A DNA stretch of 64,000 nucleotides, taken from Dehalococcoidia bacterium (GTDB taxonomy: Bacteria; Chloroflexota; Dehalococcoidia; Lucifugimonadales; UBA3495). The notes beneath the pieces were generated by a model. The model saw only the letters and a list, made by a program, of their open reading frames with translations. It was not told where the DNA came from and searched no databases. The position numbers and the translations under genes were made by a program. The stretch is taken from positions 829,276 through 893,275 of the forward strand of contig OZ219860.1 of NCBI GenBank assembly GCA_964291545.2, in the 5' to 3' direction. This document shows positions 1 through 64,000 of this stretch, in pieces. Positions within the stretch are counted from its first letter, which is position 1. Every line of letters starts with the position of its first letter.

Positions 1-660
1 ATCTTCTGCAGCAAGCTGCCCAGGGCGTTATTTACATTTGGCTCCGTCTGGTTCGGCATGGCTTCCTGCGCCGTCAGGCCTGACTCCGTCCGATACTAGC
101 ACACATCATACCAAGCTCCGCCCGTCATTTCGCCCCCTTCCTGTCATCCCGCACCCACTCCCGCCGTTCCAGCGCCCCAACCATGTCATTCCGAGAGTAG
201 CCGCACCACCATTGTCATTCCGAGCGCAGCGCAGCGGAGAGAGGAATCTAAAGTGGTTGTGCACCATCGTCGTGGTGTTCCCTGCAACACCGCGCCATAG
301 AGGGGTCCTTCAACCGTGATTGGGGCCAGGGACTTTTAGATTCCTCGTCGCAGGCTCCTCGGAATGACAGGTTGGGTCTGAAATGACGGGGGCCCAGGCC
401 GCCCGTCCGTTCTTCCAGAGCCTGTCCTGAGCCAGGGCAGCCCGTCCGTTCCCCCTTCGATTTCCCTCAGGACGAACGGACAGCAGGGGTCTGTCCTGAG
501 CCGGTCGTAGGGGCAACCCTTGTGGTTGCCCAACCCCCCAAACCACTGTCATTTCCCCCCTTGCCCACCCCGGCAACCACCCCATATCATAAACACAGGT
601 CAGGTCCAAGCCATTGCGCCGGACCAAATCAAGACCTGCCACTGAGGCCCGTGACATGTT

Positions 661-915
661 GTGACCAAACGCCGCTCCAAGCCCGCACCCCCTCCCTCCA
701 TCTCTCCTCAACGGGAGGAACTGGGAGAAATCGACAGGCGAATAAAATTTTCCAGCCTCTCCCACCGCCAACAGACTGCGCTCCCTATCATCGCCGCCAC
801 TCCCACCTTGGCCCAAGCCGCCCGCTCCTCCGGCATCGGAGAAAGCGCCCTCTACTGCTGGCTTGAAGACCCCGACTTCCGTGACGAACTGACCCGCCCC
901 AACCACGCCGCCCGA
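661..915 (+). pseudogene. Possible truncated phage-type HTH protein fragment; the reading frame runs on into the repeats
   Basis: The translation SLSHRQQTALPIIAATPTLAQAARSSGIGESALYCWLEDPDFRDELTR looks like a small HTH DNA-binding module. After about aa 85 the frame continues only through family B/A/C repeat sequence, so the long ORF 661..1185 is not credible as a whole. Confidence 0.3.
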
Positions 916-1084
916 AATTCCGCCCCCCAACACTGTCATTCCGAAGCGCAGCGAGGAATCTGGGGATGCGGGGCCCCCCGCCCCCCGTTCCCCCTTCGAT
1001 TTCCCTCAGGACGAACGGGGCCCCACCCCGGGCTTGTTCTCCGACCCGTCTTTCCGGCGAAAGCCGGAATCCAGACAGCCCCGA

Positions 1085-1185
1085 GTGAAACAACCCTGCG
1101 TGTGCATTCTCACAAGCAATCGGAACGGCGCCCTGTATCTTGGAGTTTCCTCGAGTGGCGAGACTTGTATGAAGACCTGGCTTGA
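1085..1185 (+). pseudogene. Internally deleted remnant of a small GIY-YIG nuclease family gene
   Basis: From the GTG at 1085 the frame reads VKQPCVCILTSNRNGALYLGVSS, matching the N-terminal GIY-YIG pattern YVYILAS.RNGTLYIGVT. One frame over, 1153-1185 reads EWRDLYEDLA-stop, matching the usual C-terminus NPEWRDLYEEL of these ~90-aa proteins. The middle ~55 aa are missing. Family C hairpins flank it at 1052-1069 and 1191-1210. Confidence 0.45.
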
Positions 1186-1446
1186 ACTGGATTCCGGTTT
1201 TCACCGGAATGACGGTCACGCAAAGGTCTCCGCAGGCGGGAATCTCGCGCCTCTGGGCGCTGCCACGTCCGTCCCGAAAGAATTGGGAGCAGCCCGTCCG
1301 TTCCCCCTTCGAGAACCTCAGGACGAACGGACGGGCTGCGGGGTGGGTGGGCAGGACGGAGTTTGGGGGCATGGATTTTAGACCCCCGCCACCGCGGGGG
1401 TGACGGTTGGGGGATGGGGATGTGGGGGACGCACCCCCCACCCCCA

Positions 1447-1485
1447 GTGAGAGGAAATGAGAGCAAATGAAAGGCAACCTAAAAT
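1447..1485 (+). promoter_or_regulatory. Three phased 10-bp direct repeats plus a -10-like TAAAAT (copy 1 of a duplicated module)
   Basis: GTGAGAGGAA ATGAGAGCAA ATGAAAGGCA ACCTAAAAT. TAAAAT lies at 1480-1485, 22 nt before the ATG at 1508, with a GAGGTG RBS in between. A near-identical module sits at 2245-2283. Confidence 0.3.
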
Positions 1486-1507
1486 TTCAACCAAGAGGTG
1501 AACAAGA

Positions 1508-1867
1508 ATGAGCCAGCTATCCTACGTCAGGTCTCGAATCAACGCCCTCCGCCGCAAGTTCGCCCTCGAAATATCCCACAACCAGATCCGGCCCATGGTC
1601 GAAGACTTTTGCTCCGAGTCCTATGCCGCCGCCATGGCCCGCAAGCCCTTGCCCGACCAATGGGACTTCTTTCCCAAAGTGGCCGCCGCTGGATTCCGCC
1701 TCCCCACCTTCACGGCCGCCCACTCCTACCTGGAGCGTTGCCTCGCCCAAAAAGTCCTGCCAGGAGTCGAACATCTGCTGGGCGCCCTGCTACCCTGGGC
1801 CACCCTCCGCGGCCTCGTCGTCCTGTCCGCCGACGGCCCGCCCGTCCCCGTCCCCGAAAGCGCCTGA
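1508..1867 (+). CDS. Hypothetical protein (119 aa)
   Basis: ATG preceded by a GAGGTG RBS. The composition is non-repetitive, unlike the surrounding repeat-derived ORFs. I recognise no family. Confidence 0.4.
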   Translation: MSQLSYVRSRINALRRKFALEISHNQIRPMVEDFCSESYAAAMARKPLPDQWDFFPKVAAAGFRLPTFTAAHSYLERCLAQKVLPGVEHLLGALLPWATLRGLVVLSADGPPVPVPESA

Positions 1868-1888
1868 TGCGCCCAATACGCCAGAAGG

Positions 1889-2156
1889 GGAGCCCGTCCG
1901 TTCGTCCTGAGCGCAACCCCGTCAGTTTGTCCTGAAAGGAGCCCGTCCGTTCGTCCTGAGCGCAGCCCCGTCAGTTTGTCCTGAAAGGAGCCCGTCCGTT
2001 CGTCCTGAGCGCAGCCCCGTCAGTTTGTCCTGAAAGGAGCCCGTCCGTTCGTCCTGAGCGCAGCCCCGTCAGTTTGTCCTGAAAGGAGCCCGTCCGTTCG
2101 TCCTGAGCGCAGCCCCGTCAGTTTGTCCTGAAAGGAGCCCGTCCGTTCGTCCTGAC
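1889..2156 (+). repeat. Tandem array: 49-bp unit x5 plus a 23-bp partial sixth unit
   Basis: The unit GGAGCCCGTCCGTTCGTCCTGAGCGCAGCCCCGTCAGTTTGTCCTGAAA starts at 1889, 1938, 1987, 2036, 2085 and 2134. Copies are identical except A for G at 1916 in the first copy. The unit contains one arm of the family A hairpin. Confidence 0.95.
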
Positions 2157-2159
2157 CCC

Positions 2160-2206
2160 GTCCTGAGGTTCTCGAAGGAGGCTCTCGAAGGGGGAACGGA
2201 CGGGCG
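2160..2206. repeat. Family A hairpin element in opposite orientation, closing the tandem array
   Basis: CCTGAGGTTCTCGAAGG..CTCGAAGGGGGAACGGACGGGC supplies the complementary arm (GAACGGACGGGC) to the GCCCGTCCGTTC arms of the array. Confidence 0.8.
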
Positions 2207-2244
2207 GGGGATGTCGGGACCGCCCCAAACCAGCCAACACCCAA

Positions 2245-2283
2245 ATGAGAGGATATGAGAGGAAATGAAAGGCGACCTAGAAT
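2245..2283 (+). promoter_or_regulatory. Three phased 10-bp direct repeats plus a -10-like TAGAAT (copy 2)
   Basis: ATGAGAGGAT ATGAGAGGAA ATGAAAGGCG ACCTAGAAT. TAGAAT lies at 2278-2283, 70 nt upstream of the SDR ATG at 2353. The G-rich flank GGGGATGT(G/C)GGG..CCCC is also shared with copy 1. Confidence 0.3.
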
Positions 2284-2352
2284 TTTCGGCGCTTTGCCCG
2301 CCCAGCCTCCTCCCTGCTACAATCCCTCAAAACCTGAGGCTGAGGAGGCCAA

Positions 2353-3126
2353 ATGAGACTGGAAAATAAGGTCGCCGTTATCAGCGGCGGCGCCCGGGGC
2401 CAGGGCGCCATCGAGGCCAAGCTCTTCGCCGGCGAAGGCGCCCGCGTTGTCTTCGGCGACATCCTCGACGATGAGGGCCTCAAGGTCGAGGCCCAGATCA
2501 GGGAGGCCGGAGGCGAGGCAACCTACGTCCACCTGGACGTGACAGTGGAAGCCGACTGGCAACAGGCCATGGACACCGCCCTCTCCAAGTACGGCAAGCT
2601 GGACATCCTGGTAAACAATGCCGCCATCGTGCCGCGCGACGGCTCCGGGAATACTATCGAGTCCACCACCGCCGATATCTGGGACCGGATTATGGCCGTC
2701 AACACCAAGGGCGTCTTCCTCGGCACCAGGTTCGCCATCCCCCTCATGCGCCAGTCCGGCGGCGGCTCCATCATCAACATCTCCTCAGGCGCCGGCATCA
2801 CGCCCACCCGGGGCACTCCCGCCGTCTACGCCGCCAGCAAGGGCGCGGTACGCCTGTTCACCAAGTCCACCGCCACTCAACACGCCCAAGACAACATCCG
2901 TTGCAACTCAGTGCACCCCGGCCCCATCGACACCGATATGCTCAGTCCCCAGGAGATCGACGAAGAAGGCAACCTGGTCCTGGGAGTCATGGAACGGCAG
3001 GTCCCCCTGGGCCGTCGCGGCAGACCCGATGAGGTGGCCTACGGCGTCCTCTACCTGGCTTCCGACGAGTCGTCCTACGTCACCGGCTCCGAACTCGTTA
3101 TCGACGGCGGACGCACCGCCCAATAG
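2353..3126 (+). CDS. Short-chain dehydrogenase/reductase (SDR) family oxidoreductase
   Basis: Motifs SGGARGQG (TGxxxGxG type), NNAA and the YAASK catalytic YxxxK. 257 aa, with a GAGGAGG RBS. Confidence 0.85.
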   Translation: MRLENKVAVISGGARGQGAIEAKLFAGEGARVVFGDILDDEGLKVEAQIREAGGEATYVHLDVTVEADWQQAMDTALSKYGKLDILVNNAAIVPRDGSGNTIESTTADIWDRIMAVNTKGVFLGTRFAIPLMRQSGGGSIINISSGAGITPTRGTPAVYAASKGAVRLFTKSTATQHAQDNIRCNSVHPGPIDTDMLSPQEIDEEGNLVLGVMERQVPLGRRGRPDEVAYGVLYLASDESSYVTGSELVIDGGRTAQ

Positions 3127-3184
3127 CATCCGGCAATGCCTGATCGCTGGAGAAGCATGACCTTAACCCCGACCCGGATGACCC

Positions 3185-4105
3185 ATGCCGGCTGACCTGC
3201 GTTGGGGGATCGGCGTCCCCCAGATATTCCCCGACCAGCCTGTGGACATGTCCCTGGTCCGGCGCTGGACCCTGCGGGCCGAGGAACTGGGCTTCGACAG
3301 TCTCTGGACCATGGAGGGCATCACCGGCGGCCTGGCAACCCTGGAACCGGTGACCCTGCTGTCCTACATGTCCGCCCTGACCGAGCGGGTCAAGCTCGGC
3401 GTTTCCGTGATCATCGCCCCACACCGCAACCCGGTGCAGCTCGCCAAGGCCCTGGGAAGCCTCGACACCATCAACCAGGGACGCCTCATACTTGGCATCG
3501 GCCTGGGCCACCGGATAATGTCCGACGCGTTCGGCATCAGCCCCGAGCACCGGGTGGGCCGGTTCGTCGAAATCATGGACGTGATGAAAGCCCTCTGGAC
3601 CCAGCCCCAAGCCGACTATTCAGGCCGGTTCTGGAAGCTGCAAGACACCCGGATGGAACCCAAGCCTGTCCAGAAGCCGCACCCGCCCATCTGGCTGGGC
3701 GGATGGCACCCCCGGGTGCTGCGGCGTGCCGTGCGCCACGCCGACGGTTGGATGGGAGCCGGCGCCAGCTCCACTGAACAGTTCGTCGAGAACATGGGAC
3801 GCCTGCGCTCGTACCTGGAGGAAGCAGACAGGGACCCGGCAACGTTCGCCGTCTCCAAGCGGGTCTATCTGGCCATCGACTCAGACGAAGCTCGGGCCGA
3901 GGCACGCCTGCGCACCTGGTTCGGCCACATGTACCGGAACCCCGACATGGCCAACCGGGTATCCGTCTGGGGAAGCCCCTCGACCTGCGCCGAGAAGCTG
4001 GTGGAAGTGGCCGACGCCGGCGCCCAGATGCTAATGCTCAACCCGGTCTACGACCACCTGGAGCAACTGGAAGCGCTGTCATCCGACGTCATACCCAACG
4101 TCTAG
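3185..4105 (+). CDS. Luciferase-like monooxygenase (LLM) / F420-dependent oxidoreductase family protein
   Basis: 306 aa. The N-terminus WGIGVPQ..., the segment ELGFDSLWTMEG and overall TIM-barrel LLM-like features match my memory of the family. Confidence 0.7.
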   Translation: MPADLRWGIGVPQIFPDQPVDMSLVRRWTLRAEELGFDSLWTMEGITGGLATLEPVTLLSYMSALTERVKLGVSVIIAPHRNPVQLAKALGSLDTINQGRLILGIGLGHRIMSDAFGISPEHRVGRFVEIMDVMKALWTQPQADYSGRFWKLQDTRMEPKPVQKPHPPIWLGGWHPRVLRRAVRHADGWMGAGASSTEQFVENMGRLRSYLEEADRDPATFAVSKRVYLAIDSDEARAEARLRTWFGHMYRNPDMANRVSVWGSPSTCAEKLVEVADAGAQMLMLNPVYDHLEQLEALSSDVIPNV

Positions 4106-4148
4106 AGGGACACGCATGACGTCTCCGGCCGGCCCAGGCGAACAGGCC

Positions 4149-5015
4149 TTATGAGGCCGCTGGACCCGCCTCGATAGCCGCTGCCCGGAAGCCGCGGAGC
4201 GCCGGCCAGACTCTCTTAGCCGTAGCCACCACCGCGAAAGCTACCGTGGCCACCAAGGCCATGGCGGGGCCGGAAGGGAGGTCGGCGTGGTACGACAGGT
4301 ACAGGCCGGTCACCGCTGAGGCCGAGCCGATGAGCGCCCCGATGACCATGACTCCCACGAAGCGCCTGGCCAGCAGGTACGCCGTAGCCGCCGGCGTGAT
4401 CAGCATAGCCATGACCAGCACTATCCCCGCCGCCTGGATTCCGATGACGATGACCAGCGCCAGAAGCGTCAAAAGCACGTACTCGACCAGGTTCGTCTTT
4501 ATGCCAACCACCGATGCGCCGACGGGGTCGAAGGTTGTGTACACCAGCTGCCGGTGGAAGGCATAGAGCCCGACCAGGACCACCCCCGCCAGCGCCAGGG
4601 AGATGTACACTTCCGTCTGCAACACTCCCAGCACCTGGCCCAACAGCAGGTCTTCGATGTTCACGGTCACGTTGGTGGACTTGGAAAGCATTACCAAGCC
4701 AAGGGCGAACGTCCCGGCGAAGACAATGCCGATGGACGTGTCCTCGCTGATGCCGGTGCGCCGCGCCACGGTTCCCATCAGCAGCGCCAAGGCAATGCCC
4801 GTGGGAACGGCCGCGAAGAACGGGCTGATCCCCAGGAGGAACGCCACCACCATGCCCGGCAACACCGAGTGGGCCAGCGCGTCGCCCATGAACGCCCTGC
4901 CCCTGGTGATGACATAGGCTCCGAGCACTGGGCACATCACACCCACGACTACCGACACGATCAGGGCCCGGACCATAAAGCTGTACTCAAATGGTCCGAC
5001 GATGTAGTCGATCAT
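4149..5015 (-). CDS. znuB: Metal (Zn/Mn) ABC transporter permease
   Basis: The hydrophobic ZnuB/MntB/TroC-like sequence starts at MIDYIVGPFEYSFMVRAL. The ATG at 5015-5013 overlaps the upstream TGA by 4 bp (ATGA). The longer 413-aa ORF extension is Arg/Pro-rich junk. Confidence 0.85.
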   Translation of the reverse strand: MIDYIVGPFEYSFMVRALIVSVVVGVMCPVLGAYVITRGRAFMGDALAHSVLPGMVVAFLLGISPFFAAVPTGIALALLMGTVARRTGISEDTSIGIVFAGTFALGLVMLSKSTNVTVNIEDLLLGQVLGVLQTEVYISLALAGVVLVGLYAFHRQLVYTTFDPVGASVVGIKTNLVEYVLLTLLALVIVIGIQAAGIVLVMAMLITPAATAYLLARRFVGVMVIGALIGSASAVTGLYLSYHADLPSGPAMALVATVAFAVVATAKRVWPALRGFRAAAIEAGPAAS

Positions 5016-5776
5016 GGCAGGCGGCCCGGGGCGTGAAAGTGGTTGGGGTCGAACTCGATGCCGTGGGAGCCGTACAGCTCTTCGAGAACCGCGGAGGTGA
5101 ACGCCACGTCGGGCGGCCCGCAGGCGCACACGTGGTGGTTGATGCACAGCACCTGGTCGAACCGTTCGGCGAGGTTGGTAAGGTCGTGGGTGGCCAGAAG
5201 CACCACCCTGCCCTCGTCGCGCAAGGTCTGGAGGACCTGCACGATTTCTTCCTGCGCTCCCACGTCGACGCCGCTGAACGCTTCGTCGAGCAGAATGATG
5301 CTGGCTTCCTGAGCCAGCGCTCGCGCTATGAACACCCGCTGGCGTTGGCCCCCGGAAAGCTCGGTCATCAGTTTCGAGCGCTGCTCCCACAAGCCGACGC
5401 GTCCCAGGCAGGCCCGCACCAGCTCGCGGTCTCGCCTGCCGGGCCTCCGGAAAAGGCCAACGTGGCAGCAGCCCATGGTCACTACGTCCTCAACGCTGGC
5501 GGGGAAGAGCCAGTTGATGCTGTCCCGCTGGGGAACGTAGGCCAGGGCGCTGCGTTTGGTCCCGGCTCCCCGCAGGGTCACTGTGCCCTGGCTGATCGGC
5601 AACACCCCGGCAACGGCGTCGAAAAGGGTGCTCTTGCCGGCGCCGTTCGGGCCCAGGACGCCCATCAGAGTCCCAGGTCCAACCTCAAAAGTCACGTCGG
5701 TGAGAGCTTGGTGTCCTCCGCGCACCACGCTTACGTCTTCAACGCTTATACCGGGTTCAAACGTCATCGTTGACAA
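5012..5776 (-). CDS. znuC: Metal ABC transporter ATP-binding protein
   Basis: Walker A GPNGAGKST, signature LSGGQRQR, Walker B ILLDE. TTG start as given in the ORF track. Confidence 0.9.
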   Translation of the reverse strand: MSTMTFEPGISVEDVSVVRGGHQALTDVTFEVGPGTLMGVLGPNGAGKSTLFDAVAGVLPISQGTVTLRGAGTKRSALAYVPQRDSINWLFPASVEDVVTMGCCHVGLFRRPGRRDRELVRACLGRVGLWEQRSKLMTELSGGQRQRVFIARALAQEASIILLDEAFSGVDVGAQEEIVQVLQTLRDEGRVVLLATHDLTNLAERFDQVLCINHHVCACGPPDVAFTSAVLEELYGSHGIEFDPNHFHAPGRLP

Positions 5777-5795
5777 CCTTCCCCCGCGTCGGGAC

Positions 5796-7211
5796 CTATT
5801 GGAGAGCTTCTACGATGCGCTCAACGTTGGTTCTCACCATACCGAGGTACGTCGCCGCGCTGGTGCCCTCGTTGTCCAGGGATCCCGAGTAGAGCCTGAC
5901 CAGTTCGGCGCCCGATTCGGTGGCGACGACGTTGGCCAAACGTTCGCTGACCGTTGTCTCGCCGAACACCGCCGGGACCTGGTTTCTAATGGCCACTTCG
6001 ATCAGGTCCGCCAGGTCCTCCGGTGAAGGTTCCACTTCGGTTGTTCCCGCCAAGACGACTCCGATAACGTCAAACCCGTAAAGGGTTGCGAAGTATCCCA
6101 GGCTGTCGTGGGAGGTTATCAGCAACCGGCGAGCCTCGGGCACGGCCGTCACGTGTTCTGCCGTCCAGGTATGCAATTCGTCCAGTTGGGCGTTATACGC
6201 CTCGGCGTTGGCGGCAAATGCGTCGGCCCGGCCCGGGTCCAACGCGGCCAGTCGGGAGGTAATCTCGTTGACCGCCGTTTTGACCCTGATTGGGTCGAAC
6301 CAGAAGTGGGGGTCGTGGGTCCCGTGTCCGTGGCCCTCGTGCGCATCTTCGCCTTCGACCGTTAGTTCCTCAATGGCCTCAATAGCGTCCTCGGCGCTCA
6401 TGTTACCCTCTTGGGCTTCTTCAACGATCTCCAGGATCATGGCAGCGAGCGCTTCTGCTTCACCGTGGTGGTCATCTTCCTCGTCACCGTGGTGGTCGCC
6501 CTCCTCCTCTCCTTCTTCGTCGCCGTGGTCCTCACCCTCTTCTTCCTCATCTCCGTGGTCCTCTTCTTCACCCTCGTCGCCGTGATCCTCGCCCTCGTCG
6601 CCGTGGTCTTCACCCTCGAGGGTCTCTAGAAATTCCTCGATTTCTTCCAGACCTTCTTCAGGGGTGATTTCTCCCTCTTCAACTTCATGCACGATGTGGC
6701 TGATCTCTTCGATGAGCTCAACGTCCTCAATATGGGACTCTCCGAACTCTATGGGGTCGATGAGTTCGGCCAGTTCCACTATGCTCGACTCGTCCCGCGC
6801 GGCGCTTTCCACCAACTCATGGAGCCAGGCTTCCTCCAGGCCCAGGCCGATGCTGAGCACCAGGTCGGCGTCGGCAATTCTAGCGACGTCCTGGGCTCCC
6901 GGCTGGTAGGTATGCGGGTCAACTCCGACGGGCAGCAGGCTGAAGACCTCCACGTGCTCGCCCCCAATGTTCTCTACCCAGTCCGCAACTATATTGGTGG
7001 TCGATACCACTTTCAGCGCTGGGGGCTGCGGCGTCGGTTCTGCCGTGGGTTCAACGGCAGCGGTGGGCGCTTGCGTCGCAGCAGTCTGCGTCGGTGCAGC
7101 GTCTCCGTTGCACGCAGCCAACGCCAGCAACGGGACAGCCGCCAGCAAAGCTATCTTCCAAAGGTCCAACGTCCAGTTTTTAATACTCAGTATCATTTTA
7201 TGGCCAAACAT
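5796..7211 (-). CDS. znuA: Metal ABC transporter substrate-binding lipoprotein, ZnuA/TroA family, with a very long acidic/His-rich insertion
   Basis: Lipobox LLALAAC. Cluster 9 SBP-like core (DPHTYQP, DPHFWFDP, LITSHDSLGYF). DHGDE-type repeats span about aa 199-250. 471 aa. Confidence 0.85.
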   Translation of the reverse strand: MFGHKMILSIKNWTLDLWKIALLAAVPLLALAACNGDAAPTQTAATQAPTAAVEPTAEPTPQPPALKVVSTTNIVADWVENIGGEHVEVFSLLPVGVDPHTYQPGAQDVARIADADLVLSIGLGLEEAWLHELVESAARDESSIVELAELIDPIEFGESHIEDVELIEEISHIVHEVEEGEITPEEGLEEIEEFLETLEGEDHGDEGEDHGDEGEEEDHGDEEEEGEDHGDEEGEEEGDHHGDEEDDHHGEAEALAAMILEIVEEAQEGNMSAEDAIEAIEELTVEGEDAHEGHGHGTHDPHFWFDPIRVKTAVNEITSRLAALDPGRADAFAANAEAYNAQLDELHTWTAEHVTAVPEARRLLITSHDSLGYFATLYGFDVIGVVLAGTTEVEPSPEDLADLIEVAIRNQVPAVFGETTVSERLANVVATESGAELVRLYSGSLDNEGTSAATYLGMVRTNVERIVEALQ

Positions 7212-7262
7212 CTTAACTCGGTCTTTCCTTGCCTTTGGGTTGGGTTGGTTGGAGTCCGGCGG

Positions 7263-7291
7263 ATTATATGATATGCAATCTCAATAGTCAA
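7263..7291 (-). promoter_or_regulatory. Sigma70-type promoter for znuA with an embedded Fur/Zur-box-like 7-1-7 imperfect palindrome
   Basis: The minus strand reads TTGACT (7291-7286), a 17-nt spacer, then TATAAT (7268-7263). The spacer contains TGAGATTGCATATCA (7283-7269), which pairs at 5 of 7 arm positions and resembles TGATAATNATTATCA. Confidence 0.5.
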
Positions 7292-7326
7292 CTTGCCGGG
7301 GCCGACTTGATGTTCATTGGCTTTCG

Positions 7327-7770
7327 CTAAGAGGCCTCTCCGTTATTGCAACGGTCGCAGATAACGTAGAGCTCGATGCGGTGGCCGACGATTTCGTCGG
7401 GGATGTTGTTCCCCAAGCCCCTCATCAACCGTTCCACTGTAGCGGCGCGAAACTCTCCCACGTTGCCACACCTGACACAGACGGTGTGGTGATGGTGTCC
7501 TACGCGTGACAGACTATACCGGGGAGCGCCGTCGACCAAGTTCAGCCGGCATACGACGCCGACTTCCATGAGAAGCTTGATGGTTCGGAATATGGTGGCC
7601 CTGCCGACACCCGGAAGTTCTTTGCTGATCTCTTCGGCGGTGAAGCCGTCGCCCTTTCCTTCCAAAATCCGGATGATGGCGCGCCTGGGAGCGGTGGTCC
7701 GGTAACCCCGGTCCTCCAGTACGGACATAATGTCCGGGTGTGAAGCGTGATGTGTGACCATAAGACTCAA
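7327..7770 (-). CDS. zur: Fur family transcriptional repressor, probably Zur
   Basis: 147 aa. It has a winged-helix N-terminus, HHHHTVCVRCG and CDRC metal-site motifs, and sits directly upstream of znuACB. Confidence 0.8.
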   Translation of the reverse strand: MSLMVTHHASHPDIMSVLEDRGYRTTAPRRAIIRILEGKGDGFTAEEISKELPGVGRATIFRTIKLLMEVGVVCRLNLVDGAPRYSLSRVGHHHHTVCVRCGNVGEFRAATVERLMRGLGNNIPDEIVGHRIELYVICDRCNNGEAS

Positions 7771-7801
7771 TCCCGAAGCCCGGCGCCGAAGGGGCTGCCG
7801 G

Positions 7802-8662
7802 TTATTCGTACCATCCCGACCCGAAAATCAGTCCGTCATGCAGTACCGCCCAGGTGTGCTTCCGCCGTTCACCGTCCGCATCGGGGTTCTCAAAGACATA
7901 TTGCAACCAGCGTCCCGAATCTGGGGAGCCCAACAACTCGTCGCCATAGAAGTACCCCGCCGAGTCAACCCGGAGGCTTGGGTCCCGACCGCGGAACATC
8001 GGATTGTGGTGGCCGACTGTGTAGCCGTCTTCGTCGATGATGAAGACGTACCACTGGTCGTCCACACTTTCCTTGGTGTTGTAGTACTCAATAGTAGCTT
8101 CCCGGCCGACGGCGTTGTAGAGGTTTATGGCCCTCTCGACGAAAGCCTGGGTGTAGGCGGGGTTGTCGAACTTGCTTGGGCCTCGCTCATACCATCCCGA
8201 GCCGAAGGTCAGCCCGTCATACTCAACCATCCAAGAATGCTTGACCTGAACCGCGCCCAAGGCCGGGTTGGGGAAGGCGTAGCTGAACCATTCCCCGTCT
8301 TCGTCGGCCACCGCAACTACGGCATCTCCGGCGGGATAGGCGTTGGGTCCGTCGACACCAGAAGAGTGCAGCCCAACAACATCCGGGTCGATCGCGTAAG
8401 CCAGCATAACGTCATTCTCGTCGAAGATGAACACGTACCACTGGCCGTCTATGCTTTCCGGGGTGTTGTAGTAGTCGACGGCGGCGGCGAGGCCTTCTGA
8501 ATCGTATTTCCGGATAGCTTCCCCGACGAGGTACTTCGTGTATTCGGCGGCATCGTACTTTGCGGGTGGGGCCTGTTCTCCATTAGTTTCGCCATCGCCC
8601 CGGCAAGCGATGGCCACCATGAGAAGAGCAATAATCGCGATTGCCAGAATCGGCGTGCGCAC
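7802..8662 (-). CDS. Secreted lipoprotein with two tandem Cache-like (PDC-fold) domains
   Basis: Signal peptide plus AIAC lipobox. There is an internal duplication: YYNTPESIDGQWYVFIFDEND...KHSWMVEYDGLTFGSGWYE and YYNTKESVDDQWYVFIIDEDG...KHTWAVLHDGLIFGSGWYE. This follows the sCache_2-like pattern as I remember it. Confidence 0.5.
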   Translation of the reverse strand: MRTPILAIAIIALLMVAIACRGDGETNGEQAPPAKYDAAEYTKYLVGEAIRKYDSEGLAAAVDYYNTPESIDGQWYVFIFDENDVMLAYAIDPDVVGLHSSGVDGPNAYPAGDAVVAVADEDGEWFSYAFPNPALGAVQVKHSWMVEYDGLTFGSGWYERGPSKFDNPAYTQAFVERAINLYNAVGREATIEYYNTKESVDDQWYVFIIDEDGYTVGHHNPMFRGRDPSLRVDSAGYFYGDELLGSPDSGRWLQYVFENPDADGERRKHTWAVLHDGLIFGSGWYE

Positions 8663-8878
8663 CGTTATCCCTGCTTATTTTGGCTTGCCTGGAATTTGTC
8701 TGATCCCAGTCGCGGCCCGGCATCCTCCAAGTCACTGATTTGGAGTGTATCATAGACCCGGCTCGAACAACTACGCGCCTACGCCCCTCTTCTTCTCCGC
8801 TTTGGGCTAACGTTGAATAGGCTGGGGGGCGGCCCCAGTCCCTATTGAACAAGCCGGGCAGCGGATAGTGGAGCACCG

Positions 8879-8955
8879 TGGTGGGCAGTGCAGGACTCGA
8901 ACCTGCGGCCTCCTGCGTGTAAAGCAGGCGCTCTAACCATCTGAGCTAACCGCCC
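8879..8955 (-). tRNA. tRNA-Val (anticodon TAC), CCA encoded
   Basis: The reverse complement is GGGCGGTTAGCTCAGATGGTTAGAGCGCCTGCTTTACACGCAGGAGGCCGCAGGTTCGAGTCCTGCACTGCCCACCA. It has a 7-bp acceptor stem, an anticodon stem CCTGC/GCAGG with loop TTTACAC, and a T-arm GCAGG-TTCGAGT-CCTGC. Confidence 0.9.
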
Positions 8956-9066
8956 ACGTTTGTGCTATGCCGCGGGGTCGCTTAAGCCCCCGTTCCTACC
9001 CTTCTCCCTTGGCTGACGAAGGGACTTTCACGCTCCATTGGGGAGGCTGTGCCCCTCTGACTGAAT

Positions 9067-9093
9067 GGCCCTCCCGGTATTGCCGGGAGGGCC
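9067..9093 (-). terminator. Strong stem-loop downstream of the amidohydrolase gene
   Basis: GGCCCTCCCGG-tattg-CCGGGAGGGCC forms an 11-bp perfect stem, 42 nt past the stop at 9135. There is no clear U-tract. Confidence 0.4.
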
Positions 9094-9134
9094 TGATGAT
9101 CGGGCTATGGGCTCTGGAATGCCGACGGCGCAGC

Positions 9135-10256
9135 TTAGTCCAGGTGATATATCCTGGCGCAGTTGCCGCCGACTATCTTGGCCTTTTCCTCGTCGGTGCA
9201 GTCCTGCAGGATGTGACCGAGGATTTCGCGGCTCCTGGGGAAGGTGCCCTCACCGTGGGGATAGTCGGCACCCCACTGGAGGGTGTCCACGCCGATGATG
9301 TGGCGGTCCCGGATGCCCAGGGCGTCTTCCTGGAAGCCGAGGAATACGTTGGTGCGGAAGTAGTCGCTGGGCAGGGCTCCCTCGTTCAGTCTGTAGCGGC
9401 GGGCAGAGCCGGGGCCTCTTTGGGTGTAGGTGTAGTCCAGGCGGTCCAAGAAGTGGGGCGCCCAGGACAGTTCCATCTCGACCGAGCCGACCTGGAGATT
9501 AGGATAGCGTTCGATCACGCCGTTGAAGATGATGTCGGCCAGGGAACACCGGACCCAGTGGTCCATGTTGCAGATGAAGGCAGGCCTGCCGATGTCGGGG
9601 TTGGCGAAATTGTTGCCGGCGTCGGCGCGGTTGGTGGCGGCATGCATGCTGAGCGGCATGCCCAGGCTTTCAGCGGCGGCCCAGAGGGGCTCATACCGGG
9701 GCTGATCGTAGAGCTGGCCGGTGAGGGGATAGACGGAGATCATTGCGCCGGAAAAGCCGAGCTTGTGGGCGCGCTCGAGTTCCTTGACGCCGATGCCCAC
9801 GTCATCCACGTTCAACATGGCGATGCCCTTCAGCCGGCTGGGAATGGCGTTGAAAAACTCAGCCACCCAGTCGTTGTAGGCCCGGCAGATGTCGGTCAAG
9901 AGGTCGCTGTCCTCGGTGCCGTAGAGCATGACGCCGGTGGTGGGGTAGATGATGCTCACGTCCATGCCGTCGATATCCAGGTCCTTGACGTGTTCCTCGG
10001 GGATGAACCCGCCAAGGCGCCCCTCTTCCATCCTGTGAGCGGCGCTGAGCTTGTCGGGGTCCTCGAACCTGACGCCGGCATCGGCCCCGCCGCCGCCGCC
10101 AATGACTTTGCGGCCGTCGCAGAACCACCAGTCGCCATCTTCCAAGTGCTCGATGTGCGGGGCGCGGTCCACGAACTTGGGGGACATCCTGGTGGTCCAC
10201 AGGTCTACCGGCTCGTGGATGTGGTTGTCAGAAGATACGATCCTGTGCTCGAACAT
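9135..10256 (-). CDS. Amidohydrolase family protein (amidohydrolase_2 / ACMSD-like metal-dependent hydrolase or decarboxylase)
   Basis: The N-terminus MFEHRIVSSDNHIHEP..DLW is typical of the family. I prefer the ATG at 10256 because GGAGG lies 6 nt upstream (10263-10267 on the plus strand as CCTCC). The track start at 10289 adds 11 aa. Confidence 0.75.
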   Translation of the reverse strand: MFEHRIVSSDNHIHEPVDLWTTRMSPKFVDRAPHIEHLEDGDWWFCDGRKVIGGGGGADAGVRFEDPDKLSAAHRMEEGRLGGFIPEEHVKDLDIDGMDVSIIYPTTGVMLYGTEDSDLLTDICRAYNDWVAEFFNAIPSRLKGIAMLNVDDVGIGVKELERAHKLGFSGAMISVYPLTGQLYDQPRYEPLWAAAESLGMPLSMHAATNRADAGNNFANPDIGRPAFICNMDHWVRCSLADIIFNGVIERYPNLQVGSVEMELSWAPHFLDRLDYTYTQRGPGSARRYRLNEGALPSDYFRTNVFLGFQEDALGIRDRHIIGVDTLQWGADYPHGEGTFPRSREILGHILQDCTDEEKAKIVGGNCARIYHLD

Positions 10257-10849
10257 GAGCTGCCTCCCGGTCGTATATATTCCCAGCATTCTCTGCCGTG
10301 TTGTTCCCTTCTCCCTGACGCTGCTAACCGACTACCGAATCGGGCCCGGCGTCGGCCGGACATTTCCCCGCGTCGGGCCAGGGCAACACGCCGTTTTCCG
10401 ACGCGGAAATTGTGACACGGCTACCCTTGACTGTCAATCTTTTGAGGTAGGCGGCGGCCTTGGTTTGTCGAGCCTGACAGGGGCTGCACATTTTCACTTC
10501 CCCTCTCATTGTCTCCCACTTCATCTCATTCCGGCGGCAGTGCCCGGAATGTGTCTCAGTCCAGGGGTTTTCTTGCGATTGGGACATTCTGGGACATTTT
10601 GTGACGTTCGGCTGGGGTTGGTCGCCGGGATGCAAACCACTTGATTCCAGCTTACGGGCTGGGTCTGGGGTGCGTCAACGGGGAAATGTCAGTGGCGAGC
10701 CGTTTGCTTCCCGGGTTCTACTCGCCTACCGCTAGGATGGCCATACCCAAAAGGAAATGGAACGTTGCAAAACTCAAGACTATATCGGAAGAGGAATCCT
10801 GCCCGTCGCTTGTATGTGTTGACATTGAGGGAATCGATTATTACGCTAG

Positions 10850-10930
10850 ACTAGTAAGCACGGAGTGGCCGGGGAACGTTGTCCCGCCTCAGGGATGGAC
10901 GCCGGACATAACCGTGCTTCACTTTTTTCC
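10850..10930 (+). ncRNA. Candidate small structured RNA (promoter-like hexamers, long-range stem, T-run)
   Basis: TTGACA at 10819-10824, a 17-nt spacer, then TACGCT at 10842-10847. AAGCACGG (10856-10863) pairs with CCGTGCTT (10912-10919), enclosing an inner GGCCGGGG..CCCGCC hairpin, followed by TTTTTT at 10923-10928. It matches no RNA family I know. Confidence 0.2.
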
Positions 10931-11275
10931 GGTCTTTTTCCGGCCGAGTGGCCTACCAAGCGCCGCGATAGACAGTAAATGTGGAAGGCGATTCCCATTG
11001 GTATGATCCGGATGACGGGCTATCAGCGCCAGTGTGGGCACCAGTGGGCACACACGTAACTGGAGAGGCCTCGGGTTTGCCCCAAGGGCTAGTCAGCTAA
11101 TTGGGGCCAGCCCTATTGGAACAGGGGAACAGGCGCAAGGCTAACGGGAAGAATGACGACTACCACATCCCCTTCGGAAAATAGGGGCAAGAACCCTGCA
11201 ATTATTCCCATGAAGCCATTTTACCCCTTCAGGAGATACCAGATGTTGACCAGTAATCGGTTGAGTTAGTCTGCA

Positions 11276-12691
11276 ATGCCGATGAGGCTTGGAAATTACG
11301 GGCAAGGGACAGGCGACAGTTCCGGGTATCACCCACCGGCATGTACCTGCTACGACTGCAACGAAGCAAGACGGCAGCGTGAACGAGGAGAGCATGCGGA
11401 GGAGGCGGCCCGGCGATTGACGGAAGCCGCTCTAGGACCTCGGCAACAGCCGCGTCGCTCGGTTCCGAACAGGCCCCATCCACCGCAATTGCCACGCCGC
11501 CGCAAGCCGAGGTCAGGGGGTTGTTTCGGGGGAACGCTCGCGGTCGCTCTTGTGTGCGGAGGCTTGGCTTTGGCAGTATGGGTCATTGCAGGACGACCGC
11601 TACCACAGACTTTAGTGTCTACACCCCCAGTGACTCAACCTGCCGCCCTCAACGACTCGCCAAACCCAACGGCAACGCCGGTACAGGCGTCGGCACCTGC
11701 TTCCTCGCCAACCGCGGTCCAGTCGCTCCAACCGCTCTCTACGCCTACACCAACATCGGCGGCGCCAGCCGTGGATATAAGCGAGCTTCGAGACTACGCA
11801 CTTCAACTCATCAACAGAGACCGCAAGGACCACGGCTTATCGCCGGTCGTGTTGGGTTCAAATCCAGCAGCCCAAATGCACGCGGAAGATATGATTGAGA
11901 ATGAATATATGGGGCATTGGTGGGTGGATGGAAGAAAACCGTACATGGTGTACTCAGAAACCGGTGGGAGTAGCTACGTTGCCGAGAACGTCGCCGCAAG
12001 TGGATGGACGCAGCGGGAGTGGTCCGCTAAGAACTGCGGGGCTTGGACCGTCAATTGCCTCGTGCCTACGGTGAAGGACGCCATTACAGAGGCCCAGTAC
12101 GGCATGATGTACGATGACGCCCACGCGAGTTGGGGACACCGGGATAACATCCTGCGGGAGACCCACAGAGCCGTTAGCCTGGGTATCGCGTCGAACGGTA
12201 GAAGGATTATCTTCGTGCAGCACTTTGAAGGGGGAGACGCAGTAGCACCCAAGCCACCTGTACTATCTAGCGATGGTAGACTAACCTTCACGGTGTCCAA
12301 GGTAGCTGGAGGAATAGACATCGGGCCTGTCGTGACGGTCTCCTACGACCCTCCGCCCACACCCAAGACGCCGGAACAGATTGACCGGACCAAATCGTAT
12401 TGCGTTGGAGGCGGCTTCAGAGAGACATGCCTCGACGCGGCGGCGGTGCGTATTTTGAAGCCGCCGCCGTCCGGTTCCTACTACCCATCTCTCGATAACA
12501 ATGAGGTTGTCGCGGACGAATGGAGCGAAACACCTACGGAGTTCCGCTTCTCCGCCGACTTAGGCAGTCTCGCCGATGCCCCGGGTATCTATACGGTCTC
12601 AATCTGGCGTGCTGGCTCCGGTCTGCTTCTGACTGATGTTTTGGTCGAACTCTCGGTGCAGCCGGACGGCTTAGTCGGCAAGGAAGGGTGA
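11276..12691 (+). CDS. Membrane-anchored CAP/SCP (PR-1-like) domain protein with a Pro/Thr/Ser-rich linker
   Basis: There is one TM segment (CFGGTLAVALVCGGLALAVWVIA) and a low-complexity PTS linker. The CAP-like segment is YALQLINRDRKDHGLSPVVLGSNPAAQMHAEDMIENEYMGHWW...WGHRDNIL. Confidence 0.6.
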   Translation: MPMRLGNYGQGTGDSSGYHPPACTCYDCNEARRQRERGEHAEEAARRLTEAALGPRQQPRRSVPNRPHPPQLPRRRKPRSGGCFGGTLAVALVCGGLALAVWVIAGRPLPQTLVSTPPVTQPAALNDSPNPTATPVQASAPASSPTAVQSLQPLSTPTPTSAAPAVDISELRDYALQLINRDRKDHGLSPVVLGSNPAAQMHAEDMIENEYMGHWWVDGRKPYMVYSETGGSSYVAENVAASGWTQREWSAKNCGAWTVNCLVPTVKDAITEAQYGMMYDDAHASWGHRDNILRETHRAVSLGIASNGRRIIFVQHFEGGDAVAPKPPVLSSDGRLTFTVSKVAGGIDIGPVVTVSYDPPPTPKTPEQIDRTKSYCVGGGFRETCLDAAAVRILKPPPSGSYYPSLDNNEVVADEWSETPTEFRFSADLGSLADAPGIYTVSIWRAGSGLLLTDVLVELSVQPDGLVGKEG

Positions 12692-12939
12692 TGGCGGAAC
12701 TCCCGTCTGGGCCAGTGCGCTCATCACCTTCCATGCGCCGGAGCCTCTGACGAGATTTTGGGTCAGCAGGAGGATTATGGGTCACAGCCACCTGCGCTTC
12801 GGCTCCTCCGCTATTTCCGATGGGCTATAATAGGCGCGCCTTGGCGTAGGGCATCGCTGGATACAGGGCCGGGGGGTTCCCGCTCCCGGGCAGTGGCTTA
12901 CGCCTCGACTCTATACGGAGAAAGCTCAAGGAGAAACGA

Positions 12940-13659
12940 ATGGAACCGGTGATTAGGAACATCCGCGACCTGCAAAGCCCGGAGAATCCGACGACGTTGA
13001 TGATTTCACGGGACGACAACCCGCCCACGAATACCCTGATGTTCTCGCATATTCCGCCCGGAGAGACCAGCCCGCACCATATTCACCACTGGGAGCACCT
13101 GGTCTACGTGGTGCAGGGAAAAGGGACGATGTATTGCGACAACAAACCGTACACGATCAAAGAGGGCGACGCTATCCTGATTCCGCAAGAAGTGGACCAT
13201 CGCTCGGTGAACGACGGCGGCGGGCCGGAGCCGCTGCAGCGCATCGAGGTGAACCCTCTCAGCGCCGGCACGCCCGAGGCAAGGCCGGGAGGGACCGAGA
13301 AAGGGACGGGCGCGGCGCCGGTGATCCGCAATTACAGGGACTTGGCCGGGACTCCCGATACCCGGATCATCACCGTCAAGGACGGGGCGCCGAATTACAT
13401 AATGATATACAACGGCGCGATAGACCCGGGCTACGCCTCGCACCGGGACGCCGGCGGACATACCCACTCGTGGGAGCACGTGGTGTACGTCCTGGAGGGG
13501 CATGCGAGCCTGGTGGTCGCTGGAAAGACTTACCCGGTAACCGCGGGGGACGCGGTGCTGGTGCCGCCGGACGTGCTGCACCAGTGGCGGAACGACGGAG
13601 ACACGCCCATGACGCGGATTACGTTCAATCCGCTGATCGCGGAGGGGCGGTATAACTAG
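12940..13659 (+). CDS. Bicupin (two cupin domains) protein
   Basis: Two cupin metal motifs: SPHHIHHWEHLVYVVQGKG...GDAILIP and GGHTHSWEHVVYVLEGHA...GDAVLVPP. AAGGAG RBS. Confidence 0.75.
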   Translation: MEPVIRNIRDLQSPENPTTLMISRDDNPPTNTLMFSHIPPGETSPHHIHHWEHLVYVVQGKGTMYCDNKPYTIKEGDAILIPQEVDHRSVNDGGGPEPLQRIEVNPLSAGTPEARPGGTEKGTGAAPVIRNYRDLAGTPDTRIITVKDGAPNYIMIYNGAIDPGYASHRDAGGHTHSWEHVVYVLEGHASLVVAGKTYPVTAGDAVLVPPDVLHQWRNDGDTPMTRITFNPLIAEGRYN

Positions 13660-13673
13660 GCTGACGGGGACCG

Positions 13674-13780
13674 ATTCCCGTCTTCACGGGAATGATGGGT
13701 TGCAGTGTGGGCCCTTCGAGTGTCTCAGGGCAGACGCCGGCTGACCGTTCCCCCTTCGAGAGCCTCAGGACGAACGGACC
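13674..13780. repeat. Family C hairpin (13674-13693) and family A-type elements (13710-13780) in the bicupin/metH convergent spacer
   Basis: ATTCCCG-tcttca-CGGGAAT, and CCGTTC-CCCCTTCGAGAGCCTCAG-GACGAACGG. Confidence 0.8.
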
Positions 13781-13851
13781 GCCTAGGCCGCGGGTATGCA
13801 AGGGTCTTCCGGCGTAGGAATGGCGGGTTGGAAGCGTTTGTCGTTGGGTGT

Positions 13852-16800
13852 CTAGGAGTTAGCTACTTCCCGTTCCAGGCGTTCTATGTCCGTTTCGCTG
13901 AGGTTGAAGTACTTGGCGTCGGGGTGGTGGATGACCAGGGCGGAGACGGTGGACTCGGGGTCCATCATGTAGCCTTCGGTTAACTCGACGCCGGTGTTTT
14001 GGGCCACGTCCAGTAGCCGGAACAGCTGCTCCTGGTCTTCCAGCCGGGGACAGGCGGGATAGCCGAAGGAGTAGCGCTTGCCCCGGTACTGGGCGCGGAA
14101 CAGGTCCTGGTAGGAAATACCGGCCGGGTCGCCGAAACCCCACATCTGCCTGATTTGCTGGTGGAGCAACTCGGCAAAGGCCTCGGCGCTCTCCAAGGCC
14201 AAGGCTTGGACTGTGTGGGAGTCCAAATACCGTCCCTCATCCCTTAGTTTCTGTGACAGAGCCATGACACCGGGCCCCACCGCGGTTACGAACATGGCAA
14301 CGTAGTCCACGTCGCCGCCGGATTGGCCACCGGGCCTGGCCCGGACATAGTCGGACAGGCACAGCCCGTCCCGCTGGGACTGACGGCCAAAGTAGAAGCT
14401 TTCCAACACGGTGCGCCGGTCGGGACCGTATATGAGCAGCCGCTGCCCGTCGGACTGGGCGGGGAAGAACTTGAACACGGCCTTGGCGGTGATGTTTGGG
14501 TCGGCCAGCATCATCTCCTCGACCCGGCGTACGGCATCCCGGAGTTGCAAGGCATCTGGGTCTTCGGCCTCCAACGCGTCCTGGAAACGACCCTTGAAGC
14601 CCAGGTGACGGCTGTACAGCATAGCCGGGTTGATGTAGGGGAATATGCTTTCCAAGTCGTAGTCATCCAGCACGTGAAGCCGCAGGTCCGGCGGGTTGGG
14701 CGGCTGTATGTCCGTTCGCACCTGGAGTGACGGGGCTGTGGCGGTCTCAGTTGCCTGCCCGTTGCCGGCCGCGCCCTGCCGGCGGGCCCCGTCAGCCCTG
14801 GACAGTTCTTCGGTTTCAGACTCCAATGCGCGGGCCAACTCCTCTCGTTCGTCGGCTTCCTGGATGGTGTTGGCCAGGGCCAGGCCCGACATAGCGTCGG
14901 GGGCGTAGGCGACCAGCCCCTGGTATTCGGGAGCGATGCGCAGGCGCGTGAACCGGTTGGACAGGGCCGCGCCGCCCACCAGCATAGGGCAGTTGACTCC
15001 CTCCTGCCGGAAATCGTGGACGGTTTCCACCATCATCTGGGCCGATTTGACCAGGAGGCCGGAGAGGCCGATGATGTCGGGCCGGTGCTGCCGGTAGGCG
15101 TCGATCAAGTCCTGGGGCGGGACCTTGATTCCCAGGTTAATCACCCGGTAGCCGTTGTTGGAGAAGATGATGTCCACTAAATTCTTGCCGATGTCGTGGA
15201 CGTCGCCCTTTACCGTGGCCAGCACGACGGTGCCCTTGGTGGCGCTCTCCACCTGCTCCATGTGGAGTTCCAACCGAGCCACGGCGAACTTCATAGACTC
15301 GGCGGACTGGAGCACCTCGGCCACAATCAACTGGTTGGCGTTGAACTGGCGTCCCACCTCTCCCATGCCGGCCATCAGCGGCCCGTTGATTATCTCCAAG
15401 GGTTCCCTGTCGGACAGGGCTTCATCCAGGTCTTCGGCCAGCCCCTCCTTGGTGCCCTCTATGATCGCCAGGGCGAGCCGTTCGTCCAGCGGCAGAAGCT
15501 GCCGCTCTTCACCGGGGGCCTTGGCTGGGCGCTGCCGGAAATGGGCGGCAAAGGCCGCCACCGGGTCGTCGCCCCGGTCCCACATCAGGTCTTCGGCCAG
15601 CTTGCGTTCCTCTTCGGGTATAGACGTGTACCGCTGCATCAACTCGGCGTTGACGATGGCCATGTCCAGCCCTGCCTGAACGCAGTGGTAGAGGAATACG
15701 GAATTGAGGACCTCGCGGCCCGCCGGGGGCAGGCCAAAGGACACGTTGGAAACGCCCAAGACGGTCTTGGCTTGGGGAAGGGCCTGCTTGATCAGGCGCA
15801 CCCCCTCGATGGTCTCGGCGGCTGACCCGACGTAGTTCCGGTCGCCGGTCCCCGCCGGGAATACCAGGGGGTCGAAGATAATATCCTCGGGGGGAACGCC
15901 GTACTTCTCGGTCAGGATCCGGAAGGAACGTTGGGCAACCTCCAGCTTTCTTTCCCTGGTAATGGCCTGCGCCTGCTCCTTGTCCTCGTCGATGCAGCCG
16001 ACAACCAGGGCCGCGCCGTAGCGCCGGGCCAGGGGGACGACGGCCTGGAACCGGGCCTCGCCGTCCTCCAGGTTGACGGAGTTAATCACCGACTTGCCCT
16101 GGAGCCGCTTGAGGGCCGTTTCAATCACCGCGCTGTCGGTGGAGTCAATCATTATGGGAGCCTTGACCTTCTTGGTGAGAACGTCGAGCAGGGCGACCAT
16201 GTCGGCGGTCTCGTCCCTATCCGGGTCCTGCAGGCACACGTCGAGAACGTGGGCCCCGTTGCGCACCTGCCGCCGGCCGACTTCAGCGGCCTCTTCGAAG
16301 CCGCCATCGGAGATGAGGCGGCGGAACCTGCGGCTGCCCAGCACGTTGGTGCGCTCGCCGACTATGGCAGGCCGGACGTCGTCGTTGACCACCAGCGACT
16401 CGATGCCGGATACCCTGGTCTCGGCCGTTGCTGCGGGACTGCGGGCCGGCTTGCCCGCAGCCAATTGGGCCAGCAGGCGAATGTGCTCCGGCGTGGTGCC
16501 GCAGCAGCCGCCGATTAGATTGTTCCATCCGGCTTCAAGGAACCGGCCGATGGTGGCGGCCATCATTTCCGGGGTCTCGTTGTAGTTGCCGTCCTCGTCG
16601 GGCAGGCCGGCGTTGGGCAAGCAGGCAACGGGAAAGCGGGACAGAGCGGCCAAAGTCCGTATGTGGTCGGTCATGAACACCGGGCCGGTGGCGCAGTTGA
16701 ACCCCACCCACAGCAGGTCGCGGTGGGCCAGGGAGGTGTAGAAGGCCTCAGCGTCCTGACCGGCGAGCAAGGTGCCCATGGGTTCGATGGTCCCCTGGAC

Positions 16801-17385
16801 GGCCACCGGAACATTCCGGCCCAGTTGAACGAAGGCCTGGTCGATGCCAACCAGGCCGGCCTTGATGTTGAGCATGTCCTGCCCGGTCTCCAAGAGCAGC
16901 ACGTCGACGCCGCCTTCGATCAACCCCTCGGCCTGCTCCTGGTAGGATACGGCCAGTTCGTCGAAGGTTATGCCGCCGGTGACGCTGATGGACTTTGTGG
17001 TCGGCCCCATGGACCCGGCCACAAAGCGGGGCCTGTCGGCGGTGGAAGAAGCGTCGCACAAGTCACGGGCCAACCTGGCGGCTTCCCGGTTGACTTGGCG
17101 GGCCTCAGGGGCGAGGTCGTACTCGGCCAAGACGACGGATGTGGCGCCAAAGGTGTTGGTCTCGACGATGTCGGCCCCGGCGTCGAGGAAGGACTGATGT
17201 ATGCCGCCGATGACGTCTGGCCGGGTAACGATCAGGTGCTCGTTGCAGCCCTCGTACTCCGGGCCGCCGAAGTCGTCGGGGCCGAGGTCGCGGGCCTGGA
17301 TGGAGGTGCCCATGGCGCCGTCCAACACCAGAACTCGTTCCTGGAGCAGGCCTTTGAGGGTTTCTATGCGTTTCTGTTGGTCCAT
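13852..17385 (-). CDS. metH: Cobalamin-dependent methionine synthase
   Basis: 1177 aa with all MetH modules recognisable: Hcy-binding (VLDGAMGT), pterin-binding, B12-binding (DVHDIGKN) and the AdoMet activation domain. Confidence 0.97.
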   Translation of the reverse strand: MDQQKRIETLKGLLQERVLVLDGAMGTSIQARDLGPDDFGGPEYEGCNEHLIVTRPDVIGGIHQSFLDAGADIVETNTFGATSVVLAEYDLAPEARQVNREAARLARDLCDASSTADRPRFVAGSMGPTTKSISVTGGITFDELAVSYQEQAEGLIEGGVDVLLLETGQDMLNIKAGLVGIDQAFVQLGRNVPVAVQGTIEPMGTLLAGQDAEAFYTSLAHRDLLWVGFNCATGPVFMTDHIRTLAALSRFPVACLPNAGLPDEDGNYNETPEMMAATIGRFLEAGWNNLIGGCCGTTPEHIRLLAQLAAGKPARSPAATAETRVSGIESLVVNDDVRPAIVGERTNVLGSRRFRRLISDGGFEEAAEVGRRQVRNGAHVLDVCLQDPDRDETADMVALLDVLTKKVKAPIMIDSTDSAVIETALKRLQGKSVINSVNLEDGEARFQAVVPLARRYGAALVVGCIDEDKEQAQAITRERKLEVAQRSFRILTEKYGVPPEDIIFDPLVFPAGTGDRNYVGSAAETIEGVRLIKQALPQAKTVLGVSNVSFGLPPAGREVLNSVFLYHCVQAGLDMAIVNAELMQRYTSIPEEERKLAEDLMWDRGDDPVAAFAAHFRQRPAKAPGEERQLLPLDERLALAIIEGTKEGLAEDLDEALSDREPLEIINGPLMAGMGEVGRQFNANQLIVAEVLQSAESMKFAVARLELHMEQVESATKGTVVLATVKGDVHDIGKNLVDIIFSNNGYRVINLGIKVPPQDLIDAYRQHRPDIIGLSGLLVKSAQMMVETVHDFRQEGVNCPMLVGGAALSNRFTRLRIAPEYQGLVAYAPDAMSGLALANTIQEADEREELARALESETEELSRADGARRQGAAGNGQATETATAPSLQVRTDIQPPNPPDLRLHVLDDYDLESIFPYINPAMLYSRHLGFKGRFQDALEAEDPDALQLRDAVRRVEEMMLADPNITAKAVFKFFPAQSDGQRLLIYGPDRRTVLESFYFGRQSQRDGLCLSDYVRARPGGQSGGDVDYVAMFVTAVGPGVMALSQKLRDEGRYLDSHTVQALALESAEAFAELLHQQIRQMWGFGDPAGISYQDLFRAQYRGKRYSFGYPACPRLEDQEQLFRLLDVAQNTGVELTEGYMMDPESTVSALVIHHPDAKYFNLSETDIERLEREVANS

Positions 17386-17453
17386 ATATCAGGTTGCCGT
17401 CCTAAGAAAGTCACATACCAGTGTAGCATGGGTGGGGATGGGCGTTGGCGGGG

Positions 17454-17650
17454 ACTCCTTGCGGGTTCCCCCCGTTCATACTTCGAGAGCCTCAGCACGA
17501 ACGGGGGGAACTCCTGGATTACCGACTTCGAGAGCCTCAGCACGAACGGGGGGGGGGACTCCTGGATTGCCGACTTCGAGAGCCTTAGCGCGAACGGGGG
17601 GACTCCTGGATTGCCGACTTCGAGAGCCTCAGCGCGAACGGGGGGACTGC
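17454..17650 (+). repeat. Tandem array (about 4 units of 44-56 bp) of a family A-derived element
   Basis: Units start at 17454, 17510, 17558 and 17602. The consensus is ACTCCTGGATTRCCGACTTCGAGAGCCTCAGCRCGAACGGGGGG, with a variable-length G-run. Confidence 0.9.
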
Positions 17651-17746
17651 GTGATGGGCCGGGGCCCCTAGACGAGTGGGGGAACCGGCGGGCGGTGGGT
17701 TGGGCGGGGCGCGAGACTCCCGCCCGCACTACTGCACTGTCATTCC

Positions 17747-18793
17747 TGTATGTGTTAGCTAATTCATTGACAGATTTTGCAAGGTTTGCAGTGGAGTATT
17801 GCCACCCAGGCCCTGGTGGGGTCTCTCGGTGTTGTAGTAGAGGAGGTACTGCATCAGTTCATCCCTCAGCTCGTCCAAGGACTCGAAGGTGGTCCCTTCC
17901 AAGAGGTCCTCATTGAGGGTTCTCCAGAAGCGCTCGACCTTGCCATTGGTCTGGGGTCTGTAGGGCCTGGTGTAGCGGTGCTTGATCCCCAGTTCCATTA
18001 GCATCCTCTCGAAGGGATGCTGGTCCTTACTCTTGTGGGTGGCCACCTCAGGCCCATTGTCGGTGAGTATGGCCTCAAAGCGCACCCCGTACTCGGCATT
18101 CAGCAAGTTGATGCTCTTTAGGGCGGCGAACATCACGCTCAGGCTCTTTATGTCCTCCACCACCTCCGCCCAGGCCAGGCGGGTGCAGGAGTCCAGCAGA
18201 GACACCAGGTAGTAGCGCTGTCTGGCGCCCAGGATCAGGTCCTTGCTCAGATGGTGGCAGTCCAGATGCCCCAACTCTCCTGCCCTGGCCTTGATGATCC
18301 TTCTTTTGGACTGTTCCATGGGTTTGGTCAACTTGTTCAGGTTATGACGCCGGCTGATAGCGTAGATGGTGGATGGCGCAGGAGTGCGGGACTTCAGTAC
18401 CGGCTGGAGTATCGCATATATCTCATACCGATTTATACCTTTACGCCTTAGCTCCAGCACCTTCTCCTCTATGAAAGGCAGCGTGCGGCGGCTCTTCCAC
18501 CTGGGGCCGCGCTTGAGAGGCAGTAGAGCTAGGTCACTACCATCTTGCTTGTAGCGGTTGTAATACTTGGCAAAGGTCTGTCGGTTGGTGCCGTGGAAGT
18601 TGTAGAAGTCCTGGACGAAGCGGAACCTGGGGTGTTCCTTCGCCTTGACTTGTTGGTACTCCCGGATGAGAAACCGCCACTTCTGGACATAGTTTCGTTC
18701 CACTGTACGGTCATTGCTGTTGTTACGCATCCTCGCCTCCAGAATAGCTATTTGTCCCATGCTATTCTGTCAACGAATTATCTGACATCTACA
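17747..18793 (-). mobile_element. Intact IS481-family insertion sequence (1047 bp)
   Basis: 27-bp imperfect terminal inverted repeats match at 22/27 ungapped positions: TGTATGTGTTAGCTAATTCATTGACAG at 17747-17773, and the reverse complement of 18767-18793, TGTAGATGTCAGATAATTCGTTGACAG. Direct repeats ATTCC flank it at 17742-17746 and 18794-18798. It carries a single DDE transposase ORF. Confidence 0.85.
17759..18760 (-). CDS. IS481 family transposase (DDE, rve integrase core)
   Basis: 333 aa with an N-terminal HTH. Core motifs are GHLDCHHL, TDNGPE and RPYRPQTNGKVERFWRTL. The stop codon lies inside the left inverted repeat. Confidence 0.88.
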   Translation of the reverse strand: MGQIAILEARMRNNSNDRTVERNYVQKWRFLIREYQQVKAKEHPRFRFVQDFYNFHGTNRQTFAKYYNRYKQDGSDLALLPLKRGPRWKSRRTLPFIEEKVLELRRKGINRYEIYAILQPVLKSRTPAPSTIYAISRRHNLNKLTKPMEQSKRRIIKARAGELGHLDCHHLSKDLILGARQRYYLVSLLDSCTRLAWAEVVEDIKSLSVMFAALKSINLLNAEYGVRFEAILTDNGPEVATHKSKDQHPFERMLMELGIKHRYTRPYRPQTNGKVERFWRTLNEDLLEGTTFESLDELRDELMQYLLYYNTERPHQGLGGNTPLQTLQNLSMN

Positions 18794-19180
18794 ATTCCGA
18801 GCGCAGCGGAGCGGAGAGAGGAATCTAGAATTCCGCGGTGGCTGCAGGTTAGGAGTCTTAGATTCCTCGTCGCAAGCTCCTCGGAATGACACGTTGGGGG
18901 CTGGCGGGGACTGGGGAAGCCCATCCACTTCTGAAGGGGACGGGATTTGGCGGGGGCGGGGGCCAGCCCGTCCGTTCGTCCTGAGGGAAATCGAAGGGGG
19001 AACGGACGGGCGGTGGTGTGGGCCTCCTTGCCCGTTCCCCCCGTTCATACTTCGAGAGCCTCAGCACGAACGGGGGGAACTCTGTGGCGAGTGCGGGGAA
19101 CTCCGGGACAACAGGGGGCGGGGCACGGGTGTAGCCCGGCCCGTTCGTCCTGAGGGAAATCGAAGGGGGAACGGGCGGGC
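18794..19180. repeat. Cluster of family B and family A hairpin repeats
   Basis: The rest of the B element split by the IS is at 18794-18828 and an inverted B at 18860-18892. Family A copies are at 18966-19011 (inverted), 19037-19077 and 19134-19180 (inverted). Confidence 0.85.
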
Positions 19181-19207
19181 GGTGGGTTGGGGGGCGAGGG
19201 GTTTCAG

Positions 19208-19642
19208 CTACGACGGTTCGGCGAGGAAGACCGGGATCCGGCGGGTCGTGCGGGCTTGGTAATCCTCGTAGGGCGGATAGGCGGCGACGGCCAACCCCCA
19301 GAGCCGCGCTCGTTCCCCGGAGTCTTCGACTTCGCGGGCCCGCATTGCGTACACCTCCGTCCCGTCCCGAATCTCCACGCTGGTGTCGGCCCGAAGGTTG
19401 TAGACCCACGCCGGATTCTTCGGGGCGCCTCCCTGTGACCCGATCAGCACGTAGTTGTTCCCGTCCTTAACCTGCATCAGCGGCGTCTTGCGGATTGCGC
19501 CCGTCCGGTTCCCGTGGTTGGTCACGATGATTACGGGCATGCCGGTGTCCAGCAGCGTCGTTCCTGCGGTCCCTCCGCTGCCCTCGTAGAGCTCCACCTG
19601 ATCGCGCACCCAGGCGGAGGTTGACGGTATGTATTCGGCCAT
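19208..19642 (-). CDS. Deazaflavin (F420H2)-dependent nitroreductase family protein (DDN-like)
   Basis: 144 aa with the split-barrel DDN pattern: VIIVTNHGNRTGAIRKTPLM...GSQGGAPKNPAWVYNLRA...ERARLW. AGGAG RBS. Confidence 0.7.
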   Translation of the reverse strand: MAEYIPSTSAWVRDQVELYEGSGGTAGTTLLDTGMPVIIVTNHGNRTGAIRKTPLMQVKDGNNYVLIGSQGGAPKNPAWVYNLRADTSVEIRDGTEVYAMRAREVEDSGERARLWGLAVAAYPPYEDYQARTTRRIPVFLAEPS

Positions 19643-19807
19643 TGTTCGCTCCTATTTCAGGTCGCAGCCTGTTAGTCCTCACATGATATGTCGAAGCGCC
19701 ACCGTGTCAATCGCAAAGCAAGCCGGGCGGCGGCTACGGACGGCCGAATGACGGGACATTAATGGTAGGCGCGCCAGTATGCCGCCTCAGCAAATGTTCG
19801 GCGGCCG

Positions 19808-21523
19808 TTATTCGCCTGAACGGCCATCAATCCCTGTCAGCCCGCACAGGTAGAGGGTCTTGCCGCCGCCCAGGAGCCGCAGGCCGTCGAGGGCGTAGCC
19901 GAGGATTGCAGACGGGTCTGAAGGGATGGGGGGCTGGTCGGAGCCCCGGTCGGCCGGCACCTCCCGCACCCGAGCACGGGGGTGCAGGCCGGCCAACTCC
20001 CGGGCCTTGGCCAAGCCGGTCTCCAAACCGCCGAGTTGGTCGACAAGTCCGTGCTCCAGGGCCTGGCCTCCGGTCCACACGCGGCCGCCTCCGACGGCGT
20101 CGGCATCGTCTCGGGACAGGGAACGGGATACAGACACCCGGTCCAGGAACACGTCGTAGGTCCGCTGTATGGCGGTTAACATAACCTGGCGTTCGTCATC
20201 GTCGAATGGCCTCTCAGAGGCTTCGAGGTCGGCGTGCAGTCCCCTGCTAATGGCCTCGCGGCCCAGCAGAAGCTTGTCCAACAGGCCGGAGAGCACCATC
20301 TTGCCCGCCAGCACGCCGATGGAGCCGGTAACGGAGCCGGGGCGGGCGACTATCCACCGGGCGGGAGTGGAGACGTAGTAGCCGCCTGAGGCCGCCACCG
20401 GACCCATTACTGCTACCAGGGGTTTCTTGGCCGCCAATTTCTGCAGGGCGGAGGCCATGGCCTCGGACGCAGACGCCGAGCCGCCGGGGGAGTCCACGTA
20501 GAGCACCACGGCGGCGGCCCTGTTATCGGACAGCGCCCGGCGGGCCTGCTGGACCACCGACAGGTCTCCGGCGCGCTTGTTGAACAGGATAGGCGCGGGC
20601 AAGGGAGACTTGAAGGGCGGCTGCCTGTTGCGGCCATCGACTATGGCCCCTTCGATGCGAATGAGGGCGACGTAGCGGCCAGCGGGCACAGGCGGAGGGC
20701 GGAGCAGCCTGGGCTTGGCGGCGTCCCAATTTGCCAGCCGGGCCGGCTTGTCATCATCTCCGAGTTTGGCGCCCAGGTATTCGGGCAGGTCCTCCTCGCT
20801 AATCAACCGGTCGACGACGCCCTCTTCGACGGCGCGCAGATCGGTGTAGGGGGCGCCGTCCACCAGGGCCTTGGCGGTGGGCTGGTCTATGCCGCGGCCT
20901 GAAGCGATCGCGCCGACAAATTCATCGAAGTGGGCGTCGGCCAGCCAGTTGCTCATCTCCCGGGCCTCGTCGGACATGCTGGAGCGCATCAACGGGTCGG
21001 CGGCGGTCTTGTAGGGGCTTATCTGTATGAAGTCGGCCTTCACTCCCGCCCGCTGCAGGGCGTCGCCCAGGAAAACGGCGGAGCCGTGCAGGCCCACTGG
21101 CCCGGCCTCGCCTCCGGTCTGCAGCAAGATTTCGTCAGCCGATGAGGCGACGTAGTAGGCGGTGTTGTCGTAGCCGGTGGCCCAGGTTACGACCCGCTTG
21201 CCGGCGCCGCGCAGGTTGGCGATGAACTCCCGCAGGGTCTGCGCCTGGGCCGGGGCCAAGTCCAGCTTGGCCAGATGCAGCACCACGCCCTTGACGCGGG
21301 GGTCTTGCTGCAAGGCTTTGAATTGCTCGCCCAACTCCTGAAGGCTAAGCTGGGATCCCGGGAACAACCGCCGGCGAAAGAACCCGGACCGGGGCGGTTT
21401 CAATTCGGGGCATTCCCCTTCCAGGACGAACACCACGTAGTCTGGAGGCCTTTTGAGACGCTGGCGGAGGTTGCCGAGAAACCACAGCAGGTAGCGGAGC
21501 GCGAAGACGGGGAGCTTTAGCAT
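19808..21523 (-). CDS. sppA: Signal peptide peptidase SppA, 67K (two-domain) type
   Basis: 571 aa with two ClpP/crotonase-like S49 domains (VVLHLAKLD...; AAVVLYVDSPGGSASASE...). Confidence 0.85.
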   Translation of the reverse strand: MLKLPVFALRYLLWFLGNLRQRLKRPPDYVVFVLEGECPELKPPRSGFFRRRLFPGSQLSLQELGEQFKALQQDPRVKGVVLHLAKLDLAPAQAQTLREFIANLRGAGKRVVTWATGYDNTAYYVASSADEILLQTGGEAGPVGLHGSAVFLGDALQRAGVKADFIQISPYKTAADPLMRSSMSDEAREMSNWLADAHFDEFVGAIASGRGIDQPTAKALVDGAPYTDLRAVEEGVVDRLISEEDLPEYLGAKLGDDDKPARLANWDAAKPRLLRPPPVPAGRYVALIRIEGAIVDGRNRQPPFKSPLPAPILFNKRAGDLSVVQQARRALSDNRAAAVVLYVDSPGGSASASEAMASALQKLAAKKPLVAVMGPVAASGGYYVSTPARWIVARPGSVTGSIGVLAGKMVLSGLLDKLLLGREAISRGLHADLEASERPFDDDERQVMLTAIQRTYDVFLDRVSVSRSLSRDDADAVGGGRVWTGGQALEHGLVDQLGGLETGLAKARELAGLHPRARVREVPADRGSDQPPIPSDPSAILGYALDGLRLLGGGKTLYLCGLTGIDGRSGE

Positions 21524-21661
21524 GGCGTCCCTTCAGCGGGGCCGCGCTTGGGGCCGCCGGGCTGGTCGAAGTTGGGGGCCGCGCTATTGCGCGGGATTAG
21601 TGCAGTATTGCCCATGTTCCGACTAAAAACCTATGAACTTTGCTAAGCGCCAGGGCTTTGG

Positions 21662-21682
21662 ATTCCGGCTAAAGGCCGGAAT
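21662..21682. repeat. Family C hairpin
   Basis: ATTCCGGC-taaag-GCCGGAAT. Confidence 0.8.
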
Positions 21683-21928
21683 GACCGGTTCCGGGCGGCT
21701 GTTGAGGCTTGCCATGTTGGGGAGTTCCAGGTCACAGACCGAGACCGAGGTGACAGTTAGCAAGGGACTTCTTCGCACGTCCGCCGGTCCATCCTTCGAG
21801 ACCTGGGATGAAGTGGCCTGTGACGTCCGTGTTTAAGAATAAAGGCGAAAGGGGGGCTTAGCGACAACCGGAATCGGCGTCAGCAGGCGCCAACACTACC
21901 CGGTCCAGCGCGCCGGATATGCGGGACC

Positions 21929-22939
21929 CTAGGCTTTGGCCGCTATGGCGCCGCCTACCGTCTCCATAATCAGGCGGGTGACCACGTAGGGGTCCATGTT
22001 GGCGTTGGGGCGCCTGTCTTCTATGTACCCCTGCTGCTCCCTTTCCACCTGCCAGGGTATCCTGATGGACGCCCCCCGATCGGAGACGCCATACCGGAAT
22101 TCCTTGTAAGAGCACGTCTCGTGCAACCCGGTCAAACGCTCTTCAATGGCGAACCCGTAGTTGGCGATATGCAGATCGTGCCTCGTTCCCAGCGCCTCAG
22201 CCGCGTCTATACAGGCCTGGTAGTTGGACCTCATAGTCTTGGTGGAGAAGTTAGTGTGGGCCCCCGCTCCGTTCCAGTCGCCCCGGGCGGGCTTGGGGTA
22301 CAGGGTCGCGTTCACGCCGTAGGCCTCCCCCACCCGGTACAGCAGCCATCTAGCGACCCATAGCTGGTCGGAAACAGCCAAGGCCGGGGTGGGGCCTATC
22401 TGGAACTCCCACTGTCCCGGCATCACTTCGGCGTTGATGCCGCTGATGTCCAGGCCGGCCTGCAGACACCTTTCCAGGTGGTCTTCCACCACCTCCCGAC
22501 CGAAGACCTCGTCGGCTCCAACGCCGCAATAGTAGCCGCCCTGGGGAGCGGGGAAACCGTAGTCGGGAAACCCCAACGGTCTCGCCCCCTTGAAGAAGGT
22601 GTGCTCCTGCTCGATGCCGAAGATAAACTCCTGGTCCGCATACTTCCCAGCGGCTTCCTCGCACGCGGCCCGGGTGTTCGACCGGTGGGGAGTGAGGTCT
22701 GTGTTCAGGACCTCGGTCATCACCAGGCGATTGTCTCCTCCCCTCATCGGGTCTGGACAATTGAACACCGGCCTCAGGACACAGTCCGACGCCGCTCCCA
22801 GGGCCTGGTTGGTACTGGAACCGTCGAAACCCCATATCGGCGGATCCTCACCTAAGCTCACAATCTTGGTCTTCGACCGAAGCTTGGGAGTGGGAACACT
22901 ACCGTCTATCCAGATGTACTCAGCTCTGTACGTACTCAC
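21929..22939 (-). CDS. glnII: Glutamine synthetase type II (eukaryote-like GSII)
   Basis: The motifs STYRAEYIWIDG..PKLRSKTKI, WGFDGSSTNQA, GINAEVMPGQWEFQIGP and NGAGAHTNFS are GSII hallmarks. I prefer the GTG at 22939 because GGAGG lies 4 nt upstream. The track start at 23038 adds 33 non-conserved aa. Confidence 0.85.
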   Translation of the reverse strand: MSTYRAEYIWIDGSVPTPKLRSKTKIVSLGEDPPIWGFDGSSTNQALGAASDCVLRPVFNCPDPMRGGDNRLVMTEVLNTDLTPHRSNTRAACEEAAGKYADQEFIFGIEQEHTFFKGARPLGFPDYGFPAPQGGYYCGVGADEVFGREVVEDHLERCLQAGLDISGINAEVMPGQWEFQIGPTPALAVSDQLWVARWLLYRVGEAYGVNATLYPKPARGDWNGAGAHTNFSTKTMRSNYQACIDAAEALGTRHDLHIANYGFAIEERLTGLHETCSYKEFRYGVSDRGASIRIPWQVEREQQGYIEDRRPNANMDPYVVTRLIMETVGGAIAAKA

Positions 22940-23056
22940 GCTGCCTCCGAAGAACACATAGTTTTCGGTGCCTAGCCTATGCCCGCCCGCATTGGCCCGG
23001 ACGGAATATAGAATAGCGTATTTCCGGACTCCGGGCAATAATTGGGAAGAGGCACG

Positions 23057-25660
23057 TTAGCGGCCGAGCCAAGCGGCGAGTTCGTCCTGGTTACGTTCCA
23101 GCCACTTGATGCTGAGCCGGATTTTCTCCACGGACTGGCGAATGGTCCGGTCAGCGGCCGGCGCGGGGTTTTTGGTGAAGAAGGACTCCACGTCGTCCAG
23201 GCTTTCCTGAGTAGTGAAGCTGCCGCACATGGCCACCAACCGCATCAGGCCGAAACCGCCGGTCCCGTAACGCCGGTCGAACTCGGGCCAGTTGGACTTG
23301 AGAAAGTCCCAGGCCAACCGGCGCCCGTGGGGATTGGCGGCTACGCTGGACACGACGCTGATGGTGTCCTGGAGGCGCACGTCCGAGGTGAGGGACCGTT
23401 CCAGGGTTTCGGTCAATAAGCCTTGATCTTCGAAACGCGCCAGCGCCATGAGCAGCCGCATCTTCTCCTCTTGAAGCTCGGTCTCTTTCTCCAGTTCCCA
23501 AAGTTGGTCGTATACGGCCCGATCGCCCGCCTGGGCGGCCAGGCTGAACACTACGCCCCGCAGGTCGGGGCGCACTGCGTTCCGGTCCTTGAGGTGCTGG
23601 TCAAAGAGACGCTTGGCCTGGTTAAGGATGTCCTGGTCGCCGTAACTGCCCGCCTGACTCAGCACTATGCTGCGCAACAGGGCGTCCAGGTGCCCCTCGC
23701 CGCTGTTGGGCTCCCAGCCGACCCTTTCGGCAGCTGGTTTGAACACTGAGCAGGCGAATGCTTGGAAGAGTTGGAAGACGGGCCCGCCGGTGAGCAGTAT
23801 TTCCAGGTCGCGCAGGTTGCTGGAGAGGTCGCCCCACACCGACGCGTCGGTCTCGTTGACGTAGGCCTGGGCCAGGGAGAGGAACCGGGTAATGGGCAGG
23901 TGGCCGCTCTTGGACAGGGAGTAGGCGTCGTTTTGAATTCCCAACCGGTCGGCGGCCGAGAGTTCCTGGGACTTGATGGCGGGAATCAGCCGGTCCCAGT
24001 CCTGGGGTTCGTAGTTGACCCGGAAGAACCCGGTCTGCTGGGGATTGATCTTGAACCACTGGCCGTCGCCGGGTCTTGCCGGAGCTTCCAGGGTCAAGCT
24101 GGCCTCCCGGCCGTCCAACACCATCGTCGCCGGTTCATCGCCTCCCTGGGAGACGCGTATGGGCACTTGCCATACCTCCGGCTCCGGGCCGCGGTTTTCC
24201 AGCAGCCGGTCGTAGACGAACCGCTCCTGGGAGACGGTCAACCGGCGGTCTCCGGGAGTTCCGGAGACCTCCACCTGCAGCACCGGGTATCCCATTTGCT
24301 TGGTCCAGGTGTCCATGATGGAGGTGACCGGTTGCCCGGAAGCAGACTCGAGGGCGGACCACAGGTCCTGGGTGCGGGCGTTGCCGTACTGGTTGGCGGC
24401 GATGTATTGCCGGAGGCCGCTGCGGAAGGTGTCGGCCCCCAGGAACTGCTCCAGCATCCTGATGATGGAGGCTCCTTTGGAGTAACTGATGGCGTCGAAT
24501 AGCTGGCTGACCTCCGCAGGGTTCTCTACCTCCTGCTCGATGGGGTGGGAGTTCTTGAGGCCGTCCAGGGAGAGGGCGCGGGTGGTGTCCATGTTGACGA
24601 ACTGGGTCCACATCTCCCACTCGGGGAAAAGCCAGTCCACGGCCTTGGTGCCCATCCAAGAGGCGAAGCTCTCGTTGAGCCAGAGGTCGTCCCACCATTG
24701 CATGGTGACCAGGTCGCCGAACCACATGTGGGCCATCTCGTGGGCCACCACCTCGGCAACCCGCTGCCGGGTGCCCGCCGAGGAATTGGCCTCGTCCACC
24801 AGCAGGGCGACCTCACGGTAGGTGATGGCCCCCCAGTTTTCCATGGCGCCCGCGGCAAAGTCCGGCAGGGCTATGTGGTCCAGCTTCTCCAGGGGGTATG
24901 GAATGCCGAAATAGTCGTTGAAAAAGGTCAAGAGGCTCACCGAGGTGTCCAGGGCGAAGCGTCCCTGCTCTTCCTTGCCGGGGGTGGTCCAGACGGATAC
25001 CTGCGTCGGTCCTCCAGGCCCCTGGTACCGGCCATGGATTGCAGTGAGGTCGCCGACAATGAAAGCCAGGAGGTAGGTTGACATAACGGGAGTTTCGGCA
25101 AAGCGGAGTTCGGTGACGCCCGGCCGCGGTTGGGACTCCTGCTCCACCGGGGTGTTGGATATGGCTTGCAGGCCGGCGGGTATGGTCAGGGTGACCTGGA
25201 ACGTCGCTTTGCACTCCGGCTCGTCCCAGCAGGGAAAAGCTCGGCGGGCGTCGGTGGCCTCGAACTGGGTGGCGGCCATGTACCTGGTCTCCCCATCGGG
25301 GCCCGCGTACTGGCTGCGGTAGAAGCCGTGGAGCTTGTCGTTGAGAGTTCCGGTGAAGGCTAAGTCGAGGTCGTAGCGGCCCGGAGCGACGGTCTCTCCG
25401 AAGTCCAGGGTGACGGTCTCCCGGGCGGCGTCCAGGCGTATGCCGTGGGCTTTCAGGGATGCGCCGTTCCCGCGCAAGGCGGCTGAGTGCACCTCGAGCT
25501 CGATGGCGTTGAGGACGATCTCTGAGACCGGTTCGGCCACGTCGATGGTGACGGTTTCCTCCCCGTCGAAGGTAAAGCGTTCCAGGTCCGGCTCCAGCCT
25601 GATGGCGTACTTGGCCGGGCGGACCGCTGCCGGCAGAACGAATTCGCTGGTGGTAGTCAT
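23057..25660 (-). CDS. pepN: M1 family aminopeptidase N
   Basis: GAMENWG exopeptidase motif and the HEMAHMWFGDLVTMQWWDDLWLNESFA zinc motif. 867 aa with a C-terminal ERAP1-like domain. Confidence 0.92.
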   Translation of the reverse strand: MTTTSEFVLPAAVRPAKYAIRLEPDLERFTFDGEETVTIDVAEPVSEIVLNAIELEVHSAALRGNGASLKAHGIRLDAARETVTLDFGETVAPGRYDLDLAFTGTLNDKLHGFYRSQYAGPDGETRYMAATQFEATDARRAFPCWDEPECKATFQVTLTIPAGLQAISNTPVEQESQPRPGVTELRFAETPVMSTYLLAFIVGDLTAIHGRYQGPGGPTQVSVWTTPGKEEQGRFALDTSVSLLTFFNDYFGIPYPLEKLDHIALPDFAAGAMENWGAITYREVALLVDEANSSAGTRQRVAEVVAHEMAHMWFGDLVTMQWWDDLWLNESFASWMGTKAVDWLFPEWEMWTQFVNMDTTRALSLDGLKNSHPIEQEVENPAEVSQLFDAISYSKGASIIRMLEQFLGADTFRSGLRQYIAANQYGNARTQDLWSALESASGQPVTSIMDTWTKQMGYPVLQVEVSGTPGDRRLTVSQERFVYDRLLENRGPEPEVWQVPIRVSQGGDEPATMVLDGREASLTLEAPARPGDGQWFKINPQQTGFFRVNYEPQDWDRLIPAIKSQELSAADRLGIQNDAYSLSKSGHLPITRFLSLAQAYVNETDASVWGDLSSNLRDLEILLTGGPVFQLFQAFACSVFKPAAERVGWEPNSGEGHLDALLRSIVLSQAGSYGDQDILNQAKRLFDQHLKDRNAVRPDLRGVVFSLAAQAGDRAVYDQLWELEKETELQEEKMRLLMALARFEDQGLLTETLERSLTSDVRLQDTISVVSSVAANPHGRRLAWDFLKSNWPEFDRRYGTGGFGLMRLVAMCGSFTTQESLDDVESFFTKNPAPAADRTIRQSVEKIRLSIKWLERNQDELAAWLGR

Positions 25661-25983
25661 GTTTGGCTCCTTGCAGTTATGCCACAGGCAATTTTATGCC
25701 TGAGGTTTCGGTATTCCGGCCCTGGTCGGGTCCGGGCATTGCGCGACAAGAATTTTGCGTTGGTAGTTTATCACTGGAGAGGGCGGCTGGTCTTGGTGGG
25801 GGGGTACCCTTTGCGCTGCTCCCCTGCTAAGCCACGATGTCCAAGTTCGCACGGGCACGGACTAGCTGGAAAATAGATGGCTGGATCTCTAATCCAGTTC
25901 AAACCGGCGAAGGCTCGACGAGATGTCGTTTGAAACAACCCCTGAGGTGCGAATCGGCCGATATGTGCTAATATTTACACGTA

Positions 25984-26172
25984 ATGGAAACAAACCGGAG
26001 GCGGGTGCAGAGGCGACTTGAGCGAGAAGTCTGGTACTTGGACCGGGCCGGCTCTAGCCACGACATATACAAGCACACGCGAATAAAGGGCATCATAACC
26101 CTGCCACGCCACCGTGTACTATCAATGGGAATGGCCCGCACCATCGCGAAGAAAGCAGGATGGGAAAGGTAG
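25984..26172 (+). CDS. hicA: Type II toxin HicA (mRNA interferase)
   Basis: 62 aa following the pattern W.L.R..GSH..YKH......ITLP.H..L..G....I.K.AG. Confidence 0.75.
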   Translation: METNRRRVQRRLEREVWYLDRAGSSHDIYKHTRIKGIITLPRHRVLSMGMARTIAKKAGWER

Positions 26173-26181
26173 GAGGACTCT

Positions 26182-26568
26182 ATGATTCGATATCCGGCTC
26201 TGATCGACGGCGATGAGGGCGCCTACGGGGTAGTCTTTCCAGACATTCCCGGCGTTGGCGCTATGGGCGACACAGTAGACGAGGCCCTCGTAAACGCTGA
26301 GGCTGCGCTTCAAGACTATGCGGTCGAGACTGAACGGGACGGCGAGGAATTAGCGATTCCGAGCCCGTTCCAGTCCATCGAAACACCGAAGGGAAATCAG
26401 TTGGTATCCGTGCCGTTAATTCGGCCTTCAGGCAAGAGTGTCCGCGCTGGCTTGACCCTGGACGAGGACGTTGCGGAGTTCATCCTCAGCGAGGCCCGCC
26501 GACGGGGCATGACCCGCAAATCCTTCATCACCTGGATGGTCCGGCGCATCGCTGCGATGGGGGGCTAG
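26182..26568 (+). CDS. hicB: Type II antitoxin HicB with a C-terminal RHH-like DNA-binding tail
   Basis: The HicB N-domain is YPALIDGDEGAYGVVFPDIPGVGAMGDTVDEAL.NA.EAL. It starts 9 nt after hicA with an AGGAGG RBS. Confidence 0.75.
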   Translation: MIRYPALIDGDEGAYGVVFPDIPGVGAMGDTVDEALVNAEAALQDYAVETERDGEELAIPSPFQSIETPKGNQLVSVPLIRPSGKSVRAGLTLDEDVAEFILSEARRRGMTRKSFITWMVRRIAAMGG

Positions 26569-26595
26569 CACGCGAGCAATCGTTCCTGTCCGGGC

Positions 26596-28575
26596 CTACT
26601 TGTCCAAGGTCACAGCCACCGCGAGGTGGTCCGAGGCCGAGCCTCCGGACAGGCTGAACTCCGTCGGGCGAAGGTCGAGGGAGACCCAGATGTAGTCGAT
26701 CCTCTCGCGGGGTTTTCCAGCTGGGAACGTGTATCCGGGGCCGTCGCGCCTGGGCGAGGCGGCGAAGGCGTCCACCAAGCCCGCTTCCTCCAGCAGTAGT
26801 ATCTCAGAGTCCGAGGGCCGCGCGTTCAGGTCTCCCATGAGCACGGTCCTGTTCTCGCCTCCCCAGGCATCCAGCAGGGCCATCACCTGCGGCCCCCTCA
26901 GGTGGCCCTCGTCCTCTACGTGATGCAGGTGGGTCGCCAGCACCGTCAAATGAGTCGAGTCATCCAGGGAGATTACCGCGGCAGCGTAGCCCCGGTCCAT
27001 CGGGATGTCGCCGTTGTTGGGCATGGGATGGACTGAGCTTTCCACTATAGGGTACTTGCTGAGAATGGCGTTGCCCCAAACCGAGTCGGCCGCCGGCGCC
27101 CAGACGTAGGGCATGTCCAACTCCCTGGACAGCCAAGGAAGCATATCGAAGGCACCGTTGATGACCCAGCCCCGGCTCACCTCCTGGAAAGCGACGATGC
27201 CTGGATTCTCGGCCTTTATGACGTCCGCCAGGTCCCGGATTGCCAGGTATCCGTCCTGGTCGAAGCCCTGGTGGATGTTGTAGGACATCACCCTGACGGG
27301 GAAGGCCGCCTGTTGGGATGCTTCCGGCTCGCTCCACGACATCCAGTACCCCACCGGAACCAGCAGCAAGACCAGTCCGGCCAGCGCAACCGGTAGCGCC
27401 GGCGTCGAGAGAGGCCTGTCTCCACGCAGGGCCGGCAGGGCCGCAACCGTGCATGCCATGAGCGCCGCCGCCGCAAACGGAGGTATGGCGGCGGCGCCTC
27501 CCGGGAGGTCCAGCCCGTAATTGGCGTAGTACCAAAAAGTCATCAACAGCAGTAGCAGCGCACTCAAGCTCGAGGCGACAACCGGGCCGCGCATCCTTGG
27601 ACCGGGGGCGGGCCCGGAGGTCCGGACAATTCCAAGTCCCCCGCTCATGGCGGCTCCCACGGTCGCGACCGCCATGGAGATGGCGACAGCGCCGAATAGC
27701 GCCGCGAGGGCCGCTTGGATGCCGGCCCGTTCCCCGACCACTATGAGAGTAAACAATACCGCCAGCGCCGGGACGGCTATTCGGCCGCCGGGTAGGGGCC
27801 GGGCCAGGACTGCGAAAGCGGCCAAGAGGCCCAAAGCGTTACCGAACATAATCCACAGGAACACGATGGGCTGGTCCCAGCCTGTCAGGGCCGTCTGCTG
27901 GCCTATGTTCTGGAACAGTAGAAGCTCCAAGAAGAGAACAGGGCCAAGGGCCGCCAGGGACACCAAGCCCGGCCCGCCTCCTTGGGTTTCTGCCCTCGGT
28001 GCAGAGTCCATGAGTACGCGGCGGGCCAGAACGGCGAATGCACCGGCCAGGAAGGCTGCCAGCAGGGCGGGCGCAACGCCCGGTTGCCACGAAGCTTCCA
28101 GCGTGGAGAATGCGCCTTTAATGGCGGTGTCCACCCCTATGCCCAGCAGGAGGCCCAAGGCGAAGGCCTGTCCTCCTGACGGAGACCGGTCGCGAAGCAC
28201 GGTGGAGTAGACTGGGACGAACCATAGGAACGCCAGTACGCCGACGGTGGTCAATGCCAGGTCGGCCACGGGCCAGGGCGCCAACTGCTCGGCCAGCCGG
28301 GCCGCGCCGAGACCGACGGCGGCCACCACCAGCGAAGTTCGCACTCCAAGATGCCTGACCAAGGGCAGGGCCAGGAAGGCGGCAAGAAACAGTACGAGGG
28401 CGTACACGCCGGGAACATAGGGACTGGCCCCTACGGACTCTCGAAGGTAGAAGACGAGATTGGCGAACAGGACCCGGAGTAGCCGCAGGCCGAAAACAAC
28501 GGCCAAGGCCATCAGGGCGGCATTCCGTAGGAATTGCCAGTCCAGCAGCCTGGGGTCGTCGGTCTCGGAGGTCAA
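26596..28575 (-). CDS. Polytopic membrane protein fused to a C-terminal endonuclease/exonuclease/phosphatase (EEP) domain
   Basis: About 430 aa of repeated hydrophobic helices, followed by the EEP motifs VMSYNIHQG, AFQEV, GDLNARP and SDHLAVAVTL. TTG start with GGAG upstream. Confidence 0.7.
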   Translation of the reverse strand: MTSETDDPRLLDWQFLRNAALMALAVVFGLRLLRVLFANLVFYLRESVGASPYVPGVYALVLFLAAFLALPLVRHLGVRTSLVVAAVGLGAARLAEQLAPWPVADLALTTVGVLAFLWFVPVYSTVLRDRSPSGGQAFALGLLLGIGVDTAIKGAFSTLEASWQPGVAPALLAAFLAGAFAVLARRVLMDSAPRAETQGGGPGLVSLAALGPVLFLELLLFQNIGQQTALTGWDQPIVFLWIMFGNALGLLAAFAVLARPLPGGRIAVPALAVLFTLIVVGERAGIQAALAALFGAVAISMAVATVGAAMSGGLGIVRTSGPAPGPRMRGPVVASSLSALLLLLMTFWYYANYGLDLPGGAAAIPPFAAAALMACTVAALPALRGDRPLSTPALPVALAGLVLLLVPVGYWMSWSEPEASQQAAFPVRVMSYNIHQGFDQDGYLAIRDLADVIKAENPGIVAFQEVSRGWVINGAFDMLPWLSRELDMPYVWAPAADSVWGNAILSKYPIVESSVHPMPNNGDIPMDRGYAAAVISLDDSTHLTVLATHLHHVEDEGHLRGPQVMALLDAWGGENRTVLMGDLNARPSDSEILLLEEAGLVDAFAASPRRDGPGYTFPAGKPRERIDYIWVSLDLRPTEFSLSGGSASDHLAVAVTLDK

Positions 28576-28847
28576 AGTCGCTCCATAATCAGCCCGCGGG
28601 CCGGGGTGGGCACAACGAAAGCAATTCTAGCATCGGGCCCAGTCGGCGAGAGACTGAGAGGCCGGACACGCGCCTGGCGGACGCGATAGCAGCACTGAAA
28701 GGTTGATGATCGGCGCGAATCGGCCTGGCACTACGGAAGCGTCATAATCCCCTACGGAGCCGCCTGGTCCACCAAGGCCGACTCATAGTGGTTTGGGTGC
28801 AGCGCAGATGCCAATAACCGGTGACCGTGTCCCCGCGCAGAAGTTTG

Positions 28848-28876
28848 AGATTCCTCGCTGCGCTTCGGAATGACAG
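28848..28876. repeat. Family B repeat (inverted orientation)
   Basis: AGATTCCTCGCTGCGCTTCGGAATGACAG. Confidence 0.8.
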
Positions 28877-29184
28877 TCTGGCCTACTGGCAAATCGTACC
28901 TATCCTCAATGCAGTCCGAGCGGCCCGAATGCAAAGGGTTGGTGATATAATTTTCGCTGCTGCATTTTGGGGCCGTACCAGAGGCTCTGGGGAGATCTAG
29001 TTGCACCCAACGGCCTGCGCGGTTGGCTGGCAAAGACCTCGAGAGTTTGCGGGAACGTGCATCCCAAAACGATGTTCAAAAGGTTTGGGATGCCCACGCG
29101 GTGCGTGCCGAGCCGGGGAAGGCCGCTATCCCGTGTCTCGACCCGCAACTCGCCCACTACGTAATGTCTCAGGAGGCTAGATAG

Positions 29185-29481
29185 ATGGGCATGCAAAACC
29201 CGCCCCATCCTGGGAAGATCGTTAGGAGCGAGTGCCTCGAACCGCTGGGATTGACGGTAACGCGTGCGGCGCAAGGGTTGGGAGTAACTCGTCAGGCGCT
29301 GTCGGAGTTGGTCAATGAGAAAGCCGGCGTGTCGGTGGAGATGTCGATTCGCTTGTCCAAGGCGTTCGGTTCCACACCGGAGACGTGGCTAGGGATGCAA
29401 GCCGCCTATGACCTGTGGCAAGCCCGACAACGAGCCAAGGATATCGACGTTGAAATTTTCACAACAGCCCGCCAGTCGTAG
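29185..29481 (+). CDS. higA: HigA family antitoxin / XRE-type HTH protein
   Basis: [72 protein letters not shown] is a canonical HigA sequence. AGGAGG RBS. Confidence 0.8.
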
Positions 29482-29531
29482 CGAGCGATGCTATCGGATG
29501 GCCAAGACTAAAACAGGGAGCTTGGAGCAAG

Positions 29532-30932
29532 ATGCCGCCTAAGACAATGTTCGAAAAGATCTGGGACGCCCACGTGGTGCACGCCGAGCCTGGCGAAGCC
29601 GCCATCCTGTATGTGGACCTGCACCTGGTCCACGAGGTGACGTCGGCCCAGGCATTCGACGGCCTCAGAATGGCGGGCCGAAAGGTACGGCGCACCGATC
29701 TCACGGTGGCCACCGCCGACCACAACACCCCCACCTGGGACTTGTCCCTTCCGGTGACTGACGAGATTTCCCAGAAGCAGCTGGACGCCCTGTCAAGAAA
29801 CTGCGAGGAGTTCGGCGTCACCCTGTACGACCGGTTCAGCCCCATGCAGGGCATCGTGCACATCATTGGCCCCGACCTGGGCTATACCCAGCCGGGAAAG
29901 ACCGTGGTGTGCGGCGACAGCCATACCTCCACCCACGGCGCCATGGGAGCCTATGCCGTGGGCATCGGGACGTCAGAGGTGGAGCACGTGCTGGCCACCC
30001 AGACGTTGCGCCAGTTCAAGCCCAAGGCCATGGAGGTGCGGGTCAACGGCACGCTGCCGCCGGGCGTAACCGCCAAGGACCTGATCCTGGGGATTATCGG
30101 CCGGATTGGCGTAAACGGCGGCGTGGGCCACGTCATCGAATACACCGGCGAGGCGGTCCGCTCCCTGTCCATGGAAGGGCGGATGACGGTGTGCAACATG
30201 AGCATCGAGGCCGGGGCCAGGGCAGGAATGATCGCCCCCGACGAGACTACTTTCGACTACCTGCGGGGGCGACAGTTCGCTCCCCGGGGCAAGGCGTTCG
30301 ACGAGGCCGTGGAGCAGTGGCGGGCATTGCCCACCGACGCGGGCGCTACCTACGACCGGGTAGAGGAGATCGACGCGGCAAGCCTCGAGCCATTTGTCAC
30401 CTGGGGAATCAATCCGGGGATGGTAGTGCCGGTTACGGGCCGGGTGCCCGACCCCGCATCGATGAGCGACCCCAACGAGCGAGAGGTAGCGGAGCGGGCC
30501 CTGACTTACATGGGCCTGGAACCCGACACCCCGATGACCGACGTGAAGATAGACCGGGTGTTTATCGGCGCCTGCACCAACGCCAGGCTGGAAGACTTGC
30601 GGGCTGCGGCCCAGGTGGTCCAGGGACGGCGAGTCCATAGCGACGTTTACGCCATGGTAGTGCCAGGTTCGGCCCTGATCAAGAAGCAGGCCGAAGAAGA
30701 GGGGCTGGACCGGATATTCACCGACGCCGGGTTCGACTGGCGGGTGGCGGGATGCTCCATGTGCCTGGGGATGAACCCGGACATCCTGGAGCCGGGGCAG
30801 CGATGCGCTGCGACGTCCAACCGCAACTTCGAGAACCGCCAGGGCAAGGGTGGGCGCACCCACCTGGTGAGTCCGGCCATGGCGGCCGCGGCGGGTGTGG
30901 CCGGGCATTTTGTGGACATTAGGGACTGGTGA
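29532..30932 (+). CDS. leuC: 3-isopropylmalate dehydratase large subunit
   Basis: 466 aa. Aconitase-family motifs with the Fe-S cysteines ([24 protein letters not shown]). Confidence 0.95.
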
Positions 30933-30969
30933 GGCTCTCCAGCCATACGGAAACCCGTTGCGTCCGGTT

Positions 30970-31012
30970 CCACTCCGTTCACCCTTCGAGAGCCTCAGGG
31001 CGAACGGAGTGG
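30970..31012. repeat. Family A-type hairpin inside the leuC-leuD spacer
   Basis: CCACTCCGTTC-(ACCCTTCGAGAGCCTCAGGGC)-GAACGGAGTGG forms an 11-bp perfect stem. A second short CCGTTC..GAACGG hairpin lies at 31028-31048. Confidence 0.85.
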
Positions 31013-31129
31013 AGCCTGGTTGGCAGGCCGTTCGTTGAGCAAGAACGGATTTGGAGCTTTGGCGGTGAGCACATCACTGAGCAAGCTGACAAGCCGGCAA
31101 GCCGGACTTAACCTGTAGGTGAAAGAACA

Positions 31130-31723
31130 ATGGAACCTTTTGTAACGATAAACGGCCTGGTTGCGCCGTTGGACCGGGTAAACGTGGACACCGACCAGAT
31201 TATTCCTGCCGTGTACCTGAAGAGCATCCAGCGGACGGGGTTCGGGGAACACCTCTTTTCTCCCTGGCGTTACCACGCCGACGGGAGCCCCAACCCCGAC
31301 TTCGTGCTGAACAATCCGGCCTACCGGTCGGCGACGGTGCTGGCGACAGGGCGCAACTTCGGCTGCGGTTCGTCCCGGGAGCACGCGCCCTGGGCCCTGG
31401 GAGAATACGGCTTCCGGTGCATCATCGCTCCCAGCTTTGCCGACATCTTCTATAACAACTGCTTCCAGAACGGACTGCTGCCGGTGCGCCTGCCGGAGGA
31501 GGACGTGCGGCGGATCATCGACATGGCTATTGCCAAGCCTGGGATGAGCCTGAACGTGGACCTGGAGAGCCAACGGGTGTGGACCGACGATGGGGAGGTG
31601 TCGGTGTCATTTGAGATAGACGCCGCCCGCCGCCACGCGTTGCTGAATGGCCTAGACGACATCGGGTTGACGTTGCAGCACGAGGACAAGATTGCCGCTT
31701 ACGAGCGGGGGCGGGGGATTTAG
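31130..31723 (+). CDS. leuD: 3-isopropylmalate dehydratase small subunit
   Basis: 197 aa. Swivel-domain motifs [17 protein letters not shown] and [13 protein letters not shown]. Confidence 0.95.
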
Positions 31724-31788
31724 GGACGTAGGCCGCCAGGCCGACGAGTGTTGCCGTTTGCATCTAGGGTTTCAGTAAGTGGAGACCA

Positions 31789-32778
31789 GTGACGACTAAC
31801 AACATGGGCACTGCTGGATGGCCAGAGGGAGTACCCCACTGGGGCATAAAGGCGTTGATGGCTCACAAGCTAAGAGTCGCCTTGAAACCCAAGCCACCGA
31901 GGCGGTACGCGACCATTCTGCCATCAGAATTTAGGAACTTGTCCCTTAGCGATGAAATGCCATACAACCTCAAGACGTCACTTGAGCGGGTGATGGAGCG
32001 TCTTGACTCCCATCCACCGTACTCGTTCGTATTCTATGACGAACCTGCCCATAACGGATGCGACGGCGGCTGGATGTTGGTGGACATCCTGAGCGGGTGC
32101 TTAGGTGGACAAGTGCTTGAGGAGTCTGCCTACGCAGGGTTTATTCCTGATATTGCCGTCTACCCGCCGAACGCCTCGGACCCTTCTTGTGTGATCGAGG
32201 TCGTGGATACTTCCCCTCCAAGCGTGCAGAAGCTGAAGGAGCTGAAACGCCGCGGCGTAGAGGTGTATCAACTTAACGCCAGCAAAGAGAATCCTCAAGT
32301 CATTTTGGAAGAACCTGTCATTGTAGACCCACTAGTGACACAGCGATGCGGCCAGTCGTTGCGCCATGAGGTCTGGAACATAGCCCGCTTTTGGCAACAG
32401 GCGACTGAGCCGTTTGTCGGTATTCGCTTCTTCCCAAGTGGAACCCAAGAATATCTCTACGGGGAACGGGCCGATGACACCCATAACTCATGGAACATCG
32501 GCAAACCAGAAGTACGGGGCTTAGCTCGGTGGGAAGTCGCTTGGCCCAGCGTGCAGCACGTCACTCCCGTAGGGCGCCCTCGTACCATCAGCCGGGAACT
32601 CTTCATGGCGTATCTCATGTGGCTGAAGACTTGGATGATTCAAGCAGCCCATCATCGAGAGGCCCGTCTGGAAGATAGCCCTGCGGGTCATATCCGTCTA
32701 TCTCAGGTTGAAAGCATCACGATCAAGCACATTGAAGACCTGATGCACATGGTGAGGTTCCCAGAGGTAAAGCCCTAA
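31789..32778 (+). CDS. Hypothetical protein (329 aa), lower GC than its neighbours, with a possible PD-(D/E)xK-like nuclease core
   Basis: Long clean ORF with GGAG upstream of the GTG. Sampled 60-nt lines have 42-63% GC, against about 60-65% in the flanking genes. The segment GFIPDIAVY-(13 aa)-VIEVVDTSPPSVQKLKELKRRGVEVYQL resembles the D...E.. core of CoiA/restriction-endonuclease-like folds. That is a weak, memory-based match. Confidence 0.5.
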   Translation: MTTNNMGTAGWPEGVPHWGIKALMAHKLRVALKPKPPRRYATILPSEFRNLSLSDEMPYNLKTSLERVMERLDSHPPYSFVFYDEPAHNGCDGGWMLVDILSGCLGGQVLEESAYAGFIPDIAVYPPNASDPSCVIEVVDTSPPSVQKLKELKRRGVEVYQLNASKENPQVILEEPVIVDPLVTQRCGQSLRHEVWNIARFWQQATEPFVGIRFFPSGTQEYLYGERADDTHNSWNIGKPEVRGLARWEVAWPSVQHVTPVGRPRTISRELFMAYLMWLKTWMIQAAHHREARLEDSPAGHIRLSQVESITIKHIEDLMHMVRFPEVKP

Positions 32779-32803
32779 CGTCAAACGGAGCAATACCAGG
32801 CCG

Positions 32804-34156
32804 TTATTCAATGCCGAAGTGGCGCGCTATTTGTTCCTGGAAATCCACGTCGAAACGCTGGACTCTTCCCTGGCGCACCTGTTCGTCCAAGGGAGGCTGG
32901 ATAGGCGGTTGGGAGGGCGTCGTCGGGGCGTAGCCGATGATGCCCTGTTCTTCCAGGGCCGCCAGTTCGTCGTCGGTGCGGCACAGCAGTTCGCCCAGGA
33001 TCAGCCGGTTGTGCTCTCCCATTGTCGGGGCAGCCTTGTTCGGGACATTAGGGGTAGCAGAGAACTTCCAGGGCTGGCCGGCGTAGGGCAACGGGGGCAT
33101 CTCGGTGCTGGAGTCGTGCTCGACCACCTGGTAGAACTTGCGGTCTTTCAGGTGCTCGTTGAACAACACGTTCTTGGTGTCCAGCACAGCCCCGGCGGCA
33201 ACGCCCTCTGCCTGCAGCAGGTGCATCAACCGGTGTGACTCCCAGCCCTTTGTAGCTTCACCCACCAACCGGTTCAACTCGTCCTGGTTCTCCAACCGAC
33301 CGGCCATGGAAGCGAACCGCCCGTCCTGCAGCCATTCCTCCCGGCCCAGGACCCGGCATAGCGCCTGCCACTGCTGGTCGTCTTGTGCGGCGATGGTGAT
33401 CCACCGGTCGGCGCCGCGGCAGGGATAGCAGCCGTGGGGGGCCATCGACGGATGGCCGTTGCCGACGCGGGGCATGATGCGGCCGTTGACGGCATAGTCC
33501 ATCAGGGCCTCGGGGACGGTGGAACTGGTGGCCTGGGCCTGGGACACGTCGATGAACTGGCCCCGGCCGGTGCGCATGCGGTGCATCAGGGCGGCCATAA
33601 TGGCGAAGACGGTAATCTCCCCGCCGGTGTAGTCGGCGTAGGGTATTTCCGGCTGCACCGGAGGCCCATCCTTGTAGCCGGTCATAAAGGCCAGGCCTGA
33701 AGCGCCCTCGGTGCTGGGCCCGGTGGCCCCGAAGTTGGCCCACGGGCCGGTGAAGCCGTAGCCGGTGGAAGAGACCATGATGATGTCCGGCCTGATCTGG
33801 CGCAGGTCTTCGTATTCCAACTGGAAGTTCTTGATGACCCGGGGGGTGAAATTCTCGGCGAACACGTCGCTGACAGCCACCAGGTCCCGCAGGACGGCAC
33901 GGCCTGCTTCATCCGCCAGGTTCAGGGTGATGCCCAGCTTGTTGCGGTTGTGTTCGTAGAAGAGGCCGCCCCGGTTCCAATACTCGCCGTCCACCTTGTC
34001 CCGGTACAACGTCGACCGGCGGTAGACCTCGAGACGCTGGCAGGACTCCAGGCGTATGACCTGGGCCCCCATGTCGGCAAGCATCTTTATGGACCAGGGA
34101 ATCGCTATAAGCTGGCCCATCTCCAGGATTCTGACGCCCTCCAGCGGTCCAGGCAT
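32804..34156 (-). CDS. Family III CoA-transferase (CaiB/BaiF family)
   Basis: The N-terminus GPLEGVRILEMGQLIAIPW and the overall CaiB-like layout. 450 aa. Confidence 0.85.
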   Translation of the reverse strand: MPGPLEGVRILEMGQLIAIPWSIKMLADMGAQVIRLESCQRLEVYRRSTLYRDKVDGEYWNRGGLFYEHNRNKLGITLNLADEAGRAVLRDLVAVSDVFAENFTPRVIKNFQLEYEDLRQIRPDIIMVSSTGYGFTGPWANFGATGPSTEGASGLAFMTGYKDGPPVQPEIPYADYTGGEITVFAIMAALMHRMRTGRGQFIDVSQAQATSSTVPEALMDYAVNGRIMPRVGNGHPSMAPHGCYPCRGADRWITIAAQDDQQWQALCRVLGREEWLQDGRFASMAGRLENQDELNRLVGEATKGWESHRLMHLLQAEGVAAGAVLDTKNVLFNEHLKDRKFYQVVEHDSSTEMPPLPYAGQPWKFSATPNVPNKAAPTMGEHNRLILGELLCRTDDELAALEEQGIIGYAPTTPSQPPIQPPLDEQVRQGRVQRFDVDFQEQIARHFGIE

Positions 34157-34158
34157 GG

Positions 34159-35370
34159 CTAGATGACCTCCGCGGCCCGCATTTGGGCCAGGTCTTCACC
34201 GGAGTGCCCCAGCCGCTGCCCCAGCACGTCTTCATTGTGCTGTCCCAAGGTCGGGGCCGGACGCCGGGCCTGCCACGGAGGCCCGCTGGTCAGGTAGGGC
34301 GGTCCGGGGTACTTGAGCTTGCCGGCCACCGGATGGTCGATGTCGACGAAGTAGCCGCGGGACTCGAGTTGTTCGTCGGCCAGGACCTCTTCAGGCGATT
34401 GGATCATGCCAAAGATAAAGCGCTTCTTCTGCGCGGCGTAAAACATTTCAGATTTTTTCTTGGTGAGAAATATGCGGTCGAGAATCTGCCCAAGTTCCTC
34501 GGTGTTAACCAGGCGGGCCGTCGGAGTGTTGAACTTGTCGTCGTCCAGTTCGGGGGCGCCGAAGAATTCGACTACGTCCGGCCAGTTCAGGTTGGGGGCG
34601 AGGCTGGGCGTGGGCAAGAGATAGCCGTCGGACACCTTCCTCATCCGCCTCAGGTCGCCGCTGGCCTCGGGGGCGCGGTGGCGCACCGCCCCGGTGTAGG
34701 TGTAGATGTCCACGGCGTCACGCAAGCCGGAGGCGACGCATTCCTGCACGGATACGTCCACGTGCTGGCCTTGCCCGGTGCGCCGCTGATGATACAGGGC
34801 CATCAAGGCGCCGCCGGCCGCGTTGGTGCCGGCGCGGAACTGGGCCTGGTGCAAGGCGTGGAACAACGGCTCCCTCTTGTTTTCGCCGAAGATGTACATC
34901 AGGCCGCCCAGGGCGTACTCGACGATGTCGGTGGCCTTGTAGTCCCGGTAGGGGCCGGTCTGGCCGAAGTTGGAAATGGACACCTGGACCAGCGACGGGT
35001 TCAATTCCTTGAGGGACTGGTAGTCCAGCCCCAGGGAAGGCATGACCCGGGGTGAAAAATTCTCCACCAGGATGTCGGACTGCCTGGCCAGCTCCCTGAC
35101 CATCTCCCGGCCGCGGTCGGACTTGAGGTTCAGGGTGACCCCCATCTTGCTGGTGTTGAGGTACAGGAAGAGCAGGCTGCTGTCCTGGCCGGGCTGGTCG
35201 TGAATCAATGGGGGCATGGCGCGGGCCGGGTCACCCTCGGGCCGTTCGACTTTCACAACTTCCGCGCCGAAGTCGGCGAGCAATTTGGTGCAGTAAGGGC
35301 CGGAAATGTGGTGGGTGAGGTCGAGGACCTTCACCCCTTCTAAAGCTCCGTGAGGGGCTCCGTTAGTCAA
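34159..35370 (-). CDS. Family III CoA-transferase (CaiB/BaiF family)
   Basis: The motifs GALEGVKVLDLTHHISGPYCTKLLADFGAEVVKVERP are canonical. 403 aa. Its stop lies 2 nt before the next gene start. Confidence 0.87.
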   Translation of the reverse strand: MTNGAPHGALEGVKVLDLTHHISGPYCTKLLADFGAEVVKVERPEGDPARAMPPLIHDQPGQDSSLLFLYLNTSKMGVTLNLKSDRGREMVRELARQSDILVENFSPRVMPSLGLDYQSLKELNPSLVQVSISNFGQTGPYRDYKATDIVEYALGGLMYIFGENKREPLFHALHQAQFRAGTNAAGGALMALYHQRRTGQGQHVDVSVQECVASGLRDAVDIYTYTGAVRHRAPEASGDLRRMRKVSDGYLLPTPSLAPNLNWPDVVEFFGAPELDDDKFNTPTARLVNTEELGQILDRIFLTKKKSEMFYAAQKKRFIFGMIQSPEEVLADEQLESRGYFVDIDHPVAGKLKYPGPPYLTSGPPWQARRPAPTLGQHNEDVLGQRLGHSGEDLAQMRAAEVI

Positions 35371-35430
35371 TGCTGACGTCTCCAGATATAAGGTCTAGTG
35401 CACCGGGACCCTGGCTGCGCGGCGATAGCT

Positions 35431-37077
35431 TCAAAACGGCCGCCGGTAAGACGCCTCGGTCTCGGCGGAGGTAATGCACTCCAGCAGGGCCGCCGTTCCG
35501 TCCTGTTCAGTGGCGTGCCGGGCCCGCCGGAAAGCGGGAATGATGTCCGCCGGCCGCTCAATCCGTTCGGCGTAGCCTCCCATGGCCCGGCCCATGTCGG
35601 CGTAGTTGCCGCCCAGGTCCCGGGCGTTGTAAAGCTCGTGGGAAGCGGCCATTATCTGCGTTTCCGCGGCCATGGTGAAGTTGTTCAGCACTACGGTAAT
35701 GATGGGTATGCGGCTTCGGACCGCCGTCTCGAAGTCGAGGCCGGTCATGCCAAAGGCGGCGTCGCCCATGAAATTGACGCAGACTTTCTCCGGCGCGGCG
35801 AGCTTGGCGCCGATGACCAGTCCCAGGCCGGTGCCCAAACCGTGGGACTTTCCCCATCCAAGATAGGTGCGGGGGCCGTTGGACCGGTAAAACGGCATAA
35901 TCTGGTCCCTGGGGCTTCCCGAATCGTGGGTCACTATGGCCTCTTCCGGCGGGACGGCCTGCATGAAATCCCAAATTACCCGGTAGGGGTTTATGGGAGC
36001 GTCGTCATTCGTCAGCTTGGCATGCCACTCCTTTACCCAGGCTTGCCGCTCGACATCTATCTCCCGCTCCGTTGCCAGGTCTTCGCGCCGGCCGTGGCCC
36101 ACTATCTCCCGGCAGGCGTCGATCACCTGCCGCAGCACCAGCTTGGCGTCTCCCAATATGGGGTAATCGACGTCGTAGTCCTTGTTTAAGTCCCTGGCGT
36201 CGTTGGTGGCCTGGATGAGGGTCTTGCCGCCGGGGATATTCATGGACATGCCGTGCTTGGTGAAGCTGCAGCCTATGCCGAAAACGAGATCAGCACGGCT
36301 CATGAAATGGTGCACCGAACCGGACATAACGCCGGAGCCGCTTCCCAGGGATAGCGGATGCACCTCGGGAAAGGCGCTCTTGCCCAGCAAGGTGGTCATC
36401 ACCGGGGCTTTCAGCAACTCGGCAAGCTCCACTAATTCTTCAGTGGCCTCGGCGTACAATACACCCTGGCCGGCGTGGATGACCGGGTACCTCGCGTTGC
36501 AAAGGGCTCTGGCGGCGGCTTCTATGTCCCTGGAATCACCCTGGGACGCCACCGGCCGGCTGGGCCGGTAGTCAAAGGCTTCTTCCGCCACTTCTTCCAT
36601 GGCGACGTCGGTGGGGACCTCCACCAGCACCGGGCCGGAGCGGCCCTGGCGGAGCGCGCCGAAGGCCCGGCGCATGACCTCGCAAACGCGGTTGGGGGAG
36701 TTGATTTGCTCGGCGTGCTTGGTGACCCCGGCAAAGTTGGCCAGGGAGCTGAAGTGGGGCCTGACTCCGGCCCTTTCCCGGGGATGGCCGGTGGGCATGA
36801 ACAGGATTGGCGTGGAGTCGGAATAGGCAGTGGCTACGCCGGCAAAGGCGTTTTCTGCTCCGGGGCCGTACTGCACCGCCGCGACACCCACAGGCCGGCC
36901 GTTGGTGACCCGGCTGAACCCGTCGGCTATGCCGATGCCCACGCGCTCCTGCCGGCAGATAATGGGGCGGATGCCGCCTTTGGCGGTGGACTCCAACACC
37001 GGGGTAGTGGGAAAGCAGCTAAGGTATTCGACGCCCTCTAGTTTCAGTATTTCGGTGATGGCGTCAACTGTGTTCAA
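35431..37077 (-). CDS. Thiamine diphosphate-dependent enzyme (acetolactate synthase / oxalyl-CoA decarboxylase / 2-hydroxyacyl-CoA lyase superfamily)
   Basis: 548 aa with three-domain ThDP architecture and a C-terminal GDAAFGM...NN ThDP-binding motif (GDAAFGMTGLDFETAVRSRIPIITVVLNN). Confidence 0.8.
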   Translation of the reverse strand: MNTVDAITEILKLEGVEYLSCFPTTPVLESTAKGGIRPIICRQERVGIGIADGFSRVTNGRPVGVAAVQYGPGAENAFAGVATAYSDSTPILFMPTGHPRERAGVRPHFSSLANFAGVTKHAEQINSPNRVCEVMRRAFGALRQGRSGPVLVEVPTDVAMEEVAEEAFDYRPSRPVASQGDSRDIEAAARALCNARYPVIHAGQGVLYAEATEELVELAELLKAPVMTTLLGKSAFPEVHPLSLGSGSGVMSGSVHHFMSRADLVFGIGCSFTKHGMSMNIPGGKTLIQATNDARDLNKDYDVDYPILGDAKLVLRQVIDACREIVGHGRREDLATEREIDVERQAWVKEWHAKLTNDDAPINPYRVIWDFMQAVPPEEAIVTHDSGSPRDQIMPFYRSNGPRTYLGWGKSHGLGTGLGLVIGAKLAAPEKVCVNFMGDAAFGMTGLDFETAVRSRIPIITVVLNNFTMAAETQIMAASHELYNARDLGGNYADMGRAMGGYAERIERPADIIPAFRRARHATEQDGTAALLECITSAETEASYRRPF

Positions 37078-37278
37078 CTATTGACTTCCTCTCGGACTCC
37101 ATCTCGCCACGGCCGCCGCAATTCCTCGACCCAAATGTCCAGGCGAAAGGCGGCGGCATGGGCCGAACTGCATGTCTGCGGCGCACCGGGAATTGAGAAC
37201 CGGATAGAGTATATCACGAGGCGAGGCCGGTGACGGCCCCATGGTCCACAGGACGTCGGGCGGGAAATCAGGCTAATC

Positions 37279-38838
37279 TCAGGGTGCGGCGGGGCCTCCG
37301 AAACGGTCTCGCAGGTCTCGTTTCAGCACCTTGCCCATGACGTTCCTGGGGAGTTCGTCGACGAAGACGACAGACCGGGGGCGCTTGAACCCGGCCAGGC
37401 GCGGCGCGCAATGGTCGAGCAGTTCCTCTTCGTTCAAGTCCTTTGAGTTGGGCACCACCACCGCCCGTACCTCCTCTCCCCATTCGGGGTCGGGAACGCC
37501 GATTACCGCGGCGTCATCGACCATGGGATGGGACCTGAGGACGTTCTCCACCTCTTCCGGAGAGACCATCTCCCCGCCCCGCTTGATGAAGTCCTTGCTC
37601 CTGCCGGACAGGTATATGTAGTCGTCTTCGTCCCGGTAGCCAAGGTCGCCGGTATAGACCCAGCCGGAGCGCAGGATTTCCCGGGTGACGCTTTCCTCCT
37701 GCCAGTACCCGGCCATCATGCGGCCGCCGCGGGCGACAATCTCGCCTGTTTCGCCGGCGGGCAATGGGCTGCCGCCTTCGTCGACGATTTGCACCTCGAC
37801 GTCGTCCAAAGGCCGGCCAATGGACGTGAGCCTGCGCAGCTTGGTCTCGATTTCTTCAGGGCTGCCTTCCAAGACATGGTCTTCGGGGGGCAGCATGGTT
37901 ATGGTGGAGGCGGTCTCGGTCTGGCCGAAGGCGTTGATGAAGCGGGCGCCGGGAAACTCTTGGATGGCCCGCCTGATGACTTCCAGGGGCATCGACGCCC
38001 CGCCGTAGGTGATGACGTCCAGGGAGGACAGGTCGAAGTCGTGGAATTGGGGATGGTCCATCAATTGCTTGAGCATGGTGGGCACGATCATGGCCCGGTT
38101 GACCCGTTGCTGCTGCACCAAGGTCAGCCACTCCACCGGGTCGAACTGGCGCATGACCACCATGGTGCGGCCGCCATAGACCGCGGCCAGGACAGCCTGA
38201 AAGCCGGCGACGTGGTAGAGGGGAACGGTGAGCAGGTTGCTTTCCTCGATGTCCGGGTCCGCCGGGGTCACCGCCGTCAACAGGTACGACGAGAAGCTGT
38301 CGTGGGTCAGCATCACACCCTTGGGCGCGCCGGTGGTGCCTGCAGTGAACATAATGATGGTGGTATCGCCGTCGTCCGCCTCTGGGAAGTGGAGTTCGTC
38401 GTCCGATGCTCCGGCCAGCAGTTCTTCATAGCCGGCGCCTGCCTCGCCGGGCTTGCCGTCCAGGACGACAACGTGCGCAGGGATTACTCCCGGGGCTGCG
38501 TCCAGCAGCGGCAAATAGCGCTGCCCCACGAACATGATGCCGGGCTGGGCCTGGGAGAGCATCTGGGCCAGTTCTTCTTCCTTGGCGCGGAAGTTGATGG
38601 GAACGAATACGGCGTCTAACTGGGCGGCGGCGAAGTAGACCTCGATGGCCTGGGGGCAGTTGACCTGCATCACCGCCACGCGGTCGCCCCTGCCGATTCC
38701 CAGGCCGGCCATGGCGTTGGCCAGACGGTTGGCCCTCTGCTGGAGTTCGGCGAAGGAGAGGGAGGCGCCGTCGAAATATACGGCGGTGCGGTCGCGCACG
38801 ATGGCGCCGGCTATTGTGAGAAATTCGCTAGTCCGCAT
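37279..38838 (-). CDS. AMP-dependent acyl-CoA synthetase/ligase
   Basis: Motifs IMFTAGTTGAPKGV (AMP-binding motif I), YGQTE-like FGQTETAS, and GWVYTGDLGYRDEDDYIYLSGRSKD. Confidence 0.87.
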   Translation of the reverse strand: MRTSEFLTIAGAIVRDRTAVYFDGASLSFAELQQRANRLANAMAGLGIGRGDRVAVMQVNCPQAIEVYFAAAQLDAVFVPINFRAKEEELAQMLSQAQPGIMFVGQRYLPLLDAAPGVIPAHVVVLDGKPGEAGAGYEELLAGASDDELHFPEADDGDTTIIMFTAGTTGAPKGVMLTHDSFSSYLLTAVTPADPDIEESNLLTVPLYHVAGFQAVLAAVYGGRTMVVMRQFDPVEWLTLVQQQRVNRAMIVPTMLKQLMDHPQFHDFDLSSLDVITYGGASMPLEVIRRAIQEFPGARFINAFGQTETASTITMLPPEDHVLEGSPEEIETKLRRLTSIGRPLDDVEVQIVDEGGSPLPAGETGEIVARGGRMMAGYWQEESVTREILRSGWVYTGDLGYRDEDDYIYLSGRSKDFIKRGGEMVSPEEVENVLRSHPMVDDAAVIGVPDPEWGEEVRAVVVPNSKDLNEEELLDHCAPRLAGFKRPRSVVFVDELPRNVMGKVLKRDLRDRFGGPAAP

Positions 38839-38844
38839 TGTGTT

Positions 38845-39564
38845 TCATAGGGCCTGGACAGCCAGCATGGACTCGGTCTGCAGCGCATCAGCCAGGGGCA
38901 GGTCGGCCCCCCTTTGCAGGGTCTGTTTGGCCGCGGCAGCCAGCCGGGGTTCCAGGGCGGCCAGCCGGCGGCAGAGTTCCCAGGCCTGGTCGAGCAACTC
39001 CTCGTCGGGGGTCACCCGTGTAAGCAGGCCCAGTGACAGGGCTTCTTCCGCTCCAATGCGGCGGCCGGTGAGCAGCAAGTCCAGGGCGGACGACCAACCG
39101 GCGATTCTCGGGACCGTTTGGGTGCCCCCAGCCGCGGGTATCATGCCAAGCTGGACCTCGGGCATGGCGAAGACGGCGCTCTCTGCGCCGATGCGGATGT
39201 CGCTGAGGAGCGCTATTTCAATTCCAGACCCGATGCAGTAACCGTGGATTGCGGCTACCACCGGTACGGGTACGGCCAGAAGCTGGCCCCAAACGTCGCG
39301 CTCCCAGCGAACGCGGCGGGCAACCGTCTGGGACGGCGCTGTTCCGAACTCGGTCAGGTCTGCCCCGGCGCAGAAGGCCCTTCCCTGGCCGGTAATCAGC
39401 AAGCTTCTAACGCCGTGATCGTCGTGCACCGCAGCGAGGGCTTGGGAAAAGTCGTCCCGCATTTGGATGTTGTATGCGTTCAGGACTTCCGGACGGTCCA
39501 ACGAGATGTGGGCCACGGGGCCTTGCTTCTCGTACACGAGTGTTTCGAAACCGGTCATGGACAT
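38845..39564 (-). CDS. Enoyl-CoA hydratase/isomerase (crotonase) family protein
   Basis: Motifs HISLDRPEVLNAYN and AFCAGADL, plus the oxyanion-hole segment AIHGYCIGSGIEIALLSDIRI. Confidence 0.85.
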   Translation of the reverse strand: MSMTGFETLVYEKQGPVAHISLDRPEVLNAYNIQMRDDFSQALAAVHDDHGVRSLLITGQGRAFCAGADLTEFGTAPSQTVARRVRWERDVWGQLLAVPVPVVAAIHGYCIGSGIEIALLSDIRIGAESAVFAMPEVQLGMIPAAGGTQTVPRIAGWSSALDLLLTGRRIGAEEALSLGLLTRVTPDEELLDQAWELCRRLAALEPRLAAAAKQTLQRGADLPLADALQTESMLAVQAL

Positions 39565-39567
39565 GCT

Positions 39568-40128
39568 CTAGCTGGAGACCGAACCTGCGACGGAATCGTC
39601 AGCCCTGCGGTACAGGTCTTCCAATTCCACTTCGGTGTAGCGCAATCCGATGTTTTCCAGGTTGTGGGCGTCGCTGACTTCGAGGACCAGCAGGTCGTGT
39701 TCCCCGGCGACCTCCAACACCCGGCTCTTGCGAATGTGCCAGTTGTGTATGTAGTTGTCGATTTCTATGGCGTGAACACCGTCCTCTATGATGATGTCCG
39801 GGGAGTAGTACCCCGGATGGCAGTAGCTGCGAAAAGTGCCCCCGCCGGGCAGGAACAACTCGGCGATCTGGTATTCAGAGAAGGGGTTTTGGGACGGCCG
39901 GACTTCGATTTCCCAGCCGGGGATGATGATGACCTCACCGGGGTATTTTTCCTCCACCAGGTCCCGGAACTTGAAGGCCCACTCCTTGTCGTTGTGGTCG
40001 GTGACCGCCAAGCCGTCTATGCCCCGGTCCTTGATCCTGGCCACCACCTGCTCGGCCATGGCCGGGGTGGGGTCCTGGAAGCTAAAGGCTTCCCAGATGT
40101 GGGTATGTAAGTCCAGCTTGACCTTCAC
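39568..40128 (-). CDS. PHP-domain-like metal-dependent phosphoesterase family protein
   Basis: LDLHTHI...GIDGLAVTDHND...H..., the PHP His/Asp pattern. 186 aa. Confidence 0.5.
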   Translation of the reverse strand: MKVKLDLHTHIWEAFSFQDPTPAMAEQVVARIKDRGIDGLAVTDHNDKEWAFKFRDLVEEKYPGEVIIIPGWEIEVRPSQNPFSEYQIAELFLPGGGTFRSYCHPGYYSPDIIIEDGVHAIEIDNYIHNWHIRKSRVLEVAGEHDLLVLEVSDAHNLENIGLRYTEVELEDLYRRADDSVAGSVSS

Positions 40129-40176
40129 CAGGTTACCGTCCCGTCCCTGCCGAACCCTCCGCGTCTCAAGGGTAAC

Positions 40177-41016
40177 CTATTCTCCCCTGAATTCAGGCCG
40201 GCGACGCTCCAAAAACGAGTTGATTCCTTCGGCCCTGTCGTCGGTTTCGTATAGTAGCATGTTCAGGTCCGCTTCCAGGCGCAACCCTTGGGCAAGCGTG
40301 ACGTCTAAGCCCTTCTTCACCGCTTCCTTGGCATAGCCGGCGGCGATGGGAGCGCCGGCTACGATGTTCTCCACCAGCTTGTCCGCCTGCGGCCAAAGCT
40401 CTTCTTTAGCGAACACCCTGTTGACCAACCCGATCTTCAGGGCCTCCGCGGCGGGAACCACCCGCCCAGTAAGAATCATATCACTGGCCCGGCCTGGGCC
40501 AACCAGGCGGGGCAGCCGCTGGGTGCCGCCGTCCCAGGGGAATACGCCGTTGGCAAGGTCGTTCAAGGCGAACCGCGCTTCTTCCGAGGCAATCCTGAGG
40601 TCGGCCGCCAGGGCCAACTCCATCCCGTGGTCGAAGGCGTCCCCTTCCACCATAGCAACGACGGGAATGGACAATTCAGCCACAGCCGACGCTACTTGCA
40701 TTCGAGACAACCAGCCAGCGAGATCCGCTCCGCCTTGCGCTAGCAGGTCCGGAGGGGGGCTGGTCCGCCCCAATGAGAAGACGCCGCCGGAGCCGGCGAC
40801 GATGAGCAGGCGAATGCCCTCGTCCTGGGAAACAGCCGCGCACAACTCTTTCAACTCGGCGGCCGTCTCGGCGTCGATGCGGTTGCCGGCTGCAGGGTTG
40901 GTCAGCCTGACCGTCGCGACGGAGTTATCCCGCTGAAAGTCCAGCGTTTCGTACTTGATTTGGGCACGCTCCAAGCCGGCAGACTGTCCGGGCGAAGTGG
41001 TGTCAAACGCCAACAT
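40177..41016 (-). CDS. Enoyl-CoA hydratase/isomerase (crotonase) family protein
   Basis: [15 protein letters not shown]...VFSLGRT...[24 protein letters not shown]. The start codon is uncertain within the first ~20 aa. Confidence 0.8.
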
Positions 41017-41037
41017 GGTAGGGCCGCGCGGCGTATC

Positions 41038-41066
41038 TTGACAATAGTTTTTGCCTTTATTACTAT
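41038..41066 (+). promoter_or_regulatory. Sigma70-type promoter candidate for groES-groEL
   Basis: TTGACA (41038-41043), a 17-nt spacer, then TACTAT (41061-41066), about 85 nt upstream of the groES start. Confidence 0.5.
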
Positions 41067-41151
41067 GAATTGTCGCCCCAAATTTTGGAGTGATAATCTG
41101 TGCCGTCCAGGCACTAGTTCAGAGTATAAGCACCGTAGAAAGGAGGCAGGC

Positions 41152-43105
<1,954 letters not shown>

Positions 43106-43133
43106 TCCCCTATAGTCCTGTCTTGGGATTGGA

Positions 43134-43165
43134 TGGGGCGCGGCGTGCCGCGCCCCATTTCTTTT
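43134..43165 (+). terminator. Intrinsic terminator after groEL
   Basis: TGGGGCGCGGC-gt-GCCGCGCCCCA followed by TTTCTTTT. Confidence 0.7.
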
Positions 43166-43392
43166 GTCCAATTAGGCAGACTTCACAGGTCGCCGGCGTC
43201 TTACACTTACCAACCGCCAACTGCTACAATTCCGTGAGCCGTCAACCGTCCGAACAAGCGCCGCCCGCACGGTGTTGACATAACGCATGCCAATTTCTTG
43301 CCCGGTCTTCAAGAGTTCGCTGTGGGTCAGACACTCACCAGCGAGCGCTGACAATTGGCCGCAGCGCGGCGCTAAGGAGTAAAGTAAACGGT

Positions 43393-44127
43393 ATGCAGTC
43401 TGCGCCGGACAACGGCCCTCCGGGCCCTTCAAGAACGGACAAAGTGTGCTCTTCCGCAACCGTCGCGCTGGGCGGAATTTCCCAGGGAGCCACGGTGTTT
43501 GTAGCGGGTTTCGCCGGCATCGGATGGCCGGAGACCCTGCTCAAGGCCCTTCACTCCATTGGCGTAGACTCACTCACCTTGGTCTGCCAGGGAGTATGGC
43601 CAAATCCCAAGGGCAATGGACAGGGATCTGATGCCCTGGAAGAATTGGTAGCCTCCGGACGGGTGGCCAAGCTGATTTCTCCGCTCCCGTTCATACCGGG
43701 CAGCGGAGGGGCGGTGGAAGCGAAGTGGCGTTCGGGCGGCGTGGAGTTAGAGGTTGTTTCGCAGGCGGCGCTGGCGGAACGAATCAGGGCCGCCGGCGCG
43801 GGGCTGGGCGGGGTGTTTCTTCCCGTCGGTCCCGGGATCAGGTTCGCAGAAGGCAAAGAGGTCAAATCCCTTGGAGGGCGAGACCACGTGTTGGAGCAAC
43901 CGTTGCGGGCCGACTTCGCCTTGCTGCGGGCCAAGACCGCCGACACCCTGGGCAACACGGTCTACCAAGCCACCCAGCGGAACTGGAACCCCCTGATGGC
44001 CATGGCCGCGCAGACCACCGCAATAGAGGTGGACAACGTTGTGGAACCCGGGGCAATGGACCCCGAGCAGGTCATCACACCCGGTATCTTCATCGACCGC
44101 GTAGTACAGACGGAACAAGGGCGCTGA
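43393..44127 (+). CDS. Class I (3-oxoacid) CoA-transferase alpha-subunit-like protein (A1)
   Basis: It aligns by eye along its length with AtoD/ScoA: VFVAGFAGIGWPETLL, LEVVSQAALAERIRAAGAGLGGVFLPVGPG, ADFALLRAKTADTLGNTVYQATQRNWNPLMAMAA and ITPGIFIDRVV. The start codon is uncertain. Confidence 0.75.
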   Translation: MQSAPDNGPPGPSRTDKVCSSATVALGGISQGATVFVAGFAGIGWPETLLKALHSIGVDSLTLVCQGVWPNPKGNGQGSDALEELVASGRVAKLISPLPFIPGSGGAVEAKWRSGGVELEVVSQAALAERIRAAGAGLGGVFLPVGPGIRFAEGKEVKSLGGRDHVLEQPLRADFALLRAKTADTLGNTVYQATQRNWNPLMAMAAQTTAIEVDNVVEPGAMDPEQVITPGIFIDRVVQTEQGR

Positions 44128-44154
44128 GGACTCGCCGAGGAAGTCTCTAGGAAC

Positions 44155-45585
44155 ATGGCTGCGAAAGAACGGATAGACGTTCAACGGCTGGCCCGCAGGG
44201 CGGCGCAAGAATTTCGCGCCGGAGAGGTGGTTGGCCTGGGGCCTGGGATGCCTTCGCTGATCCCTAACCATGTCCCAGCCGGCTGGGGAGTCTGGTTCCT
44301 GGCCGACAGCGGCGCCCTTGGCTTCAGGGCTGCCAACGGCGCGCCTACTCCGGATTCGCATAACCCCAGCGGCCCGGTGGACTCCAACGGCCAGCCCGCA
44401 GCCTTCATACCTGGGGGGTCGACGCTAAGCACGGTTGATTTAGCAGGCCTGATACACGCTGGCTACGTGGACGCCGCGGCGCTGCAACCGGCTTTTGTCA
44501 CTCCCTCCGGAGACTTTACCCACTGGACCACGGCGGCCACTCCCGGGCTGTTTTCGCCGTCCTCGGCAGTCGAGTTGGCCGCCTGCTCCGGGCGGGTGAT
44601 AGCGATGCTCCCCCACACCGGCGGGGACGGGTCACCCGCCATTGTGGACTCGCACACTCTCCCCCTGGACGGGGTGGGCTGCGTAGGCACGGTGATTACC
44701 GACGCGGCGGTGTTCAGCATCACCGGCGTGGGCCTTACGCTGCTTGAGGTTGCGCCGGGTTGGAATGTTGACGACGTTGCCGCTATAACCAACGCCCCCT
44801 TTCAAGTCTCCCCGGAAGTCCGGGAGATGAGCTTCGACCTGCCGGACTTGAAGTTTCCCAACAAGGTCTGCGAAAGCGGCCTCGAGGCGATACGAGACCT
44901 GCCAGACAATGCCGTGGTAAACGTCGACGGCTTCGGCGGCCCGGGCGGCATGGCCCACTACCTGCTTACGTCCCTGGCGAACCAAGGGGCCAGGGGACTG
45001 ACGATTATCAGCAACACCGTCGGCATCGCCCGGGTGGCGGGGTTCGGGTCGCCTCCCGGCCTCCAGGCCATAGACCACAGCATCCTTGTCGACGCTGGTC
45101 AAGTGGCGAAGGGCATTGCTTCGTTCCCGGTGTCGCCCAGGGTATCCAGGCCTAACTCCTTCGAAATGGCCTACCAGCGGGGCGACGTGGAATTGCAGCT
45201 GGTCCCACAGGGCACCCTAGCCGAACGGCTCCGGGCCGGCGGCGCAGGGGTGGGCGCCTTCTACACGCCCACCGGGGCCGGCACCCTGTTGGCTGAGGGC
45301 AAGGAGACCCGCACAATAGACGGCAGGGACTACGTACTGGAGACGGGACTGAAAGCCGATTTCTGCTTGATCCGGGGTCACAAGGCCGACACCCTGGGCA
45401 ACGTGGTATACCAGGGCACGTCACGCAACTTCAACGCCGTCATGGCCCCGGCGGCACGGATTACCGTCGTAGAGGTGGACGAGATTGTGGAGCCCGGCGC
45501 ACTGGGACCTGAAGAAATTGTCACTCCCGGCATCTACGTTGACCGGATAGTGCAGCGTCCTGCCGGTTTTTCTCCTTACGAGTAG
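44155..45585 (+). CDS. Fusion protein: degenerate CoA-transferase beta-like N-terminal half (B1) plus alpha-like C-terminal half (A2)
   Basis: The first ~235 aa resemble AtoA/ScoB (RLARRAAQEFRAGEVVGLGPGMPSLIPNHVP...LADSGALG). Residues ~240-476 resemble AtoD/ScoA (VNVDGFGGPGGMAHYLL, LQLVPQGTLAERLRAGGAGVGAFYTPTGAG, ADFCLIRGHKADTLGNVVYQGTSRNFNAVMAPAA). It is a single uninterrupted frame. Confidence 0.7.
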   Translation: MAAKERIDVQRLARRAAQEFRAGEVVGLGPGMPSLIPNHVPAGWGVWFLADSGALGFRAANGAPTPDSHNPSGPVDSNGQPAAFIPGGSTLSTVDLAGLIHAGYVDAAALQPAFVTPSGDFTHWTTAATPGLFSPSSAVELAACSGRVIAMLPHTGGDGSPAIVDSHTLPLDGVGCVGTVITDAAVFSITGVGLTLLEVAPGWNVDDVAAITNAPFQVSPEVREMSFDLPDLKFPNKVCESGLEAIRDLPDNAVVNVDGFGGPGGMAHYLLTSLANQGARGLTIISNTVGIARVAGFGSPPGLQAIDHSILVDAGQVAKGIASFPVSPRVSRPNSFEMAYQRGDVELQLVPQGTLAERLRAGGAGVGAFYTPTGAGTLLAEGKETRTIDGRDYVLETGLKADFCLIRGHKADTLGNVVYQGTSRNFNAVMAPAARITVVEVDEIVEPGALGPEEIVTPGIYVDRIVQRPAGFSPYE

Positions 45586-45685
45586 TGACCGGTTGGACAA
45601 TTGCAGATATGATTCGACGATGCCAATCTACCGGGGTTTTATCCCGCCCGTCTCCTACCGCAGGGCAGGGTCTCGATAAACAGCA

Positions 45686-46363
45686 ATGAGCGCAGCGCCC
45701 AATAAAGAACGCCTGGACCGGGAAGTCATCGCGATGAGGGTGGCCAAAGAGCTGCCCGACGGCGCCTTTGTCAATCTGGGCATCGGCATTCCGACCCTGG
45801 TATCCAACTTCCTGCCGGAGGACAGGACGGTCTTCTACCACAGCCAAAGCGGCGTTCTGAACTGCGGGCCTCTGGCCGACGAAGGGGAAGAAGACATCGA
45901 CCTCATCAACGCCGGCGGGCAGTTCCTGCAACCCACCCCGGGAATGGCATACTTCAGTTCCGCCGAGGCCTTCGCCATGATCCGCGGCGGCCACGTGGAC
46001 GTCACCGTCCTGGGGGCGCACCAAGTCTCGGCCAAGGGAGACCTGGCCAACTGGCTGCTGCCACAGAGGGGAGTGGGCAACGTGGGCGGGGCAATGGACC
46101 TGGCCGCCGGCGCGAAGACCGTCATCGTAGCCATGGAGCACACCGACCGCAAGAACCAACCCAAGATTGTCGAGGAGTGCACCTTCCCCATTACCGGCAA
46201 GGGGTGCGTGTCCCTTGTAGTGACCGACCTGGCGGTAATCGAGCGGACCGATCAGGGACTGGTCTTGAAAGAGGTGGCTCCCGGTTGGAGCCCCGAAGAG
46301 GTGCACCAGCTTACCGGCGCGAGGCTGATTCCGGCCCCAGACCTGACGGAATACCATCTTTAA
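45686..46363 (+). CDS. Class I CoA-transferase beta-subunit-like protein (B2) with Gln in place of the catalytic Glu
   Basis: Close by-eye match to AtoA: VAKELPDGAFVNLGIGIPTLVSNFLPE, LINAGGQ, MIRGGHVDVTVLGAHQVSAKGDLANW, NVGGAMDL. The SENG motif reads SQSG. Confidence 0.8.
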   Translation: MSAAPNKERLDREVIAMRVAKELPDGAFVNLGIGIPTLVSNFLPEDRTVFYHSQSGVLNCGPLADEGEEDIDLINAGGQFLQPTPGMAYFSSAEAFAMIRGGHVDVTVLGAHQVSAKGDLANWLLPQRGVGNVGGAMDLAAGAKTVIVAMEHTDRKNQPKIVEECTFPITGKGCVSLVVTDLAVIERTDQGLVLKEVAPGWSPEEVHQLTGARLIPAPDLTEYHL

Positions 46364-46516
46364 GAGTAGCGGTGGCCTGGCGGCTTGAAACGCGAGTCAC
46401 TGCAACTGCCAAGAGAGACATTGGGCGAGGGTAGAAAATACTTTCGCGCCTGATAGTGACCAATGCGCCATTTCCGGCGGCGCTGGTGGCCATGACAACC
46501 CTATAGCGGGTTTCAC

Positions 46517-47506
46517 TCAGTTACAGCCTACCGCCTGCAAAAACTCCGGAGATTCCACCACTTCGCCCGTGGTGGCGCTCAACTCGCGGACCTTCCACAC
46601 TGGCGGAGTTTGCGATTCATCCCAGCTTCGCTTGACGGGTGACTCTGCAGTCACTTGCCATATTCTGTCGCCGAGGTAGTCGGTGGTGTAGCCGCTGTGA
46701 GGATTGGTGTCACCCATAAACGTCCTGCAGGTAACGGTGGACTCATCGGGCCAGGTATTGTCCAGGTGGTCCCATACGATCTGGATGGCAGCGCCATGGG
46801 GAAGAAGCGGTATGTTCGGGTCTAACGGCTTTTCCGTGGGTTCTTCTGTCGGCACAGACGGGGGTAAGGCAATCTGCACTGTGACCACGTTGGTTTGGCC
46901 GATACCCCCAAAGGTTATTTCAGACTTCGAGCCGTCCGTGGCGGTGATGAGTCCCGTTACAGGTTTTCCCAGCGAGTCAATTACGATGCTGCTACTCAGC
47001 GTTACACCCCTTACCGTGCGTGGAGCAAAGGCGAGAGTCCGTAGATTCCCCGTTGCCCCTGACCCATCGTCTGGCCTCTCTGTGGCCGATTCCGGGTCGC
47101 CGCAGGGTAGGTGGCCAGTATCTAACTCAAGCGATTCGGCGCGTATCTCCCACGCTGCCCAGGTGTTCGGGCCGGTCTTATAGCGCTCGTACCATACGCC
47201 GTCCTTGACGATCCACTCGGCGCGAAAGTCGTGGGGGCCGTTAGGGTTGTAGTTTCCTGCTAGAAGCCTGAAATCTCGTCCGGCGAAGGTGTATTGCCGA
47301 ACGTAGATGTTGTCATCGCCCGACCTGGTCTCCTTAGCCGTCATGTCAAAGTGAGCGTCTTCCAGGCTTTTACATGCGACCTGAGCGAGCGCCGCCGCTC
47401 CCACGGCTGTTGGGCCTGTCTTTGCAAACAGCAGCCACAACCCTGCCGCCAAAGCCGCCAGGACCACCACCGTTCCGATGCCTATGTATCGAACTCTTCT
47501 GCTCAT
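46517..47506 (-). CDS. Hypothetical membrane-anchored/secreted protein (329 aa)
   Basis: N-terminal TM/signal anchor (IGIGTVVVLAALAAGLWLLFA). Long clean ORF in a lower-GC segment. I recognise no family. Confidence 0.5.
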   Translation of the reverse strand: MSRRVRYIGIGTVVVLAALAAGLWLLFAKTGPTAVGAAALAQVACKSLEDAHFDMTAKETRSGDDNIYVRQYTFAGRDFRLLAGNYNPNGPHDFRAEWIVKDGVWYERYKTGPNTWAAWEIRAESLELDTGHLPCGDPESATERPDDGSGATGNLRTLAFAPRTVRGVTLSSSIVIDSLGKPVTGLITATDGSKSEITFGGIGQTNVVTVQIALPPSVPTEEPTEKPLDPNIPLLPHGAAIQIVWDHLDNTWPDESTVTCRTFMGDTNPHSGYTTDYLGDRIWQVTAESPVKRSWDESQTPPVWKVRELSATTGEVVESPEFLQAVGCN

Positions 47507-47679
47507 GCGGAACCAGTTCTACTTGTACCCAGTAAATCAGTATAGGGATTGTCAAATAAGGTTTGGGTAAGGTCAACCCCGAAAATGATAAGAAAGCGAT
47601 AAGTTTCGGGCCAATTTGCTAGAATCGGCCTAAATCGGCCCGTTTCGAGGAGGCGAAAGTTGGAGAACGCAGGCCCGCC

Positions 47680-47803
47680 GTTACCGGGAGGAGAGGACCG
47701 GCCGGGGACTGAGGTGGCTCCCGGCTGGAGACCCGAAGAGGTGCAGCGGCTTACCGGCGCCAGGCTGATTCCGGCCCCAGACCTGACGGAATACCATCTC
47801 TAG
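47680..47803 (+). pseudogene. Remnant of the 3' end of a paralogous CoA-transferase beta gene
   Basis: 47711-47803 matches 46271-46363 at 86/93 nt and ends in a stop at the equivalent codon (EVAPGWRPEEVQRLTGARLIPAPDLTEYHL-stop). Patchy similarity continues about 30 nt upstream with a 10-nt deletion, and about 80 nt downstream. Confidence 0.6.
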
Positions 47804-47934
47804 ACATGCGGGCCAGGCGGCTCAAAGCCCGGGGCTTCTGCCTACAACGATTCCGGTAAGGGCGAAAAATCTTTCGCCTTTACGACGGCGTCGACTCCGA
47901 AATTTTAAGCCGATTTCGACGGCAATATTTGCCC

Positions 47935-47964
47935 TTGACAGCACAAATTTGGACGTTGTACGAT
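47935..47964 (+). promoter_or_regulatory. Promoter candidate for the His/Cys-repeat gene
   Basis: TTGACA (47935-47940), an 18-nt spacer, then TACGAT (47959-47964). Confidence 0.35.
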
Positions 47965-47991
47965 GAACTATCACACTGGAGGTTAGAGCGA

Positions 47992-48231
47992 ATGCAGCTT
48001 CACGATGTACACGAGTGCGACACCCACGAGCACCACGGCGACGAGCCCGGCCACGTACACGACCCCCACGAGTGCGACACCCACGAGCACCACGCCGAGG
48101 CCCACGACCACAGTTCCCACGAGTGCGACACCCATGAGCACCACGGCGACGAGCCCGGCCACGTGCACGACCCCCACGAGTGCGACGACCACGAGCACCA
48201 CGAGCACGAACACGCGGGCCACGTCCACTAG
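47992..48231 (+). CDS. Small His/Cys-rich repeat protein (79 aa), putative metal-binding
   Basis: The ATG at 47992 has GGAGG 9 nt upstream (47978-47982). It carries four HECD(T/D)HEHH modules and an internal 108-bp (36-codon) duplication (48010 vs 48118). It ends at a strong terminator. The first 21 codons of the 47929 ORF in the track overlap the promoter candidate. Confidence 0.5.
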
Positions 48232-48251
48232 ATAGCAGGTTCCTACCGGAG

Positions 48252-48291
48252 AAAAAACCCCGCCGGACCCTATGAGTCCTGCGGGGTTTTT
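48252..48291. terminator. Bidirectional intrinsic terminator between convergent genes
   Basis: AAAAAA-CCCCGCCGGAC-cctatga-GTCCTGCGGGG-TTTTT. Confidence 0.7.
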
Positions 48292-48344
48292 AGTCTTACG
48301 CTGCTTCCGAGGGCTGCGGCGGGGTTACCTGCCGCAGCCCTTGT

Positions 48345-49643
48345 TCAAATCTCGGAACGGGCGAAGGCCAGCAGGTGGCCCACGTGATGGTCCTCGGTGC
48401 AGCCGTCCAGCGACCGCTCCAACTGTATGGTTACGTGGCCGATTCCGTACTTGTCGTGCACCAGGTTCAGCATCCTTTTGGTCAACTGGTTCACGTCGCC
48501 CTGGTAACCTGGGTCCACCAGCACGTGCGCGGTGAAAGCCTCGTTGCCCGAAGTTATGGTCCAGACGTGGACATCGTGGATCAAGGTCACCCCTTCCATT
48601 TCCTCGATGTCGCTGCACAGGCTGTACACGTCGATGTGCTCCGGGCTCCCTTCCAGCAGCACGTTCAGGACGCTGATTATCAGCCTGCGGGTGTTGTACA
48701 GGATCAGCACTGCGATGCCGATGCTGAGAATCGGGTCGGCGATGTGCCACCCGAGGCCCATGATCAGCGCCGCCGAGACGATGACGCCGACCGACCCCAG
48801 CAGGTCAGCGATAACGTGCTGGAAGGCTCCCTCAACGTTCAAGCTTTCCCCTGACGAGCGGTGCAGTATCCAGGCCGCCGCCACGTTTATCATGAAGCCG
48901 CCAATACCGACCAGCAGTACCGGCAATCCGTCTACGTGACTGCCTTCGACGGCAAGCCTATGGTAAGCCTCGAACGCGATCCACCCCGCGATTAACCATA
49001 GGCCGAAGGTGTTGGCCAGCGCGGCCAGAATCTCCGTGTGGTGATAGCCGAAGGTGCGCTCCACAGAGGCAGGGCGCTGGGCAATCCACATGGCCACCAG
49101 CGCCATGGCGATGGCGGCGGCGTCGGTCAGCATGTGTCCGGCGTCGGCAAGCAGGGCCAGGCTGCCGGACAGCACTCCGCCAACGACTTCAGCCACCATG
49201 TAGGTGGAAATCAGTACCAGGGCTATTAGCAGGCTGCGGCGGCTGGCTCCCCGCAGGTCGTGGGCATGGTCGTGGCTGCCATGTCCGTGTCCGTGGTGGT
49301 CATGGCCCGAATGGTCGTCGTGGCCTTCGTGCTCGTCGTGATCGTGGCCCTCATGCTCGGCGTGGTCGTGACCCTCATGCTCGTCGTGCCCGTGGCCTTC
49401 GTGCTCGTCGTGCCCGTGGCCCTCGTGCCCGTCGTGGCCGTGGCCCTCGTGCTCGTCGTGCCCGTGGCCCGCATGCTCGGCGTGGTCGTGACCCTCGTGT
49501 TCGGCGTGGCCGTGGCCCTCGTGCTCGGCGTGGCCGTGGCTCTCATGCTCGTCGTGGGCATGACCCTCATGCTCGGCGTGGCCGTGGCTCTCATGCTCGG
49601 CGTGGCCGTGGCCCTCGTGCTCGTCATGCCCGTGCTGTGCCAT
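48345..49643 (-). CDS. Cation diffusion facilitator (CzcD/ZitB-like) divalent metal exporter with a ~130-aa His-rich N-terminal extension
   Basis: CDF core with six TM segments (SLALLADAGHMLTDAAA, HVIADLLGSVGVIVSA) and a C-terminal cytoplasmic domain (VHDVHVWTITSG). The N-terminus is about 13 repeats of an 8-aa HAEHEGHG-type unit. AAGGAGG RBS. Confidence 0.85.
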   Translation of the reverse strand: MAQHGHDEHEGHGHAEHESHGHAEHEGHAHDEHESHGHAEHEGHGHAEHEGHDHAEHAGHGHDEHEGHGHDGHEGHGHDEHEGHGHDEHEGHDHAEHEGHDHDEHEGHDDHSGHDHHGHGHGSHDHAHDLRGASRRSLLIALVLISTYMVAEVVGGVLSGSLALLADAGHMLTDAAAIAMALVAMWIAQRPASVERTFGYHHTEILAALANTFGLWLIAGWIAFEAYHRLAVEGSHVDGLPVLLVGIGGFMINVAAAWILHRSSGESLNVEGAFQHVIADLLGSVGVIVSAALIMGLGWHIADPILSIGIAVLILYNTRRLIISVLNVLLEGSPEHIDVYSLCSDIEEMEGVTLIHDVHVWTITSGNEAFTAHVLVDPGYQGDVNQLTKRMLNLVHDKYGIGHVTIQLERSLDGCTEDHHVGHLLAFARSEI

Positions 49644-49802
49644 AGCACACCTCCTTGCCCAACGGTATTATATATGAGAACGCGTCGCAAATCAGCAATT
49701 GGCGGCGATTCAGCAGCAGGATGGCAACGGTATTGTCAGGTCGCTTTCGTTGACTCAACATAAGGGCCGTGATACCATAACCCTCAGCTTCAAGCATGAA
49801 TT

Positions 49803-49903
49803 TGTTTGGCGGGAGCTTGGGTAAGCCAGGCTGAGAGGGTGGCCAAGGATCGTCGCCGACCGTCTGTACCTGACCCAGATAATGCTGGCGCAGGGAAGGC
49901 ACA
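49803..49903 (+). promoter_or_regulatory. TPP (THI-box) riboswitch
   Basis: It contains GGCTGAGA and ACCTGACCCAGATAATGCTGGCGCAGGGAAG, matching the conserved CUGAGA and ACCUGAUCUGGAUAAUGCCAGCGnAGGGAA cores. It lies upstream of thiG. The boundaries are approximate. Confidence 0.8.
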
Positions 49904-49925
49904 CCCAACCACGCTTACTCGACGA

Positions 49926-49957
49926 CCGCCAGGCATTGGCCCTGGCGGTTCTTTTTT
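49926..49957 (+). terminator. Riboswitch expression-platform terminator
   Basis: CCGCCAGG-cattggc-CCTGGCGG followed by TTCTTTTTT, 29 nt before the thiG ATG. Confidence 0.7.
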
Positions 49958-49985
49958 GTAGACCTCGTCAAGGAGAAATGTCCCG

Positions 49986-50777
49986 ATGACGGACGAGTTG
50001 GTGATAGGCGGCAAGAGCTTCAAGTCCCGGCTCATTTTGGGTACTGGCAGGTACCGCAACATGGAAGACATGGCGCAGGCGGTGGAAGCCTCCGGCGCCG
50101 AAATGATTACCGTGGCCATACGCCGGCTCGATCTGGACAACCCGGGCCAAAAGACCTTGCTTGACTACATTGACTGGAGCCGCTACCAGATGCTGCCCAA
50201 CACCGCCGGCTGCGCAACGGTGGAAGAGGCGCTCTTCATTGCCCGCCTGGGCCGGGAAGTGGGCAAGACCGACTTCGTGAAGTTGGAAGTAATTCCCGAC
50301 CCCAAGTACCTGTTTCCAGACGGGGCGGCGACATTGGAGGCGGCTCGAACCCTGGTGAAAGAGGGTTTCGTCGTCCTGCCCTACGTGCACGCCGACCCGG
50401 TCCTGGCCAGGCAGTTGGAAGAAGCGGGATGCGCCACTGTAATGCCCTTGGGATCGGCCATTGGGTCCGGCCAGGGGATCCATACCGCCGAGGAACTGAA
50501 GATCATCATCGAGCAGGCCAACGTGCCCGTGGTGGTGGATGCCGGGCTGGCCGTGCCTTCAGATGCTTCACAGGCCCTGGAGATGGGCGCTTCGGCGGTC
50601 CTGGTCAACACCGCCATCGCCCAGGCTGAGGACCCGCGGCTGATGGCCGAAGCATTCAAGCAGGGAGTGGAAGCCGGGCGCAAGGCCTACCTGGCGGGCC
50701 GGATTGCCGTCAGGAACTACGCGGAAGCCAGCAGCCCCACCACAGGGGTCCCCCAGCCGGTCCCCGCTCAAAGTTGA
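49986..50777 (+). CDS. thiG: Thiazole synthase
   Basis: 263 aa with canonical ThiG motifs: [32 protein letters not shown] and AVLVNTAIA. Confidence 0.95.
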
Positions 50778-50781
50778 GAAC

Positions 50782-51483
50782 ATGACCCCTTCCATGCCTC
50801 ATCCATGCCTTTGCCTGGTCACCGGCCGCGCAGTGGCCGGCCGCCGCGCGCTGCTCGGCCAAATCGACGATGCAGTCGCGGGCGGCGTGGACATGGTGCA
50901 ACTGAGAGACAAGGAACTGCCGGCAAGCGATCTGCTCGACCTGGCCGTTGCCATCCAGGACGCCATCAAACGCCGGGCGTTGTTCTTGGTAAACGACAGG
51001 GTCGACGTAGCCCTGGCCGCCGGCGCCGACGGGGTGCAGCTTGGCGAACTGGCGTTGCCGCCCGCAGCCGCGCGCCGCATAGTTGGTCCCGGCCGCCTCA
51101 TCGGCAGGTCGGTACATTCCCAGGAAGGAGCGGCAGCCGCCCAAGCGGAAGGAGCCGACTTTGTGATCGTGGGCGCCATGTTTCCCACCAGTACCCACCC
51201 GGGAGTATCCCCGGCAGGGCCTGGTCTGCTGCGAGACATTCGCCGTGAAATGGAGAGGAGCGGGCGCGAAGTTCCACTAATCGGCATCGGCGGTATAACC
51301 GAAGGCAACGCGGGCGAGGTTATGCGGGCGGGCGCGACAGGTGTGGCAGTCATCACCGGCATCTTGGCGTCCGCCGATGCAGGGCAAGCAGCCGCGCGCA
51401 TAAAGGCAGCGATGTTGGACTCCCTGGATACGGCCGCCGCTGCCCCGGAGAGGGGAGCACAAGGGGGCGAAGTCGGGGCATGA
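50782..51483 (+). CDS. thiE: Thiamine-phosphate synthase
   Basis: The ATG at 50782 lies 4 nt after the thiG stop. Motifs are VDMVQLRDKE, LFLVNDRVDVALAAGADGVQLG and IGIGGI. The track start at 50704 overlaps thiG. Confidence 0.85.
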   Translation: MTPSMPHPCLCLVTGRAVAGRRALLGQIDDAVAGGVDMVQLRDKELPASDLLDLAVAIQDAIKRRALFLVNDRVDVALAAGADGVQLGELALPPAAARRIVGPGRLIGRSVHSQEGAAAAQAEGADFVIVGAMFPTSTHPGVSPAGPGLLRDIRREMERSGREVPLIGIGGITEGNAGEVMRAGATGVAVITGILASADAGQAAARIKAAMLDSLDTAAAAPERGAQGGEVGA

Positions 51484-51683
51484 TAAGCCTCACCGTGAAC
51501 GGCAAAGCCAGGCGCTTGGAAAGCAGCACCGACCTGGAGAGCTACCTGGTCTCCTTCGATGTTAACATGGAGCACGTGGCCGTAGGTTACAATGGAGAAG
51601 TGATCAAAAAAGACCAATTTCCGGAAGTCCGGCTGCAGGACGGGGACGTATTGGAGATAGTACTCCCGGTGGGCGGCGGATGA
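51480..51683 (+). CDS. thiS: Sulfur carrier protein ThiS
   Basis: 67 aa with a ubiquitin-like fold pattern and a C-terminal GG. Its ATG overlaps the thiE stop (ATGA). Confidence 0.8.
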   Translation: MISLTVNGKARRLESSTDLESYLVSFDVNMEHVAVGYNGEVIKKDQFPEVRLQDGDVLEIVLPVGGG

Positions 51684-51795
51684 GCGGTTGTTTGGCTGCT
51701 TTGCGCAGGCAACCGGCGAGAGCGGAGAGAATGGTCCATAAGGCGAGCGGTCCCTAGCAAAGTCTTGGAGACCCACCTATGTGCTCGAAGAGAGC

Positions 51796-51830
51796 AAGGG
51801 GTGTGACGAACGTAGAACGTCGCACCCCTT
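51796..51830 (+). terminator. Stem-loop after thiS (possible terminator, no U-tract)
   Basis: AAGGGGTGTGACG-aacgtagaa-CGTCGCACCCCTT forms a 13-bp stem with one G-T pair. Confidence 0.3.
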
Positions 51831-51876
51831 AACAATGCGCTAGAGAATGCAGCGAGAGGAGAACCCGTAAAGCTAG

Positions 51877-52611
51877 ATGCAAGAATACATAGTCGATGCG
51901 ACAGGACTCCAAAAGACCTACGACACCGGCCTGGTGAGCGTTGCAGCCCTGAGGGGAGTGGACCTGCACGTCAAGCGCGGCGAGATGGTGGCCATCATGG
52001 GCCCCAGCGGCTGCGGCAAGACCACGCTGCTCAACTGCCTCTCCGGCTTGGACGAAATTGACTCGGGCCAGGTATTGATTGACGGGACGGTGCTCCACGA
52101 CCTGCCGGACGACGCCCGCAGCGACTACCGGGCCCGCAGCATGGGTTTCGTGTTTCAGCTTTACAACCTGCTGCCGGTGCTGAGCGCGGTGGAGAACGTG
52201 GAAATGCCATTGCTGGTGTCCGGGGTCAACGCCGGGCAGGCCCGCCGGCGGTCCATGGACCTGCTCGAACTGGTCGGCTTGTCGGAACGGGCCAATCACC
52301 TGCCAGCGGAGCTTTCCGGGGGGCAGCGGCAACGGGTGACCATCGCCCGGGCGTTGGTAAACGAGCCGTCCATTGTGTGGGCCGACGAGCCCACCGGAGA
52401 CCTGGACAGCGAGACTGCCAACGACATCATGGACCTTATGTGCGGGTTGAACGCCCAGAACGGGCAGACTTTTGTGCTGGTGACCCACGGCGACGAGATC
52501 GGCGCCAGGGCCCACCGCATCGTCAGGATGCGGGACGGCAGGATCGAGGATGACGGGGGCGGCTCCCCAACCGGAGATGCCGTGAAGTCGGACGCGGAGC
52601 CCGGCAGCTAA
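51877..52611 (+). CDS. ABC transporter ATP-binding protein (MacB/LolD-like)
   Basis: Walker [10 protein letters not shown], signature LSGGQRQR, Walker [12 protein letters not shown]. Confidence 0.9.
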
Positions 52612-55600
52612 TGGAAGAACTCTTCGGCATTTCCATGAACGTCATCATGGTCGCCTTGCTGGTGATTCTCATCCCATCGTTGGCGATTGTCGCGGTGATG
52701 GCCTGGCGCAATCGCGTGATGCTTAAGATGGGCCTGCGCAACATCCCCAGGCGGCCGGCACAGACCGTCCTGATCATAGTCGGCATCATGATCAGCACGT
52801 TGATTATGGCCGCCGCTTTCGGAACCGGCGACACCATCAGCTACTCCATACGCATCGAGGCGATAAAGGCCCTGGGGACCATCGACGAGGTCATATCGCT
52901 GCCCAGGGCATCGGCCGATGACAACTTCGGCAGCCAGCCCTACATGCCCTACGACCGGTTTCTTCAACTCAGGGAAGAGACGGCCGGCATAGAAAAAATC
53001 GACGGCCTGGGGCCGGGAATCGCGGAATTCGCTCCCGTGCTGAACCCCCGGACCTCCCTCAGCGAAGGAAACATGCGAATCGTGGGGGTGTTCCCGGACT
53101 CAGTGGCAGAGTTCGGCGGCTTGAACCTCGCTTCGGGGGGTCCCGCCAACATCGAAGACCTGGGGCAGGACCACGTCTACCTGAACGATGACGCCGCGGA
53201 GGAGTTGGACGCCGTCGGGGGCGACGAGGTCCGAATTTTCCTGAGCGGCGAGGAGTTGACCTTCCGCGTGTTGGGGATACTGGAGCCAGGGGGCCTGGCC
53301 GGGCCGGACCCAACCCTGGCAATGCCCCTTGAGCGCGCCCAGGAGGTCTTTGGCCGGGAGGGCCAGATTAACTCCATCGCCGTATCCAACACCGGAGGGG
53401 TCTTTGCCGGCGCGGAGCACAGCGAGGAAGTGACCCGGCAGCTCCGGGTGCTGTTCGCGGACCGAGAGGTTGCGGGCCAACTACAGGGACTCCTCAACAC
53501 GGAAGACGCTCTCGATGCCCTGGAACGGCGGGAACTTGACCTGGACGGCCCTCTGCAGGCTGACCTTGCAGCGCTACGCGACGAGCTCACTAAAGAACAG
53601 CCGAGCGACGGTCTTATCAGTCTTCTGGCCGATGAAGCCGTATCCGACGAAGTCCTGGAGGCCCTGGGCCAGGGCGGCCTGACAGACGTCCAGAGGCAGG
53701 CGGTCACTTTGTTTGCCGACTTGGGCGAGCTGCAGGTACTTGACATAAAGAGACAAATCCTGGAGCAAGCCGACGAAATCGGCAGTCAAATCACCACGTT
53801 CTTCATAATCATGGGGCTGTTCTCGATTATGGTGGGCGTGCTGCTCATATTCCTGATCTTCGTGATGCTAGCGGCGGCCCGCCGCACCGAGATGGGCATG
53901 GCCCGGGCCGTGGGCGCCAGGCGCAGGCACCTGGTGCAGATGTTCCTTTTTGAGGGCAGCGCCTACGCCCTGGTTTCCGGCGCCGCCGGCGTGGTGCTGG
54001 GACTGGTGGCCAGCGCCCTCATCGTCGCCATCATCAACCGGATATTCGCCGCCAGCGCAGGGTTTGACGACTTCCAGATGACCCGCCACTTCGAGGTGCG
54101 CAGCGCGGTGGTCGCCTACTGTTTGGGCATGATTATTACGCTGGCGACGGTGGGAGTGTCGGCCTATCGGGTTAGCCGCACCAACATAGTGTCCGCGGTG
54201 AGGGGCCTGCCGGACCCTGCCGCCGGCGAAGCAAAGGGATGGCGAGATATCGCGTGGGGAGACCTATTACGGGGACTGGCGCTACTGGTTCTGGGCGGCG
54301 CCATTACCTTCGTAGCCTCAGAATTGGACCAAAGACCACTCAGATTCCTCTTCTGGATTGGTGGGCTGATGGTGATCGTTGGGCTGGTGCTTTCTCTGCG
54401 CCCCATACTGCCCACAGTATGGAGGGCCTTCAGTCAGGGATGGCTGGCGCTGGCCGTGGGCATTGTCATACTTGCCTCCTCCCTGGAATCCAACGAAATA
54501 TCCATCTTCAGGATTGGGGGATCGCTTACCATCATAGGGCTGGGGCTTTCCCTACGCTCCATCCTGCGGTCCACCCAGATGCGGGCCGACCTCCGGGACC
54601 GCCTTGCGTACACCTTCATGGGCATCCTAATGCTGGTCTTCTGGGTCGCGCCGTTCAATTGGTTGACCGCAGTGTTCGGGACACTGGAGGGCGGCGGACC
54701 TGAACTGTTCTTCATTTCCGGGATAGCCATGGTGGCGGCGGCGGTCTGGACCGTGATGTACAACGCCGACGTGCTACTGAAGCTGCTCACTTTCATCACC
54801 AAGCCGGTGGGACTGCTCCGGCCGGTGATGGTCACCGCGGTCGCCTATCCCATGAGCTCCAAGTTCCGCACCGGGCTTACCCTGGCCATGTTTGCCCTGG
54901 TGATATTCACCCTGATAGTGATGTCCATCCTCACCAGGGCATTCAGCACCGCGGCCGCTGACATAGACACCAGCACCCTCGGATGGGACATAGGGGGGGA
55001 GGTGAACTTCAACACGCCCATCGGGGATATCCGGCAGGCTATCGCGGACCATCCTGACCTGGACCCCGCAGACTTCGAGGCCGTCGGCGGTTACACCTGG
55101 ATACCCATAGAGGCCCGCCAGCCGGGAGCGGAAAACCAGCTTTGGGAGTGGTACGCCGTCAGGGCTGCCGACGACGACTTTTTGGGCGCTGCCGGCGGGA
55201 AGCTGAAGCTCATTGCCGACGGCTATGGAGAGACCGCTCAAGACGTGTGGCAAGCGTTGAAGAACGACCCTACCCTGGCCGTGGTGGACGCCCTGGCCGT
55301 CCCCAGCCGGTCCAGGTTCGATGACGACGAAGTGCCCTTCGCATTGGAGGGCGTCTACTACGAGGACGAAAGGATGGACCCCATCGAACTGGAGATACGC
55401 GAGCCGCGCTCGGGCGAGGTCCTGAACCTGAAGGTTATTGGAGTGCTCGACCAGCTTACCGATTCCTTCGGCCAGATCGGTCTAGGAATGTTCGTATCCA
55501 AGCGGGCCTTGGACGACGCAATCTCCGTGCAGATTCCCATCACCGCCTACAGGTTCAGGGTAGCGCCGGGAGTGGACCCGCAGCAGGCCGCACGGTCTAT

Positions 55601-56081
55601 AGAAGCAGCTTTCCAGGAGAACGGGATGGAAACCGAGGTGCTGGAGGACGTGATAGATGACGCAGCCTCCTCCAATCGGGCTTTCAACTACCTGTTCACC
55701 GGGTTCATGGGACTGGGCCTGCTGGTGGGCATCGCGGCCGTGGGGGTAATCAGCCTGCGGGCCGTGGTGGAGAGGAGGCAGCAAATCGGCGCGCAGCGGG
55801 CCATTGGGTACCGCCGGGCTATGGTGCAGTTGAGCTTCCTGTTCGAGTCTTCCTTCATCGTGCTGTTGGGAGTGGCCATCGGACTGACCCTGGGCACCAT
55901 CATCTCCTACAACATCGTCAGCGAAATCCAACGGGAACTGGAGTCCATCCAATTCTCCATTCCCTGGCTGCAGATAGGAATTATCGTCGCCGTTGCTTAC
56001 CTGTTCTCGTTGTTGACCACCTACCTGCCGGCCCGCCAGGCCTCGAGAATATATCCGGCCGAGGCGCTGCGGTACGAGTAA
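52611..56081 (+). CDS. Very large FtsX/MacB-type ABC transporter permease (1156 aa)
   Basis: Two FtsX-like 4-TM modules (around aa 400-480 and 1040-1150) are separated by extra TM segments and preceded by large extracytoplasmic domains. Its start overlaps the ATPase stop (TAATG). Confidence 0.8.
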   Translation: MEELFGISMNVIMVALLVILIPSLAIVAVMAWRNRVMLKMGLRNIPRRPAQTVLIIVGIMISTLIMAAAFGTGDTISYSIRIEAIKALGTIDEVISLPRASADDNFGSQPYMPYDRFLQLREETAGIEKIDGLGPGIAEFAPVLNPRTSLSEGNMRIVGVFPDSVAEFGGLNLASGGPANIEDLGQDHVYLNDDAAEELDAVGGDEVRIFLSGEELTFRVLGILEPGGLAGPDPTLAMPLERAQEVFGREGQINSIAVSNTGGVFAGAEHSEEVTRQLRVLFADREVAGQLQGLLNTEDALDALERRELDLDGPLQADLAALRDELTKEQPSDGLISLLADEAVSDEVLEALGQGGLTDVQRQAVTLFADLGELQVLDIKRQILEQADEIGSQITTFFIIMGLFSIMVGVLLIFLIFVMLAAARRTEMGMARAVGARRRHLVQMFLFEGSAYALVSGAAGVVLGLVASALIVAIINRIFAASAGFDDFQMTRHFEVRSAVVAYCLGMIITLATVGVSAYRVSRTNIVSAVRGLPDPAAGEAKGWRDIAWGDLLRGLALLVLGGAITFVASELDQRPLRFLFWIGGLMVIVGLVLSLRPILPTVWRAFSQGWLALAVGIVILASSLESNEISIFRIGGSLTIIGLGLSLRSILRSTQMRADLRDRLAYTFMGILMLVFWVAPFNWLTAVFGTLEGGGPELFFISGIAMVAAAVWTVMYNADVLLKLLTFITKPVGLLRPVMVTAVAYPMSSKFRTGLTLAMFALVIFTLIVMSILTRAFSTAAADIDTSTLGWDIGGEVNFNTPIGDIRQAIADHPDLDPADFEAVGGYTWIPIEARQPGAENQLWEWYAVRAADDDFLGAAGGKLKLIADGYGETAQDVWQALKNDPTLAVVDALAVPSRSRFDDDEVPFALEGVYYEDERMDPIELEIREPRSGEVLNLKVIGVLDQLTDSFGQIGLGMFVSKRALDDAISVQIPITAYRFRVAPGVDPQQAARSIEAAFQENGMETEVLEDVIDDAASSNRAFNYLFTGFMGLGLLVGIAAVGVISLRAVVERRQQIGAQRAIGYRRAMVQLSFLFESSFIVLLGVAIGLTLGTIISYNIVSEIQRELESIQFSIPWLQIGIIVAVAYLFSLLTTYLPARQASRIYPAEALRYE

Positions 56082-56186
56082 ATCTGGCCGGGCGCGGCCT
56101 ACCGGAGGCGGCGCGTTCCCTTGTTGGCGGACCGGTTGCGTAATACTGGGAGTCACCTGCCGCGGTGCTAGGAGGCTGAGCGCCCC

Positions 56187-57401
56187 GTGGACTCGAAAGA
56201 CTACGACGTAGTAATTGTCGGGGGCGGCATAGTCGGCCTCTCCACCGCCATGCAACTCAACCGCCGGTTTCCCGGCTGGCGGATTGGACTGGCAGAAAAA
56301 GAATCTGACATTGCCCGCCACCAGACGGGCCACAACAGCGGGGTGATTCACTCCGGCATCTACTACCGTCCCGATTCCCAAAAGGCCAAGTTCTGCGTCG
56401 CGGGGGTCCAGGCCCTGCTGCGCTTTTGCGATGAGAACGAAATCGAGTACGAGCAGTGCGGCAAGGTCATAGTCGCCACCGCCGACGAGGAATTGGGGAG
56501 GCTGAATGACCTCCACCAACGAGGGACAGCCAACGGGGTGCAGGGGCTGGAAATGATCGGGCCTGAGCGGCTAAAGGAGATCGAACCCCATGCCGCCGGC
56601 GTCCAGGCCCTGTGGTCGCCGGCGACGGGCATAGTCGACTACCTGAAAGTCGCCGCAGCCTACGCTGCTAGGTTCCAAGAGAGCGGAGGAACCGTCTACA
56701 CCGGCGCGCCGGTCACCCGGATAACCCGCCATGCCGACGGGGTGGTATTGGAAACGCCCGCCGGCGATCTGAAGGCCAAGCACGTCATCAACTGCGCGGG
56801 ACTGCACGCCGACCGCATCGCCGAGATGATGGGCGAGCGTTTGGACGTTAGGATCATCCCTTTCCGCGGGGAGTATTTCACCCTGGAGCCGGAGCGGCGC
56901 AACCTGGTAAAGGGCCTGATATACCCGGTGCCGGACCCAAGGTTCCCATTCCTGGGAGTCCACTACACCCGGACTATTCAGGGACAGGTGGAGGCGGGGC
57001 CCAACGCGGTGCTGGCCCTGGGCCGTGAAGGCTACCGGAAATCAGACTTCAGCCCGCGGGACTCCTGGGGCACTTTCACCTTCCCCGGCTTTTGGAAAAT
57101 GTCGGCCAGGCACTGGCGGGTCGGCGTCAGCGAAATGAGGCGGTCTTACAGCAAGAAACGATTTGTGCGCGACCTGCAACGCCTTCTGCCGGAGATACAA
57201 GAACAGGACCTGGCCCCTGGCGGGTCCGGAGTTCGCGCTCAGGCGGTGGCGCGGAACGGGGCCATACTCGACGACTTCCACATCCTCCGGGGGCGGGAAG
57301 CCATCCACGTCCTCAACGCACCGTCGCCGGGGGCCACGTCTTCGCTGGCCATCGGCGCCCACATCGTCGAACTGGCGGCCGAGACCTTCGGGGCTGGCTA
57401 G
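56187..57401 (+). CDS. lhgO: FAD-dependent oxidoreductase, L-2-hydroxyglutarate oxidase (LhgO)-like
   Basis: DVVIVGGGIVGLSTA dinucleotide fold, with HQTGHNSGVIHSGIYY and LNAPSPGATSSL typical of LhgO/YgaF. GTG start. Confidence 0.7.
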   Translation: MDSKDYDVVIVGGGIVGLSTAMQLNRRFPGWRIGLAEKESDIARHQTGHNSGVIHSGIYYRPDSQKAKFCVAGVQALLRFCDENEIEYEQCGKVIVATADEELGRLNDLHQRGTANGVQGLEMIGPERLKEIEPHAAGVQALWSPATGIVDYLKVAAAYAARFQESGGTVYTGAPVTRITRHADGVVLETPAGDLKAKHVINCAGLHADRIAEMMGERLDVRIIPFRGEYFTLEPERRNLVKGLIYPVPDPRFPFLGVHYTRTIQGQVEAGPNAVLALGREGYRKSDFSPRDSWGTFTFPGFWKMSARHWRVGVSEMRRSYSKKRFVRDLQRLLPEIQEQDLAPGGSGVRAQAVARNGAILDDFHILRGREAIHVLNAPSPGATSSLAIGAHIVELAAETFGAG

Positions 57402-57533
57402 CCGCCAAGTTGATAGGCCATAGAGCGACGGCTATAATCCAGCGAATCCTAACTGGGTGCTTAGGAACCTCATGACCCGTTTTGCCCAACTCTGGCGCCA
57501 TGCCCTCGTCACCCGAGTGAGGAAGACGTAGCC

Positions 57534-58428
57534 GTGGTAAGACTGGACCGGCAGGAACGCCTCGAACTGGACCTGGGCGCTTGGACGGTGAGCGAAGAGT
57601 TCGTTGCCGCCTACCTGGATGCCGTCGGAACGACCCGTTTTGACGGGTCGCCCGCCTATTTTCAGAACCGCCTGGCGCCGCCCCTGGCATTGGCGGCCAA
57701 GGGACTGGGCTCGTTGCTGGAGAAGCTGGAACTCCCGCCTGGGGCCATCCACAGCGTCCAGGAAATCGAGACAAAGCAGTCTATTCCCTTTGGCTCGCAG
57801 GTAACCCGCCCAGGCCATTGTCGGCCCGGCCAGGCGCCGCGGCGACATGGAATTGCTCGCCGTCAATCTAAGCCTTCAAGATGGCGCTGGGTCCCCTGCT
57901 TTGGAGAGCAAGAGCACCGTATTGGTGCTGGACAGGTCTTCCGACGCAACTGCGCAGGACAGTACAGCCCGCGGGGAGAAGGGCAGCACTATTTCAGAAG
58001 CCACGGCGGGAAACGACGCAGAGGCGCAGGCAACGGCGCTGCCGGTGGTGGCAAGGACCATCAGCCAGGCCCAACTGAACGCCTACGCCGACGTGTCGAG
58101 AGACCGGAACCCACTCCACCTGGACGCAGCCTTCGCGTCCACCACCATGTTCGGCGGCATCATCGCCCATGGAATGTTGACTCTGGCTTTCATATCGGAG
58201 ATGATGGCCCTTGAATTTGGCAGGGCATGGCTTGAAACCGGTGGGTTGAAAGTCCGGTTCAAGGGCGCGGCTCGCCCCGGCGACAGGGTGGAAACCGGAG
58301 GCAGAATCACCAAGGAAGAGCCTGTGCCCTCAGGGCTGCGGTTGACCTGCAGCGTTTCGGCCCACGGGCCGGAGCAGGGACAAGAGTTGATTACCGGCTC
58401 CGCTAAGGTGGAGCTTGAGAATACATAG
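57534..58428 (+). pseudogene. Double hot-dog MaoC-like (R)-hydratase/dehydratase interrupted by a +1 frameshift near 57802-57808
   Basis: Frame A (57534-57806) gives a hot-dog N-terminal segment ending ...IHSVQEIETKQSIPFGSQVT. Frame B is open after the TAA at 57802 and continues PAQAIVGPARRRGDMELLAVNLSLQDGAGSPALESKSTVLVLDR, then a linker, then a canonical MaoC domain (RDRNPLHLD...GGIIAHGML). Beyond 57806, frame A is Arg-rich junk. Confidence 0.6.
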
Positions 58429-58528
58429 TCCACCGGCCATATGCAGCCGGCGATGCTACTTTACATAACCCCGTTTCGGGCCTTCGGCATACCGTTGGTC
58501 ACGCGCGGCTTGTGAGGACGCCTTATAC

Positions 58529-59587
58529 ATGCCCGATGTTGCAGGACAGAAGAACTCCCCGGTGCGCGTCGCCCTGGACGCCATGGGCGGCGACTACGGC
58601 CCCGAGGAGACGGTCAAGGGCGCAGTCGAGGCGCTGCGGCGCGACGACGTGGAGATCCTGCTTGTTGGAGACCCTGACCACGTCCAGGCCCAACTGGACC
58701 GGTACGACGCGGTACAGGGGTCCATATCGGTAGTCCCGTCGCAGGGAGTGATCAGCGACGACGAGCACCCCTTGCAGGCCATCAGGCACAAGCCGGAAGC
58801 CTCGGTGCTGGTGGCCACCGGATTAGTGAAAAAGGGCCGCGCCGACGTGATGGTGTCCATGGGATCGACGGGAGCCTCGATGGCCAGTTCAGTGCTGGTG
58901 CTGGGGTTGATGGACGGGCTGGACCGCCCCTGCCTGGGAGGCCCGTTCCTGGGCCTGGCGCCCCGCACCGTACTGGTGGACATGGGCAGCAACGTCGATT
59001 GCCGGCCCGTCATGCTCCTGAATTTCGCCGCCCTGGGCGTTGCCTTCGCCCGCAAGTTCCTGGACATCCAAGACCCGCGGGTTGGCCTGCTCAGCGTGGG
59101 CGCCGAAACCGCCAAGGGCAACCGCCAGGTGCAGGAAAGCCACCAGCTATTCAACGACAGCGGCCTCAACTTCGTGGGCAACGTCGAGGGAATGGACTTC
59201 TTCACCGAGAAGGCCGACGTTGTCGTATGCGACGGCTTCGTGGGCAACATCCTTATGAAGTTTACCGAGGGCCTGGGCAGCGCGCTGTTTCCCTTCCTGG
59301 AACAGCGGCTTGGGTCCTATCTGGAGCCGCAGGCGATAAAGGCCATTGCTTCAGACCTCTGGCAAGTGACCAACCTGCCCAGGACCATGGGCGGGCCACT
59401 CTTCGGCGTCAACGGCCCGGTGGTCCTGGGTCACGGCTCATCCAGCGCAGACGGCGTCGCCGGGGCCATCCATACCGGCGTCAGGTACGTCAGGCTGGGC
59501 TTGCTGGACAGCATGCGACAGGAGCTGCTCGAGGTCGGCAAGCGGCTCCCGGAAGACCCGCAACAGGACAGAAAGGCTGACGGTTGA
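58529..59587 (+). CDS. plsX: Phosphate acyltransferase PlsX
   Basis: 352 aa. Motifs VALDAMGGDYGP, ADVMVSMGSTGA, ADVVVCDGFVGNILMK and VVLGHGSS. Confidence 0.93.
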   Translation: MPDVAGQKNSPVRVALDAMGGDYGPEETVKGAVEALRRDDVEILLVGDPDHVQAQLDRYDAVQGSISVVPSQGVISDDEHPLQAIRHKPEASVLVATGLVKKGRADVMVSMGSTGASMASSVLVLGLMDGLDRPCLGGPFLGLAPRTVLVDMGSNVDCRPVMLLNFAALGVAFARKFLDIQDPRVGLLSVGAETAKGNRQVQESHQLFNDSGLNFVGNVEGMDFFTEKADVVVCDGFVGNILMKFTEGLGSALFPFLEQRLGSYLEPQAIKAIASDLWQVTNLPRTMGGPLFGVNGPVVLGHGSSSADGVAGAIHTGVRYVRLGLLDSMRQELLEVGKRLPEDPQQDRKADG

Positions 59588-60348
59588 AACCTATGGGCAA
59601 CGCAGGCGAGTTGACAGGGAAGGTAGCGCTGGTCACGGGAGCATCCCGGGGCATCGGCGCGGCCATCGCCTCCCGCCTGGCTAACGCCGGCGCCAAGGTA
59701 GCCGTCAACTACCATTTCAGCCGCGACGCCGCCGCCTCGGTGGTGGATGACATAAGGTCCGAAGGCGGCGAGGCCCTGCTGCTGGAGGGAGACGTTTCCC
59801 AGGACGGCTTCGCCGAGTCCGCAGTGAAGCACGTGTTGGAACAGTGGCAGCGCATCGACATCCTGGTAAACAACGCCGGAATCAACCGCGACCGCCTGCT
59901 GCTGCGCATGACTCCCGACGAGTGGGACCAGGTGCTGCAGGTCAACCTGCGGGGAGCGTTCCTGTGCACCAAGTACGTTCTGCCCCACCTGATAAGGCAG
60001 CACAGCGGGCGCGTGGTCAACATTTCATCCGTGGTGGGCATAAGCGGCAATCCGGGCCAGGCCAACTACGCCGCGGCCAAAGCCGGGCTCATCGGCTTCA
60101 CCAAGGCCGTAGCGCGGGAGGTGGCGTCCAGGAAAGTCACCATCAATGCCCTGGCGCCCGGATTCATCACCACCGGGATGGCTGAAGAACTGCCCGAGGA
60201 TACCCGCAAGCAAATAATGGGGCGGATACCCATGGGCCAGTTCGGCACGCCGGAGGACGTGGCCGAAGCCGCGTTGTTCCTCTGCACCGACGGCGCAGCA
60301 TACATCACAGGGCAAGTGCTGGCCATCGACGGCGGCCTTATCGCCTGA
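59584..60348 (+). CDS. fabG: 3-oxoacyl-ACP reductase-type SDR
   Basis: Motifs GKVALVTGASRGIG, NNAG and YAAAKAG. It is adjacent to plsX. The start is either the TTG at 59584 (overlapping the plsX stop) or the ATG at 59593. Confidence 0.8.
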   Translation: MKPMGNAGELTGKVALVTGASRGIGAAIASRLANAGAKVAVNYHFSRDAAASVVDDIRSEGGEALLLEGDVSQDGFAESAVKHVLEQWQRIDILVNNAGINRDRLLLRMTPDEWDQVLQVNLRGAFLCTKYVLPHLIRQHSGRVVNISSVVGISGNPGQANYAAAKAGLIGFTKAVAREVASRKVTINALAPGFITTGMAEELPEDTRKQIMGRIPMGQFGTPEDVAEAALFLCTDGAAYITGQVLAIDGGLIA

Positions 60349-60434
60349 GGCGACTCCATTCCATCTGCTGACTAATTTGCCCAGCCGGCCGGCGACCGCG
60401 CGACCCCGCAATCCGGCAATGATCAGGAGGCTCT

Positions 60435-61397
60435 ATGCCCCTCGACAGGGCCACCGTTAAATTTCTGGCACAACTGCCTGAATCCGGCGGAAAGCCTCTG
60501 AACGAATGCACCCCGCAAGAGGTCCGGGCTTTAGGGCCCATCTGGGCCGAATTCAACGGGCCGGCTCCGGAAATGACGCGGGTCGAAGAGCACACAATCC
60601 CAACGCCTGATGGCCAAGTCCCCATCCGGGTCCTGGTCCCGAACCCGCATCCCCTGGGGGTGCTGGTCTACTACCACGGCGGCGGATGGGTCGCCGGTTC
60701 CATCGACGAGTCCGACACCATGGCCAGGAAAATTGCGGAGCGAACGTCTTGCGCTCTGGTCCTGGTCGAGTACCGGCTGGCGCCGGAGCATCCCTATCCC
60801 GCGGCGGTGGACGACTCTTACGCCGCCTTGGAATGGGTCGGCAGCCACCGGGGCGATATTGCCTGGCATGACGCCCCGCTGATGGTCGCCGGCGATAGCG
60901 CCGGGGGAAACCTGGCCGCGGTGATGGCCCTGCGAGCCCGCGACCGCGGCGGGCCCGACATAGCCTTGCAGGTGCTCATATACCCGGTCACCGACGCCGA
61001 TTTCAGCCGCCCTTCCTACGACGATTCTGGCGCAGGCCCCTACAGCGACCAGTTGCTTTCCCGTGAAGCCATGGTCTGGTACTGGGACCACTACCTGCCG
61101 GACCCTTCCCGCCGTACCGAGCCGGACGCATCACCTTTGCGGGCAAGCGATTTTTCGGGCCTCCCTCCGGCTGTTATACTGACCGCAGAGCACGACGTGT
61201 TGCGAGACGAGGGCGAGGCCTACGCCGAGGCCCTGCAGGCCGCCGGCGTGCCGGTGGACTTCAAGAGATACCCCGGCCAGATGCACGGGTTCTTTACCAC
61301 GCTGGCGCTGCCCGGCAGCGAGTTGGGCTTCCAACAGGTCGTGGTTGCGGTGAGGGCATGTATTGCCAGGGAGCGCAAGGCTCGCCGGTTTCGATAG
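60435..61397 (+). CDS. Alpha/beta hydrolase, hormone-sensitive-lipase-type esterase
   Basis: HGGGW oxyanion motif (YYHGGGWVAGS), GDSAGGNLA nucleophile elbow, and a late DVLRDE...H triad region. AGGAGG RBS. Confidence 0.85.
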   Translation: MPLDRATVKFLAQLPESGGKPLNECTPQEVRALGPIWAEFNGPAPEMTRVEEHTIPTPDGQVPIRVLVPNPHPLGVLVYYHGGGWVAGSIDESDTMARKIAERTSCALVLVEYRLAPEHPYPAAVDDSYAALEWVGSHRGDIAWHDAPLMVAGDSAGGNLAAVMALRARDRGGPDIALQVLIYPVTDADFSRPSYDDSGAGPYSDQLLSREAMVWYWDHYLPDPSRRTEPDASPLRASDFSGLPPAVILTAEHDVLRDEGEAYAEALQAAGVPVDFKRYPGQMHGFFTTLALPGSELGFQQVVVAVRACIARERKARRFR

Positions 61398-61467
61398 CAA
61401 GCATCCCGCCAATGGCCGCCGGCCGTTGGCCCAAAGTTCCCGGACGACAACCAGCTAGGGAGGCCAT

Positions 61468-63114
61468 ATGGCTATCTCGGGCGACTCCCCGGACTTCGAT
61501 GCAGTCATAATAGGGGCCGGCTTTTCGGGCCTGGGGATGCTCCACCGGCTGCGCAACGAACTGGGCATGTCGGTCCAGGTGTACGAGTCCGCCGGCGGCG
61601 TGGGCGGCACCTGGTACTGGAACCGGTACCCGGGGGCCCGCTGCGACTCCCTGAGCTACCTCTACTGCTACTCGTTCTCCAAAGAGTTGCTCCAGGAATG
61701 GAATTGGACCGGCAAGTACCCGGAACAGCCGGAGATTCTGAACTACTTCGAGCACGTCGCCGACCGCTTTGACCTGCGCCGCGACATCAAGCTGAACACC
61801 CGGGTCACCTCCGCAAAGTTCCTCGAAGCCGATAATCTATGGCGAATCCAGACGGACCAGGGCGACCAAGTAACGGCCCGGCACTTGATTACCGCCGTCG
61901 GGTGTCTCTCCACGGCCAACGTCCCTGAATTCAAGGGGTCGGACTCATTTGCAGGCGAGTCGTACCACACCGGCGGCTGGCCCCACGAGGGCGTGGACTT
62001 TGCCGGGAAGCGAGTGGCGGTCATCGGCACCGGGTCCAGCGGCGTGCAGGCTATACCGGTGATTGCCCAGCAGGCTGGGAGCGTAATGGTATTCCAGCGC
62101 ACTGCCCAGTACACCGTACCCGCCCGCCACCACACCGTCGACCCCAAGTTCATTAACGAGGTGGTGAAGCCCAACTACGATAAGATCCTGGAAGACGCCA
62201 GGTGGTCCCTGGGCGGCACTCCCATTGAAGAGCCCGAGCGCTCCGCGCTGGACGTAACCGCCGGAGAGCGGCGGGAAATCTATGAAGCCGGCTGGGCCGA
62301 AGGCGGCGGCTACTTCATATTCTCCTTCAACGATACCTATCACGACCGGAGAGCCAACGACACCGTCAGCGAGTTCATCCGGTCCAAGATCCGGGAGACG
62401 GTCAAAGACCCCGAGACCGCGGAAAAGCTTCTGCCGGTGGACCATCCATTTGGTTCCAAGCGCGCCCTTATAGATACCGACTACTTCGAGACCTACAACC
62501 GCGACAACGTGAAACTGGTCGACATCCGCCACTCCCCAATTCAAGAGATCACCCCCAAGGGCATACGGACCGAGGACGAAGAGTACCAATTCGACGTCAT
62601 TGTCTTCGCCACCGGCTTCGACGCCATGACGGGCAGCTACTTCAAGATCGACATCCGCGGCAAAAACGGCCTGCCCCTGAAAGACAAGTGGGCCGAGGGG
62701 CCCAAGACATATCTCGGCGTGCAGACCGCCGGATTCCCCAACATGTTCATGATTACCGGGCCTGGCAGCCCCTCCGTTCTCAGCAACATGTCCATGTCCA
62801 TCGAGCAGCACATCGAGTGGATTTCCAACCTGCTGGACTACATGCGGGAACACGAAATCGAGACCGCCGAGCCGGACGCCGATGCGGAGACCGCCTGGGG
62901 AGAGCACCTAAACGAACTCGCAGAGCAGACCCTTTACCCGCTGGCCAACTCCTGGTACCTGGGCGCCAACATCCCCGGCAAGCCCCGGGTGTTCACGCCC
63001 TACGCCGGCGGCGTGGGGACCTACCGGAAAAAGTGCAACGAGGTGGCCGACGCGGGCTACGAGGGCTTCATCTTCGGCCCAGAGAAGGAACCAGCCGCAA
63101 AGCCAGGGGCATAA
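61468..63114 (+). CDS. Baeyer-Villiger (cyclohexanone-type) flavin monooxygenase
   Basis: GAGFSGLG FAD motif, the BVMO fingerprint FAGESYHTGGWP (FxGxxxHxxxWP), and the second Rossmann motif GTGSSGVQ. 548 aa. Confidence 0.9.
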   Translation: MAISGDSPDFDAVIIGAGFSGLGMLHRLRNELGMSVQVYESAGGVGGTWYWNRYPGARCDSLSYLYCYSFSKELLQEWNWTGKYPEQPEILNYFEHVADRFDLRRDIKLNTRVTSAKFLEADNLWRIQTDQGDQVTARHLITAVGCLSTANVPEFKGSDSFAGESYHTGGWPHEGVDFAGKRVAVIGTGSSGVQAIPVIAQQAGSVMVFQRTAQYTVPARHHTVDPKFINEVVKPNYDKILEDARWSLGGTPIEEPERSALDVTAGERREIYEAGWAEGGGYFIFSFNDTYHDRRANDTVSEFIRSKIRETVKDPETAEKLLPVDHPFGSKRALIDTDYFETYNRDNVKLVDIRHSPIQEITPKGIRTEDEEYQFDVIVFATGFDAMTGSYFKIDIRGKNGLPLKDKWAEGPKTYLGVQTAGFPNMFMITGPGSPSVLSNMSMSIEQHIEWISNLLDYMREHEIETAEPDADAETAWGEHLNELAEQTLYPLANSWYLGANIPGKPRVFTPYAGGVGTYRKKCNEVADAGYEGFIFGPEKEPAAKPGA

Positions 63115-63138
63115 CCCGGCCCATAGGAGTGGTGAAAG

Positions 63139-63660
63139 ATGCCCAACGTGGTGTTGGTGGTGGACATGGTGCGGGGCTTCCTGGAGCCGGGCCACAACCT
63201 GTACTGCGGCGACGACGCCCGGACGATAATCCCCAAAGTCCGTGAGTTAGTCGAGCGGGAGACTCAAGCAGGGTCTCAAGTGCTCTTCGTCTCCGACCAC
63301 CACGACCCCGACGACCTGGAGTTCCAGATTTTCCCGGTGCACTGCGTCAAGGGCACGCCGGAAACCGAGGTAATCCCGGAGCTTGCCGGGTTCGTCGACG
63401 GTTCCAACGTCATCCCCAAGAACCGCTACAGCGGCTTCTTCAACACCGACCTGGCCCAACGGCTGGAGCAGCTAGAACCGGACAAGCTGGTGGTGTGCGG
63501 CGTGTGCACCGACATCTGCGTCATGCACACCACCTCCGACGCCCGCAACCGGGACTACCAGGTGGAAGTGCCCTCCGACTGCGTTGCATCCTTCGACCCC
63601 GACGCCCACCAGTGGGCCTTGCGGCATTTGCAGAGGATTCTGGGGGCTAAGGTAGTCTAG
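63139..63660 (+). CDS. Isochorismatase-family cysteine hydrolase (nicotinamidase-like)
   Basis: VVVDMVRGF..., the K in IPKNRYSGFF, and the catalytic Cys context LVVCGVCTDICV. 173 aa. Confidence 0.8.
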   Translation: MPNVVLVVDMVRGFLEPGHNLYCGDDARTIIPKVRELVERETQAGSQVLFVSDHHDPDDLEFQIFPVHCVKGTPETEVIPELAGFVDGSNVIPKNRYSGFFNTDLAQRLEQLEPDKLVVCGVCTDICVMHTTSDARNRDYQVEVPSDCVASFDPDAHQWALRHLQRILGAKVV

Positions 63661-63680
63661 GAAACCCTTGGTCTAACCCC

Positions 63681-64000
63681 CTAGCCCAGGGCCCCGCCGA
63701 CCACTGCCTCGGCAATCTCCTCGTCCGACATCCCCAGCAACTCTCTCAGGACATACTCGTTGTGCTGTCCCATCTTCGGAGCGGCAAAGCGAGGGCCGCT
63801 TTCGTAGCCGCGGATGCGGTATTGCGGGCCGCTGTACGGAATGCTGCCCATCTCGGCGTGGTCCAAGTTGCGGAAGAACCCCCGGTGGGCCAGTTGTGGG
63901 TCCTGGAGCAGATCGCTGCTCCGCTGCACCACCCCCGCCGGGACCCCCTCCGATAGAAGCAGGCCCATGACTTCCCGTTCGTCTTTTACGCTGGTCCAGG
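63681..64000 (-). CDS. C-terminal part of a family III CoA-transferase (CaiB/BaiF); the gene continues beyond the window
   Basis: The tail PQLAHRGFF..., FAAPKMGQHNEYVLRELLGMSDEEIAEA is typical of CaiB-family C-termini. The frame is open to the window edge. Confidence 0.7.
   Translation of the reverse strand, partial: WTSVKDEREVMGLLLSEGVPAGVVQRSSDLLQDPQLAHRGFFRNLDHAEMGSIPYSGPQYRIRGYESGPRFAAPKMGQHNEYVLRELLGMSDEEIAEAVVGGALG

Follow-up and report, generated by a model that had tools for sequence, protein, structure and literature searches.

A predicted four-module class I CoA-transferase of Chloroflexota with a beta-to-alpha fusion and, in one subclade, glutamine at the catalytic glutamate position

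Three co-directional open reading frames in a 64,000-nucleotide stretch of DNA from a Dehalococcoidia bacterium (the window) encode four modules of the class I CoA-transferase type, and their coordinates were verified by an open reading frame check of the window. A1 is a stand-alone alpha module, the middle gene joins a beta module (B1) to a second alpha module (A2) in one frame, and B2 is a separate beta module. PF01144 (Pfam CoA_trans) matches A1, B2 and, in two stretches, the fusion; together with the NCBIfam matches given below, this agrees with an earlier note on the same DNA, which had read the three genes as A1, a beta-alpha fusion and B2 of this enzyme class. The features of the locus are as follows.

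40177-41016, minus strand: crotonase (Pfam match to ECH_1), divergent, recurring in loci L086, L087, L090, L091 and L093
41155-43105, plus strand: groES-groEL, upstream neighbour of the cluster, conserved in all related loci
43131-43160, plus strand: intrinsic-terminator-like hairpin after groEL, with a 13-bp stem (9 GC pairs) followed by a T-run
43393-44127, plus strand: A1, 244 aa, stand-alone alpha module, the faster-evolving alpha
44155-45585, plus strand: B1-A2 fusion, 476 aa, two modules in one open reading frame
44155-44844, plus strand: B1, N-terminal half of the 476-aa fusion, degenerate beta module
44305-44307, plus strand: B1 Asp51 codon GAC, catalytic-Glu position by alignment to SCOT 4kgb
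44827-44868, plus strand: B1-to-A2 junction MSFDLPDLKFPNKV, predicted to be ordered, kept in the window's family and in distant fusions
44845-45585, plus strand: A2, C-terminal half of the fusion, canonical alpha module
45686-46363, plus strand: B2, 225 aa, canonical beta module, intact save for the nucleophile
45845-45847, plus strand: B2 Gln54 codon CAA, catalytic-Glu position; GAA in sister lineage L087
46085-46099, plus strand: B2 GGAMD motif, retained

The hairpin sets groESL apart from the three-gene unit, and thiG-thiE-thiS are conserved downstream neighbours. Among the surrounding catabolic genes the crotonase is the only recurrent neighbour, with a putative functional link to the cluster; a group comprising a ligase, a TPP enzyme and a class III transferase, and a BVMO with an esterase, form separate units 3-15 kb away. 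The earlier note had thought its reading in keeping with the crotonases, ligase, BVMO and esterase nearby; this setting, in which groES-groEL and thiG-thiE-thiS are the conserved neighbours and one crotonase recurs, does not bear that out.

Sequence comparison with curated NCBIfam models places all four modules in the ScoAB/PcaIJ/AtoDA branch of the class I CoA-transferases. A1 (224.3 bits) and A2 (fusion residues 236-467; 239.6 bits) score above the 128.5-bit cut-off of TIGR02429 (subunit A), and B2 (282.8 bits) scores above the 243.55-bit cut-off of TIGR02428 (subunit B) and matches CtfB 9csc_B in phmmer at E=1.9e-66. B1 (fusion residues 10-217), at 124.6 bits, falls below the TIGR02428 cut-off and is thus a degenerate member of the family. 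A2 retains 54 of the 59 canonical conserved alpha positions, its departures being conservative without exception, and B2 retains 64 of the 72 beta positions; the corresponding counts are 44/59 for A1 and 36/72 for B1. Compared with deep orthologues, A2 is 70-81% identical, B2 75-80%, A1 48-65% and B1 41-57%, and dN/dS is 0.09-0.11 for A2, 0.19-0.30 for A1 and about 0.2 for B1, the A1/B1 pair evolving about twice as fast as A2/B2. These comparisons indicate degeneration of A1/B1 in the window's family, where A2/B2 is canonical and slow.

Catalytic positions were placed by residue-by-residue phmmer alignments to solved transferases, with the codons checked in the DNA. The B2 segment fyhsQsgvl aligns over ffqsEngii of CtfB 9csc_B, and the B1 segment fladsgalg aligns over mlqsEngilg of SCOT 4kgb, so that Gln in B2 and Asp in B1 sit at the position of the catalytic Glu. 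These are the residues and codons that the earlier note had named, and the alignment with CtfB and SCOT structures, similar in kind to a check it had suggested, finds no Glu in either beta module of the window: the catalytic (S)ENG Glu, a feature of membership in the class, is absent from both. B2 keeps NLGIG and GGAMD and has HSQSG as its own nucleophile motif. In B1 the motifs read GLGPG, LADSG and SSAVE, without the Asn of NLGIG or the second Gly of GGAMD, in line with the observation that the GGAMD oxyanion motif is kept in B2 and lost in the fused beta. The note's account of the B1 Glu held in part: the window does have Asp there, but the position is not lost in the family, where it is a carboxylate in 118 of 120 sequences (D in 88, E in 30, G in 2); N also occurs there besides D, E and G.

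Full-length versions of the B1-A2 fusion occur in more than 120 protein clusters, with identities of 59-87%, which rules out a stop codon lost through sequencing, the artefact that the earlier note had held could undo its reading. The order A1-[B1A2]-B2 is invariant in 16/16 related loci examined (for example L001-L003, L081-L084, L086, L087 and L090-L093), and there are two natural triple fusions, B1-A2-B2 (P0413, locus L088) and A1-B1-A2 (P0415, locus L089). Junction residues M225, F227 and K237 are invariant or almost so in the family, the junction has a pLDDT of 94-97 in the structure model, and the distant fusion P0265 has a homologous B1-to-A2 junction. By its sequence distribution, A1-B1-A2-B2 is a predicted four-module enzyme of Chloroflexota that is conserved in Dehalococcoidia. 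No earlier description of a beta-to-alpha linkage was found in the searchable literature, consistent with the note's impression that the joining of two alpha/beta pairs is undescribed. A sister family has canonical sites in both of its beta modules (B1, NLGIG..HSENG..GGALD; B2, NLGIG..HSESG..GGAMD), so that related genomes form a three-step series: both sites canonical in the sister family, B1 degenerate and B2 with Glu in the window's family, and B2 with HSQSG in the window's subclade.

The test of SCOT-like packing used a modelled homologue, P0413, in place of the chains encoded in the window. In the AF2 model of this triple fusion (pLDDT 91.3, pTM 0.91) the A2-to-B2 linker is the sole disordered part, and entire SCOT chains can be overlaid on it across about 490 columns (TM 0.85-0.90, 40% identity), a likeness to be read knowing that AlphaFold was trained on SCOT and that this is a single-chain model from an unpaired alignment. 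For B1-A2 modelled by itself, matches cover one domain at a time. The P0413 model suggests that A2 and B2 form a SCOT-like protomer to which B1 is tethered and, with the evolutionary rates and natural fusions, it points to the pairing A2.B2 and A1.B1. Invariant gene order, triple fusions and model all accord with the proposal of the earlier note that A1, B1-A2 and B2 make one heteromeric enzyme.

Position 54 of B2 is Glu in 129 of 140 orthologues and Gln only in the window's subclade (Q-clade). The 11 near-full-length Q-bearing sequences form one clade among the 129 E-bearing sequences, indicating a single origin of the Glu54-to-Gln change, and the fragment P0254 brings the total to at least 12 distinct Q-bearing B2 sequences from independent assemblies (ENA, NCBI and Logan). 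DNA is available for four Q-clade loci, namely the window, L086, L092 and L093, and each of them has CAA; L087 has GAA. The contigs that carry two of the CAA loci come from different samples and measure 2.6 Mb and 1.53 Mb, and the window contig is 1.13 Mb. Of the four modules, B2 is under the tightest constraint within the Q-clade, with dN/dS of 0.06-0.11 at dS of 0.35-0.56, values that point to strong purifying selection. The clade is distinguished in B2 by E54Q and residue 47 only; at otherwise conserved B1 positions it carries R101H, G144C and A145S, which could mark a functional shift. With the nucleophile replaced yet B2 strongly conserved, the enzyme would either repair itself or do something new. 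If Gln were harmless through self-repair, recurrence would be expected, yet the change has a single origin among 140 sequences, which counts against self-repair.

Class I CoA-transferases are covalent-catalysis enzymes with identical alpha-beta pairs, and Gln is not a nucleophile. Their active site is built by an alpha-beta heterodimer on an (alpha-beta)2 tetramer plan (PMC12400318), and the beta Glu is catalytic (PMC12400318; PMC5380842). Replacing this Glu with Ala or Ser inactivates CtfB (PMC12400318), and an Asp in its place makes acyl-CoA hydrolases of both CtfAB and glutaconate CoA-transferase (PMC12400318, citing Mack & Buckel 1997). Our literature search found no published phenotype for Glu-to-Gln at the nucleophile position. 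An E54Q mutant of glutaconate CoA-transferase is said to regain activity.

The two-subunit enzymes ScoAB, PcaIJ, AtoDA and CtfAB (TIGR02429/TIGR02428; PDB 3cdk, 3rrl, 5dbn, 9csc) are of the same sequence family as all four modules and share the alpha-beta site and (alpha-beta)2 plan, A2 and B2 keeping about 90% of canonical positions. They contain two copies of one pair, whereas the cluster encodes two non-identical alpha-beta pairs: a covalent fusion links the beta module of pair 1 with the alpha module of pair 2, pair 1 has degenerated and, in the subclade, the nucleophile of pair 2 is Gln instead of Glu. Eukaryotic SCOT/OXCT1, trypanosome ASCT and YdiF-type single chains also have covalently joined alpha and beta, and the A2-B2 part of P0413 superimposes on SCOT (TM 0.85-0.90) and has a linker disordered like SCOT's. 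Those chains run alpha to beta; here the order is beta to alpha, the junction is short, ordered and conserved and, on the model, the link would join two different protomers rather than the halves of one. Engineered changes at the same position as in B1 and B2 are found in CtfB E46D, E46S and E46A (PDB 9cq2, 9cry) and glutaconate CoA-transferase betaE54D, and the B1 Asp corresponds to the Glu-to-Asp change that gives a hydrolase instead of a transferase (PMC12400318). The mutants are laboratory-made, whereas the substitutions in the window arose in nature, have become fixed and are under selection.

Observed directly in this analysis were the genes present and their family membership, the residues at the positions discussed, the distribution, the selection, the conserved gene order and the natural fusions; the pairing A2.B2 and A1.B1 and all activities discussed here are inferred. 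We propose that the three genes encode one class I CoA-transferase of the 3-oxoacid branch (ScoAB/PcaIJ/AtoDA/SCOT), asymmetric and pseudo-(alpha-beta)2 in build. It would have arisen by tandem duplication of an A-B operon to give A1-B1-A2-B2, followed by fusion of the middle two genes. A2/B2 would be the SCOT-like catalytic protomer, with the acyl-CoA site and nucleophile on B2 and the acid pocket on A2, and A1/B1 would be the second protomer, degenerate in the window's family. The short ordered junction would tie A1/B1 permanently to A2/B2, producing a fixed 1:1 heterocomplex with one canonical and one altered site. The family at large would carry out ordinary ping-pong CoA transfer through a glutamyl-CoA thioester on B2 Glu54, and in the window's subclade a single GAA-to-CAA change would have made this residue Gln, fixed ever since. 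As the A2/B2 site is otherwise unchanged and strong purifying selection persists, the site is probably still in use. Our preferred mechanism, put forward tentatively, has Gln54 maturing in situ to the glutamyl(-CoA) state, by thiol attack on its carboxamide with loss of ammonia or by deamidation, in which case the enzyme would still be a transferase. Taken as a whole, with its architecture, pair roles, family chemistry and Gln54 subclade, this account is on balance probably the best explanation.

It is conceivable, if somewhat doubtful, that a natural clade works without a Glu nucleophile, in either of two forms. Gln54 may be a pro-nucleophile that the first encounter with CoA or acyl-CoA turns into glutamyl-CoA or Glu, with ammonia lost; Cys-Gln thioester formation in complement C3 and alpha2-macroglobulin is like chemistry. 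Alternatively, the intact A2/B2 pocket may have taken on non-covalent chemistry on a CoA thioester, for example hydrolysis, lyase action or isomerisation, in which Gln would donate a hydrogen bond. In both forms the complex may be a permanently asymmetric four-module assembly in which the second site is a pseudo-site, altered and conserved.

The earlier note had taken the missing Glu to mean that the proteins are probably not transferases and may be IpdAB-like; the complex would then be a ring-opening (retro-Claisen or retro-aldol) hydrolase or lyase acting on a cyclic beta-keto-acyl-CoA through a base other than the beta Glu. In IpdAB (Rv3551/Rv3552; PDB 6co6, 6coj, 6con), the COCHEA-CoA ring-opening hydrolase, we take this base to be alpha-subunit Glu105. 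IpdAB has the class I CoA-transferase fold and, as in both beta modules of the window, its IpdB lacks the catalytic Glu (Gly57 in RHA1), a precedent for such chemistry (PMC5380842); the crotonase beside the cluster and the selection on B2 that outlasts the nucleophile would also fit. Specific kinship is nonetheless absent: IpdA chains 6con, 6coj and 6co6 reach only 18.9 bits against A1 (E=0.011; AtoD, 152 bits), IpdB has no match to B1 at E<=10, and IpdAB belongs to another superfamily branch, one that is allied to glutaconate CoA-transferase. Gly is a family trait in IpdB, whereas Gln is one substitution confined to one shallow clade, in an A2/B2 site not otherwise remodelled; same-locus orthologues keep the B2 Glu (129/140), and the sister family has HSENG in B1 too. 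No steroid or HIP catabolic (KstR2-type) cluster with equivalents of ipdC, ipdF, echA20 and fadA6 was found at the window locus, where groESL and thiGES, rather than a regulon for ring degradation, are what is conserved around the cluster. We therefore consider an IpdAB-like enzyme quite improbable; neither that identity nor loss of the Glu as a trait of the whole family is supported.

Loss of the nucleophile, the inactivity of Glu-to-Ala and Glu-to-Ser mutants (PMC12400318), a B1 already degenerate and further stripped of conserved residues (R101H, G144C, A145S), and a series of families that reads as progressive loss would together suit a Q-clade complex that is a pseudo-enzyme for CoA or acyl-CoA binding, sensing or scaffolding, or one recently inactivated and not yet decayed. 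Such an outcome is unlikely: the B2 dN/dS over that span of dS excludes recent pseudogenisation, and the intact NLGIG, GGAMD and 64/72 positions seemingly exceed what simple scaffolding needs. The altered Asp site of A1/B1 could instead be a working acyl-CoA hydrolase with A2/B2 as binding or regulatory partner, as the Glu-to-Asp hydrolases (PMC12400318), the carboxylate in 118/120 B1 sequences and purifying selection on B1 might suggest; this, too, we hold to be improbable, since D and E interchange freely at that position, and N or G occurs as well, which argues against a precise catalytic role, and since B1 lacks the NLGIG Asn and second GGAMD Gly, keeps 36/72 positions and with A1 evolves at about twice the rate of A2/B2. 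Although GAA and CAA differ by one base, and one of the supporting contigs, L086, shows many frameshifts at 2x coverage, the chance that the Gln codon or the fusion is a sequencing or assembly error is negligible, and we rejected it on the strength of the full-length fusion clusters, the independent Q-bearing sequences and the CAA loci on the 2.6 Mb and 1.53 Mb contigs, whose B2 lies at dS of about 0.35-0.55 from the window.

The automatic name '3-oxoacid CoA-transferase subunit A/B' conceals both the four-module architecture and the missing nucleophile in metabolic reconstructions of Dehalococcoidia and SAR202-type organisms. On the reading preferred here, one bacterial lineage would have made the homotetramer plan a fixed hetero-complex through an unusual beta-to-alpha fusion, after which one site degenerated; with the intermediate states preserved in related genomes, the cluster offers a natural case study in the evolution of pseudo-active sites and asymmetric enzymes. 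The window's subclade, in which the nucleophile is replaced and the gene is under strong selection, provides a system in which to ask whether Gln matures to Glu or supports new chemistry.

Three adjacent genes in the window encode four class I CoA-transferase modules, two alpha (A1, A2) and two beta (B1, B2), with B1 and A2 joined in one protein.

Features of the window bearing on the four-module unit
32804-40128 (41016 with the divergently oriented crotonase included), minus strand: CoA-ester cluster, a separate unit
about 41155-41442: groES
41477-43105: groEL, followed by a terminator-like hairpin and then A1, B1-A2 and B2
43393-44127, plus strand: A1, class I CoA-transferase alpha subunit (Pfam CoA_trans; NCBIfam subunit A)
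44155-45585, plus strand: B1-A2 fusion, 476 aa (Pfam CoA_trans in two stretches)
45686-46363, plus strand: B2 (Pfam CoA_trans; NCBIfam subunit B)
60435-63114: BVMO and esterase, a separate unit

Against the NCBIfam 3-oxoacid CoA-transferase subunit-A model (cut-off 128.5), A1 scores 224 bits and fusion residues 236-467 score 240 bits. B2 exceeds the subunit-B cut-off of 243.55 with 283 bits, and fusion residues 10-217 reach only 125 bits on that model. In phmmer searches against solved structures, B2 'fyhsQsgvl' aligns with 'ffqsEngii' of Thermosipho CtfB (9csc_B, E=1.9e-66) and B1 'fladsgalg' with 'mlqsEngilg' of Drosophila SCOT, and the catalytic-Glu position is therefore Gln in B2 (CAA, 45845-45847) and Asp in B1 (GAC, 44305-44307). 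NLGIG and GGAMD are kept in B2; B1 has GLGPG and SSAVE instead. Coordinates, family models and alignments thus agree with the earlier note, which had described three open reading frames with the catalytic Glu missing from both beta modules of this genome. B2 orthologues all share a Y-H-S-E-S-G motif at residues 51-56 (45836-45853 in the window) where Q-S-E-N-G is usual, and His52 and Ser55 are invariant in 120/120 sequences, an active-site signature particular to the B2 family.

Neither the fusion nor the Gln codon is an artefact. More than 120 full-length relatives of the fusion protein (59-87% identity) occur in Chloroflexota and Dehalococcoidia assemblies, ruling out the loss of a stop codon between two genes, which the earlier note had raised against its own reading. 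At B2 position 54, the 120 best matches have Glu in 119 cases and Gln in one. When the 90% clusters of the closest relatives are expanded to their members, at least 12 different B2 sequences carry Gln; they come from ENA, NCBI and Logan assemblies, and the window's own 1.13-Mb contig is among the sources. Among B2 sequences of at least 205 aa, 11 carry Gln and 129 carry Glu; the Gln-bearing sequences form a single clade within Glu-bearing sisters, and position 54 is essentially the sole change that defines this clade in B2. The same CAA codon is found at two related loci on megabase contigs from different samples (L092 and L093) and at a third on a low-coverage contig (L086), and the Glu-bearing sister locus L087 has GAA. 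Independent megabase contigs, together with the set of distinct sequences, rule out a sequencing error.

The order A1-[B1-A2]-B2 is identical in every related locus, and groES-groEL always immediately precedes the three-gene unit, with thiG-thiE-thiS downstream of it in most cases. Scanning 1.84 billion representative proteins with HMMER, and then searching for homologues from a distant match, led to a sister family of beta-to-alpha fusions at the same groESL-linked locus, in which the fused beta is fully canonical (NLGIG..HSENG..GGALD). Two natural triple fusions extend the pattern: P0413 joins B1-A2-B2 in 698 aa (locus L088, 4001-6097) with a separate A1 upstream, and P0415 joins A1-B1-A2 in 699 aa (locus L089, 3877-5976) with a separate B2 downstream. 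All four modules thus occur every time, in constant order, and fusion is possible at each of the three junctions; this is strong Rosetta-stone evidence that they form one complex of four modules, descended from an A-B operon that was duplicated in tandem. The proposal in the earlier note that A1, B1-A2 and B2 make up one heteromer is upheld by the same gene order and triple fusions. The A1 gene of the related locus L082 (2534-2899), on a contig of 2.4 Mb, is called as just 121 aa, which may reflect a frameshift, a truncation or an assembly error.

The surrounding genes do not share this conservation. The earlier note had fitted the unit to neighbouring crotonases, a ligase, a BVMO and an esterase, probably with the CoA-ester cluster at 32804-40128 in view as a catabolic context. 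Neither the cluster with the ligase, TPP enzyme, class III transferases and crotonase nor the BVMO and esterase are conserved beside the unit in related genomes, and we therefore rejected a functional link with them; just one divergently oriented crotonase is a conserved neighbour. Besides an acyl-CoA ligase and a crotonase, the CoA-ester cluster encodes two class III CoA-transferases, a ThDP-dependent enzyme of 548 aa and a small protein with a PHP domain. Upstream of it, at 29532-31723, are genes for both subunits, large and small, of a hydratase of the aconitase family (LeuCD/IPMI-like). On the other side of the unit, about 90 bp of the B2 3′ end, stop codon included, are duplicated 1.4 kb downstream (46274-46366 and 47711-47803). 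Gln207 is still encoded by the ancestral CAG in the distal copy, whose flanking sequence matches that found downstream of B2 in L086. Between the two copies is a 329-aa minus-strand open reading frame with no Pfam match (46517-47506). Given the flanking duplication and the absence of the segment at about 46364-47710 from L086 and L087, this segment looks like a lineage-specific insertion at the B2 end. Also between B2 and thiG in the window, a His/Cys/Asp-rich repeat open reading frame ('HECDTHEHH...' repeated; 47929-48231, plus strand) adjoins a cation-efflux (CDF) gene (48345-49643, minus strand). L086, L087 and L092 have a CDF gene in this position; it is missing from L093, also of the Gln clade, and from deeper orthologous loci, in which thiG directly follows B2.

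The four modules evolve as two unequal pairs. A2 and B2 are slow-evolving and canonical, with 70-81% and 75-80% identity to deep orthologues, 54/59 and 64/72 canonical conserved positions kept, and dN/dS of about 0.1. The degenerate A1 and B1 change at roughly twice that pace (48-65% and 41-57% identity; 44/59 and 36/72 positions; dN/dS 0.2-0.3). AlphaFold2 predicts a compact B1-A2 fusion with an ordered junction (pLDDT 88.9, pTM 0.87), and Foldseek matches this model to PDB chains one domain at a time only; as single-domain alignments do not tell which interface the fusion uses, we modelled the triple fusion P0413 from an alignment built with alpha-to-beta fusions. In this model (pLDDT 91.3, pTM 0.91) disorder is confined to the A2-to-B2 linker, comparable to the flexible one in SCOT. 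Complete SCOT chains can be superimposed on the model over about 490 columns (TM 0.85-0.90, 40% identity), and A2.B2 is accordingly modelled as a SCOT-like catalytic protomer to which the ordered junction would tether B1. From the model, the evolutionary rates and the fusions we infer that A1.B1 forms a second protomer. In CtfAB, whose tetramer consists of two alpha-beta heterodimers, beta carries the acyl-CoA site and the Glu, and the acid pocket lies on alpha at the heterodimer interface (PMC12400318).

Catalytic residues have been lost stepwise. Both beta sites remain canonical in the sister family. B1 of the window's family no longer has the Asn of NLGIG or the second Gly of GGAMD; it keeps a carboxylate at the catalytic position (D in 88, E in 30, G in 2; N in the related locus L002) and shows a distinct conserved pattern ([AG]LGPG[LM]P, [AS][DE]SG, P[GAS]SAVD). 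In the window's subclade, B2 Glu54 has become Gln, with further changes in B1 (R101H, G144C, A145S) and A2 (A320G). B1 of the Gln clade offers no compensating Glu, having Asp both there and in the Glu-bearing sister.

Sequence matches place all modules in the ScoAB/PcaIJ/AtoDA/SCOT branch; database names for the proteins are generic. The earlier note had likened the unit to IpdAB. A1 scores 152 bits with AtoD and only 18.9 bits (E=0.011) with IpdA, and B1 draws no IpdB match even at a threshold of E<=10. A relative of glutaconate CoA-transferase, IpdAB has shown no CoA-transferase activity and carries Gly at the nucleophile position (PMC5380842), whereas the window has Gln in B2 and Asp in B1, and 129/140 B2 orthologues have Glu. 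Because the matches are weak or absent, Glu loss is not family-wide and the gene context differs, the IpdAB-like identity fails; the same three tests speak against an IpdAB-like ring-cleaving function. Searchable literature yielded no description of a beta-to-alpha fusion, a four-module architecture or a natural nucleophile-less ScoB.

B2 of the window's subclade is under purifying selection although its nucleophile is missing. Within the Gln clade (window, L092 and L093) its dN/dS is 0.06-0.11 at dS 0.35-0.56, the strongest constraint of the four modules and indistinguishable from comparisons with the Glu-bearing sister, and the window's B2 departs from columns conserved at 95% or more at three positions only (E54Q, I178V and Q207H). 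This indicates that the Gln-bearing gene is in use, with constraint persisting in the pocket around residue 54. In the subclade, a conserved role in binding or regulation, without catalysis, seems unlikely to us, and new non-covalent chemistry in the intact pocket, an IpdAB-like reaction included, unlikely to very unlikely. Hydrolysis by the B1 Asp is conceivable because engineered E-to-D mutants of CtfB and of glutaconate CoA-transferase become acyl-CoA hydrolases, E-to-A and E-to-S changes in CtfB being dead (PMC12400318); the rest of the B1 pocket is degenerate, however, and D and E interchange at its catalytic position, and we consider this role very unlikely.

Across the family at large, the A2/B2 site would perform ordinary ping-pong CoA transfer inside a permanently asymmetric complex whose A1/B1 half may have a structural, a regulatory or a changed role. 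In the case of the window's subclade, we tentatively favour conversion of Gln54 in situ to a glutamyl(-CoA) state, by thiol attack or deamidation. The thioesters of C3 and alpha2-macroglobulin, formed when a thiol attacks the side chain of a Gln and ammonia is released, are a precedent, and the E54Q mutant of glutaconate CoA-transferase reportedly regains activity; searchable literature yielded nothing on E-to-Q mutants or on half-of-sites reactivity of SCOT. The main weakness of such self-maturation is that Gln arose only once in 140 sequences, which argues against its being freely neutral. Although the enzyme family is ordinary, what stands out is an architecture fixed as two pairs, a graded degeneration of one of the sites and a clade-level Glu-to-Gln change under purifying selection.
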